DNA of 59,572 nt from Asterionella formosa (Eukaryota). The translations under genes and the position numbers were made by a program. Shown piece by piece: positions 1-59,572 of this stretch (position 1 is its first letter; each line of letters opens with the position of its first letter). The stretch lies in assembly GCA_002256025.1 (NCBI GenBank), contig NKIB01013326.1, positions 1 to 59,572 on the forward strand, in the 5' to 3' direction. Below the pieces are notes generated by a model, which did no database searches, had not been told where the DNA came from, and saw only the letters and a list, made by a program, of their open reading frames with translations.

Positions 1-5
1 CACAC

Positions 6-1001
6 ATGTCGATGATTGTGCCAATTGCTGGAAAGCCAAATGATATTAAATGGTTCAAAAATGAAATCAAGAAACGCTTCACAATTAAGGAGCTTGGCCC
101 TTTGAAGAAGCATTTGGGAGTGTGGTACGATTGGGGCCAAGATAAAGTGGGACGCTACTTGGAGTCGAGCATGGAGGATTTTGTGCATGTTATGCTCCAA
201 GATTATCATGATATTTTTGGAAAGTATCCAAGAGATGCATCAACCCCAGCATTTCCAGGAATTGTTCTCAGAATGAATCCAGACAAATTGATTCTCCATA
301 AAGAATATCGTTCAATGGTTGGAAAATTGTTGTATTTTGTGAAGAAAGTTGGACCAATATGCGCGAATGCATGTTGTGAACTTTCTCAACATTTAGAGAA
401 TCCAGGTGATGCCCATTGGAGCGCTGTTGAACGTTTGTTAGGTTTCATTGCAACTGATGAAAGGAACAGAAAATTAAAAATGAGACCACCACATGAATTA
501 CGAGTTCAAGACGTAGTAGAAAGCTCATTTGGGGACAATCCAGATACTACAAGGAAATCGACAAGTGCATATTTGGGTACGATTGGTGGTGCATCGCTAG
601 TGAATTGGATTTCGAAAGGACAGAAGATTGTTACTGTTTCCAGCACTGAAGCAGAGTATGTGGCTCTATCAGATGGATCAAAGGAAACTACTTTTATAAT
701 GAATCTACTCAATGAAGTTGAATACGTGGAAATGCCCAGTATCATTGCAGAAGACAATAGAGTTGCAATTTTTCTATCAAAGAATCAGCAGGTTGGTTCA
801 CAAACTAAGCACATTGATGTGAGATATCATTTCATTCAAGAAAAGGTGAAGGCTGGGGATATTAGAGTTGACTATGTGAATACTTTAAATAATCCTGCAG
901 ACCTACTTTCAAAGAATGTCAATCAGAAAATTCATGACACTCATGCAACCCACATTATGAATGGTACCATGGATTGTTGGTTTCGAGATCAGGGAGGGTG
1001 A
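6..1001 (+). mobile_element. Ty1/Copia pol C-terminus (end of reverse transcriptase plus RNase H), truncated by the window edge, probably decayed
   Basis: Copia RT/RH motifs: ELGPLKKHLGV, YRSMVGKLLY, HWSAVERLL, RKSTSAY, WISKGQKIVTVSSTEAEYVALS, EDNRVAI, TKHIDVRYHFIQE, NPADLLSK. The first RNase H Asp motif reads VVESSF rather than YxDSD. Confidence 0.95.
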
Positions 1002-1417
1002 TAAAATATATGGAATCCAACAAATCAAGAATCGATATTCTTAGTAGTGATTAGAAACCAAGACCCAAAATATGCGACATTTATTGACAAATGACTGGAG
1101 ATGTTTACTTATTGACAAGTGAATCAGATGCTCACTTGTTTGTAAAATGAATAAGTGCTGCTCACTTATTGTCAAATGAATATGCTTGTCAAATGAATAT
1201 GCTTACTTATTGTCAAAGTAAGCAAGATCATTTCGACGGGATCAAGGAAAGTGTGAGAGGTCTTGTTCGGGATTACATAAGTAATCAGGCAAGAACAAGA
1301 CTAGATAGACTATTAACAGAAAGCTCACAATATTACAAAGTGTAAAGTGAAAATACGTTTTCAGCTTTAGTGATCTTAAAAGTAAGATCTGTGATATTTC
1401 AACTAGACAATTTAACA
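991..1417 (+). repeat. Polypurine tract (AGGGAGGG, 991-998) and probable 3' LTR of the Copia element
   Basis: PPT is followed immediately by TG at 999 (TGATAAAAT). Candidate CA end TTTAACA at 1411-1417 is roughly inverted to the start; alternative end TCAACA at 1439. Several ACTTATTGTCAAATGAA-like short repeats lie at 1080-1220. The 5' LTR is outside the window, so the end is not confirmed. Confidence 0.6.
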
Positions 1418-1514
1418 TTTCCATTCTAAACTGTCAACATGCCGGAAATGAAATGAACACAAGCAATGAATGTAGCTAATGTAAAAAATAATGCATGCTA
1501 GTAAATGTAATTAT

Positions 1515-3546
1515 TTAAATGCGAAGCTGTGGATGACTAGCACCAGTGCAACGATCTCGCATTATTTGATTGACAATCTGTGCTACTTTTTTATCTTGAC
1601 CATAGACCTCATATATTTTGTCAATTGCAGTATGAGCAGTGAATCCAGCTCAAACTAAGGCAGCCACAGTATCCCACACAACCTGGCGCCGACAATAATG
1701 TACCTTGACTCTTCCCCTCTCAACCCTTGTAAATTGTCTAGCTGCCTTTCGTCCCCCAATTCCAACTTCGAATTCCTGCCAAAGAACAAATAGTGTCTTT
1801 GGTGCCTTGGAAAGGCTACTGACATAATTGCTACCTCCATCCTCCACATCCATCATATCTGGATCAGCTGTAGCATCAACTTGTTCATTATTGCTTGCAT
1901 TGCATACCACATTTGCGGTGCTGGCAGCTGCCAAAGTTTGGTTACCTGCTGCTAATCTTTGTGATAGCGTCTGTGGTAGTTTGCATCTTTTTTATCTCAT
2001 TCATAACTGTAACCTGGTTGTATCCCACTTGTGCCTGTAACTGTATCATCCCATGTTGTGTCTCCCTCTGCTGGGAGTATAGCCCAAGGATCTCGTTTCG
2101 ACTATGCCCGGCAGGTCGAGCTTGTTGTCCACCTTGTCCTTCACCTGTGGTTGTTGTTTTTGTTGTTCCATCAGCAGCCACACTATTGTCTACTGCAGCC
2201 TCCACATCAGCTCCAAACTCATCAATGTTCACCTGCGCCTCTGAACCATTAACAACAAGCAGTCGCCGCTCAACTGGATTATTGTTGTCGATGTTCTGCT
2301 GAAGAGGACATATGATTTCATATCCAGCTTTAATCCTACGCATTAGTGATTGAGGCAGGTAACCCTGCAGTGTAGGCTCAAACACTGCCCACAAAAGTGG
2401 AGGTGCCAGCACCAGTGCAACGTCACCTGCGTACTCAGTGCAAATATTTGGGACCACATACTGTAAAAGCCAGCTGTCTGACACTCCGTTTGATTCCTTT
2501 ATGACATATTTGCATGCTCCACCAATGCAAAGTGCTGCGGCCACCTTGGCATCAGGGTAGGGGAGCTCTACATCTATGTACGTATCCACTTGCCTTGTAT
2601 GTCTTTTCCAGCGTCCACGGAAGTCATTATCATCTCTGGAGCATCCATTTCTTCGTGAATGCATCGACGGATATTTGCGGAGGCTGTGAGTTCCAATGAG
2701 ACCTGTCACAACTTTCTCGAACTCACTCTTTGCCCAAACATTGTCTCGCAGGATCATATATACTCTGTTCTTTGCGTTTTGGGGGGAGTCAGTTTGAATA
2801 TCGAAGACAAAGCGGCTGGTTTGCGAAACACTGCTTTCGATGGACATTTCAAGGTGCACAGCCAAAGTAAGTAGAACACAGTAGATTATAGACATTGAAC
2901 CGATAAGGACTTGCTTTGGTGCCTCACGCTCCTCTTTCACATTCTTTGACCAGCAGAGTTTAGCTGCCAATATAAAGGGAAAGCGCCGGTTGCTTGTCAA
3001 ATTTTCTTTCAAGAATTTGCAACAATAGTCAATGCGTCCAATCACGTGGAACTGGAAGGTGCATAGAGCAGGCATTTGAAATCGTCGTAGAATGTCAGGG
3101 TATTATCGTAATAAATTCAATGTCGAAGCAAACTCTTCTGCCTCTAGTGGTCGCACTGCTGATGTTGTCTTTCCTTGTTTTCGAACTTCCTTTTTCTTGA
3201 CTGCTTTGATCAGGTCTATGATGGGTTGAGACCTTGTTGGGTTACCAGAATTTGTCATGGGATTCCAGGAGGCAAGTCTGTAAGGAATGAAATATGACAA
3301 GGGCTTCTTGTAATATTCCAGGGAACTCGAACGTCCAAGTGTTGGATTGTCATCATGTCCAGGGTCAGGACGGCCATACACCTTGTTTGCCATCCATTTG
3401 TATACATCCTTGGGCATAATCTCACCTAGCTGCTCATCATTAAACTCATAGCCATTTTCATATGTTGTGCCATCTTTGTAGGAAATCATAGACACTAGGA
3501 TACTCCTGTAGGCTCTAACTTGCTGTGGCTCATTGACTCTTTTCAT
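1515..3546 (-). pseudogene. Crypton-like tyrosine recombinase with C-terminal GCR1_C-like domain, decayed
   Basis: ORFs 3103-3546 and 1942-3075 are in one frame separated by a single stop. A frameshift near 1940 leads into 1650-1934, which reads through TGA into AGFTAHTAIDKIYEVYG...QLRI* at 1515. YR motifs: HVIGRID (R), GTHSLRK (HxxR), RGRWK (W), DTYID (Y). N-terminal SSSLEYYKK...GNPTRS. C-terminal PKTLFVLWQEFEVGIGGRKAARQF...YCRRQVVW resembles GCR1_C. Upstream splice signals near 3649, 3741 and 3878. Confidence 0.85.
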
Positions 3547-5083
3547 TGTGATGTTCCTCCTAATCTCGTTATTTTAGTATTCACTCCCACTATCAATCAT
3601 CATGGTGATGGGCTTCCTTCTTGTCCTTGAAATGACTTCTTCATTGACCTGCAGAGATTAACATAACAGCAGTGTGTCAGTAATTCATATGATAGAACCA
3701 GCAACAGCAGAAAGTATCAGCCAGGCAGCACCACAACTCACTGATGCGTTCAAGAGAATGCTCCTGTTGTGAAAGGGACGGCTACAATGTAAAATAAATG
3801 TAGATAACAATAACAGAACCATGTGATTTCTTGCTCGCTTTGCTGATACAATTATGAAAACTGAAGATTAAGCTCACCTTGAAGGCTTCCATTGCGGGTC
3901 TCCATATTGTGTCATTTCATCTGCTATCACTCATACTTTCCAAAGAACACTGCTTTTCTGAAAAGGCCTCTTCAAATTTCAAATGAATGTTGAAAACAAA
4001 ATCATGACATATCATGAGTTATCCCTTGCTTGGTGATATGATAGCAAAAATAGCAAGCAAATAAATCTTACCTTAAAAGCATTGATTGCTTACGATCTCA
4101 ATGTTTTGTCATTCCACCTTCTATTGTTTCAACAAACAATATGTGAGTTCTTGGCTGATGTAGGATCTGTTAATGGTGAGGCGCTGAAAAACTAGAAGGG
4201 GATGCTGCTTTTAAGGGTCGTCCCCATGTTGAAAACATATATTGTGCACAGTGGTGGTTAAATGTTGTCTTTATGAATTCAGAGGGTCAAAAATCCTGGC
4301 GCAGCCATGACTTCATCTTTGTACCAACAGAATCTACAATCTACATGAAAAAACCTGGCGCAGTCTTACTTCGTCGGGAAAAATTCTGATGCTACAAGTG
4401 TGACCTTAAACAAATACCGGTATGACAAGAAGGAGAGGACACAGCCAGTGGTTACAGGTACAAGGTACCTGGTACCAGGTAACAGGTACTCCCCTGGTAC
4501 TAGCCCTGGTAGTATGTATCATAGTAGCCCTGTGTGGGCCTTGTATACCGGTACCTGGTCCCAGGTACCATACCTACTATTCATTAGCTGATGTCAACAC
4601 ACTCAGCATCACAATGCCATTCCAAACATATTCACAATACACCAGGTATGTTATCCATATATTTTGTATCTTCAGAATCAATACGAAATATAGTTTATGT
4701 AAAAGAATAAGAGAATTCATATTGGATGCTGACAATATCAATGGTAAGGATGATTGTTGATATGCTTCATGCACCCACTTGCCAACAACCACATCGCTTC
4801 GATTTTCTCCATCAATTCATGCCCAATAGCACTCCGAAGATTTGCAGTCGATAACACACACTAATTCGAATAGATATTTAGTTTAGCATTTCAAACTCAA
4901 TATTAAATGTTTCGTTCCGTACCTGTTTTTTCCTCATTAGGGTTGGTTGTTGCTTGCATCCTCACGAATCATGTCGATATATTTCTCGAGATCCATTTCG
5001 TTCCGTTTTTCTCAATCAATTCAGGGCAGATTGCAATCAAACAATATGTAGTGAAGTCGATTTATCCTCTAAAAAATTGATCT

Positions 5084-5500
5084 TGAACTTTTAAAATGTT
5101 TAGTTGTAACATCAACTAGTCCTGCCTTGGAAATAACTGTATGATTGTGAACCAGCCATCACATGAAACCACGATAAATAATCTTGTTCAGCAAAACAGT
5201 AAATATTATTTACGTGAAGTGCACAACCATCAACTGTACCTGGTAGCATGAATTAAGACACCACATATATCCTTACTATTTCACAAAGGAAGATGCATGT
5301 CGTAAATGAATTAGACACAAGAGCAGGGTCTTGGTTGAACTTTGAAATGAATTATTTGAAACATCAACTAATCCAGTCTTGAGTTCAAAGTTTTTTGTGA
5401 AATCTTCGCATGAAACCGTTAAAACTTCACATGAAACCGTTAAAAGTAACCTTTTCTCCAGAAGAGTGGCATTAATTCATGTGAAGTACCACATAATTAA
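5084..5500. repeat. Degenerate tandem duplication with about 250 bp period
   Basis: TGAACTTT.AAATG...AACATCAACTA...CACATGAAACC...GTGAAGT occurs at about 5084-5235 and again at about 5336-5500. Confidence 0.55.
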
Positions 5501-6599
5501 CACTCCTACGTAGAACAAATTTCGAAAAGTGGCGTATTTCGCGGCTTAGATGTACAACCTTAACTCTGGTCGATGCAGACGCCCAAGGTGCCTAAATATT
5601 GGCAAAAATTTAATTGACTGCCAGACCATTCTTCACTCAATGAGTGTGGGGGAAGAGCGTAATCTGGCAGAGGCAATTTCCTAGTGCTCAAGATTTTTTC
5701 ACGCCATTCATGCAAGAGTGGGCATCCAAACATGCCTCCTCCGCTGCAGAGAAACGAGTGTCCTCACCACGTCTGTTGGGCTGATCCTTGCTGAACCTGC
5801 TGCCAAGAGGTGCCACGCAAACTATTCTATTCCAGTAGTATAGCTTTTAAGGTGCCATAAAAGTGATGGTAACTATGAAAAACCAAAGAAGAAGATGACC
5901 ACAAGCTTTTGTTATTGCTTCATTGTTGGTTTCTTGGTTCTTTGGTGATGATGGTGGTTCAAGTGAGGACTGATGGCTGTGCATTGTCCTTGATTGTGTT
6001 GTGGATGTATGTTGAAGTCAGTTTCTCACATCGTGCGTGGTTGGTGCATTCATCCTGTTCTGATGATTGCTTTGCTTGGATTGAATTATTGAAGGATTGT
6101 TTCATTGTTCCCCACATTCAATTTTTGGTTCCTTCGCTGACTTGGCTGCTTCTGTCTTGATTTCTTCTTGATATGGCTATTTCAGTTTATGCTAGCGTCG
6201 TATGACTTTGATTTGATTATTCCTTGGTTTTTCAGGCGCATAGTTTCACTTCTAGGGGAGGAGTGCCAGAGACTTCATTTTGGTTGCTGATTGAATATTT
6301 TGGAATTGACGAGGAACATTTTAACTCCAATACAGTCACAGGGCCGCACCAGAAACAGCAAGAAACCCTGTGTCCCAAACCAAAATTCCAACCAACTTTC
6401 CGACCAACCCTAAGTCTACATTTTTTCCATCTAAGTCTTCTAAGAAAGTCCTTGCTGATTGGATTGCCTCCTCACTTGCTTCTAGTCGCTCTGGTAGTAT
6501 TCTTTTTCATTCTAGTGCTGTTTTCCCCAGAGTCGGAATGTCATAATCATTGCCTAGGTTGTTGATGTTCATCAGCAGCCATGTCTGGTTATTTTGCCG

Positions 6600-6981
6600 G
6601 TTGCCCTATTTACTATATAATCCATCCATTCAAAGTAGCTACTTCTAGAAAGGGAACTGAAATGAGTGCTTGCATTGTTGTGTTGGATGTATATTGTCGT
6701 ATTAGAACAGCTAACACCAACTGGCCACCTCCCCCAAATTGCCGGGATCACATTGTTGATGATCATGTCTGAATAGCTCGACTTCGCTACCGTTAAATTT
6801 TTTTGTTATCATTATTCTAGCCTTTTGATCGAATTCACAAGTGCTGGAGTCTGCTGAATGAAGGGCCATATTCCAATCTTGTTGTTGAGCATGCACACTT
6901 GATCATTGTCATATCTACTCGGATGTGCAACAGCTGAAAGGAACATCACCTTCTCTATTTGATCTTTGCACTTTGTCCTCC
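6600..6981 (-). pseudogene. Mariner-like (plant DD39D/Stowaway-partner type) transposase remnant
   Basis: Minus strand reads QIEKVMFLSAVAHPSRYD...NKIGIWPFIQQTPA and, after a frameshift, VIPAIWGRWP...IYIQHNNASTH. These match the family motifs KVMFLxAVARPR, KIGIWPF and IPAIxxKWP...IQQDNAxxH. Confidence 0.8.
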
Positions 6982-7300
6982 TGGAGAAATTTTAAGCATA
7001 GACACAATTGTTTTAGACCAGAGGGAATACCAGTTCTATAAATTGGCGAAATGACTCAAATTTGCTCTATTGTTTAGCACAGCAGGGAATAAGAATGCTG
7101 GTGTCACAAACACATTTGACAATCCAGACTACATTCCTGAATGGCAAAGCAAGTACTGCAATGCCTTTCATTTTAGTTTAGATATCAGCTGATAACGGCT
7201 TTTCTAACTGTGAAGAAACACATGTTTTTCGATTGCTTATTCATGCAGTACTTTTAGCCCTATTCTTGTCCAGAATTAAACGCACATTCTTTCATCGTTT

Positions 7301-7747
7301 CTAATAATTATTATAGTTCTCAAAAGAAGCTATAGCTTGAGATTCGGTCAAACCCGCTCTGGCTGCCGCGACATCGTCTGGAATTGACGAAACACTCCGA
7401 TTGAAACAGATTTGCTTCACTTCGAAGTGTTCATCAGCTGCCTTTCGACTCTCTGCAAAACAACACAAGCCGACTGGAGCAGAGTTTTGAAGGCGTCCTG
7501 TCAAAATGATGTAAGCGTGTCTCGTCAAGATATGATAGTGTCCTGTTCCATCATGACCCCTTCCATAAACATAGTGCTCCTTGAAACTTTTGGTATCAGC
7601 TTTGATAAATCCCATCGCAGAATTCGGACCCATTTCACTTGGTTTCAACCATGCTGATCGCGCCAAGGGATACTTGGCACACTCTGAACGGAGCTCTGGA
7701 GCAACCCTTTCCATCATCTCATTAATCTCAGCATGGGTTTTGGGCAT
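7301..7747 (-). CDS. Hypothetical protein (about 148 aa, MPKTHAE...)
   Basis: Uninterrupted ORF with natural composition. The first 36 codons of the called ORF look like 5' UTR, so the ATG at 7747 is preferred. No family recognised. Confidence 0.65.
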   Translation of the reverse strand: MPKTHAEINEMMERVAPELRSECAKYPLARSAWLKPSEMGPNSAMGFIKADTKSFKEHYVYGRGHDGTGHYHILTRHAYIILTGRLQNSAPVGLCCFAESRKAADEHFEVKQICFNRSVSSIPDDVAAARAGLTESQAIASFENYNNY

Positions 7748-8939
7748 CGTGCGTGGATATGTCAGTAAACGGATTTCAAAGTGGTAGACTGCCTGATGTT
7801 GTCGTAGATACACATGTATTGTGAGCTTTTGTTCCGAATTTTCAACATTTATCATGTACTCCGTACTCCGAGTGAGTACCTTGACGGTACCCTGGTACCT
7901 GGTAGCTACTTTTGCGGGAATCGTAAACTATACCAGCACCGGAAGTTCTAGCGTCATATAATTGGCACGGTACCATCAGGTTTACCCCCCAAAAAACTGC
8001 CTTGATCCACTGACGGTATTAAAAACACGTTTTGTTATATCTATAAAAAATCATTTATTTTCTATTTCTTAGATATGTATGGTCTAGAGTCTATAATGTA
8101 TACCGTACCCGGTATCTTGAGCATATGATACCGGATCATTGCAAGCACAGTCACATACTGGTACTGGTATACAGTCCGAAGAGAACCTTGTCGTTAACAA
8201 AGGTGAACTACTAACTACCCGGTATATTATGGCTATTCTTATCCTGTCGTTGGCGTACCTGGTAGTGTTGTTAGGGTATATGCATGTACCTAATCTGGTG
8301 GCTCTACGTGTTCAGTCTGTGCTGGGCTCGGTTGGTACGGTTTACGCAGGTAATAACACAAATTACCTTCAGGTTATCATTTTAACCCCAATTTCATAGC
8401 TCTAGATGAATATAAATATCTTCTGAACCAGATCATCAATTTATCCAGGAACAGGATGCTAATGTACCATGTACCAGGTACCGACGACTTACCGTATGAC
8501 ATCAATTCTTCCGAACAAATTTCAGAGAGGAGAGGCAAGCTAAGTTTTAGTCGAACTAGTCAAACGGGGTTGGGATAAAACAGTGGGTCAATATCTCACA
8601 GTTTTGTACTGGTACGAGTACTAAATACTACATAGTGGTGTATCGCACGGGACAAGAATTTTACATCCGTAATCTTGCGTGTTCTATCGTACAGGTATAC
8701 AGTAAGCAAATCCCAACATTTTTTTGCCATCATTGAGGTGCACGAACGCAACACAAAGCCCTGCTATTCATATACGGTGAATACTTGCTCTACCCTGCTT
8801 TGTTTTCGACTGTATCTCTGTGTCGGCGGTGGAGTCGAAAACGAGAGTTGAACAGAGCTATTTGCATCGTTGCATCGACTATATATTAGTTAATCAATAG
8901 CGGAGTTAACCAAGTATCCTGTCCGCTGCAAATAGCCAG

Positions 8940-10517
8940 ATGATCCAGTCGCCATCCACCGGGGGACGACCCGCGTCTCCCTCGGCAAGCACAGCATCCT
9001 TGACACCAACGTCACTATCCTCGGGAGACAGTTTGACTTGTCGACCGAGACGGTCGCCACCTTCGCAGTTTTCAACCCCTGTGCAGCTGTCAAAAATATC
9101 ATGTCCGCCCTCTGGTGATTCATCCGCGTTGTCAAGGCGAACACTGAACTACTCACCTCCGTCTATGAAGCGAAGGCTATTTCAAAGAAAAAAGAATATG
9201 AAGGCTATCTTTGTTGTCTTGATGGCTACGAGTCTCGTCGTGACAATGTCACTAACAATCATGCTTGTCAGTGCCAATGACACGACACCGCCACCGGATT
9301 CCATTGCTCCTTTTCTGCAAAAGCCATTCACAATACGGAAACAGCCAATTCAAAAGACTTCTGGACCTAGAGTTTTCTATATGCATGATGGAGCCTTCCC
9401 CTCCCACAATGTTAGAGTACTCGAAGACGACTTGACCCTCCATGCTCCTCCGGAACAAGAAGCGGCACAGAACAAGCATGTGGAGGTTCACGATGATGGG
9501 TGCGTTCCTATGGCAGATTGGCAAACCAAGTCCTTTCCTAATTGTAATCTACTGCATGAATTCGATATGCGCAGCGCTGGACCAAATGTTGGCAAGAACG
9601 ACCAACAACACAATGTGAGCTTCGAAGACACTCTTGCCTTTCTTGGCCAGGGCTGGTTTCGGCATGCTTGGGAGCTAAAACACGGTAGTTCAGAGTCCGT
9701 TGTTCTCAAGACACTTCGACTTGAGAGAGAGTTTTTGGAAGAGTATTACGATTTGCACCGCAGAGATGCACTAGCTATGGAACGACTGACGCATTCGCCG
9801 TTTGTCATGAATGTCTACGGCTTCTGTGGACAGTCGGCACTGAATGAACTGGCTGATTTTCCAAATGGACTCAATTCGTTGGAAAAATTCGATCGCAATT
9901 TAAGAGGTCATACGGGACCCGAGGTCCTAATGTTGAAACTTCAACTGGCGTCAAGTATAGCAGTAGGTCTGGCTCATGTTCATGAGATTGATGATGCAAA
10001 CGTTGCTACAATGGTACACTACGATTTGAATCCACGGAACGTTGCCATTACGAAATCTGGCATGCCGAAGTTGAATGATTTCAATATTGCGGAGTTTCTG
10101 AGATTTAATCCTACAACGAATGAATCGTGCGGTTTTCCATCTCGCCTCCATGAACCATGGTGGCGGGCACCAGAGGAAATGGAGATTGGAGCCAATACCA
10201 CGTTGAACGAAAAGGTGGACGTATATGCACTTGGCAATTTGTTGTTTCATATTTTGACCACAAAATCTCCTCGAGGAAAAATGAAGCCAGAGCGCATGGA
10301 AGAAACCCGGGAGCTAGTCCTGAAGGGCGAGGCTCCAATTTTGTCGCCACCATTTAATAAGTCAAAAGACAATGTGATCAAGACCTTTCGCAAAGCGATG
10401 GCAATGTGCTTTGAAGTTGACCCCGTAAAACGTGCAACTGCCAGGGAAGTTGCCACACTTCTGATGCATACGCTGTCAAAAGAAAATGATAAACGAAGGA
10501 AATTATCCCAAGTATAA
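8940..10517 (+). CDS. Type II membrane-anchored protein kinase (diatom-type, PKDCC/TKL-like)
   Basis: Kinase motifs LGQGWFR, VVLKTL, MERL, HYDLNPRN, KLNDFN, WRAPEE, KVDVYALG. TM helix AIFVVLMATSLVVTMSLTIMLV after a basic patch. Cys motif CVPMADWQ...PNCNLLHE precedes the kinase domain. Confidence 0.93.
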   Translation: MIQSPSTGGRPASPSASTASLTPTSLSSGDSLTCRPRRSPPSQFSTPVQLSKISCPPSGDSSALSRRTLNYSPPSMKRRLFQRKKNMKAIFVVLMATSLVVTMSLTIMLVSANDTTPPPDSIAPFLQKPFTIRKQPIQKTSGPRVFYMHDGAFPSHNVRVLEDDLTLHAPPEQEAAQNKHVEVHDDGCVPMADWQTKSFPNCNLLHEFDMRSAGPNVGKNDQQHNVSFEDTLAFLGQGWFRHAWELKHGSSESVVLKTLRLEREFLEEYYDLHRRDALAMERLTHSPFVMNVYGFCGQSALNELADFPNGLNSLEKFDRNLRGHTGPEVLMLKLQLASSIAVGLAHVHEIDDANVATMVHYDLNPRNVAITKSGMPKLNDFNIAEFLRFNPTTNESCGFPSRLHEPWWRAPEEMEIGANTTLNEKVDVYALGNLLFHILTTKSPRGKMKPERMEETRELVLKGEAPILSPPFNKSKDNVIKTFRKAMAMCFEVDPVKRATAREVATLLMHTLSKENDKRRKLSQV

Positions 10518-10554
10518 ACAAACGTATAATATTGGAACGATTCAGGGACTGCCG

Positions 10555-11763
10555 TTACTCGCCAGCAACGTCCATACAGAAGTCCCATCCCAGGAGGAAT
10601 AGACGGGCGAATTCTCGTTGAATCTTTTGGTCAAGATCTGGCTTGTTCTCCCATCCATTCCGGCCTCCCCCAAGAAGATTCATGCTTTGCATGACAAGTG
10701 TTGTCAGCGAGTGCACTGTCTCTAGTTTCAGCCAGGGTTCTATATCCCCAAGATCCACTCCGAATTCGTCGTGATATGTCACCCAAATAGCATCAGCTTG
10801 CTTTCGATTGGCGCAAACCTTGCGAGCCAACAAAAGCAATTCAAAGCGCGGGTCAGCATAGGCAGCTTCTTCCCAATCTAAAATAGCGAGAATTTTTGGG
10901 CCGCAATCCCTTTCTTTGTAACAGATGAGATTTTGAGGTTGGCAGTCCATGTGGCATAGAACAGGAGGTAGTGGGTGAACCTTAATAGACTCAAGATGGA
11001 GGTGTTCAATGCATTGACTCAAGGCTCGAATATGTGCAGCGACCTTTGTATCGTCTTGTGTGTTTTCCATTATACGTGTAAGGGCAGTTCTGTATAATAA
11101 TGTCATGTCTTGATATGTAATTCCTTTACCCTCATTGCCTAGATAGCTCCAGTCCAATAAACCCCTTTTATCATTGATAAAGCGATGTAAGGGCATTGTG
11201 ACTGTTCTGAGAACCTCGTTGGCATAGTTCAGTACTTCTTCTGAGGGAACTCGTCCCCACCGTGGGTGTGGTTCCTCAAAACCAAATTCTAGTCGAACCT
11301 TGACCATTCCTTCGAACCAGTAATTGTCATGTTCCATGATCTGGGTAAAACATAGGCTTTTGGGTCCCACATATGTGAATATTGCCCACGGAAATTCGTC
11401 CTCAAAGGACGCAAATATTACCTGTGGAATCTGAAGAGTGTTCCCGTGTAGAGCAGTATGTGCTACTCGATACCCAGCGATTTCTGCCAGTGCGAGAACC
11501 TGCACTCCATCAGAGTGGTGATTGTTAAGATTCCACCACCGAGACGCTCCTTTCCAACAACGCACTACCACGTGATGATTGCCTGTTTCAAGCGCTTCCA
11601 TCCATTTTTCAGCGACAGGAACGTTGCTCAATATCCAAACTTCTTGTTGGGCCGATTGCATTTCTTGCGCTTTCCCGTTTGCTACAATCCCTTCGCCAAA
11701 CTCTTTCTTCAGAAATTGAATGATGTAAGCGGGAATTGTGCTGTCGCTTATGGAGCTGGCCAT
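10555..11763 (-). CDS. Aminoglycoside phosphotransferase / choline-kinase-like (APH family) protein
   Basis: Brenner motif LCHMDCQPQNL and ILDWEEAAYADPRFEL in an intact 402-aa ORF. Confidence 0.88.
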   Translation of the reverse strand: MASSISDSTIPAYIIQFLKKEFGEGIVANGKAQEMQSAQQEVWILSNVPVAEKWMEALETGNHHVVVRCWKGASRWWNLNNHHSDGVQVLALAEIAGYRVAHTALHGNTLQIPQVIFASFEDEFPWAIFTYVGPKSLCFTQIMEHDNYWFEGMVKVRLEFGFEEPHPRWGRVPSEEVLNYANEVLRTVTMPLHRFINDKRGLLDWSYLGNEGKGITYQDMTLLYRTALTRIMENTQDDTKVAAHIRALSQCIEHLHLESIKVHPLPPVLCHMDCQPQNLICYKERDCGPKILAILDWEEAAYADPRFELLLLARKVCANRKQADAIWVTYHDEFGVDLGDIEPWLKLETVHSLTTLVMQSMNLLGGGRNGWENKPDLDQKIQREFARLFLLGWDFCMDVAGE

Positions 11764-12473
11764 GGTGAAGCAGCATTAGGGGGTCTGTGTAAACGCCTCA
11801 TTGAGCATTCGCCGTTGCCTTGTCTTAATATACAGTACACAAATGCATTGAATTCGGAACAAAAGAATCATTAGACTGGGACTATAACAATACGGTACGG
11901 TACTCCGAGGACCGGTGAAACAGTTACTGTACCTGGTACGGTAGACCGGTAGACGATAGCATCATACCGGTGTTCCGGTACCAGGTACCTGGTACCAGGT
12001 ACTACTACTGTACCAGGCACCAGTTACACAATATAGAAGGCAGAACATAACAAAAGATACGACACGACCACGAGTCAAAAGGGTATGATCGTACCAGGTA
12101 CCCGCTACCAGGCACCAGGTACCCAGTAAGGAGAATGATTGATCTTGTGCGTCGCTGGTCTGCATGTGTTTGTACATACGATTTAACGGTTGGTAGACAG
12201 ATAGCAGTGCTGGCAAGTTGAGGTAAACGAGAAGTTTAGCTGTGTTTTCCTGGTAGTAAACACCATCTTTTATCCAACTTGTTACCACTAAATAGGAATC
12301 ACTAACAACCACATGCATGCTGCGATAAACGTTGATATTAATCATGGAAGCTAGCTATCCCCTGAAGGCAGAATCTTATCAAATTCATTCGATGGAGTGA
12401 TAATGAACAAGGGTTGTTGCAGATTGCTTGTTTGGGAATTCAAATATTAGCAGTCAGTCAACCTCAGACCTCA

Positions 12474-13190
12474 ATGGCGATGGCCAAGCTTGCTGTTCAA
12501 CAAATGCTTCGATCCTCTAGAAGGATTGTGAATCAAGAATCGGGTCAAAGATGGATCCTTACAGGCAAGGTCGCCGCCACGACACCAAGTCTGCTTATAT
12601 CCGCCGAACCCCTGGGCCGCCCACATGCCATGCGGTATATGTCTACAAATGAACAAACCATCAGTCCATCCGAGGACGAAATCTTCAAGGCGAATCAAAA
12701 CTACCAAGGAGTCCTAAAAATTGAAACCATTGGTTCCCGCGGTCTCAGGTTGATGGCTCTAAAGGATTTTGTACCTGACGACTTGGTCATCATTGGAGAG
12801 GCCCTATACTCTTGGGGATTTCAGAATTCTTCTACAATTCAAACGGAGATTAAGTCACATACAATGATGGATCTTCCAGCTAGACTGCTGAATCATAGAT
12901 GCGGGACTGCCAATTTGTACGCTCGCGACAATGACGTTGGAGCCTACAACTTCTATGCTCGCTCTGCCATTACGAAAAATGAGGAACTGACATATGACTT
13001 TGAAACGACAGAATATGAAATGGACGGGCAAAAATGCATTTGTGGGTCCCCCAAATGTAGAGGCAAACTGCGGGGCTTTAAGTATAGTGAAGTCGTGATG
13101 AGGGAGTTATGGGAGCCTCGTCATATTGCCGTATACCTCAACGATATGACAGTTGGCGAGGAAAAAGAGGAAAATATACAGGAAAACTGA
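12474..13190 (+). CDS. Small SET plus post-SET domain lysine methyltransferase with possible mitochondrial presequence
   Basis: RGLRLMA, LLNHRC, EELTYDFETTEY and CICGSPKCRG. First ATG at 12474 gives an Arg/Ser-rich, acid-poor N-terminus ending RYMST. Confidence 0.88.
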   Translation: MAMAKLAVQQMLRSSRRIVNQESGQRWILTGKVAATTPSLLISAEPLGRPHAMRYMSTNEQTISPSEDEIFKANQNYQGVLKIETIGSRGLRLMALKDFVPDDLVIIGEALYSWGFQNSSTIQTEIKSHTMMDLPARLLNHRCGTANLYARDNDVGAYNFYARSAITKNEELTYDFETTEYEMDGQKCICGSPKCRGKLRGFKYSEVVMRELWEPRHIAVYLNDMTVGEEKEENIQEN

Positions 13191-13359
13191 AGGTGGTGTA
13201 ACAGTTCCTGCCTTTCAGCCGTGAGATCCTCTATTATCAGTTTCTTTCTGTCCACGCTGAGCAAGGCACCTGAATTTCGTTCAACACGGAAAACCCTCCT
13301 TACGTTAGCCATTCTTAAGCCGTGGTTTAAAACACGGTCCCCGCAGCCAGCCTACCAAT

Positions 13360-15687
13360 CTATGACGTGCGTCCCGCTTTGGCGTCTTCTTCGTCTTGTG
13401 CTTCTGATTTGATGGCAGGGAAGTGAAATCGACGTTGCAGGTCATGGTTTGTGAAGTTGAAGGAATCATGACAGTAGGTCCCGCCACAGGCAGCACGCCG
13501 GGACGGACTCACCACTCTGTATAGATTCACTGTGCTAGCATTCCCAAGGTAACCCACCCATGTAGCATAGGTCGACTTGCCCAAACCGGTAAATTCTTTG
13601 CCAGCGGACATGAGGAAGCAAAAGTCATGTTCTGCCGATTGGCCTGAAATGACTCTGGCGACAATTCCTCGTTCTTCAAATTTTGCAACATATTCAGGGA
13701 CTCCTTTATCAGGGAAGCGTGAAGTGATTGCTATCTTATCTCCAGCACCAAGATGTGAGAAGAGTTCGTACGCTGTTTTATTAGCAGATGATTCTTCAAA
13801 TCCCATTTTCAAAGCTCTCTTCATCTCTCCGAGAAAATTTCGAAAGTGAAAAACAACTTCGTCTGGTTCAGGTCTGGTAATACAGCAATCTGGGTTGTCA
13901 AAATCAAACTCGAACAAATCTTTCAGTCTTTCAAAGTAACGGTCGTTCACATCTCCAAAGTTCCCAAAGACATCAGTGTAAAGAAAAGGAAGCGTGAAAT
14001 TCGACTTCTCGGGAGGAGCTGGGCGATCTGGCGATTCTATTGCCTCTTTCACCGTTTCGAGTGTCTCATGCAACCAATGCTTCATTTGATATTCTGAAGC
14101 TCTCGGACAGAGCATACCATTCTTTTTTTCGCCTACCCATGCAGCTTGCTGTTCCTTGATTATATTAAATTCTTCAGTATTGCCTTCTTCAAAATCCATT
14201 GCCCTCAATTTGGTAAAACATTTCTTGGTGGAACCCGCAGCCCTTATCCATTTACTATGGTCTTGATGTCGAAGAATGACCTTGGTCGAAATTTTGTAGT
14301 CCTCTTCCAACCACCACTTGATTCCATATCCCCAAGCGAGTTTAGAAAGCTGGTTTCCCATTTCACCCGAAAGTTGAATGACAAGTGAAACTGGATTTTC
14401 TTCTGTTCCAAGTGGTGGCAATGTATGTTGATTGGTACCGATTATGGTTGCGTTGTCCTGTTCAGGAGGTGTTTCGTGGGGGTTCTTGTCACTGGGATTT
14501 TTTTTGACATTGCCTGCCCGGTCAATAATCTCGAACGAGATACTACTTCGTGGATCTCCCACGTCTTGGAAGATTTCATGTGTAATAAATGCTTTGTCGG
14601 TCGTAGTATACAATCGTCTCTTGGCTTTTGTATTGAACGTGGCAGCCCACTGCATAATTTCAGATTGAGCTGGTCCTATAATTTCATGCGGCGCGTATCG
14701 TAACAAGCAATAAATGTTCAAGGGATTGGTAGCATTTGTCGCCACACGAGTTTGTGGCAAAACGCTGGTATACGCCGACCAATAATCTTCATTTTGAGTG
14801 GATACAATTAGTACCATTGTGATGTTGTTGTTTTCTAAGAATACCAAAGTTTGGTTCGGTGCCATATCATTCTGACCGTCGAGAAACAAAACAGTCTCTC
14901 CATCACTTGATGATTCAGTACAACAACTTTCCTTAATCTTCATTAAAATTTTGAGGTGTTCCATGTCCCTAGCATCCTTCATAACGATGGGTTGGTCTAT
15001 GTAGATATAGGGGAGTGGTCGTCGACCGCGGTCTACTTCTGGATCCTTCAGTTTCTCTTGAAGGAATGAAAGTCCATCCTCCATAAACTCTAAAGTGGGC
15101 TCCAATAAGGACGTCTTATCTCCTAGCCATTCCACTTGCCTCCTTTTTGTCTCTTGGAAATCTAGTTCGTCTATTAGCTTTCCGTCCAGGTTTGGAAAAC
15201 ATTCTATCAGCAGTTCATTTGATGCTGAGTTCGTCCACATTGGAAGAATTTTTGTTGATATATTGTATTTCTTTTTGGCATCAATCTGTAATATATTTGC
15301 AAATGCGAGAAGTCCGAGATTTTTCCCAAAATCATTGTCTAAATTGGCAACAATGGAAACGAGTCCATAGTTGAATGGAGGCTCTGTTTCTTGCTGTGCG
15401 ATGGTTCTCTGTTCTCCATCCTGGTGATTTATTTCCTCTTCTCCTAATATTGCTTCTTCAGGATTTTCTATAGAATGAAATGACGAGGCGTTGTTGTTGT
15501 TATTGCTATTGTTGTTGGTGGCGTTGTGACCATAATTGGCATCTCTAATAGTGTTGGACACCTTATCGAACGCCTTTTCAGTTTTAATAAACAGTTCGTC
15601 ATCGATTAACGATACTATCATCAAGATCAACATGATGACTACCAAGACTTTCAGAAAGGGAGGAACAGCAAGTGCTTTGGCCACCAT
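13360..15687 (-). CDS. Type II membrane glycosyltransferase-like protein (GT11/fucosyltransferase-like) with a duplicated domain
   Basis: N-terminal signal anchor. C-terminal half has LSGEMGNQL, VVFHFR and DFCFL...STYATWVGYL, resembling GT11 motifs. N-terminal half has degenerate counterparts of the same motifs. Confidence 0.7.
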   Translation of the reverse strand: MVAKALAVPPFLKVLVVIMLILMIVSLIDDELFIKTEKAFDKVSNTIRDANYGHNATNNNSNNNNNASSFHSIENPEEAILGEEEINHQDGEQRTIAQQETEPPFNYGLVSIVANLDNDFGKNLGLLAFANILQIDAKKKYNISTKILPMWTNSASNELLIECFPNLDGKLIDELDFQETKRRQVEWLGDKTSLLEPTLEFMEDGLSFLQEKLKDPEVDRGRRPLPYIYIDQPIVMKDARDMEHLKILMKIKESCCTESSSDGETVLFLDGQNDMAPNQTLVFLENNNITMVLIVSTQNEDYWSAYTSVLPQTRVATNATNPLNIYCLLRYAPHEIIGPAQSEIMQWAATFNTKAKRRLYTTTDKAFITHEIFQDVGDPRSSISFEIIDRAGNVKKNPSDKNPHETPPEQDNATIIGTNQHTLPPLGTEENPVSLVIQLSGEMGNQLSKLAWGYGIKWWLEEDYKISTKVILRHQDHSKWIRAAGSTKKCFTKLRAMDFEEGNTEEFNIIKEQQAAWVGEKKNGMLCPRASEYQMKHWLHETLETVKEAIESPDRPAPPEKSNFTLPFLYTDVFGNFGDVNDRYFERLKDLFEFDFDNPDCCITRPEPDEVVFHFRNFLGEMKRALKMGFEESSANKTAYELFSHLGAGDKIAITSRFPDKGVPEYVAKFEERGIVARVISGQSAEHDFCFLMSAGKEFTGLGKSTYATWVGYLGNASTVNLYRVVSPSRRAACGGTYCHDSFNFTNHDLQRRFHFPAIKSEAQDEEDAKAGRTS

Positions 15688-16322
15688 TTTGACTGTCGCT
15701 CAGCACAAAATTGCTTTGTACATTTTTAGTGATGAAATTCAAAATGAGCTCTGCAATTGAAAAATGGGGGCAAACATGTGCCATTCTTACTAACTACCGG
15801 TAAGTAAGTACCAGGTACCAGTAGGTATGAAAAATCCATAACATGCATACCAGGAATATTGAGTAAAATAAAATAATTACTGTACATACCGGTAGTCGCA
15901 TACTAAAGAACCTACTTACCCGTATACATAGGGTAGCAATACCGGTATTATGTGTATAATTATAATCGACTAGCAAAAATAAAGAGTTGGGATTTTACTA
16001 AGGAAAGTAAAGTTGATCAAGTTATTTTGGCGTGGTACATGTCAGAGTGTGTCTGTTAGGCTGTTGATGTCGACAGGTGTCCGAAGACTAGGTAGTCTGA
16101 GGAATGTCTAAACGGAAATAGACAGGATTTATATACCGGTAGCAGAAGAATCTGCAGACGAGCGGCGTGCGAAAGATCTTGACCGGTCATTCCAGGGCAG
16201 TACTGGAGCGCGCTAGAGTAGCGCCATATATTTCAACAGGTACATAGGAGTATTATTTTATACCGTAATTTCATGATGGTTTCAGAGAATTCGGACCATC
16301 ATTTAGAACAACAATTGTCCTC

Positions 16323-18818
16323 ATGGCGTTGTTGGTACCAGACTTTGAAGAATCAAGTTACTTGCCTTCCTTCGTTAATATTCGCAAAAAGACTCTCGAT
16401 TTGCTTTACCAAGGTGGCGGACTTGACAAATCACCAAAGGGATCCGTGGACGAACTGATACAGCCTCTCGTTGATCTCCTGAATCAGCATCCATCCTTCT
16501 CAACCTTGAGTAGTTGTTCAGGACGAATCGCTCTCTTTGATCCAGGTCAGACGTTGCAACATGAACCAGCAGCAGCAGCAAACGAAGAACATGATGTACA
16601 AGCACAGCATGCCATGGACGACGAACGTTCCAAATCCAGTGGCAAAGGCCGAGGTACATGGTTGCTGTCAAGCCATGACATTTTAAATGACAACGTGCTC
16701 ATTCAACTTCTTGACTCCTCCTCCTCGTCATCTACCATGGTGTTCAAGCACGAACCCTTGTTATTGCACGTGGCAGCGTGCAATGTGGAACGAGGTCGAC
16801 AATTACTCACATTGGCTCTTGGATTGGGATTTCGGGAGTCAGGGTTGGTGGTCACGGAAACGAGAGTAACTGTGGCCATTAGAGGATTGTCCCTGGGAAT
16901 GACAGTGCCTTTGGCTAGAGAGGGACCATTGAGACCGTCAGATCAATATTTGATTGCCGTTATGCAACAGGCAAATGAACGAATGAGGATAAATCAAGAC
17001 AAACTCAAACAATTGCACCAACAGGTGGCGGAGTCACTATTTCAAAGGGGAGACAACACATACCAATCGCAACAAGAGGAGGCAAACAAAATTCAGGTAT
17101 CGATAGAAAAGCTACCACCTCTCAACCTTTGGGGACTTGCTGCCGTCACCATACCTACTACTGACGATGTGTATGTCTTTGGTGGATATGGATGTGGACC
17201 ATTCACCTTTGGCCAACGATGCAAGAGATCAAATCAAGTTTTGAGGCTCTCGAAAGAGAATGGATTCTTCAAGAAGGAATGGACTGAAATGGAACAAATT
17301 CGATTGAATGAAGTGGATGCTAAGGAAAACTTAGAAACGACATCGTATGGTATTGATGTCATCTTGACAAATTTTGTTGCATGTGAAGGCTTGCAAGCAA
17401 TTATCCTCCCCCTCAACGAAGAAAAGAAATCTGTAGTTGCCATATGGGGAGGTCGGGCAGGACCTACCAGACCCTTTGGAGATTTATTACTCTATGAACC
17501 AGAATCCAGAACAGATTGCTTTGCTGCACCAGTGGATATCAAAGGCGATTTGCCTGAACCTAGATGGGGTCACACTTTCACTGCGCTTTCGGGTCAACAT
17601 GGACATTTGGCTGTCATTGTAGGGGGAAGAACCGAACACGAATGTCTGGCTTCAGTGTTCCTCCTTTCGTTGGTGGGCATCACAGGTGGAAAAAGAAACT
17701 TAAAATGGACAAAATTGGAGGTATCGATTCCTCCCCTGTTCCACCACACTGTGATTTCAACTAAGAATGATTCATTGATTATTTTTGGTGGCCTATCAGA
17801 TCAGAATAATTTGTTGGAATCCTTTAGCGATTCTTTCCAGTTATCCGGATTATATGGTCGCGATGGAACGACTCCATCGCCCCAAGCAACATCTTCCTTC
17901 CATGCCTTCAAGATTCAATCGGATGGATCGTCTCAACTAATTGAGCTCAAGGCCAGCATTGATACTATTCCGAGTTATGCTGGCTCGGGTTTTGTCTTGG
18001 GAGTTGACGGCAAAACTATAATTGGTCTCTTAGGTGGAATGCCCTCTCACTCATCAAGAGCATTGATTGTCTACAACCCACTTTTGTGGTTTTCTGTTGA
18101 AACTATAGATGGAGGGTTTGTTTTGTCCCCGCTTGATTTGGAGTACGTAGATGGAATGAATGAAATTAACGTTGCTGCCTTGGTACACAACTGCTGCATC
18201 GGAATAACTGGGTCCAAGGAAGAGGCATGCTCACTAGGCGGCGGTGTTTCTTCTTTTGCCTTTGGGGAGCTGTATGCTGAGTAAGCTCAAGATTGCCTCG
18301 TTTTTTTCACTTGCTCCCGTGGTCTGGTCTAACTCAATTCTCCTTGTACGCACAGATGCTACAAATTTCGTCTGGAGTGTGTTAACATGGACCTGCCCTC
18401 GCCGTCGAAAGGATTCTTCAATTCGCAAAAGATTTCCTTGTTAGATCCTGGCTGTCCATCACCCTCACCCATTCATAGATATTTCAAAAGCGAGAATGAT
18501 GATGACAATGAAAGGGATGTTTTGTTTGTAGCATCATCAAATGCAAAAGCGTTGAAAACCGCTCTCGAAGAAACCGGGTTTTTGGACAAGAACTTTCGCA
18601 TGACAAAGGCGAGCGAAAATACCACGTTGCCACGTTCAGAGAGCGGATGCATTGCTGTCCCTGTAACAAAAGAATGTCTAATCAAGCTGGAAGAAGGCAA
18701 CGTGCAATGGGCCAATCTCGTAGTGGGTCAAGGCAAGCAAGTTGTTCCATTTAGCGCTTTATGTTTGGCTAAACAAGGCAAAGATAATTATAAATGTCCC
18801 TCCCCTTTAATAGTCTAA
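16323..18818 (+). CDS. TYW3: tRNA wybutosine biosynthesis protein, TYW3 methyltransferase plus Kelch repeats (2 exons, intron 18281-18355, about 806 aa)
   Basis: TYW3 motifs DKSPKGSVD, STLSSCSGRI, FKHEPLLLHV, GFRESG. Kelch motifs VYVFGGYG, WGGRAGP, PEPRWGHT, IFGGL. Intron GTAAGC...TCTAAC...CACAG joins the 18387-18818 ORF in frame. Confidence 0.92.
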
Positions 18819-18908
18819 TTCTAGTAATCGTCGTTTCTTCATATCTGACTTTCAGGTTCTGATTCGTGGACGCTCTTCTTACCTCTAATAGTTGACTTCT
18901 CAACTTAG

Positions 18909-20129
18909 CTATTTATGCTTTCGTTTGCTGGCAACCACCATCGCAATGGCGACAACGGCTGCTGCTGCCAGCAATCCAGTCATCGCCCAGATACTCGAGG
19001 GCTTATTGCCTTCATTGTCAGGAATGCTGATGGCTTCGACGTCTTCGTCTGGGAAACTAGGCATGGCACTGCGTTCTTTTCGTTCCTCTTCTTCTTGCTT
19101 GTGTCTCTTTGGTGTCTCGTATCCTTGGACGGCCGATGAAGATCGCTTGAGTTCGGGAAACTGAGGCTCCACACTCATACAAGCAGGAACTTCCAACGTC
19201 ATGGTTTTTATTGGGACTGACGTATCAATGGGGAGCTCCTTTGGAACAGGATGCTTGCGCTTTTCATCAATCAATGCTTTTTTATGTTCCTTTCGGTTCT
19301 TATCTGTCTTTTCCAGGCGATGATGTCGGGATTGTTTCTTATCTTCTTCCTCCTTTTCACGAGCTTGCGATGGAGATTTAAGATTACTGTAATATCCATA
19401 ATTTTTAGGGTGAACTTCTGGAGTTTCAACTTTGACGAGATTCAGCGGAGGAGGTGGTTGCTTGGCCTTAACCCGACGCCTGTTGGGCGAACTCACTTTG
19501 GACAAGTGGGTAAACGGATTCCTATTTTGCGGTGGCTTCTTGGCAGCCATATCAGTGGGTGTATCCTTCTCAAGATTCCTCTCCTCGTCAGGCTTATCCT
19601 CCTCACGAGTCTCAACCTCACCGTCTGAAAACTTAGTAGGTATCTCCAAAAAGTCGTCGACAACTGGTTGTTGCAATGCAGTACTCACTGATTCAGCAAC
19701 CACATTAGGTTCCACTTCAGGTTCCACATCAATGATCACGTTTTCAGATTCCGTTGCATCAGTTAATGCATCCTCAGAAGCTTCCTTATTATCAATAGAG
19801 ATGTTTGATTCTTCTGGATGGTCAATAGCATCAACTAGAGTGGTGACTGCCTTCGTAGGGTTGTTCTTATTAGTCCGCTTCCCCCGACGATAATTCTTTT
19901 TGCGTGCTGGTGACTTTTGACCCCCCTCTCCAGTGGTAGGATCAGTGGCAGTGGAGGCAGTCGATATTTTGGACTTAAGTTTGGTTGGGGTGGTTACCGC
20001 TGCTGCTACGGCGGGCGCCGCAACAGTTTGCTCATTGCTGCTCGCTTTTGAAGTGCTTCTTAATGTTGTTTGTGCCGTTTGTGCTGATTGTGCTGATTGA
20101 TCCGTCTTCTTTTTGCCTTTGTTTGCCAT
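18909..20129 (-). CDS. Low-complexity, charged, probably tail-anchored membrane protein
   Basis: 406-aa ORF rich in K/E/S/T/P with a single C-terminal hydrophobic helix (IWAMTGLLAAAAVVAIAMVVA) followed by the basic tail SKRKHK. Confidence 0.8.
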   Translation of the reverse strand: MANKGKKKTDQSAQSAQTAQTTLRSTSKASSNEQTVAAPAVAAAVTTPTKLKSKISTASTATDPTTGEGGQKSPARKKNYRRGKRTNKNNPTKAVTTLVDAIDHPEESNISIDNKEASEDALTDATESENVIIDVEPEVEPNVVAESVSTALQQPVVDDFLEIPTKFSDGEVETREEDKPDEERNLEKDTPTDMAAKKPPQNRNPFTHLSKVSSPNRRRVKAKQPPPPLNLVKVETPEVHPKNYGYYSNLKSPSQAREKEEEDKKQSRHHRLEKTDKNRKEHKKALIDEKRKHPVPKELPIDTSVPIKTMTLEVPACMSVEPQFPELKRSSSAVQGYETPKRHKQEEEERKERSAMPSFPDEDVEAISIPDNEGNKPSSIWAMTGLLAAAAVVAIAMVVASKRKHK

Positions 20130-20448
20130 GGTGATGGTTTGTCCTGGTGATTATAGTGTCGACACTAAGGAATAGTAGCTATTGCTGTGTATTTTCTAAC
20201 CAAAATCAGTCCTTGCAATGCAAACAAAGTATAACATCAGCGCCATTAGAAATGAATGTGTCGTGATTTGGATGATATGTATTGCTACACACATCACTCA
20301 TACTAACTTGACAACCACCAGGTTCCAGGGGTAGCTAAGATACCCCTGGTACATGGACCTGGTGACCATCAGAATAGAATTTGTATGGTCTTAACAATTA
20401 TTTAGTATCGGGGTACTGGTACACCATGGCAGGTGCCTGGTATACTCT

Positions 20449-22298
20449 GGCAATTCCCGCTCCAGCTATCGTCTTGCCATTCGGGTACTTGTATGTAATT
20501 TTTAGGCTTAAGTAATTTCTTAAGTAAATTGTATTTAAGGGCAATATGGGGCACATGGAATTTTTCGGGAATGAAATTGCCGATTTTAGCATGACAACCA
20601 GAATAACGGTAATGCATAGAGATGGTACAACAAGCGTAAAACACACGAGAATCATTGTAACATGCCAACATCAATGAAAATTGAACATACTGTTTGGAGC
20701 AACCAAAGTATGAAATGCGATGTAATAAGTAGCGTCAAATGAGAAATAGAAAAAATTGTTTTTGGTTAGAAATGAAGTAAAAAATAAGAGTTTCGATGGA
20801 GATGTATGCATTGTGACATGTGGTACTTACACACGCAATTGAATTTCCATCACCACACAATCAACGACCGAAATAAGAAGGGAAAAAGCTGAACCCAATC
20901 TTGACCTGCATCGTTATGTAGCGTAGATGATCTGCTTGCTGTAACCATGCAAATCGCTGTAGGAGCCTGACACAAGTTGCAGTCCTTCTGCTCACTGTCC
21001 TTGTTCTTCCCACCTAACAACCCTGATCATCATTCCATTCCAATCCATTCTGATTGAGTATAATCGCCAGGCTGCTCCAGCACTATTGACTCCCTCTAGC
21101 CGAATATACGTAGCTTCTGATACAAACTCGTAGTAGAAATGTAGCAAAGCGCGTTAGTACAAGAAAAGCATTGCTTGGCGGCAATATTGACATCATTGTC
21201 AATGACTATACAAATCAACAAATACAATCATCATCGGCACAATACCACATCTTCAATGAGTAGTCATTGATAAATGCATTGGTTGTTGTGTAGATATATA
21301 CAATCGAAACAAAACGACAGTGCGGAACGACAAAGAATGACGGAAGCGATCAAAACAAGCCACGGAAGCAATCAAATCGGAAGGTCGATAAATACGATCT
21401 ACAATCCACATTCAGTGTTTCACTGTTGTACTCACCGATCCGCTTCAACTATCATAACAAGCAGCAGACAATGGGATCAAAGAAAGACGAACGTTGCCTA
21501 TTGCAAGCCCGAATAGAGCAACGGCAGGCAGGATAGAGTGAGAATTATAATTGTTAGGACGAAATTGGGCATACGGTACGTAAAATCAATCGATATGTGA
21601 ACGATAAAATTTAACAGTCTGGTCTCATAAAAATAACACTGAGTCTACAGAGACAATACTATAACGTGCTCAAAGTAAGCGTTAAAGTTTAGCTTAATTA
21701 AATCATGCATGGTTGTTTTCAGTACCACTTATGTGTGTAGGCTAGATGACTACCTGTAATGGTAGAATATCCGTTAAGCATCATCACATGCATGACTGGA
21801 GCAAAAACTTGCCGCCAACATCAGATGTATCGAAATCATTGTTCGTCCGACGAAATATGGACAATGCGACTACATGAATCCCTCGAGAAGACAAGCAATC
21901 CAACAACCAACCACATTCGTTAGACAACGAATTGCTACTGGCGTCATCGCGGAACTGATTTCGCTTCAAACCGGTCATGATGGATGACAATCGGTACCAT
22001 GGTGAAAGGTGAATTGCCGGAGTCCACTTTTCAGGAGACAAACAAAATCGAGGTGAATTCTAGATATAAATTATTAAAATCTGTATAGTATATAAATGGT
22101 TTCCTTAAGGATACCCCTTGCCAATTTCGGCAATCCCAGGGCTGGAAAACTGAGAGGCAATTGGCATCTGTTGTCTTGCCAAAATGCTAACATATGAAAT
22201 ACACGACGGCGCCACTCATACAGTCAACCTACTCATGCCACCCAGCCTCGAACACATGTATACTCGCAGGTATGTAGCCACCTTGGGCGTGTATTGCT
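20449..22298. mobile_element. Non-autonomous about 1.85-kb TIR element, copy A (family GGCAATWCMC)
   Basis: Colinear direct repeat of 49331-51151 over its whole length. Termini GGCAATTCCCGC ... GCGTGTATTGC(T) are an imperfect 12-bp inverted repeat. No convincing ORF. Confidence 0.85.
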
Positions 22299-22300
22299 GA

Positions 22301-22345
22301 GGCAATTCACAAGAAACTAGCTCTCGTTGCGCCATTCGCCTAAAT
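22301..22345 (+). mobile_element. Terminus of another element of the same TIR family
   Basis: GGCAATTCACAAGAAACTAGCTCTCGTTGCGCCATTCGCC aligns with the left end of copies A/B and with the reverse complement of 33692-33728. Confidence 0.65.
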
Positions 22346-23810
22346 GTCTTTTTTAGCTTGCTATAGCCCATCATACAAATATAGTTTATAGATTTCCTAT
22401 CTTCAAATAAAATCTTGCCAAAGGTCCAATATTTCCCATCATTAAAATATATTTTGTACATTTCATATGCTGCTCTATTATATATAGTTGCTCTGTTTTA
22501 ATTCAATGTTATTACAATTCTTACATACTTATGGTTAAACAATGAAAACGGGAACTACTTGCCGTCATTTTTCTCGAAGAGCAGTGTCAAAGTCTGCTAA
22601 ACGCAAAGAGCAAGATGATATCCAGTGTGCTGCATTGGCAATGTGTGCACTAGAAAGTAAAATGAAGCTTGGGTATATTGTTGATTGTTGTGTGCTTCCG
22701 CCCATGCTGACTAAATTGTCGATTTCATCCTAACATATTCAATTCATTACATTCTTCAGTTTATTGGAATGGAATGAGGTTGTTGCAAATGCTGTAAGTA
22801 TTCCCAAAGTAGCCATTGATAGAAATGATGAAGAAGTAGAAGATAGGTGCGTTTGTTGTTGATTGATGCATAGTTGTTCTTCCATTTCGATTCCATCACT
22901 CCAAATTGCTTTGTTTTCTGTCTTTTTTTGATAGCTGTAAAGAACCTTGTAAAAGCAATATATCCACAATTGTGAATTCCTCCGATGTGGTTGCAATACA
23001 TCATAATGATTTTGATACCGGTGGCTCTAGCTCTGTTGATTGAAGAGATTCTGATTGCACCAGTAGTGAGCGATTCTGATTTGATATACTTCATATCAAC
23101 TGCTACCATCGATGTTCCTCATAGCTAGTAATGGAGCTTATGCTTGCCACCCTAAATCCCAGATTCCAGCATCATACGCAACTGCTGAAGACTATGCCAG
23201 TGCGATTCGATCCAGCAATGATGTTTTGGTTCTACCAAACAAACAAATGCTATTAGAAAACTTTCGCACAACACAAGCAAATACACCAAGGCATGTAGCA
23301 TCAACATAGAGGACAGATTCTTTGAAGCCCTTTCCGAAAATCCAACCTTGGGCTCGCTTGCTTCTATGAATCTCGATCCCAACAATGGAAACCAGCCAAT
23401 CCATCGATTCTATCTCCTATATCGTGGGTTAGTAAGTAACGCCACCAAAGATATCCGTCTGCAAATAAAAAATATAGTACTTATAAGATCAGGGCTATCA
23501 TATGATAACTGGCACAGAATTTTTCTGTGCATGATACATATTTAGTTATATGTATGATAAATGCATACTATGTAAGCAGTCTAAGCTTATTCACAATAAT
23601 CAAACCACCATATAATTATCAAAACATTATCCTATGATGTACATTCTCTTATCATATATCTATCCTTACATGATGGTAAATCTAATCGAAACAGCTGTTA
23701 AAAATAGGTTGAAATGGATTGTAATTTTACTGTTATATCACGAAATCATTTTTGTGTTTCTGCATTTTGTGCAGTTGCTTAAACAGCCAATGTTCCCCTT
23801 TTCTATTGTC

Positions 23811-23990
23811 TCGATGCTCTTGATGCATGTCTCCTGCCTCCCTTCAATGTTTGTGAGGATGCACGCCTCCCCCCTCCCTTCAATGCTCTTGATACATGCC
23901 TCCCGCTTCCCTTCAATGCTCTTGAGGATGAATTGGCTCCCCCCTGCCTCCTGCCTTCAAATCTCTTGGTGCATGCCTCCCACCTTCCTT
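23811..23990. repeat. About 33-36 bp tandem repeat, a possible coding repeat on the minus strand (SIEGxREACIK)
   Basis: Recurrent GCCTCCC...CCTTCAATGCTCTTGA units. Confidence 0.65.
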
Positions 23991-24269
23991 CTGCTGATTC
24001 TGAAACTCATCTGACTACTTGCTGCAAATCCCATTTCCTTTTGATCCGATTCTGTTTTATCCATTTTGATTTCCTAATCATAATGACAATGAGAAGGAAT
24101 TACTCGCTTGTTAGTAGCCATGTTGTTTATATCTCAATACTGCAGTCCCATTTTAGCATGCTCCACTTACCAGAAATCGATGAACTTTTCGCATAATTCA
24201 GTAAAATAATTCGTCATTCAATGATCATATAAGTACAAATCAATAAACCGTTCCACCAGTGTCATTTAT

Positions 24270-24960
24270 AACTTACAACAAAACTCTTTGATTAAAATTA
24301 TCCTGAAAGATTGAAAAACAAACATGTGTCAGTGATGTTCTAACAGTGGCTCATTGATCCAACAAGAGCATTTACAAGTTTTTGGTCGACATTGGTGGCA
24401 TCCCACTGAATGCAAAATGTGCTTTTGAATTGCTATGGAAGGAGGCAATCATTTATTCTTTTTGAACCCAGCAATTGATCACCTTGGCATGTACTCTTGA
24501 CATACTATAGCTAGATTCAGTTCACTTTTCCATTTTCAATCCTTCTAAGCCGCAAGGTTTAGCGTCATTGTGTGCGTTGAAGCGTCATTCTTTCAGTTTT
24601 CTTTGTTACAGTGCAGAGATAATCTTTCATTTCAGGATCATGTGTTACCGGTAAGCATAACAAGGAACCTCTAAACATGATTTCAAATGTATGTATAGGC
24701 TATGTATACATTTATAAAATTTTGAAAACGTATAAATATATGCACATAATGTGTATACTACAATCAATTAAGCTTATGCATAATTCAAATATATTTAATG
24801 CATGAGGATATCATTGTTTTCCACGACCTGATGTACTGTTTTTGATTTTTTCCGCATCAATTCTTGTACCTACAAGTAAGTAATTTAATTAAGCCCTTCA
24901 ATTAACGGGAGTCATGCGACATTTTTCATATGGTACAAATCATAAAATATTTACCAGTAG
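24270..24960. repeat. Dispersed repeat, copy 1 (homologous to about 28800-29680)
   Basis: Shared colinear blocks: TTATCCTGAAAGA, CCCAGCAATTGATCA, TTCTAAGCCGCAAG, CATGATTTCAAATGT, TTTTCCACGACCTG, CAATTCTTGTACCTACAAGT, TTAATTAAGCCC..AACGGGAGTCAT. Confidence 0.8.
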
Positions 24961-25005
24961 ATGAATCGCTCGAATCAATCTTTATGAATTACACATCATA
25001 CATCC

Positions 25006-25680
25006 TGGTTAGAAATGATTGCCAATAAATAAGATCACAGATAACAATTTTTAGCTTTTTTGATCTTACTTTTAACATAAATATATCTTACTACTAAAAA
25101 ATAACAGATCATACTTTGGTTAGATATGATTGCCAATAAATAAGATCACTGATAACAATTTTTTAGCTCGTTTGATCGTACTTTTAACCTAAGTACGAGG
25201 TGACAATAGATATCAATGTCACCTTGTTTGCACGAGAACAACGTGTTATTGCGTCCCCTCCGTCACCAATAGATACCAATGTCATCACCTTGTCTGTACA
25301 AGAACGTGTTGTAGCATGAGTACGAGGTGACAATAGATACCATCCCCTTCATCACCGACAGATACCAATGCCACATTGTAGTACAACTACGTGATATTGC
25401 GTACCCTCAATCACTTTTAGGTATACAACAGGAAGTCACTCCCAAACCCTATCCCTATCATAGGCATGATTCAAATTCAAATCAATCATACACTTAGTAT
25501 GTTTACATACAAATATCTGTGCAACATACCGGTACAGGTGTCACTATGATGGACATGATTTAAAATCAAATCAATCGTATACTGGTAAGTACCCTTACAT
25601 GCAAAAATATGTGTGCTACATATATAGAACCCTATGATGGGCATGATTTAAAATTCAAATCAATCGCGTACATACGTTTA
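25006..25680. repeat. Cluster of short tandem duplications upstream of the second YR gene
   Basis: About 110-bp unit x2 (TGGTTAGA.ATGATTGCCAATAAATAAGATCAC), AGTACGAGGTGACAATAGATA x2, and GGCATGATT..AATTCAAATCAATC-like x3. Confidence 0.75.
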
Positions 25681-26063
25681 TATACAAAAATACCTGTGCA
25701 AAATATTGGTACTAGTACAATAGATGATACAGTAGACAGTAGTACCTGTTACCACCAGTACTCACACACAAGTAGACTCGAACATGCATACCCATACATG
25801 GATATCTATCATCATGTCTTCTAAACTATAGATTGCTACAGCAGATATGTATGTATACCCATGTACGACTGTCCTACTCATGCAACACGAATGATTCAAA
25901 TTCAGATTGAGCGGTTGTTGATGGTTGCAGCCAGTGATGGTATACATTCAAAAATACATGTGCTGTATCAATTTATAAATACATACAATATTCTCAAATT
26001 TTTATGATCATATGATTGCCATTATAAGATGCATCACACGAATTAGATGTTTTCTATTTGCAG

Positions 26064-26930
26064 ACGTCATCAACACTTCTGTCCTGTGGCTTGCAACCAA
26101 ATTCTTCAAAAATAAATCACCTTTTGTCCCCGAAAGTGCCTCCAACAAGGCAATCGCAATGGCAATGTACCAACCAAACATCGCCCAAACTAAACTGAAA
26201 AATATTTTCCGCTGCTTCTCCCGTTAAGGCAGACCGTACTCCCTGTCCAAGGATTTTAATGAATGCCCTGACATTGCAACATTCTGAGCGGAAGTACCAA
26301 GGATGTACCATGATAGAGGATACTGGCACCCCTTCATGCATAGTGAAGCTCATACATCACTACTGGGATAACATTGTCTGTTCGCCCAAGATGGTACCTG
26401 TTAACTAGCAACCAACCGTTCTTTCGGCGATGTGCTCCTGAGAAGGAGCTCAAGGTATGTATTCCTACAATACATTTGTAATGCTGATACCAGGTCCGGT
26501 GATTTTTTATGCATACCGGTACATATACATATGCATACCTATGTTCTTACTCATGTGCGTCTCTTTCTACATTGCTTCTCATATACTTGGTACTAAGAAC
26601 CGACGCAAGCTAGGGCTAGCAAACAAGGCAGGACACAAGAAGGGAGACTACTTTGGTAAAGGCTATGCTACTAGGCTTTGCGTTGACTTAGCTACAGCTT
26701 CAGGCATGATGGATAATGCTGATTGTTGCACTGCCCATGGTAGGAGGAAGAGAATGATTTCTTCACTTGTCAACTCTAGTGTTGCATTACCTATGAAGAT
26801 TATTCTTGATAAATCCAGGCATGGATTAGCGGAAATAAATGCCAGGTACCAGCTGCCATCAAAGGAAATGCAGCATCAAGCTAGGATTGCAGTTTTTGAG
26901 AAATTTGATGATGCCAAGGAACAGCTTGGG
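26064..26930 (+). pseudogene. Second-family tyrosine recombinase (phage-integrase/DUF3504-like), spliced and decayed
   Basis: Last exon (from 26598) carries CTAHGRRK (HxxR), KSRH (H/W) and NARYQ (catalytic Y). Intron GTATGT 26455 ... TAAG 26597 joins PFFRRCAPEKELK to NRRKLG in frame. The upstream exon has TPSCIVKLIHHY with frameshifts. Confidence 0.78.
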
Positions 26931-27004
26931 ACCATGAACTTGAGCTTGGCCCCCACGAGTACAACCATCAAAAAAGCCCTAGCCTTTTATCGGTTTTGTT
27001 CTTC

Positions 27005-28500
27005 TTATGAATTCAAAATACGGGGAGCACCAACTTGTTTCTGGAAAGATTGAGAACTGGCACGCATGAAACCAAAATCCAAATGAAAACAGGAGCCAGG
27101 AAGTAGATCATCAACAGAAGTGGTTTGGCCCATGGTGTTATGGTGGGCATGTGCTTGACTGCAGATGGGACAATGATGCATGGAGTGGGTGTATAAGGTG
27201 ATGGAGATTAGAAGGAAGGCCAATGCTGCATTGTTGAAGATGGTGAAGTTGATGCATGCCAGGATGGCCAAAGCGTTGTGGCCACAACTCTGAGCTGAGA
27301 ATAGGAGATAAGCGGTGTGTGGTGGGCTGAAAGGAAATCTGGTTGAAATAAAAGGGATTATTTGATCTAGTCAAGGGTGCGATAACTTAGAAGCGAATGT
27401 ATGCCTGATCAAGGTCCTGGCAGCAAATATCAAAGCCAGAGTAATTGTTGGATGTTTGAGTGCAGATGTGTTGTGGTGACAGACAAGTCTCAGACAACTG
27501 AGGGCAGTAGTACATGATGACAGGGGTGGTAGAACCATCAGAAAATTGGAGTGAATAATAACTATAACCTGGAAAGAGCATACCCTTAACAGATGCATCA
27601 GCACATAGAAGGTCAAAGGGAACAGAAAGGGGAGTATAGTTCTGGAGTAGTGATAAAGTGGAGGTAGTACAAACATTTGCACCTAGGTCACATTGGTGAA
27701 GACCTGTGGATGATTCAGAACAGAGCCGAGCAACATGATCAATAGGGAGAAGAGTGTTGTGGTTGTCGGCATAAGGGAGAAATGGATGAACAAGGGAACA
27801 ACAGTCAAAACAATCAGTAGGAAGATGAGGAATGGTGAATGCACAGGTATAAAGGCGATTTAAAGAGGGACAAGAAGGTTTCAGAGGAAGAGGAAGCGGC
27901 AACGACAGAGTCCTATTAGGAGAAGAATTCTCTCTGACAGTCATTCCGCAAACCCGTAGCCGTTCATCATTCCTGGAAGGGGAGAATGACCGGCCTAGAG
28001 AAAATTTGCTTCATAAATATCATCTACATGGAGGTCAGGTAAGGAGTCTTCAGGATGGAGGTGTTGAAGGTTGATGACAGGCAATGGCATGACGATGGTT
28101 CATGCTATGAAGAGTTCTCCAAGCAGTGGCAGTATTCTCAGCATGGGAGGGATTAGCAAGAATGTATGTCTGAAGAAGGGCAGCTTTGACAAAAGAGGAA
28201 CAGCAAGAAGCAGAATGACCCCAAGTACCACAAGCAACACACTGGATGTCCTCATGTTGACGGAAAGAGTGGGAAGGGGTTGGGATTGATGAGGGCCGCT
28301 TTTGAGAGGCATTGGTTTGCCGAGTGGAAGTTTTAGGGATGGTGATACGATGAGCAAGAGGTGTGGAAGTCCCAGCATGAGTTTGGGAGGGAGTACTAGG
28401 AGGATGCTGTGCCAGGACTAATGCCAAATTTGGGATAAGGAGAGAAGGAGGAGGGACAGTGCAATCAGGGCGGGCCAGGTCCTCAACTGCTTTTAGCTGG
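27005..28500 (-). mobile_element. Decayed Ty1/Copia (CoDi-like) gag-protease-integrase fragment
   Basis: Domains in Copia order on the minus strand: CCHC knuckle CVACGTWGHSASCC, protease CDLGAN, YYCPQLSETCLSPQ, GAG-pre-integrase ELWPQRFGHPG, CPIC, integrase FHLDFGFMRAS. Several frameshifts. Confidence 0.88.
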
Positions 28501-28799
28501 ACTTGGATTGGGAAGGAATGAAGATCAAGTTCATGAAGAAAGTGGAGAGAGAGTTCCTGGCTGGTATACTGGCGGGATTTGGATAGCTCACCCTGCCTGC
28601 CGATATGCTAAAAGAGCAGAAGCAAAATTGACAGGATCAGCAGAATCTGAGTACAAGGGTAAAGGTGCAGCATTTCGCTTCTATCTTCACTTACCACAAA
28701 TTGAGGAAGTAACTGAAGCATATTTCTGTAAAGGAATGTGTCAGTTGAAGATTGAATGAGAAAGTATCGATCAATAAATGGGCTCCAACACTGCTGTTT

Positions 28800-29680
28800 G
28801 TAACTTACAAATACTGTTTGTCTATCATTATCCTGAAAGAAGCAACACATAAGTGTCAGTTTCCAACAGTTGTGGATTGATCCAAAGATGATAGCACCTT
28901 CCGATTTCTTTTGTCCACATTGATGGTTGGCCAGCCACCAAATCGAAAAGGAGCTATTGAATCACTGAAAGGGGACAAGTCATTCCGTTTTCATAATCCC
29001 AGCAATTGATCATCCTGGCATTTGCTCTTGATGTGGTACCATGCACAGCTTGTTGATTCCGCCCTTCTACATCATATTCACTCCTTCTTAGCCGCATGGC
29101 GTATCATCGTGTTGTATTGTCACTTTAGTTTTTTTCATCATGTGTTGCTTGAGATCCTTCATTTCAGGAAGTGGATGCATGAAAAGGAACATGAAAGGCA
29201 TTTGCTCTTGAATTACCATCAAATGATTCCGCTATTCTCTTCTAAGCCGCAAGTATCATTGTGCTGTATTATCAATTTCGTTTTCTGTGTCACCATGTGT
29301 GATGATCCTTCATTTCAGGAGCAAAGTGTATGCATGACAAGGGGAACGCACATGAAAACATGATTTCAAATGTTTCAGCCATGAATACATCTATACAAAG
29401 ATTTGTAAGAAGTTTAAATGTGTATATAGTTGAACATTTGCATAGTTTTAAACACGCACATTATACAGCACATCCTGTGCATACTAATATAAATTTTGAT
29501 TATACATAATTCAAAAATATACAATGCATGATGAGTTCATAGTTTTCCACGACCTGTTGAAATTTTTCAATTTGTTTTGTGTCAATTCTTGTACCTACAA
29601 GTCAGTGGCTGATTTAATTAAGCCCCTTAATAAACGGGAGTCATCACCAAATTTTCAAATGGTCGAAATCATACATTTAT
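28800..29680. repeat. Dispersed repeat, copy 2 (homologous to 24270-24960)
   Basis: Same ordered blocks as copy 1, with a small internal duplication around 29080-29320. Confidence 0.8.
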
Positions 29681-30117
29681 GTTTATAGACATATAGACCA
29701 AAATTCATATGGCCTACCGGTAGTACTGTATACTTGCTGGTAATTACTTCTATCATGGAAATACCACAATAGTGCAGCGGAAAACTGCATATGCTCATTT
29801 GTTTAGGATCATTTGATCATATTGATGAGTTCATAGTTTTCCACGACCTGTAGAAATTTTTCAATTTGTTTTGTGTCAATTCTTGTACCTCCAAGTCAGT
29901 AGCTGATTTAATTAAGCCCCCTAATAAACGGGAGTCATCACCAATTTTTCATACATTTATGTATATAGACACATTGACCATATACAGTCGAAAAATTCAT
30001 ATGGCCTACCGGTAGTACCACTGTATACTTGCTGGGTATTACTTCTATCATGGGAATACCAACAATAGTGCAGCGGAAAACTAAATATGCTCATGTGTTA
30101 AGGATCATTTGATCATA
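29529..30117. repeat. About 294-bp tandem duplication
   Basis: TGATGAGTTCATAGTTTTCCACGACCTG...GGATCATTTGATCATAT at 29529-29822 and again at 29823-30117. Confidence 0.92.
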
Positions 30118-31727
30118 TGTTAAAGATCAATTAATCCTGATTCTTGAAAATAAATTTTGATCTTTCATTTTCTCATCAACAACACCGTTTATCATATGAT
30201 CAATATGTTATGATCAATGGTATAGGATGAACGAATCAATATTTATTGATTAAAGATCATAGTTTATACCGGATTAGTTGCTCATGCATGCAACCCCTTC
30301 CCCCCTGTATACAGTACGGAAGTGATAACCCCCAAGCTACCAAATTTTTATGTCTTGTAAGAATTATTGCAGCATGCATGCATACATGACTCCTACTGGT
30401 ATATACAATGCGGAAATGATGACCACCAGACTACCAATCCTATAGGTCCTGTAGAATTATCGCAACATGGCTGCATATCTAATGAAAGGGCGGGAGGAGT
30501 TATCCATGCTGCACTTGTATTGTATGAAATATGGAAATGATCAAATATAGTCTACACAAGGAGCAGTGCATCATATGTGCCCTGTTATTTTAATTCCTAT
30601 GAAATCTCTTGATCTGTTCTGCGCTTTTTCGACACAATTGTTTTCATTGGCTGGCTGTTTCTCTGGTCTGCATTTGAATTGATTGTGCTTCGAACGAAGC
30701 AATGATCAAAGTCCAGTCCCTTGCAGAATGGTGAGTCTCACAACTAAGTATCAGCCAGGCGATTAAAATGGTACTGTCTTTTGTGCACCCTTGCTTGTTG
30801 TGTTTGTACATTGACTTGGCAACTGTCAGCCAAGAGCAGCCATGGTATGCCACCATTTATTGTCTATACAATTTTCGAATGCGTTCAGCTATGATAACTT
30901 TTGCTCCCCCCTCCTAAACACTATCTCACCACGCACCCTTGTCATAGATATTTCTTTGTCCTTTGGCATCACAGGCACAGGTTACTCAATGCCTTCATCT
31001 ACAAGTTCAGCAAAGCATGTTGGCATCAAGAAAACCTCAACCCCGATTTTCCTCACATGCTCCACCCATTGACTTCTTCATTGATGAAGTTGAGGTAGCT
31101 ATATTGACGAAATTAGGTGGCGCAGGCTTGTTGTGTATAGATTGATGATGCTGAAAGCAATGCTTCCTTTTCCCGTTGGTACCTATTTCTTGTCAACATT
31201 GTTTGGGTCAATCCATTCTTGTTCCCGCAAGACCAGAAGCAATTATCCCTGTACTTCTCCTCCCAAGAACCTTCATTTCTCTTTCACAATTGTCCTGATG
31301 ATGTTTGCAGAGCATTTTTAGTTCCCTTTTGATTTTTCCACTGGTTTTGATCCCTTTTGCATTCAAGTCAAGAAACAAGCAACTCATTGAGATTTCTGGA
31401 GGTCTCGGTCAGTGGCACCATAAAGCAACAATCAACAGATCATGGCGGCTGTTCTACATTTTCTGTAGCAAGTGACACCCAAGAAGGGTCTGGGATCATT
31501 GGGAGAAAAATTAGTAGGTTTCTCTGTGTTTGAACCCTCCCATTTGGCAGCCATTCTACCATTACTTCCTCTCAATCAATAACAATATAGCTAATGAAAA
31601 CCGTAATTAGATAAAATGTGACTTCCGGTTTCTAATATTTTACATTGTTGCACTACTGAAACTTGAATCCATAAATGGGCATTCAACTTGTGCTTCTTGC
31701 ATTTTTGCAGTATAGATTGGCTGGTGC

Positions 31728-31820
31728 TCGATAGGCCAAAGTGTCTGGCTTTTTATGAACATCTACAAAGTAGTGCTTTTGTCGAGGTTTGTTTCTAAAT
31801 CCAACTGCTGCCATCCACTG
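31728..31820 (-). pseudogene. IS630/Tc1-superfamily (Sagan-like) transposase fragment
   Basis: Reads QWMAAVGFRNKPRQKHYFVDVHKKPDTLAYR, matching the WMxxLGFxYxxRKKxYYVDGHEKPxTxxYR motif. Lies about 1.9 kb inside the TIR at 33728 on the same strand. Confidence 0.6.
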
Positions 31821-33691
31821 AACCATTCCAGATACATCAAAGAATACGCTCCTGTCGTCAAAGGTAAGGAACTGGTACGATGAAAAAGGAAATCTGATGA
31901 GACATGAAAATTACGACACCAGAATCACTCTGTTACTATATATGGACAGTCTCATGCTTCTTTGTGCATATCGCTGCTATGCTGCATTTCAATTCTAGAT
32001 GTATTGCGTTCTTGTTAGAGAGACGATGTTACAGAGAAGTAGATTGAGCTGTTCTATGATGGATGGTGTTTAGCTATGATTGAGGTTGTAACACTGATCG
32101 ATGCTCCAGTGATAGACTGGCCGGAAATATTCTTCTTGTGTGATGAGCCATTTCGTTTTTATTGGATTTCTTTTCAAGCTCTTAACGGATTGCATACAAA
32201 CATACTGCGCACTGTAGATGATGATTCATCGAAGACATATGATGAATGGAATGACAAATGAAGATTTTATCACAAACTCTCGTTCCTCTCGACATGGCTG
32301 CTTTGTTGTTGTTGCTGCTGCAACAATCGGAGTGAAGACTGGCAAGGATGATGAGCCAAACCACATAACTTTAACTGGTACATTATCCTACCAAGTAATT
32401 TAAATAAAGGAGCCTAAAAGAAACAATACATATAATAATTGGGAAACAAGAAAAATAAATGAATAATGTCAGTGCGTGTATATTATACCTTGTAAGGAAC
32501 AATTACAATCAACTGGCAATATACTTCACCTCATTGGACAAAGGTTCGACTAGTGGATGGTGATTTGTTGGCATTGTCAGGAAGTGGAGGAGAAACATGA
32601 CAGGTACCTTCATCAACGCTCTGAAGAGAAAGAAATATATATTATAATTAGCATGCTTGACCATGGCGGGAACTCAAACATGACAACAACAATCAACAAG
32701 CACATTCCTGTCCTCTCTTCCTTGTTGAATACAAGTTCATGCAGAACACCGGTTCCATCATGTTCCGGCTGCTTTGCTGAGTTCGCGATAGCTCATTGAG
32801 AGTAACGACTCATTGTTGTCATTGTAGATAATTATATAGAAGTAACAAAAGTAATATTGTGATTAGAAAGCAATGAAACAATACTATTGTAGAGCAGTGG
32901 AAAAAGCCAACACATAGCACTAAAACTTGCTGCCGAGATCAGATTTGAGATAGTGTAGGACACGAAGAAAACATACTACAAATTATATTTCAAATATAAC
33001 GGCTGATCATATCTGACGAAAAAATACCGGTTCAATGACGAGATGGACTCCTAACTTTGACCTACTACCATAACGTTTTGAGTTTTGATACTCAACGACT
33101 GATTGAGGTCGCTTTCGAACAATCATTAATTTTTTTATCACTACATATCAAATCTAGCAAAGGAGTTGACTGGAAAGGCTATCAGAAATCAACAGAAGCA
33201 AAGGGGAACCGAAATTTTGGCGCCACTGTGACGAAGCAAGCAGGATGCGACGATGAATCCCATAAGAAGTCGAATTATCCAACAACCAGCCAGATCCAAT
33301 TGATGAAGAATCGATGTTTGGGACTTCAATGAACAGAGTTAGTATACCTTGGAGCATGCTAGAAGATAGCAGAGATGTAAATAGCGGAATTGCTGTTGAC
33401 ACTTTACAAAAATCATCATTTTGTGCCCTTCACATAGCTCATCCTAATACCTTCAAATTTTGGATTCCATTTCGGCAGGCAAATCTTGGGGCTAACGGAA
33501 CAAATGAAATATACAAAATTTGTTTTATATGAAGGGCAATTGCAGGATTGAGTACCCGATAATCAAAAAACTGTACATAAGAAAAATACAATATATCTTT
33601 TATATGAAGGGTATTTTTTTTAGATAGTTCGCATCCAACATAAAAACTATTTAACATAGATTTTCAATGTTAACTGAAAGGGCAAAGTAGT

Positions 33692-33728
33692 GGCGAAAAG
33701 CGCGCCGATAGCTAGGTTGTGAATTGCC
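33692..33728 (-). mobile_element. Terminus of a GGCAATWCMC-family element pointing leftward
   Basis: Reverse complement reads GGCAATTCACAACCTAGCTATCGGCGCGCTTTTCGCC and is flanked by TA (33729-33730). Confidence 0.65.
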
Positions 33729-33730
33729 TA

Positions 33731-33915
33731 GTTAAGACCCTACTCGGGAGGAGTCTGCCTACTCGTAATCATATGTATTGGATTTGGGAGGCCCTCGCAG
33801 GTTGACCTTTTTCCAGCTGTGGGGGCGCCACTTGTTTGGTCAACCTACTTCCGCCTCCCAAGCCTCAAACACAAGAATACTTGCAGGCAGTCTCCACCCT
33901 CGGTCGTGTCTTACC
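33731..33915. mobile_element. About 185-bp fold-back MITE related to the right end of the 1.85-kb element
   Basis: Ends GTTAAGACCC / GTGTCTTACC. Nested stems GGGAGGAGTCTGCCTAC/GCAGGCAGTCTCCACCC, TTGGGAGGC/GCCTCCCAA and AGGTTGACC/GGTCAACCT. The right arm aligns with 51060-51151. Confidence 0.8.
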
Positions 33916-34699
33916 TCCAGTAGTACCAGGTACTTGGTACCGGAGTACCTGGCAATCCTACAAGGTACCAGGAGTGTACCTGGTACCCGGTACCAGTAAA
34001 AAACTGTTTTGACCCATTGAGAATATTTTTGAACTGTTGTGACCCATTGAACGCAGGATAACACGTTTTGTAATCAAAACTTAAATAAATGAAAATTTTG
34101 AGAGTTCTGGCTCCTTCCCGAGCATATAGGCTAGTCAGCTATGTAATTAGTTTGAGATTTGGAGCAAGTTTTTCATCTCGATAGATTGCCTGAAATGGTT
34201 GATCGACCGAAAAACCATGAAGAACATGGAGTAGGGTAAGTTTAGAAGTCACCGCATCATATGATATACAATGATCAATATAAAAGTTTCGACATTGATT
34301 TGAACCTTCGCTTCATTTTCGACAATATAGTATATCTTGTCTTGGTATTGACTTCTACGGAGATGGCAAATTATTTAGGTGCATGGCATCATCATGCAAA
34401 GCCAATGCATTTTGTATGATTACCGGTATACCAGGTAGGGAGTACATACCAGGTTTTCATCGCACCTTTCTAATAACATGCATGACAAGTGCTTTACCAC
34501 ATGACCTAATCCGTCCTCGAAAATGTTTATAAATTTATATACATTTATCTAGAAAAAAGTATATACTGCCGTGACCCATTGAAATCACTTTTTGGCTGTT
34601 TTATTATCATTGTATCTTCTGATGAAATCATTCAATCAGAATTCTAGCACAACAGCTTGATTGATTGATGCTGCTCTGACACTATCAAACAAATGGATC

Positions 34700-35441
34700 C
34701 GCAATTTGGTAGAATTTACCATTAGTCGGAGGAGTCAAACAAACACCCTAATTCAATGGGTCATGGCAGTTTTTCACTGGTACCCGCAATTTATTCATTA
34801 CCACAACCCCATACACAATATTGATGTACAGAGCAGGGACTACAGGTACAGGGTTAGGGATTCATCCCAACAATTTTTACTAAATATGCACAGCATACAG
34901 TATTTGAACCATAAACATTGCGCCAATGAATCAATTTGCATGTGATCACAGAATTCACCAGAATGTACAGGACATCGGCCTCCCCAAGATTTCGGAATTT
35001 GTGGATGGGCATGAATACACACAGGACACACACTGATAAATGCATTCACATGCTGTATTGTGATATTGTAAACATGAAGATTCACCTCTCTCCATGTAAC
35101 AGATGATTTCGAGTGGCCAAGACTGTATTGAGTATCATATATGGCATCGAACATTTCCTTGCATTAAAGAAGCTTCTGCCCACAATATCTCATGCTTTCT
35201 CACTGTCTCCCCTGATTGCCTTCTGCATCTTTCTTTGATCTCACTGTTTACTTTTTTCATGTGAATAACCAATTTGATGTTCTTGCCATATCTCTGAATT
35301 ATCCCAGTTTTCAATTATATACACCACTTCATTGTTTTTCTCATCAACCATGTTGCAGGATCTAGTTTTTTCTGTTACTGTTGTGCTATACACAATTTCA
35401 TTGTATTTCTCATCAGACATGCCACATGCAAGTTCTCTCAA
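34700..35441 (-). pseudogene. Ginger/KRBA2-like DDE integrase remnant (H2C2 zinc-binding region plus decayed core)
   Basis: FDAIYDTQYSLGH...YNITIQHVNAFISVCPVC...PVHSGEFCDHMQID, followed by a degenerate TNGKF that corresponds to DNGKEF. Confidence 0.7.
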
Positions 35442-35531
35442 ATTTGCTAGCTGCTAGGGTTTCATAGACAGGAACATTATACACTATAAAATTCATTTCT
35501 AGTGCTCTATAGCAGTGTGCCAATCACAAAC

Positions 35532-37619
35532 CTAACAATAAACCGTAGCAACACTGCCTTCAATATAAAAATCAATAAAACAACAACCACCAGTGCAATT
35601 GACTTTGTCCAAACAGTCAGCAGATATTTGAAGAACTGGATAGAGACTGCAATTGATGGTTCCACTCAAATAGTTAGAGTCCAACATCAATGTGTACAGG
35701 GACGTCAGCCCTGACAGATCTGAGGGGACTGCTCCAATTAAATTATTTGAGCTCATGTCAAGGTATGAGAGGTTCGTTAACAGGGCAATTTCCTTTGGGA
35801 TTGTGCCCGAAACTTTGGCATTATAAAAGTCCAAATGTTGAAGGTTAGTCAAGTTCCCAATTTCAGCAGGTATTTCCAAATCAGTGAAATTGTTGTTGCT
35901 CAAATCAAGATACGTAAGGGCACTTAAAAGTCCAATCTTTTCCAGGTTGGCCAATTCACTTTTCCAGACAACTGTACCGTTGGAAAAGTCTTCATAAAAT
36001 CCTATGTCTGACAGACTGTTTGTTGACATGTCCAAGTGCTCGATTTTTGACTTATTGTTGAAGATCCCAGAAGGCAATTTTTCCAGACTGTTTGCCTGCA
36101 ATTTAAGAACCATGAGATTAGAAAGCTGGAGCACATTGCTTGGCAAATCACCAATTAAGGTGCAGTAGGACAAGTTCAAGTATGCAAGTTTGCCGAGATT
36201 TCCAATCTCAGACGGAATTGATGAACCCTCAAAATTATTTAACGACAAGTCAAGAACTTGAAGCTTTGACAGCATTCCAACTTCAGTTGGTAAAACACTC
36301 CCACTTTTGGATCCAACAAAGCGTAGTGTTTCGAGGTCAGTCAACATGCCTAGTACAGATGGGAATGCAGCAAACTCCTGGGAATCACTTTGAATTGACA
36401 GCTCTGTTAGTTTGGAGAGAAGGCCAAACTCAGTGGGAATACCAAACTCAACTCTGGACCCTTCATAGTACAGATATGTGAGAGAATTAGATAAAAGTGC
36501 AATTTCGGGGGGAAATGAAAATTTTATTCCATCATCACTGGAGCCTGTGAATATTAATGATGCATTTATGGCAGTAACTTCATCCAATGTTTCATTTACA
36601 CCATCACATGTAATTCCAGGCCATTTGCAGTGGAAGTCCTCGGTCAAAACTGTACTTGTATTGATTCTGCTGGTAAATACCAAAGTTGCAATAGCATACC
36701 GTGCCTGCATCACAGAATCAGAATATGTTGAAACCTGTTTATTCATTGAGAGCCAGACCAGTGACTTGAACTGAGGAGTTCCTGTATCGGGAATGCCCAG
36801 TTCCGAGTGTAGAGCGACAATGTTGTTAATTCCTACAAGAAAATTGGTTGGTGACATAGAGATCGAAGGAAGATAACTTGGTCGGAGTGATGGAAACTTT
36901 GAGAAGGAAGGTGTATCGGATGGCCTGAGCGATGTTGACATTGAAACAGAAGGTGACACATCCGTAATTATGACAGCCGTGTTCTTGTTTTTTTTTGTCA
37001 ATATAGCAGCAATTGTTCCAATGATCGCACAAAGCACAATGGAGATGAGAGCTCCTGACAAATATCTTTGACGTTGGGATTTGTTTGGATCTATAATGGG
37101 CACTGCAGATGCGGCACCATTACTAACTTCTTGGAGGATCCTATAACGCATTTCCTCATCTGATGGCACAAGATCCGCTGTAATGACATTGCCTTCGTGT
37201 TGGGTACTGTTTTCCTCGTCGCTCTCATGTATGGCTTGCTCTTCTGTCAGGATGTCCTCGAAATCCAAACTACTGGGTCCGTCGATTTCAGCAACCCTGA
37301 TGGATCCAGGTGTTGCAAATCTCGGAGGATTCGGTGGACCTGCCCCGGCTTGAGGAGGAGGGAGGACTGAATTTCCATTTTTCTCACAGAATCCTAATGG
37401 CTCCTCATTCTGACTTTTTTTATCTGCAGCCAAGCCCGAAGAAATGTTGTTCCCCGGTCCAACCAACAAGGATGCACCCGTCCCTCCTTGAGGCTCCTTC
37501 CGGAATCGAGGACTTTCAAAGTCAGGCGCCTTTCTGACATCGTCAGTCTCCGCCTCTGTCAGTTGAGGGATGATTTCTTCGTGCAAGGTGACAATTGTTG
37601 ATTCGTGTTGTGAGTTCAT
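35532..37619 (-). CDS. Type II membrane leucine-rich-repeat (plant-RLP-like) protein
   Basis: Acidic N-terminus, TM helix (LISIVLCAIIGTIAAIL), PSxxPS stalk, TPQFKSLVWL...RYAIATL...CKWPGITC cap, then many IPxEIGxLxxLxxLDLSxN repeats and a C-terminal ADC...CC motif. Confidence 0.93.
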   Translation of the reverse strand: MNSQHESTIVTLHEEIIPQLTEAETDDVRKAPDFESPRFRKEPQGGTGASLLVGPGNNISSGLAADKKSQNEEPLGFCEKNGNSVLPPPQAGAGPPNPPRFATPGSIRVAEIDGPSSLDFEDILTEEQAIHESDEENSTQHEGNVITADLVPSDEEMRYRILQEVSNGAASAVPIIDPNKSQRQRYLSGALISIVLCAIIGTIAAILTKKNKNTAVIITDVSPSVSMSTSLRPSDTPSFSKFPSLRPSYLPSISMSPTNFLVGINNIVALHSELGIPDTGTPQFKSLVWLSMNKQVSTYSDSVMQARYAIATLVFTSRINTSTVLTEDFHCKWPGITCDGVNETLDEVTAINASLIFTGSSDDGIKFSFPPEIALLSNSLTYLYYEGSRVEFGIPTEFGLLSKLTELSIQSDSQEFAAFPSVLGMLTDLETLRFVGSKSGSVLPTEVGMLSKLQVLDLSLNNFEGSSIPSEIGNLGKLAYLNLSYCTLIGDLPSNVLQLSNLMVLKLQANSLEKLPSGIFNNKSKIEHLDMSTNSLSDIGFYEDFSNGTVVWKSELANLEKIGLLSALTYLDLSNNNFTDLEIPAEIGNLTNLQHLDFYNAKVSGTIPKEIALLTNLSYLDMSSNNLIGAVPSDLSGLTSLYTLMLDSNYLSGTINCSLYPVLQISADCLDKVNCTGGCCFIDFYIEGSVATVYC

Positions 37620-37998
37620 ATCGATATTTTAGTCTGTTTTGTTTTTCGTCAAGAAAAATATGTTGCTTGTCGTTCTCCTAGAAATTTGTACTCGTCCGGA
37701 GGCCAGGCACTAGGGTAAGCGCAAGTTGCCGTAATTGTGCTGAAAACGAATATTAAGCTCTTTTTATCCCATATTAAATTGTTTATTTAGCAAGCAAAAT
37801 GACCGCAACTTGCAGTACCAGGGTCCAGTCAAAAACTGCTTAAGACCACTATGAACTGCTTAGACCACCATAACGGCGTAATCTTGCATTTTTTACTACA
37901 AACTTTTTCAATTTTAGCGATACGACAACATTTACTATGAACATGTCATTTGTTTCACGCATTTACATACGTCAGTCTATAGGATGACTTACCGGTAA

Positions 37999-38020
37999 GG
38001 TTGCTGCATTTCAACCCTAT
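37999..38020 (+). mobile_element. Solo left TIR of the GGTTGCTGCATTT family
   Basis: GGTTGCTGCATTTCAACCCTAT, preceded by GTAA. Nearly the reverse complement of 58066-58088. Confidence 0.7.
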
Positions 38021-39253
38021 GCAAATGTATTACCGGTATGGATTCTAAACTACCAGGTACCAGGTACTACTACTTACAACCTGTAACGGACCAGGTACCG
38101 GGATACCGGTAGACGACTGGTACGTACCTGTTACGGTATACCAGTTTACCACTTCTTGGACTTCCGAACGATATCAGTAGAATTACAAACCGGGTATCCC
38201 GGGTGGTCTGTACTGGTATATATACCGTGCAACAATCTGAGGCTAATCCGGAAATTCCGTGGCGGCAGAAAATTTCAAAAAATCAGTTACAACTGCTAAT
38301 TATGTACTCCGGAGCACCCGTTGCTAAGTCTGTTATATGTTTACATCAGCTCTATACGTAGTAGTATGTTGTACAGGTAGTATGCAGAAAATGTATTATT
38401 AACAGGAAGTAAATAAATAGACCATGTGAATCATTTTATGTATTACCAGGAGGAGTACCAGGCATTGCACTGACATCTATACCAATCCCGGGCCTTTCAT
38501 GTACAAATAAAATCGCTCTATGTAGACATATTCGTATATATGCCAGCACGATGTGTAATAACGAGCAGAATGGTTTTGAGATGCAACAACACTTATTGTG
38601 GGTGAGGGGGAGATATTCCGAGGAGTAGTGTTTCACCCAGAGAAGAACCACCGATTGGTATCACGAAAGCTACCAAAGCTTTGGCAAAGCTTCCTGCATA
38701 TCACTTACTTTGTTGGCTGTGATATATGAAATGCTAAAGGTACCTGAAGTAACCCATTAAACGCTCGTATTTAATCTTTTTGCCTGGATGTTGCGATTTG
38801 TTTCTATATATTATAGTGTAGTCGTTGTGAGCGGCTGCTGGAGAATACTACATCATGTCGTCTCAGCCTTTACCATGACGAAGATAATGAATATCTCCGT
38901 GAAAAGTGAGAATGGCGGTTTGCTATGTGGTACATAAATTAAGCACGACATAGACAATACAATCATAAAAGAATTATTTCAACAACAATAGTATTGACAA
39001 CGAAAAGGCAAGTCGACAATTGCGCCATTTTTCATGCAATTTATTGATGTGCAATTAAGAACGATGGTGATATGAACAGATATGACACTTTCACAGTATG
39101 AAATACTCTACACTACGGTAGCCTGTACAAAGGTCGAAGCAAATTTTGCTTGATTTTCTATTTGAATAATATCAACTAATAGTCCATTGAAAATTTCAAA
39201 ATGACAAAATGACTCTTACGTTTACAATTACTGATCCAGTTGTTGACTACATA

Positions 39254-39370
39254 CGACTAGAAAACTGCTGACAGTGACTAGAAATTGCTGACGATGACTA
39301 GAATTTTCTGACAACGACTAGAATTTGCTGACATGACTAGAAATTGCTGACTACGACTAGACATTACTGA
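39254..39370. repeat. Minisatellite, 6 x about 20 bp (YGACTAGAAATTGCTGACNN)
   Basis: Direct reading of tandem units. Confidence 0.9.
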
Positions 39371-41744
39371 TTGGTAAAGAGTATATGCAAAACGTCTTCC
39401 AATTACTGAATATCATTACCAGTAGTAGTAGGTGAACACCATTTCGATGATTGGATCACCCCTTGGATTTAATGCATGATAATTTAACAATATAGAAAGA
39501 TACCTAAAAGAGTTTGAAATGGAAAGCCAGCTTATCTCTTCCGGTAGACATGAGACGAATCATTGGGATTGAGTCGAAACTGAATAAATGCGTATAAAAA
39601 GTGCGCGACCGGCCTTTCCGGTAGACAAATATACAGTAAAAAGGTACATGAACTTTTACCAGATTTTTTTGAGTGAGAGTTGACTGTCAGGTTGTTATCC
39701 TGTCCCGTGTTTCAAGCTAGAGAAAAATCGCTCCGAGAAAAAGGGCCCCTTTAAAAATCAGGTGAATTTCACCCAAAATATGTATCCCAGACCCGCCATA
39801 GTACTACGTTACGACTGGAAAATTCCGTTAATACTAGGGAGCCAAATTTCTAATTATAACATCGATTCTACATCGATTAAATTTCAGTGGCCCTAAAGCT
39901 CCTATTAGGTCAACAATTTATAACCACTATGAATAATAGAAAATAGTCCTGTAACTTGATACTCCGTTCTATACATGAGTCGAACACTGAGGGAACATCT
40001 TGCATACAAAGGAACGGATTCACTTGATATAATTTTCTCAAGTTTGTGTTGTAATCATCATTTAAAATCACATGCACAAATCAAAGAGCCATCCACGCGT
40101 CTTGTAAATAATTGCTTAATAAATAATTTTTTAAAAACTTTTCCACTACATCGTCCAAAGTAGATTGATTTTTCAAAACTAATGTACGAAAATGTCATAA
40201 CTAGTTTTATTGTCAACGAAAACAGCGCGCAATAATCTTTCTTCAACAATAACTTGTATACGTTGATTTAGTAATCGTTATCATTAATCCGAGTAATCTA
40301 AGAAATTATTTCTCATTGATAAACTAATGCCTTGGTGATAAACATAAGGAAAAAGTAATTGCTGCCCTAGCTGCATATACACCAGAGGCAAAGCGAGTAT
40401 TGTAAGCATCCACATTTTGTGCTTGTGTAATTCAATCTCATGTGAATAAGCCTTTATCATCGTAGCTTACTTGTATACTATTGTCAATAGACAGTTAGGA
40501 TTTGCTTGATTCTTGACTGTATTTTTAACATCTTTAATGCCAATCAACCCAAAAGTATTTAAAAAGGGTCCACCTGTAAACTCACTTCTGTTTTTGAGTC
40601 AGGTTGTGGATAGCAAACCAGCAAGGCATTTTCGAATTTCATAGCAATATACCCTGATGGTGCGTTTTTGCCGCTGACATGCTACATCTAAGCAGCTAGA
40701 TTTGTGACTAGTGTTTTAATCGATTTCAATGAACAGAATTCAACAGTTATTTTCCATGAACCAATTGGATCAACCATGACTTCCAATCATGGAAATTAAA
40801 AAACATTATAAGGTGGAAGTTGGCATGAAACGATTGCCCCTTGCTTGTCGATTTGTTTTGTGATTCTGTACAATTAAGGAGGAGGGTGATTGCAATAATC
40901 TTGCTTGGTGGTTTGACTTCCGATACAACTGAATTTTCAAACAAAGAAGAACTTACCCTGAAAACTAAATGTCTTTCAATCAAATTTCAGAAATGAAAAA
41001 AGAAAATTCCAGCCGTAAATGTAGTGGAAGCTAGACTGCACTGGTGGTAAGTAACCAGCACCATACACAAAGCTTGTCATGATGAATGTTTGCATACTAT
41101 GAGTTAGTACCGTTAATTACAAATGCGATAATAGTCAGAAAAGTTAATCATTCTTGTGTCATTGACTCTTTGTGATAGCAAGTTCAACGGGTCGATTCAT
41201 ATGATGGGTCACTTTCTAACCTGCAAGACTTGTACAATAGTTGCTGCCGATTTGCGAATCTATAGTATGGAGGTATTGTGCTGGTAACTCCCTCCAAATC
41301 ACTAAAAAGGATAATTGCAGTATTAAGTGGTAACAAAATAAATGATAGAGTTCAAGTTTCTTTGGATCTGAAGCTATTGATCTTTCTTCACCATTGCCAC
41401 CCTCCACCACCTCCTCCGGTGCCAACAACATGATATCATACCATCTTTGCTGCCTATCATTCTCCTCCTCCAAGCAATTCCCCATAGTACTATCACCACC
41501 CACCCTCTTACAACCCAACACAAAGCCACCATCATCAGACTGTATACATGTCAATCCACCCTCCTTCTCCTCCCCCTCCTCCTGCCGGATACTACCGGCA
41601 CCACGAATGAGCACCAGCACCAAATGCCTACTACTATTATCCATGTTTAATTATTTCCTACTTGACAATGTCACTAACATGCATTACTACTATGCTTTGA
41701 TTCTATACTATTTACACATTTAAGACGTATACTAGTTATTCTTT

Positions 41745-42030
41745 ATCAAGCTGGACACAAGATTGGTGACTGTTTTGGTAAAAATTATGCAACTAGAATT
41801 TGCGTAGATCTTGCAACTGCTTCTGGGACGGAGAAGCCAGCCAGATCGTTGCACAGCTCATGGCCAGAGAAAGAGCATGATTTCTGCTCTGGTAAACTCA
41901 ACTGAATCCCTTCCAACCCAAATTGTTTTTGATAAATCTAGGCACTCTTCTGCCGAAATTAACTCCAGATATCAGAACCCTTCAATGGAGATGCAACACC
42001 AGGCTTTCGTTGCAGTTTTTGAAAAGATCG
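41745..42030 (+). pseudogene. C-terminal fragment of the second-family tyrosine recombinase (paralog of 26598-26910)
   Basis: AGHKIGDCFGKNYATRICVDLATASG, then a frameshift, then DRCTAHGQRKSMISALVNS...DKSRHSSAEINSRYQNPSMEMQHQA. Aligns nearly residue for residue with the 26.6-kb copy. Confidence 0.82.
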
Positions 42031-42483
42031 CAAGTGCTTTCCCACCTGAAACACCTCAATCAGTTTCATCCTCCTCTGTACTACCTACAGTCATACCCTC
42101 TACGTCGACTCCTGTTGGTTGCTGTGTTGTAACTCCTGCCAATCCACAAGCTCAACCAGCCTCCCAATACTTATTGGCATCCAACCGGTACACTCTTGAA
42201 TAGCTTGCAGTAAAAGCTAAGAGAACTTAATGACACCATTCCCTGAGATTCAGAGAATTGGGCATTGTTCACGCTTTCAATGCTTCCAGTGTCAAATTGT
42301 TAGACTTATGAAAGACCTATCATGATCCAGAGGTCTACTATCTTATAACATGCAGGAATTATAAGAATTTCATTGCGATAAGTTAGACTAATAATTTTCA
42401 AAATATACAGCACACTAATTTAATTGCCCATTGGAGGGGTTGGGTTCGCACAAAAAGACGCTCAGATTTCAACCCAGATCTCA

Positions 42484-43469
42484 TCAACGAGAATGCACGT
42501 AAAGCATAGTGAGAAAGCATATTCCAATTAATCGAAAGACGACGAGCCAAAACTGATTATTATCTGAACGGTTCTCTTGAACACAGTCGATCAAGTCGAA
42601 TAACTGATCGCCCCTGTTGTCAATCAGCTTAAAGCTCAGGGGAACAAAATAGTCGGCGATTCCAGAAGGAGTGTTGACCTGAATACCCCCCAACAAAGCA
42701 ATCTTGCTCTTTGCTTCAACATCACCACATCCACTAGAAATAAGACGATGCATTAGATCCCTCTGAGCCTCATACAAAACAATTGAAAGTTCAACAGCTG
42801 GATCAGTGGCACTGGGAACTCTTGGCTCACATTGGAGTAAGATATTGCCCACGAAGGATTGTTGGATATCCAATGGATCTATATCATGAGTGCAAATCTT
42901 GGCGACTCCCTTTCTAACGCTAGAAACGTAAGACGCAGCCACAGCTGCACTTTCGCAGCAGATGCCGCTGTGTTTACACCCCCTACGGTTGACCTTTCCA
43001 ACAACTCCATCTGCATCAACCCCTATATGGGGTCCAAAGATGACGATGCAGTTGCCATTGGTGGGAATGTGATTAACCATTTCACAAAATGCAGAGACTC
43101 CCCCAAATGGAAAACCGGCGAGGCCTCCCATAGAGAACTGATCTCCATAGCTCGTTTTCAATCCTTTTTCGAGCTCTTTATTGATGTTGTCGCTACAGAG
43201 TGACGTAGCAACAAGGGTATTTCGTTTTCTGAATCCATATTTTCTGAGTGTTCTAGACATGTTTTCGATCAATATTTCGTTTGGTAAGGCTCTTGGGAAT
43301 ACTGAAGCGATCTTGATAGTACATGGCTTTATTGTTCAAAAGTATGAGAATGACACACAAAATGTGTTAGGAGATTTTTGCACGTCCTTCTCGACTGATG
43401 TCAGCGATCACGGGATTGGCACGAACTTACTGTCCCCTGTGAATTCGAAGGCTCATAGGATGGATTCAT
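42484..43469 (-). CDS. LCIB/LCIC-family (theta-type) carbonic anhydrase-like protein (2 exons, intron 43327-43430, about 293 aa)
   Basis: NTLVATSLCSD, FSMGGLAGFPFGG, HIP...FGPHIGVDADG.VGKVNRRG, CCESA, LLGGIQVNTP...DYFVP. The GTAAGT...CCTAAC...AAG intron links ATG 43469 in frame. Confidence 0.9.
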
Positions 43470-44583
43470 TTTCGTGTCCTGCTTGCATATGTTCAATCAA
43501 AGCACCGCCTTAACAATGTGAACAATAACTGATGTCAAATATTGTGCGAACCTTGCTTAAAATACTGATGTTCGCTTTTGCAAACCTACTTCTTGTTTAT
43601 TTGGTTGATTACCCCTGGTACCAGGGTATCCTGGTACTAGTATGTGTTTCAGTATCGGTAGACCGTTTCTCCTACTTATCAATACATCAACATGCACGTC
43701 ATTTACAACATTCCTACATAGGTACCGGTACAGTACCAGGATACCTACCAGGTAGTACCTGGTACCTCGTCCCATTCCCTGTCGTTCATCAAAAAAATAA
43801 TACATACGCTATTCCTGTATACATACATAGCCCATGAACGTAGTAAATTACCGGTATCTGCTATCTAGAAGAATAAAAATGTGCTGGCAATGTGCTGACC
43901 TCAGCATTACGTCATCTGACGTAAGCGACTAGTGACGGTCAGCAAGAATGACACGTCATGTTTCTTTGCATAATAGTAATCTAATTGCGCTGGTCTTGCT
44001 TCAATGTGCCAATTTTTCTGTCGTGTATCCTGCTGGGACTGCGACTGGCTCGCTAGTTTGTATGTGGTGACCAGCTTGAGGGAGCAAAAACTGCCATGAC
44101 TCATTAAGAACGTGTGTGTACCTGCTCTGACCCATAGAAAGTACCGGTAAATAAGACGGTTCTGGATCGTTCCTAAGCAGGAAGGCTAACTGGTACTCCT
44201 GGTGGTCAACTAAGTACGGTATGTAATTAGTTTGAGATTTTGAGTCAGTTGTTCATCGTGTCGATAGATACATCCTGAAATAGTCTACGGGGATTGACCA
44301 AAAAACAAGGACAACACGGATAACATGGATTACTGGATTCTTTCCGGCTAGGCTGATTTCAGTCTAATAGACTGGATTCAGTCTGGGTTTTTTATCCCTT
44401 GCCCCTAGATCAATTCAATGGATATTTCATTTCTAAAAAGTTAATCTAAATCTACAGAACTGTAGGTTTCTGGAGGTATGCATGGCAATAAGCTTATAGG
44501 TTTAAAAAATTTCAGATACATGAGAAGCCTACCAGCCGAAAAATCTCAAAAATGTTTGTGCATGGGTGGCGTGAAAACGAAAA

Positions 44584-46620
44584 TTGACTATGGGCAAAGA
44601 TGCTGTCGTTTCATGCCTATCCAAGTACATTCACCCCTCACTGTGGGTACGAAATCATCATCTGAACATTGGAAAAGGTCATCGACTTGAAGGAATGACA
44701 GTTCTGTGGAGGGAGCTCAAGAAAATTAGAGGTAAAGAGGTTGTGATGGCCATTGTGGTCACAGCTCCTGGGACTGTGGATGGTGCTGATACAACTGAGC
44801 TGTATGCTCTTGAAAAGCACTTCAAGATCATTTTTGAGGGTGGTTCAGACTACTTTTACTATGGCAAAGGCGATTATGTACCTGAGGAGGAGGCAGTAGA
44901 AGATGAAGAGAAGACTTCCGAGCTCTTCAAACTTGTCGAACATACTGGCACAATTTATAATGCTGATGACGTTCACCTTGCAGCTGGATTTGTTGCTGTT
45001 GGTGATGACAATGCCCCAGCACCTGACAATATTGTTCATCCCAATGCATTAATAAACAATTTGTTTGAGGATGAGTGGGGACACTCAGGAGTTTGCTACA
45101 GGAGACTGATGGGTGCATCAAATTGCAATCCAAGACTTTCATCATTTCCAACTCAGTTGAAACCGACTGTCTTCCAATTGTTTAATTTTTTTTTCCTTCT
45201 GAGTTCTTGAAAGATGATGTTTTGTTTATCATTAATCTAAAGATAGAGGGCAAATCTGTTACCTATGGCTAATGAGCTACTCAGATGGATTGGAATATGG
45301 TTTTAATGGCAACAACACAGGTAACAAAACGGCATGATTTTTGGTCAGTTGCGCCTACCAATATTTTCGACAATGCCTCATTTCTGCTAAATCACCTCAT
45401 GTCTCTTGATTGATTCGATTCAATTCTTAAGGCCATAGGCTATAAAATTCGGCCGCCAGCACCTGATTATCCGGACCATTTTCATGAATTAAGGGAAATG
45501 ATTGAAGCATGGAATGAAAACATGCAAAAAATATTTATGCCAGGACACATTGTATGTTTAGATGAACAAATGTCTACATGGACGAACATGCATATCTGTC
45601 CTGGATTCATGTTTATTCCCCAAAAGCCTTGGCCATTCGGAAATGAATACCACAAAGTTTGCTGTGACAATACAGGAATCATGTTTGCAATGGAAATTGT
45701 AGAGGGAAAAGATGCTCCCCGATCACGACAATATCAAGAGTTTGATGATCTTGGTGGAAAGACTGTTGGCCTATTGCTTCGACTCTCAAAATCGATTTGG
45801 GGGTCAGCAAGAAGGATAATCATTCTTGACAGTGGATTTTGTGTACTAAAAGTAATCATTAAATTAAGGAAGAAGGGATTGTATGCATCAGCACTGATAA
45901 AGAAACGAAGCTTCTGGCCAAAAAAATCCGAGGTGAAGAAATCAAGGCACACTTCGAAAGCCTTGAGTGTGGCTTTGCAGATGCCTGGCCAGGAAAACTA
46001 GACAACATCCCCTTCCATGTATATTGCATGAAGGAACCAGATTACCTGATGTCTCTTTTGTCTCCGTATGGGACCTAAGAAACAATTGGCAAGGTTTCAA
46101 TGAGAATTTGATCGGTACAAGGAACGAAGCGCCAAAAACAGGTTACATATACTAGGTTATCCACAACCACATGCAAAGAGGCACTCCCCAATCAGTTTGG
46201 AGGTGGTATGGGCGACGAAATGGTGGCCAAATAGAGTGTTTGCATTCATCTTGCCAGTCACGGAAGTAAATGCCATGTTGGCATATAAACACTTCTGCAA
46301 GTACAAGAAGGTTGATGGCATGCTCGGGGCTTTTCGCAAGCTTTTGGCAGAGGTATTGTTGTGTAGTAATCCTTATTACAAAGAAGAAGAATCGCCTGGA
46401 AAGTTTTCGAGATTGACAAAAAATTCTGAGCACAGAGTTTTCCGGCTACCCAAAGGCAATGCATTTTCGGATCAGAGATTGTGGATGCTGACAGTTTTCC
46501 CATCCCCAAAGTACATGTTTAGACTACAAAGAAGAAAGACTCGGACATGATGTATATGCTCAATGGGTGTCTATCATTGTGTTGACTGTTGTTTACATCA
46601 TTCCATGGAAGCAGTATTGA
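44584..46620 (+). pseudogene. piggyBac-like (DDE_Tnp_1_7) transposase, fragmented
   Basis: IVCLDEQMSTW, PQKPWPFGNEYH, IILDSGFCVL, ASALIKKRSFWPK, ATKWWPNRVFAF, and a Cys-rich tail CICSMGVYHCVDC. Several stops and frameshifts. Confidence 0.88.
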
Positions 46621-47584
46621 GTCCTTCCAGTCCAGACTGATATGTGTCTGTGGAATTTTTCATGTTGTGACTGGCAACAATCGACTACTAAATATTACTA
46701 GTAGTTCAAATTTCACTTCTTTGTCTTTAACATAAATACCCCTTTTGTTCAGGGGAAAAGTACTACCCAGCGATGCATATAAAGTTAAAGGGAGGAGATG
46801 TTAACGCTTTTTTATCGGGCCGCATAGGGAGACTGATATCAGCCTGTCGAGCCGGAAAGAACCCGTTACATATAAGGAAAGTTTGGAAATCTCCTTGTGA
46901 TATGATATTCGATGATTCATATGCCGGGAAAAACTTCGAAATTGATCTCAATCATTTCCTGAAAAACAGAACAACCTAAAATGCCCTGAGGGGCAGTTAA
47001 ATTAAACCTTAAATTCCCTACCTTGCCCTTATTATTACAATTGTAATCATTTGTGTAGGTTCTACAGCTTGGATCGTGATAGAAATTGAGGAGGTTAGTT
47101 TTGTGGTATCATCAGCACGACAACCAAGAAATATCTCTGCATCAGACAGAAGAAAAAAATGTGGTTGAAGCATATGGTAAGCCCAACAATATTCGTTTAA
47201 TCCAAATCATATCCTGAGCTAGAATTCTATGTTGGATGGTGCAATGGCTGGAGTTCCGGCAGTGGTGGCGGAGATTTCTCTCCAGGAAGAATATTTGATT
47301 TTAGTGAAAAATTGTGCTCACCCTGGCCGCTCTCCAAAAAATGCTCCTGACTTCAACGGCTTGAAGGTTCCATTTGACCAGCCAGTGGCGGCTCTACGAC
47401 AGGGTGGTGCTGCGCCCCTAGAATGCTCAGTGTTAAGCTGAAAACGAAGGCACTTAAAAAGCGGATCAAACGCTGGCTTACCTGAAAAGACATGAGCATT
47501 TGATGTCACTCATGTTGTCCAAAATAATAGGATGAAATATAACCTGGATCAACAATCAGATTGCTGCATTCGAATTTTCTGCAG

Positions 47585-48140
47585 GTAACATTGTCAATGA
47601 TATTGATGAGCCAAAAATCAATTTTGATATGTTTGGATCAAGGACTTTGGCGAACTGTCGTGAGAGGACCATAGGGTTTCAAACAACAGGGAATTCAAAT
47701 CGTTTCACTATTGTGTTAGGTGTGACAATGAGTGTTGAGAAGTTGCCTCCAATGACTGAATTTACAGGAACAAGAGATGGACGCATTGCCATGCAATTTT
47801 CAATTATTGGACAACAATTCACAACTTTTTCTTGTCAATACTAATTATCAACAACTTTTCCGGTTGGTATTGAATTTGCTTGTCAACCCAAAGCTTGGTT
47901 TGGATTGAAACAGACAAATTCACAAAATGGATCGAAAATTTTTGTCTTCCATTTGTTTTGAGAAGAGGCGAAGAGCCTTCCCACATTATTATGGATGATT
48001 TTCCTGTTCACAGCAAGGTTTGACGTTTTGACGTTGTGTGGATACAATTAAATTTTGCGGAACTTAGATCATTTGTGTATGTCCTCCCAGCCTTCACCTT
48101 TAGACTTCAAGTTTTGAAATCGGAGTGAATTAATCCTTCA
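47585..48140 (+). pseudogene. pogo/Tigger-like (DDE_1) transposase remnant
   Basis: IDEPKINFDM...TTGNSNRFTIVLGVTMSVEKLPP...GTRDGRIA...FACQPKAW...IMDDFPVH...LQVL. Confidence 0.82.
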
Positions 48141-49330
48141 AGTACTACATGCAGGGATACTGGTAGGATGACCCCATCTTCAACAATGTAGAAAATAGCA
48201 AGGTGTAAAGACAGCACATTGTACCATGCTGGTTGTTCTCCATTGGCTAGATTCGTCTCCATGGAGTCAATCTCCAAAACCTGGAGAAGCAATACAAATT
48301 GGGGCTTTGCTCCTACTTTTGACTCGTCAATTATATAATAATCTTTATCGAATCGCATTGTTCCTTTTCTATTTCTAGAGTTGCTGTCATTGCTCACGCT
48401 TTCCATAAAGGTGGGGCGGTGGAAAGGTTTGGGTGTTAGTCAATTCCTTGTGAGGAAGCAGTTAAAAGAAATTTGTTAGCTTCATTCCTGTTTCAGTTCT
48501 CTATGACTGCACTTCTCATGTCAGCCGGAGAATTGGATGGTGAGTGTGGATTAGGTTAAAGATTTCTATTTTCGGCCCCCTTCTGGTGGTTCAAGTTGAA
48601 GTATCCATAATAATTGGTGATTCCAGGACTTCCAACTAATTGTTTTTGTCTTCGTCATCATAAAAAATTTATTGCTTTGAGCAGCATATCCAGCTCTGGC
48701 GAAATTTCTTCATCATTGACTTCTTTATTTATCTGTCCCCTTCTTTGTTCTTGTCAATGTTTAGCACAGCGCCGTTCTTGTATTCTTTGTTTTGCACTGT
48801 AAAAGCAATCACTATAGTAAAAAAGGCGAATTAAAAAAGCAAAAGTTATAAGTTTTGCTTACTTTGTTTCTTTTTCTGACTTGACTTTCTTCTTATCATG
48901 AATATAATTGACGATGATGCTTGTTTCGTTACAATTAAATGCCAAAAAAGATTTTTAATGATCCGCTGCTATACTAACAATCGACTGGTTAAGGTTCCTG
49001 CATTTCAACCCAACAAAGGCAAAAATTAAATAATTGCTTATGGTTGCCGAAATTCCCTGGAACTAACGAGAATTTATATGAGCCATTTTGAATTACATGA
49101 TTCCATTTGAAATATTAATATCAGTGGAAATTTGCCCGTACGTGCATAGATTCCTTTTCGAATTCGCTAAATATATAGATTTATTTTGTTCATGCGTAGA
49201 TATATACCGGTATACACTCATCTATACAGGACCGATCCACGGTTTTAATGTCATATAACCCGGCGGCTCGGCTAATATTTGAAATGCACTCAAGGAATGG
49301 TATGCGTGTGTCAAATGACAATCATCTACC

Positions 49331-51151
49331 GGCGATTCCCGCTCCAGCTATCGTCTTGCCATTCGGGTTCTTCTAAGTAATTTTTAGTCTCTAAGTAATT
49401 TAGTAATTTCTTAAGTAATTTTTATTTAAGGGCAATATGGGGCACATCGAATTTTTTGGCAATAAAATTGCCGATTTTAGCATGACAACCAGAAAAACGG
49501 TAATATGCATAGAGATGGTACAACAAGCGTAAAACACACGAGAATGATTGTAACATGCAACATCAACGAAAATTGAACATGATGTTTGGAGCAACCAAAG
49601 TATGAAATGCGATGTAATAAGTAGCATCAAATGAAAAATGGAAAAATTGTTTTGGGTTAGAAATGAAATAAAAAATAAGAGTTCCAATGGAGACGTATGC
49701 ATTGTGAATCATTGTAGTACTTACACACCAGGCAACATTGACTTTCCATCACCATATACAATCGAAGACCGAAAGAAGAAGAAAAAAAGCTCAACCCAGT
49801 GTAGACCTGCATCGTTATTTAGCGTAAATGGTCTGGTTTCTGCAACCATGCGCATCGCTGTAGTAGCCTGACACCAGCAGCAGTATTTCCGCCACATTCA
49901 TTCCTCTCCGCTGCCCACCAAACAAGCAACCCTGATCATTCCATTCTGAGTAAGCGTGATCGCCACGATGCTCCAGAACTTTTGACTCTCTCTAGCTGAG
50001 TATTCATGTAGCTTCTGATACGAACTCGTAGTAGAAATGTAGCAAAGCGCGTTAGTACAAGAAAAGCATTGCTTGGCGGCAATATTGACATCATTGTCAA
50101 TGACTATACAAATCAACAACGGCACAATACCACATCTTCAATGAGTAGTCATTGATAAATGCATTGGTTCTTATGTAAATATGCACAATCGAAACAAAAC
50201 AACAGTGTGTAACTACAAACAACGATGGAAGCGATCAAAACAAACCACGGAAGCAATAAAATCGGAAAGTCGATAAATACGATCTACAATCCACATTCAG
50301 TATTTCACTGTTGTACTCACCGATCCGCTTCAACTAGCATAACAAGCAGCAGACGATGGGATCAAAGAAAGACGAACGTTGCCTATTGCAAGCCCGAATA
50401 GAGCAAAGGCAGGCAAGATAGAGTGAGAACTATATTTGTGAGGACGAAATCGGGCATACGGTACGTAAAGTCAATGAATATGTGAACGAAATAATTCAAC
50501 ATTTCAGGTCTCGTAAAAATAATACCAAGTCTACAGAGATAATATTATAACGTGTTCAAAGAAAGCGTTAAAGCATAGCTTAAACCATGCATGGTTGTTT
50601 TTAGTACCACGAACGTATGTAGACCAGATGACTGCCGGTACCGGTAGAATATCCGTTAAGCATCATTACATACATGACCGGAGCAAAAACTTGCCACCAA
50701 CATCAGATGTGTCGATATCATCGTTCGTCCGACGAAATATGGACGATGCGACTACATGAATACCTCGAGAAGACAAGCAATCCAACAATCAACCGCATCC
50801 GTTAGGCAAAGAGTCGCTACTGGCGTCATCGCGGAACTGATTTCGCTTCAAACCGGTCATGATGGACGACGATTGGCATGGTGAAAGGTGAATTGGCGGA
50901 GTCCACTTTTCAGGAGACGAACAAAAACGAGGTGAATTCTAGATATAAATTATTAAAAACTGTATAGTATATAAAATGGTTTCCTTAAGTAGACCCCTTG
51001 CCGATTTCGGCAATCCCAGGGCTGGAAAACCGAGGGGCAATTGGCGTCTGTTGTCTTTTGGACGCCACTCGTACGGTCAACCTACTCGCGCCACCCAGCC
51101 TCGAACACATGTATACTTGCAGGCAAGAGACCACCTCGGGCGTGTATTGCC
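49331..51151. mobile_element. Non-autonomous about 1.82-kb TIR element, copy B (GGCAATWCMC family), nested in the Kolobok-like element
   Basis: Direct repeat of 20449-22298. Termini GGCGATTCCCGC / GCGTGTATTGCC. Absent from the sister host copy at about 57550-57580. Confidence 0.85.
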
Positions 51152-51329
51152 TTCAGTACTACCCGCAGTGGATATGGTACCGGCATACCGGCGATCACCC
51201 AATAAAATTTTAAATGTGTATCCAGTGTGGCTGGTGTGGGTTTGCAAAGCCTCGCAAACCGGGCCAATCAAGTATCGGTAAGTAATTGAACTTGACCAAT
51301 CAAAATATTTATAGTGAAGCGGACACTTT

Positions 51330-52144
51330 GGCCGTTGCTAACCGTTGACCCAAACCAAAACCCAAAAACTTATTTTTGGGCTGGTTTTGGTTTTGGTCAA
51401 CTGAAGCAAAAACGATGCTATCGGTTTTTGGGAAATCCTAAATGTTGTCAACCACCCATTTACTGTGACACAGGATGACAAAACCATTATAAAAAAAGTA
51501 TAATATTTCTATTAGACTATTCTTACAAATGAAATATTATAATTCCTATTTGGGAATTAGTTAGTTTTCCCCGCAATTTACCGGTATTGCCGTAAATAGT
51601 TATTCCCGGCCACACTTCTTCATGATGAAATACAACTGACAGCAGTTTCAGCAACCCAGACAGAATTGAATGCCGCTATCTCGACCATCACACCAGCAGG
51701 ACTGAATCTAAAGGAAGTTATCACCGGCACCCTTCTTGACAAAGTTATTTAATTCAGTAACAAAGAGGATTCAACGAATGGCATCAATCGCGATCAGATG
51801 GGTCGCCAACGGAAGGAATCGGCGCTGTGGGCAATAGCGCAAAATAAAAGGTATACAGCAGGACTTCTTGTGGCGGCTGGACGCCTTAAACTGGGAACGG
51901 AGGCACTGGACGATATGACTAGGATGAAAAGAAGAGCAGAGGAGAAGGAGAGTGAGAAAGCGAATAAGAAAGTTATGGATTACACAGCAGCATTGAACAA
52001 GATGCAAGAGATCAGAGCGCTTAACAAACAGGAACACGAATGCACCTTTGTGTTGGGTTTTTCACTCCCGATAACGTCGTTATTAGGGTTACCAAAACCA
52101 AAACACTGTTTGGTTTGCGTTTTGGTCCACCATTAGCAACGGCC
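51330..52144. mobile_element. 815-bp PIF/Harbinger-type non-autonomous element
   Basis: TIR GGCCGTTGCTAA...TTAGCAACGGCC with subterminal ACCAAAACC repeats. Flanks TTT/TTA, and the empty site in the sister element reads GTAC-TTA-CAATGG, indicating a TTA TSD. Contains a coiled-coil ORF fragment (51798-52040). Confidence 0.82.
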
Positions 52145-53436
52145 TTACAATGGAAATTTCTGTAGAGAAGATTGTAGAACGAAAAATTGAATCACAAGAC
52201 TTCAAGTCCAATGATGACGTTTCCGCGATTATTGATTCTGATCCCGACGTTTTGGAGACCGTTGAAAAGGCCAATATTGTCGAATTTTTGAACCACGATA
52301 ATTCAACTTTGGCAGGGTTTTAAAGAAGAGTTAAAGACATAGGTAATCTTCATATAGCCCCAGAAAAAAATTCGGCGAGATAGTGCAGAAAGGTTCTTCG
52401 GTTTTTTAACTAGGCCAAATAAACGAGTTGGCCCGGTAAAATCCACTATTTTCAGCATAGTCAAAAAACCGAAGTTCCTTTCTGCACTTTCTCGACCGAT
52501 TCTATATCCTGACGATATGGAAAGGGTGAATATTGGTGAAATTTTCGTTTAGCGATAAACATTTATGTTTTACTCCTAAGAAGTGTTTGTTTGAGTACTC
52601 TGACTCAATCTTAATTTTTAACCCTACCTCTAATCTAGGGTTAAAATGTTGGAACCTTAAAACACTTTTTCGCCAAGTATAAAGGCGAGTCTACAGACGA
52701 TTATTACAGTACTGCGTCGATGACCACAGAATTAAGTGGTATCATCAGCAAATAAAAGCTATCATATGTCCATGATGCATCATAGGATTGTGATCATCTG
52801 ATCATACCTTTTCATTTTATCATCTAATAATTTTGATAAATGCCCTTGTAATCTAAATAGTAGCCCTTTTGACTACACATATTTAATTATTATATGTATT
52901 GTTTCCATTAGATTCCTGTCTTCGAATTTCTTGGTAGGATAATGTACCAGCTCAAGTAATGTAATTTGGCTCATCATTTCCATCCGTCATCACTCCGACT
53001 TTTGCAACAACAACGAAATACTAGCGATGACAAGCGGAATGAATGATTGCGATAACGTCTTCAATTGTTGGTCAAGTGATCATTAAATCTTTGAGTAATC
53101 TTCATGTGCAGTGAGCCTTTGTTCATAATCATTCAATTAAGAGTTTACAGAGAAATAATCATTCGAACTCGCAATGGTTCCGCACACAGCACACATGGCA
53201 AATCCATTTCGTCAACCACCAGCATTACAATCTCGCCAATCAACCGGTAAACAAACACATTCTACTTGTTCTCGTTGACATTTTCAATTCTCACATGACA
53301 CTTCATCTACTATTGAGATTCAGCATAGAAGGAGATACGAAAATGTGCGTTACAGACTACTGTCCACATAGCTATAATTATAGAATGATTCTGATTACAA
53401 TTTCATTTTCATGTCGCTCGTTTCTGCACTTGGCAT

Positions 53437-53908
53437 GTTGCACTTGTATTTACTATTGAACTTGTCCGCATCTTTGATACCATCAAGAGAGCGAAAGCAA
53501 GTGGCTCTCTTCATTGTTGTTTTCTTGTAGGAAAAATTTGATATCTGATATCTGCATCATCATTTGCTTGTTGGAACTGTCCGTTGCCTCAAACCTGCTT
53601 GGCGTGTGCGTACACACACTGTCGACTTGTTTTCATTGGTATGTTGTTCCTGTATTCACTGTTGAACATGTACGCATCTCTGTCACCATCAATAGAGCGA
53701 CAAGTAGGTCTCTGGTTCATTAGTGTTTGCTCCTGGAAAATTCGGTGTCCATGTCATCCTGATCGATAGAGGGACAAGTGTCCTTCATCATTGCGGTTTG
53801 CCGCTGGAAAAATTGGTACCCGTGGTATCGTCATTTGCTCGTTGGAACGACTTTCCGTTGCCTCAAACCTGATTAGCGTGTGTGTACGTGGTACACTGTC
53901 GACTTGTG
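53437..53908. repeat. Degenerate tandem duplication (about 200-270 bp units)
   Basis: TCCGTTGCCTCAAACCTG.TT.GCGTGTG.GTAC...ACACTGTCGACTTGT and the upstream TTGAAC.TGT.CGCATCT..ACCATCAA.AGAGCGA each occur twice. Confidence 0.8.
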
Positions 53909-54342
53909 TACATTACGGGAGTGACTTAGCTACTAAAGTGCGTGTTAAAATATCATACTCCTTAGTACGATGCAGAATACAGTTCCCAATCAACATTGAA
54001 TGATTGGTTACCATCAGACCAGTTGCACCTCCACAAGCGCCATAAAAAGCTCCGTGTTTCCCTTCCATTGTTTTACATCATAGTCTTCTGGCTCTCTAAC
54101 GACTTTCCAAATGGCATTTCTTGAATTTTATGGAAAGGATTAATCAAACAAAAAAGTGACTTACAAGAAATGTGACATACTTCCGTCGTTTACACTACAT
54201 GACTTTATGTTTTCGGAAAAGAAGATGAAGAAACTTATGCAATCAATCGAAGATTCCTTTGAATACACTCAAAGATCAGATGAATTTGAACAGATTCAAA
54301 ATACTCCAGAAAAGATAATGAATCAAGTATGCTGATTCAATA

Positions 54343-55816
54343 GTGGAAGAGATTGAAAAGAAGGAAAGATTGCTTTCGAAGCGGAAACCCCAAGAGTTGT
54401 TCTTCGCAAATGAAGACTCTATTCCTACAGAGTCACAGTTCGATCCAGTGTCGCATTTTTCTCGTTCTCCTGAAATCGCTGATCATGAAAAAGAAGTCAG
54501 TGATTCTCATTCATTTGATAAACAGCCAAGTTCATGCGAAGAATGAAAATACCGGCGGAAATGTGGGAGACATCACTTCTAAAGAAGAAATGGTTTAAAA
54601 GTTGCAAAACCAAGAAAATTTTCTCACTATTCGTCCAGAACATCATGAAAGCAGAGAAACTATTGCATTTCTAAAAGAACAGATATTCAAGAAAAAGTTC
54701 GAGCTAGATCAAGACCTCGAATTCAAGAAGATCAATGCATACAGAGATGTGACGCTGGCTAAGGCAGTTGATGCACTGAGTCGGGAACTAAGTCAGAAAC
54801 ACAAAATTGAATCTTTTTCCAAATCATACATGGAAGAAAAATAATTTCTTTGTAAAATTATCGAGAACAATCCCGAAGGCAGCTACTTTTGTGAAGAGTC
54901 GGCATGTGATATGCGTAGAGTTATTATGCCAAAGCAAACGGCTTTTTCTTTGTTGAGTTTGACGAAAACGCATGGACAACTAAAATTGTGGAAAGATTTG
55001 TACACACGTACCCCACAAGAAATATGCAATTACGCCGCTGTATTTTATGGAGTCAAAAGTATCCAAAAATCATCTTCAGATTTTAAAGATCTTGCATATT
55101 GGGACCTTGAAACAATTACCTCTATGATCCATTATATAACTCATGAACTTCATCCAAGTGATGTAAAGCAAGGTTATATTTGATCTGGATGAGAACCCAG
55201 AAAAGGGTAATAACAATCCATATATATACCAAGGTGATTGTCATCCACTTCATCACGAAAGTAACTATGTGCAAATTGTGTATTGCAAAAGATCAGATGA
55301 GGAGGAAAACAATCATTTTGTGCATTATCTTTTTGCTATAAATGATGAATTATGTCAAGTCCGCAATCCAGGAAACGATGCAAGTTTGGATGAATGTTTG
55401 GATCAAGTATTTCACCTTGCCCGTAAGTACTGCATCATCTCTGGATTCACCAAACAATTGGAATTGTTATGCACTGATAGAGGATATCTTCCACAAGAAT
55501 CCCATACACATTGGTTTATCGGAATCTTTCTATACTGGCACCAAAGCAGGCACCATTGCAGATCAGTATGGCCACTGAACATGATTCCATGTTATATCAA
55601 CCAGAAGATGATAGTGGATGGTCATGTGGACCATTTACAATTGTGAAAGTATTGGAAACTCTATTGCAACTAGAAAGGAATGGCAAAACCAAATTTCTTG
55701 GCAACCGGGCACAATTCCGTTTGGAGACGGAGTCCTGGAAAGTTTTAAAACTTCAGGTGCGTGGTAGCAACAGGTTCCATTACACTTTTTGCATAAAAGT
55801 GTCCGAAAATGCATAA
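54343..55816 (+). pseudogene. Decayed ORF ending in a Ulp1/C48-like cysteine protease domain (probably TE cargo)
   Basis: Chain of same-strand ORF fragments with NNHFVHYLF (His) and YQPEDDSGWSCGPF (Gln/Cys motif). Confidence 0.5.
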
Positions 55817-56821
55817 TGAGTTAGTCGGGGGAACTCGGGATTATTTTTTTTGACTAAACTTGTAGCAAATCAATATTTATTTCTATCAATGATAGAAACT
55901 TTTCCTAACTAAATTTTCAATGACTCTTTTCACTTAGTAACATGATAATGGAAAAACAATAAAAAAAATTGTAATACTGTACATTTTGTTAAGAAATCGG
56001 ATGCCTAATGTATCAGATGAACTTAGCTTTTCGACATGGTACACATCATACATACAACAAACCTCGTAAATACTTTGTACATATTGTATGTATAGCGTTA
56101 AATATTTTACATGCTTGGCATGCATAATACTGGGTACCAGATACCATCAGGCAGTACTTGCATGTGTGTTTGTATAGCTGCCTGTGGTATGGGGTCGATG
56201 AGACAGCAACTCCATCTTTACCATGACGAAATTATGGAGTTGAATATCTTCAAGAAAAATTACAATGAACAATTCCTCTTTCGCAGGTGTATGTAGACTA
56301 ACATAGACGAGATTATCGTTGAATAATAAAATTTTTTGTACTTGTATTGACAACAAAAAGTTAAAATCGGCGCTGGAAGTTGTTTCTGGTCGTCATTTGC
56401 TCAGTTTTGAAGATATGACCAAAGTAGCAACAGTTTTGAGTCCGCGGTGAATAGCTTGATAACTTTGTGTAGATAAGGTTTTCTATGTTTTGTAGAAATG
56501 GATGAGAAAACCTGAGCGACAGTATTCTCGGAGAGGGTACAACATTTTCAAGATGCAACAAATTCCTCTATGTCAATTTTGTAGTGACTTTCATGTACAC
56601 ACTAATTGTCATGGTTCCTATTTCTATGGAATCTTGAGTCGGGGGTTAAATATAGTCAGAAATGCGATATCTACTATGTTTACATGGTTCATAATGCATT
56701 AGTTTATCGTTTACACAATTACTGCTATTTCCTGGTAGTAGAGTACATGACAATCATGAGTGCCTTCTGAACCTGAATACCGGTACTTTGAATCCGTTTT
56801 GAAGGATGACGACTGGATTAA

Positions 56822-58061
56822 GGTTGCTGCATTTGAACCCCTAGCTCGAGGTAGGGTTAACAAAATAATATTGAGTCACCCTAATCAAACACATACTTTT
56901 CACATACAAATCAAATATGTATAATGCTCAACGGAGCTTTCACCAATACACACCCTTTCCATATTCTTAAATACAGTCTTCGGACAAAGGAGGGGTGTAG
57001 GTTCACTCTATAAATCGTCAGTATATAGGATCTGGTCAGAAACTGCAGAAAGGAACTTCGGTTTTTTAACTAGGCTAAAAAAACTCGAAACTTCGGGGGA
57101 AATCTGTTTATTTGGCATAGTAAAAAAACCGAAGTTCCTTTCTGCAGTTTCTCGCCAGAAGTTATAAACTGATGCTATTTGAAAGTTACCTATGTATCTA
57201 AATCGCCGTCAGACCCAGCCAACGTTTAGCTATTGTCGTCCAAAAACTCGACAAAATCGGCCTTTTCTACGGTCGGCGAAAAATATCGGAATCAGAATTA
57301 TTAAGTGCCGAAACGTCATCATTGGAATGGCTGTCGTGTGCCGGAAATTTTAGTCCTAAAATCTCCTGTCCGAAAAATTCCATTGTAAGTACCCGCTTCC
57401 ACATATATAATATGATTGGTGAACGTGAATTGCATTCCTCTGTTTGATTGGCCTGGTTTGCGAGGTCTTGCAAACCCACGCCGGCTACATTGTATAAACA
57501 TGTAATCTTTTCTTCGGTGTACTGACAGTCCGGTTCTATATTCTCGACGGGTACCAGGGTACCAGGTACCCTGGTACCAGTAGACGATCATCATTGGACA
57601 TACACGTTCCGCTACTTGAGTGCACTTTCAAATATTTGCCGAGCCGCCGGGTCGTATACATGACCCATAGTCGTCGATCGGAGTATAGATTGCAGTACTG
57701 GTGTATGCACATTAAGCGATGTAGAACCTAAATATATATACATATACTAAACGATTTGAATATGTCGAACGGATTCAATGCATAGCATATAAAATCGTTA
57801 ATGGGAGTATAGAGTGTCCATGCATACTTGTTGATCGTATTTTCAGCATATAAATACATTCGGCGACTAAGAGTGTCAATATATATATTTAGCGATTTTG
57901 ACAAGGAATCTATGTACGTATTCGCAAATTTCCAATGATTCAAATATTTCAAATGGAATCACGTCATTCAAAAATAGCTAATTAAATTCTTAATTCCAGG
58001 GAATTTTCGCAACCCTAAGCAATATTTTAATTTTTGCCCAGGGGTTCAAAATGCAGCAACC
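56822..58061. mobile_element. Non-autonomous 1.24-kb TTAA-TSD TIR element (Kolobok-like), copy 2, intact
   Basis: TTAA(56818-21)-GGTTGCTGCATTTGAACCCCT ... AGGGGTTCAAAATGCAGCAACC-TTAA(58062-65). RR...YY termini with a TTAA TSD fit Kolobok better than piggyBac (CCY termini). Confidence 0.9.
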
Positions 58062-58065
58062 TTAA

Positions 58066-58088
58066 ATAGGGTAGAAAATGCAGCAACC
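58066..58088 (-). mobile_element. Additional right TIR of the GGTTGCTGCATTT family
   Basis: ATAGGGTAGAAAATGCAGCAACC followed by TTA. Confidence 0.75.
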
Positions 58089-58091
58089 TTA

Positions 58092-59572
58092 GGGTCGTTC
58101 TTATCATTTTCGATTTGGTATCATTTTTTTTGAAAAAGTATCATGTAACGGCTACTCGATTTAAACCGGAAAAATCCATTCTCCACAAAAATAAAAATGA
58201 AATTGTATCACCCAAAAAGTATCACGAAAATCCAACGGTTACGGGCTGGCTACAATCATGTGCATATCCCTCCAGGCTTCCCTCCAGATTATTTCGATAA
58301 TTTTCCATTACTAAAACCATGTAGGAAAACTTCGCGTATTATGTAGCAGTATGGAATATATAGCTGACATACCTGCTAAATTCTTGATTTGCTATGATGA
58401 GTCAACACAGACATGCAAGATCGTCTATACACTTCTTCTTACACTTCCACTTGCCATCATCCCCTTATAGTTAACAAGCAAACAGCACCATGTCATCATT
58501 GTCAGTGCACAATGGCGAACAAGTGGATCAACATTGGACTGAAGAAGGTGCTGTGAATATCAACGATGGCAATGATGATGATGGTAATGATGTCATCAGT
58601 AATCAATTTTTTGATAATGAAAACAACCATCAATTCTTTGATTACGATGACCATGATCAATTCTTTATCCTTTGTCATCTGGATCTGGAGGCTGAAACGA
58701 AAGTTAAAGAGAGGAAGGCGAAATGGGAGCATGAGAGAATGTCATGGCATTCTCATGTCAAGAAGCTGTTTCATGAGGACGCTTTTGAAAAGACTTATAG
58801 GATGTCCCTTCGAGCCTTTAAGAAGTTGGTTTACTTGCTGGAGAGTGATGTCATTGGGAATTTCTCCAAGTGCGGTACAGCTACTCCCATTTACCCAGAA
58901 ATTGTGCTGGCCATTGGCATTCGATGGTTGGCTGGAGGCAGCTGCATTGACATTCGTCATGCCTATGGATGTAGCATAGCTTCAATCCATAGATGCCGAG
59001 ATTTATTTCTTGAAGCCGTGCTTAACTGTGATTATCTGAAAATTATATTTCCTAAAACAAGGAGTGATTTGGTGAAATTGGCTATAGCCTTTGAACAAAA
59101 GAAGGGTTGATCAGAGGGTTTGTTGGTGCTAGTGATGGCTTTTTAGCCACAATTAGTCGCCCCACGCTACGTGACTGTGGAAACAATCCAGGAGCTTTAT
59201 ATTCTGGACATTACATGATTTATGGTATCAATGTTCAGGCTATCTGTGATGTTGAGATTAGATTTATATTTTTTGGGGTGATTGCTCCTGGACGATGCAA
59301 TGATCAAGTTGCATTTGAGAGAACTGCTCTACCCAACAAAACTGCATTATTTGATTCTGGTTTTTATCTTGTTGGTGATGCAGCATATACATTGTCAGAT
59401 GTCATGTTAGTTCCATTTGTTGGTTCTCAGCGTGATGACCAAACACAAGATGCCTATAATTTCTTTCTTTCCCACCAGCTACGGATTAGGATAGAGATGG
59501 CATTTGGTTTGTTACAGACAAAATGGGCTGTTCTAAAAAGAAACTTAACAACTGGCTTGGAAACAACTGCAA
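58092..59572 (+). mobile_element. PIF/Harbinger element with decayed HARBI1-like transposase (from 58490, runs off the window)
   Basis: FEKTYRMSLRAFKKL, LAIGIRWLAGGS, GFVGASDG, FYSGHYMIYGINVQAICD, LVGDAAY, AYNFFLS, RIRIEMAFGLLQTKW. Frame breaks near 59105 and 59475. Candidate left end TTA|GGGTCGTTC at 58092. Confidence 0.9.

Follow-up and report, generated by a model that had tools for sequence, protein, structure and literature searches.

Organization of the locus

The window, that is, the whole stretch of DNA analysed here (a contig of 59,572 nt), contains a decayed tyrosine recombinase (YR) gene split by another transposon, together with derivatives and relatives of the same YR family (Table 1). 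The gene reaches further to the left than had been noted before, to about 22542. The motifs on which the initial annotation recognised a YR catalytic exon were all recovered (TAHGRRK at 26730-26750, SRH at 26814-26822 and NARYQ at 26838-26852), as was a paralogue at 41750-42025 with 70% DNA identity. The exon was also rightly held to differ from the recombinase at 1.9-3.1 kb, with which it shares no profile similarity (hhalign probability 0.05). The window's YR copy lacks the first catalytic Arg (assigned by motif), since the 311-bp deletion takes out the RGSIE motif. Its internal junction-like site is a rare hybrid form, with two occurrences in the G000 assembly.

Table 1. Mobile elements and their parts in the window
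Feature	Position	Strand	Remarks
Non-autonomous YR-family derivative	20449..22297	-	Right end lies at 20449; its left arm and the YR copy's internal site are joined head-to-head
Junction-like internal site in the YR copy	22285..22330	+	Left arm and right-arm copy, both inverted, around the 6-bp spacer CTGAGG
YR gene, 5' part, decayed	22542..23455	+	Coding from about 22935; the start is guessed, as are two upstream introns
Inserted non-coding TIR element, subfamily A, 2611 bp	23456..26066	.	Perfect 12-bp TIRs with the sequence CGTCTGCAAATA; TC target duplication (23454-23455, 26067-26068)
Remainder of long YR exon, frameshifted	26069..26454	+	311-bp deletion at 26261/26262
Predicted GT-AG intron, 143 nt	26455..26597	+	
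YR catalytic exon with H-x-x-R, H, Y	26598..26928	+	Element truncated past exon
Copia-like LTR retrotransposon, internal fragment	27003..28669	-	Zinc knuckle, GAG-pre-integrase region; unrelated to YR element
Subfamily B member of the same TIR family, truncated	28671..32440	.	
Left end of sister YR subfamily	33700..33920	-	Spacer, hairpin of about 185 nt, internal junction copy with 6-bp spacer
Diverged sister YR fragment	41397..42186	+	Frameshifted; has an intron and the catalytic exon, with a tail piece displaced to the upstream side
Second non-autonomous derivative, both ends present	49331..51156	-	

A non-coding TIR element is inserted in the recombinase gene

The initial annotation had read the sequence upstream of the catalytic exon as a decayed, divergently oriented partner gene and a spacer of iterated sites. 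Both the block and the tandem spacer lie in the interior of an unrelated, high-copy, non-coding TIR element inserted in the recombinase gene. The inserted element has the TIRs and the target duplication of a TIR DNA transposon. The same site is empty in 11 other YR copies of G000 and in the metagenome locus L164. Subfamilies A and B of the TIR element gave 546 and 454 candidates, respectively, at first look, and a variable 2-bp target duplication was present in 12 of 13 two-ended copies; a search for its transposase and superfamily yielded no superfamily, and no intact frame among the copies examined. The tandem duplications themselves were found (23811-23991, 24987-25195, 25452-25712 and 29529-30118), and the block at 24161-24944 is indeed repeated at 28685-29673 with 68-76% identity. 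This second block is part of a truncated sister of the inserted TIR element and not of another YR module, and the 294-bp duplication at 29529-30118 is confined to this subfamily B copy.

No ORF longer than 142 aa was obtained from the column-majority sequence of 11 copies of the block, and the four window ORFs located there had no Pfam match. The link between block and YR, named beforehand as the refuting test, failed at the other loci, with a YR within 1.5 kb in 0 of 29 for the block and in 0 of 19 for the sister subfamily B. The partner gene was ruled out by the empty sites, the lack of an ORF, of co-occurrence and of a Pfam match, and is an artefact of nested transposons. A two-gene element, suggested by the adjacency of block and YR exon, by the recurrence of the block 4.7 kb away and by TIR-element DNA near YR in 3 of 19 extended stretches, has virtually no chance of being correct, as those three pieces sit at differing positions, the block has TIRs and a target duplication of its own and splits the YR frame, and the empty sites had already refuted it.

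The recombinase and its family

The YR family is about 4.2 kb long. With up to 2 mismatches allowed, 314 left and 441 right ends were counted, against 0 for reversed-pattern controls, and a search with the exon yielded 54 matches over 39 contigs. The view of a poorly described, multicopy YR mobile element with broken copies was supported, and no fully intact YR gene was seen in G000. A second gene was absent from the near-complete copies L068 and L164, and no ORF of L164 had a Pfam match to RT, gag, polB or capsid, as expected of a Crypton; some of these had been considered as partners before.

The R-H-R-Y tetrad of tyrosine recombinases, with roles assigned by motif, is kept across copies (first R in 12/18, H in 27/32, R in 29/32, H in 28/32 and Y in 28/31), and dN/dS values of 0.055-0.13 in four comparisons indicate purifying selection. 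DUF3504 was matched by one exon only, with E values of 0.0011 and 0.0033 (19.5 and 17.9 bits versus a cut-off of 29.7), and no family match of the YR protein reached a curated threshold. One relative, P0005 (45% identical), matched a PHROG integrase with an E value of 9e-6, a match missing in 7 of 8 proteins, and the nearest ESM Atlas clusters were DUF3504 and phage integrase (0.96). NCBIfam recombinase and PDB sequence searches gave no match for any protein; a PF12012 profile search of G000 gave none either, and its control likewise matched nowhere. Fold models were of low confidence (pLDDT 44.7 for the P0014 alignment and 33.8 for P0040 alone), and Foldseek and VIA-align found no meaningful match to them, which is uninformative about the fold. 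No Pfam match to GCR1_C, the mark of CryptonF, was found on the last exon. The gene product is predicted to be a Crypton-type tyrosine recombinase weakly related to DUF3504. The usual signature of DUF3504 Cryptons is HSLR/GH. The HGRRK/SRH signature, formerly set apart from it, is a variant form rather than a departure, because HGRR fits H-x-x-R and the upstream exon weakly matches DUF3504.

The canonical intron was confirmed in its GT and AG borders and its length; its splicing was not, as RNA contigs contained no spliced joint. Thirteen G000 loci (among L001-L030) and two metagenome loci share an intron of 128-152 nt, placed at one and the same codon. Six RNA runs contain part of the YR gene, the joint was absent in the three examined, where DNA carry-over was uncontrolled, and none of the listed RNA pieces bridges the window's intron. 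Two RNA contigs run unspliced through both guessed upstream introns. The database relative P0019/P0028 crosses the exon joint intronless, and no full-length intronless relative was found. YR relatives were absent from the viral contigs and prokaryote genomes searched.

Element ends, spacer and target

Among the 100 listed left ends, the spacer CTGAAGG, which was absent from the search pattern, was exact in 87 and had at most one change in 95 (hand count), and 93 of 100 had a T two bases before it. After the right end CTGAAGG occurred in 1 of 100 listed, and the spacer there is 6 bp long and supplied by the host. In 33 of 42 host flanks (p 2e-11), the seventh base past the crossover C is an A, mirroring the left-end T. 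The terminal motifs, T-G-C-T on the left and T-G-C-Y on the right, form a degenerate 4-bp direct repeat and not a target duplication. The ends carry imperfect 30-bp inverted arms, symmetric about CTGAAGG in 21 of 30 positions, and no true TIR. Joined right and left ends have the form arm-CTGAAGG-arm; one such junction was found (G000:C2702), which may be a tandem insertion rather than a circle.

Hairpin and internal junction copy

A long hairpin and an inverted copy of the junction both lie within the left end. The internal copy was present in 35 of 46 left ends and missing in 11, among them the end at 51156; it aligns to the end junction and is complementary to both ends. The hairpin had z values of -5.3 and -5.1. 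Of five short-loop left ends, a single one folded better than its shuffles. Changes on both sides of a pair across subfamilies were seen in 9 of 63 pairs, follow two or three lineages, which amounts to few events, and could stem from arm conversion; the pair-count measure of these changes was not above shuffles (325/500). Inversion between the junction and the internal site, as by Flp in 2-micron, was not supported, with a hybrid inner arm found just twice. A fold-back origin was rejected for the head-to-head fusion in C15011, whose arms are 93% alike versus 98% to other copies.

Mode of insertion

We consider it likely that the window holds a dead, TIR-interrupted Crypton-type copy of a family that inserts by exchange of one strand followed by replication. 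The asymmetry of the insertions points in this direction, and the ends suggest a single-strand exchange like that of integrons or bacterial SE elements. Right and left ends would join into a circle junction, GGGAATTG-CTGAAGG-CAATAC, which the recombinase would pair with a T-G-C-Y-N4-(C)-A site of the host; the arms of this site resemble those of the element but flank 6 bp instead of 7. A single strand would be cut at TG/C and exchanged, and replication would finish the insertion, so that the element spacer would always be found on the left and the host spacer on the right. Judged from the insertion patterns, this pairing, the one-strand cut and the resulting asymmetry are rather probable.

An ordinary Crypton, exchanging both strands across a shared TGCY, with CTGAAGG being simply where the left end begins, and with an old inverted self-insertion having left the hairpin and internal copy as relics, is unlikely. 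It agrees with the Crypton model of a 4-6-bp direct repeat at the ends (PMC3212892), into which the terminal repeat of the YR family falls, and with CryptonF-1_cRei of Chlamydomonas, described with a terminal CACCG and a degenerate target CAYCG (PMC9977147). Self-insertion into the family's own internal site, observed in L070, L103, L108, L133 and L137, could make such copies, and their lack in some left ends also fits. However, the host flanks have, 6 bp past the crossover, another arm base in mirrored position, and the arm symmetry is centred on CTGAAGG and not on TGCY. Moreover, the target base before the spacer shifts with the first base of the arm from one subfamily to another (G in 37/46, A in 16/28), and a relic junction predicts a spacer of complementary sense, whereas that of the internal copy keeps the sense of the left end.

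Very improbable are DIRS-like ends, with the YR-only units being deletion derivatives copied by an RT in trans and the internal copy being an ICR: an internal sequence complementary to both termini and a preference for insertion into itself are known from DIRS-1 (PMC7192593), and the terminal regions of the family are well covered in RNA libraries, but all copies examined retain their introns, the RT-RNase H and gag genes of DIRS elements are absent from L164 (long-range partners were checked in 20 extended stretches), and there are no long ITRs.

Returning to the one-strand exchange, a single strand might fold so that the internal copy pairs with the two ends and brings them into line, which we regard as doubtful. 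Equally tentative is a eukaryotic DNA transposon resembling an integron cassette, in which the top strand would fold and the internal copy would splint both ends into a recombination site, the spacer would stay unpaired, the recombinase would exchange that strand alone and replication would finish excision as well as insertion. If true, such a folded-strand route would explain the copy gain by Cryptons, for which clean excision was nevertheless described in Chlamydomonas (PMC9977147).

Comparison with known systems

CryptonA and CryptonI (DUF3504), including Glomhopper, have been reported from animals and fungi, and animal members are described without terminal repeats (PMC3212892; PMC13465315). 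Like the YR family, they have one YR gene with weak similarity to DUF3504 and no GCR1_C found, introns and abundant non-autonomous derivatives; the YR family differs in being from an alga (probably a diatom), below the Pfam cut-off, with a Pro/His-rich tail and structured ends. DUF3504-like Cryptons would thereby be extended to an alga.

A short terminal motif with a degenerate target, here TGCTG and TGCY respectively, and a gain in copy number are shared with CryptonF-1_cRei and CryptonS, and neither an internal junction copy nor a hairpin is described for these in the passages cited (PMC9977147; PMC3212892). CryptonF differs by its GCR1_C, and CryptonS of stramenopiles has a conserved C-terminal region and 5-6-bp repeats, mostly TATGG (PMC3212892), in contrast to the TGCTG/TGCY termini found here.

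DIRS-1 resembles the YR family in the complementary internal sequence and in self-insertion (PMC7192593), whereas the YR family has no RT, retains its introns and has its copy at the left end with a spacer that is not complementary. The likeness to integrons and SEs lies in the predicted exchange of one strand by a tyrosine recombinase, replicative completion and a spacer from one side, a folded substrate being a feature of integrons. It concerns a mechanism read from insertion patterns and not a sequence relationship, and those systems are bacterial, SEs having four genes.

In the passages cited from the Crypton literature, movement is modelled but not dissected (PMC3212892; PMC9977147). In the YR family, the enzyme, the junction, the target pattern and the internal site are all defined, and natural, asymmetric insertions number in the hundreds; the question of the mode of movement is therefore directly testable.

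The recurrent block belongs to a separate TIR element

The tyrosine recombinase (YR) catalytic exon of the initial annotation could be located, with TAHGRRK, SRH and NARYQ all lying at 26730-26852, as could its close paralog at 41750-42025, which is 70% identical to it. The canonical GT-AG intron was likewise recovered, predicted at 26455-26597; its codon position is shared by 13 of the own-genome loci L001-L030 and by two metagenome loci, the introns being 128-152 nt long throughout. In the database relative P0028/P0019 the exon joint is continuous, with no intron. The spliced joint was not found in RNA contigs from three runs, and two RNA contigs pass unspliced through upstream guessed introns of the gene. 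No profile similarity was detected between the protein and the recombinase at 1.9-3.1 kb. The window gene is dead, carrying an insertion, frameshifts, a 3' truncation and a 311-bp deletion that takes out the RGSIE motif. A Pro-rich tail piece at window 41397-41624 lies upstream of the catalytic exon there, and downstream of it in loci L013, L022 and L026; this piece is a permuted fragment.

The block at 24161-24944 recurs at 28685-29673 with 68-76% identity, as described, and had been taken for a divergently oriented partner gene of the YR. When 24150-25000 was searched as DNA against the own genome, 546 first-look candidates came up, 40 of which were scored, and the alignments of block copies begin at 23456 and stop near 26066. 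At these boundaries the window has a 12-bp inverted repeat without mismatches, bordered by TC at either end, and 12 of 13 two-ended copies show a matching 2-bp target duplication, which varies between copies. Eleven other recombinase loci, and also the metagenome locus L164, have the empty site, with 23455 joined directly to 26069. A recombinase within 1.5 kb was found in 0/29 other block loci and in 0/19 sister loci, and the TIR element has neither an ORF longer than 142 aa (column majority) nor a Pfam match. Near the recombinase at other places, TIR-element DNA was seen in 2/28 recombinase loci and 3/19 extended stretches. The block is part of a separate element, not of the recombinase module. 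The second block belongs to a truncated element of a sister subfamily with the same TIR (454 candidates), and the 294-bp duplication in it is local to that copy. This family is very abundant: its subfamilies, at least two in number, measure 2.6-3.9 kb and have hundreds of copies each; an intact transposase was not found in the copies examined. The reciprocal nesting, a YR-family left end within a TIR-element copy, was observed at L058:2479-3176.

The recombinase family and its probable place among Cryptons

The recombinase exon has at least 54 matches on 39 contigs, and extended copies set the unit at about 4.2 kb (L068); L164 holds a nearly whole unit without a second gene. At two mismatches or fewer, 314 left and 441 right ends were counted (controls, 0), the ends being far commoner than the genes. 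Motif residues are kept (H 27/32, R 29/32, H 28/32, Y 28/31; first R 12/18), and dN/dS was 0.055-0.13 in four comparisons, the other four having saturated synonymous sites. DUF3504 matches were both below the cut-off (E 0.0011 and 0.0033), one of eight proteins, 45% identical to the window exon, gave a PHROG integrase match, and the Atlas neighbours were DUF3504 and phage integrase; structure models were too poor to use. These lines of evidence agree, each weak alone, and are consistent with a tyrosine recombinase. Since unbroken long-exon frames of the family occur in environmental assemblies (P0029 cluster, 47 members; L161-L165), wild populations probably still carry intact copies.

In the general tests that were run the family behaves like a Crypton, and it shows the features of neither CryptonF nor CryptonS, a comparison drawn from the available portions of PMC3212892, PMC13465315 and PMC9977147. 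It appears closest to the DUF3504 group. Among the papers listed by literature searches, no title or abstract opening describes a DUF3504-like Crypton in diatoms, and none mentions an internal copy of the junction or Cryptons that exchange one strand; the available portion of PMC12130899 contains nothing relevant. The family may be recorded in Repbase, in subscription journals or in supplementary lists of elements.

Ends, target and internal junction copy

Right and left ends were seen joined once, in contig C2702 of the genome assembly (G000), as GGGAATTG-CTGAAGG-CAATAC, the arms being imperfect inverted copies (21/30). After a left-arm-only search, 87 of the 100 matches listed (of 118) had the CTGAAGG spacer unchanged and 95 had it with at most one change, and the base two before it was T in 93 of the 100; these counts were made by hand on rows that may include duplicates. 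The right arm is followed by TTGC in 93 of the 100 matches listed (of 175), then by a pyrimidine in 91 of these 93, and then by variable sequence. Among 42 host flanks previously cleared of family DNA, 33 have A seven bases past the crossover C, versus a background of 28% (p 2e-11), and this A mirrors the T standing before the left spacer. Therefore, the target is T-G-C-Y-N4-(C)-A, whose arms enclose 6 bp versus 7 bp in the element's junction. A sister subfamily has T, not C, at the start of the arm, and most host bases ahead of its spacer are A (16/28) in place of G (37/46).

An inverted junction copy (inverted left arm, YTGAGG, inverted right arm) lies 70-175 bases inside 35 of 46 left ends. 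The long left-end form folds as one hairpin (z -5.1 and -5.3), and short forms fold better than shuffles in only 1/5. When 18 ends of two subfamilies are compared, 95% of cells are paired and 9/63 pairs are changed on both sides; cell-level measures exceed the slid controls and every one of the 500 shuffles. The pair count is not above shuffles (325 of 500), and the paired changes track lineages. The internal site also serves as a target for the family itself. Members inserted in others' internal site or right end, in both orientations, were observed at L070, L103, L108, L133, L137, L138, L063 and L132. Two members are fused head to head at the internal site at window 22285-22308 and at G000:C15011:37794-37816 (L167), the 2 cases found in all; the fusions bear the internal spacer, not the terminal one, and at L167 the arms derive from different copies.

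Proposed mechanism

The available portions of the sources state that tyrosine recombinases cleave each side of a 6-8-bp spacer flanked by inverted arms (PMC3212892), and that a single exchange followed by replication has been shown for integrons (PMC3458562) and SE elements (PMC9345347). In the recombinase family, host spacers are almost never on left ends. Because a two-strand exchange between unlike spacers predicts host spacers there, one exchange at TG/C is favoured. A single exchange at TG/C, after which replication would complete the reaction, is the simplest reading of the insertion patterns and seems somewhat likelier to be right than wrong. Its chief competitor is the standard model of short repeats, in which the internal copy would be a relic. 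To the reading of one-strand exchange plus replication a more speculative and rather doubtful step may be added, in which the internal copy would splint both ends within the folded strand, like the ICR of DIRS-1 in the available portion of PMC7192593.

Other features of the window

Relatives of the Copia-like fragment next to the second block match GAG-pre-integrase just under the cut-off (see table). The LCIB gene in the window and freshwater or algal samples mark the host as an alga.

Repeats, derivatives and host genes in the window
Feature	Window position	Strand	Remarks
Copia-like pol fragment	3-1001		
Host gene, TYW3 fused to Kelch repeats	16269-18284	+	
Non-autonomous derivatives of recombinase family	20449-22297, 49331-51156		
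TIR family	23456-26066, 28671-32440, 52743		TIR CGTCTGCAAATA, variable 2-bp target duplication
Copia-like fragment	27003-28669		GAG-pre-integrase in 3/4 frames of relatives
Host gene, LCIB-type carbonic anhydrase	42484-43335	-	
DDE_Tnp_1_7 transposase fragment	45414-45998		
DDE_Tnp_4 transposase fragment	59095-59571		

A second recombinase-like element at window 1650-3573 (minus strand) is CryptonF-like, matches GCR1_C weakly (E 0.019), and is unrelated by profile to the catalytic-exon recombinase. A 20-bp tandem array at window 39255-39370 is present also in L069, and related long hairpins with 47- and 67-nt arms lie within another repeat family at window 52369-52501 and 57018-57172.
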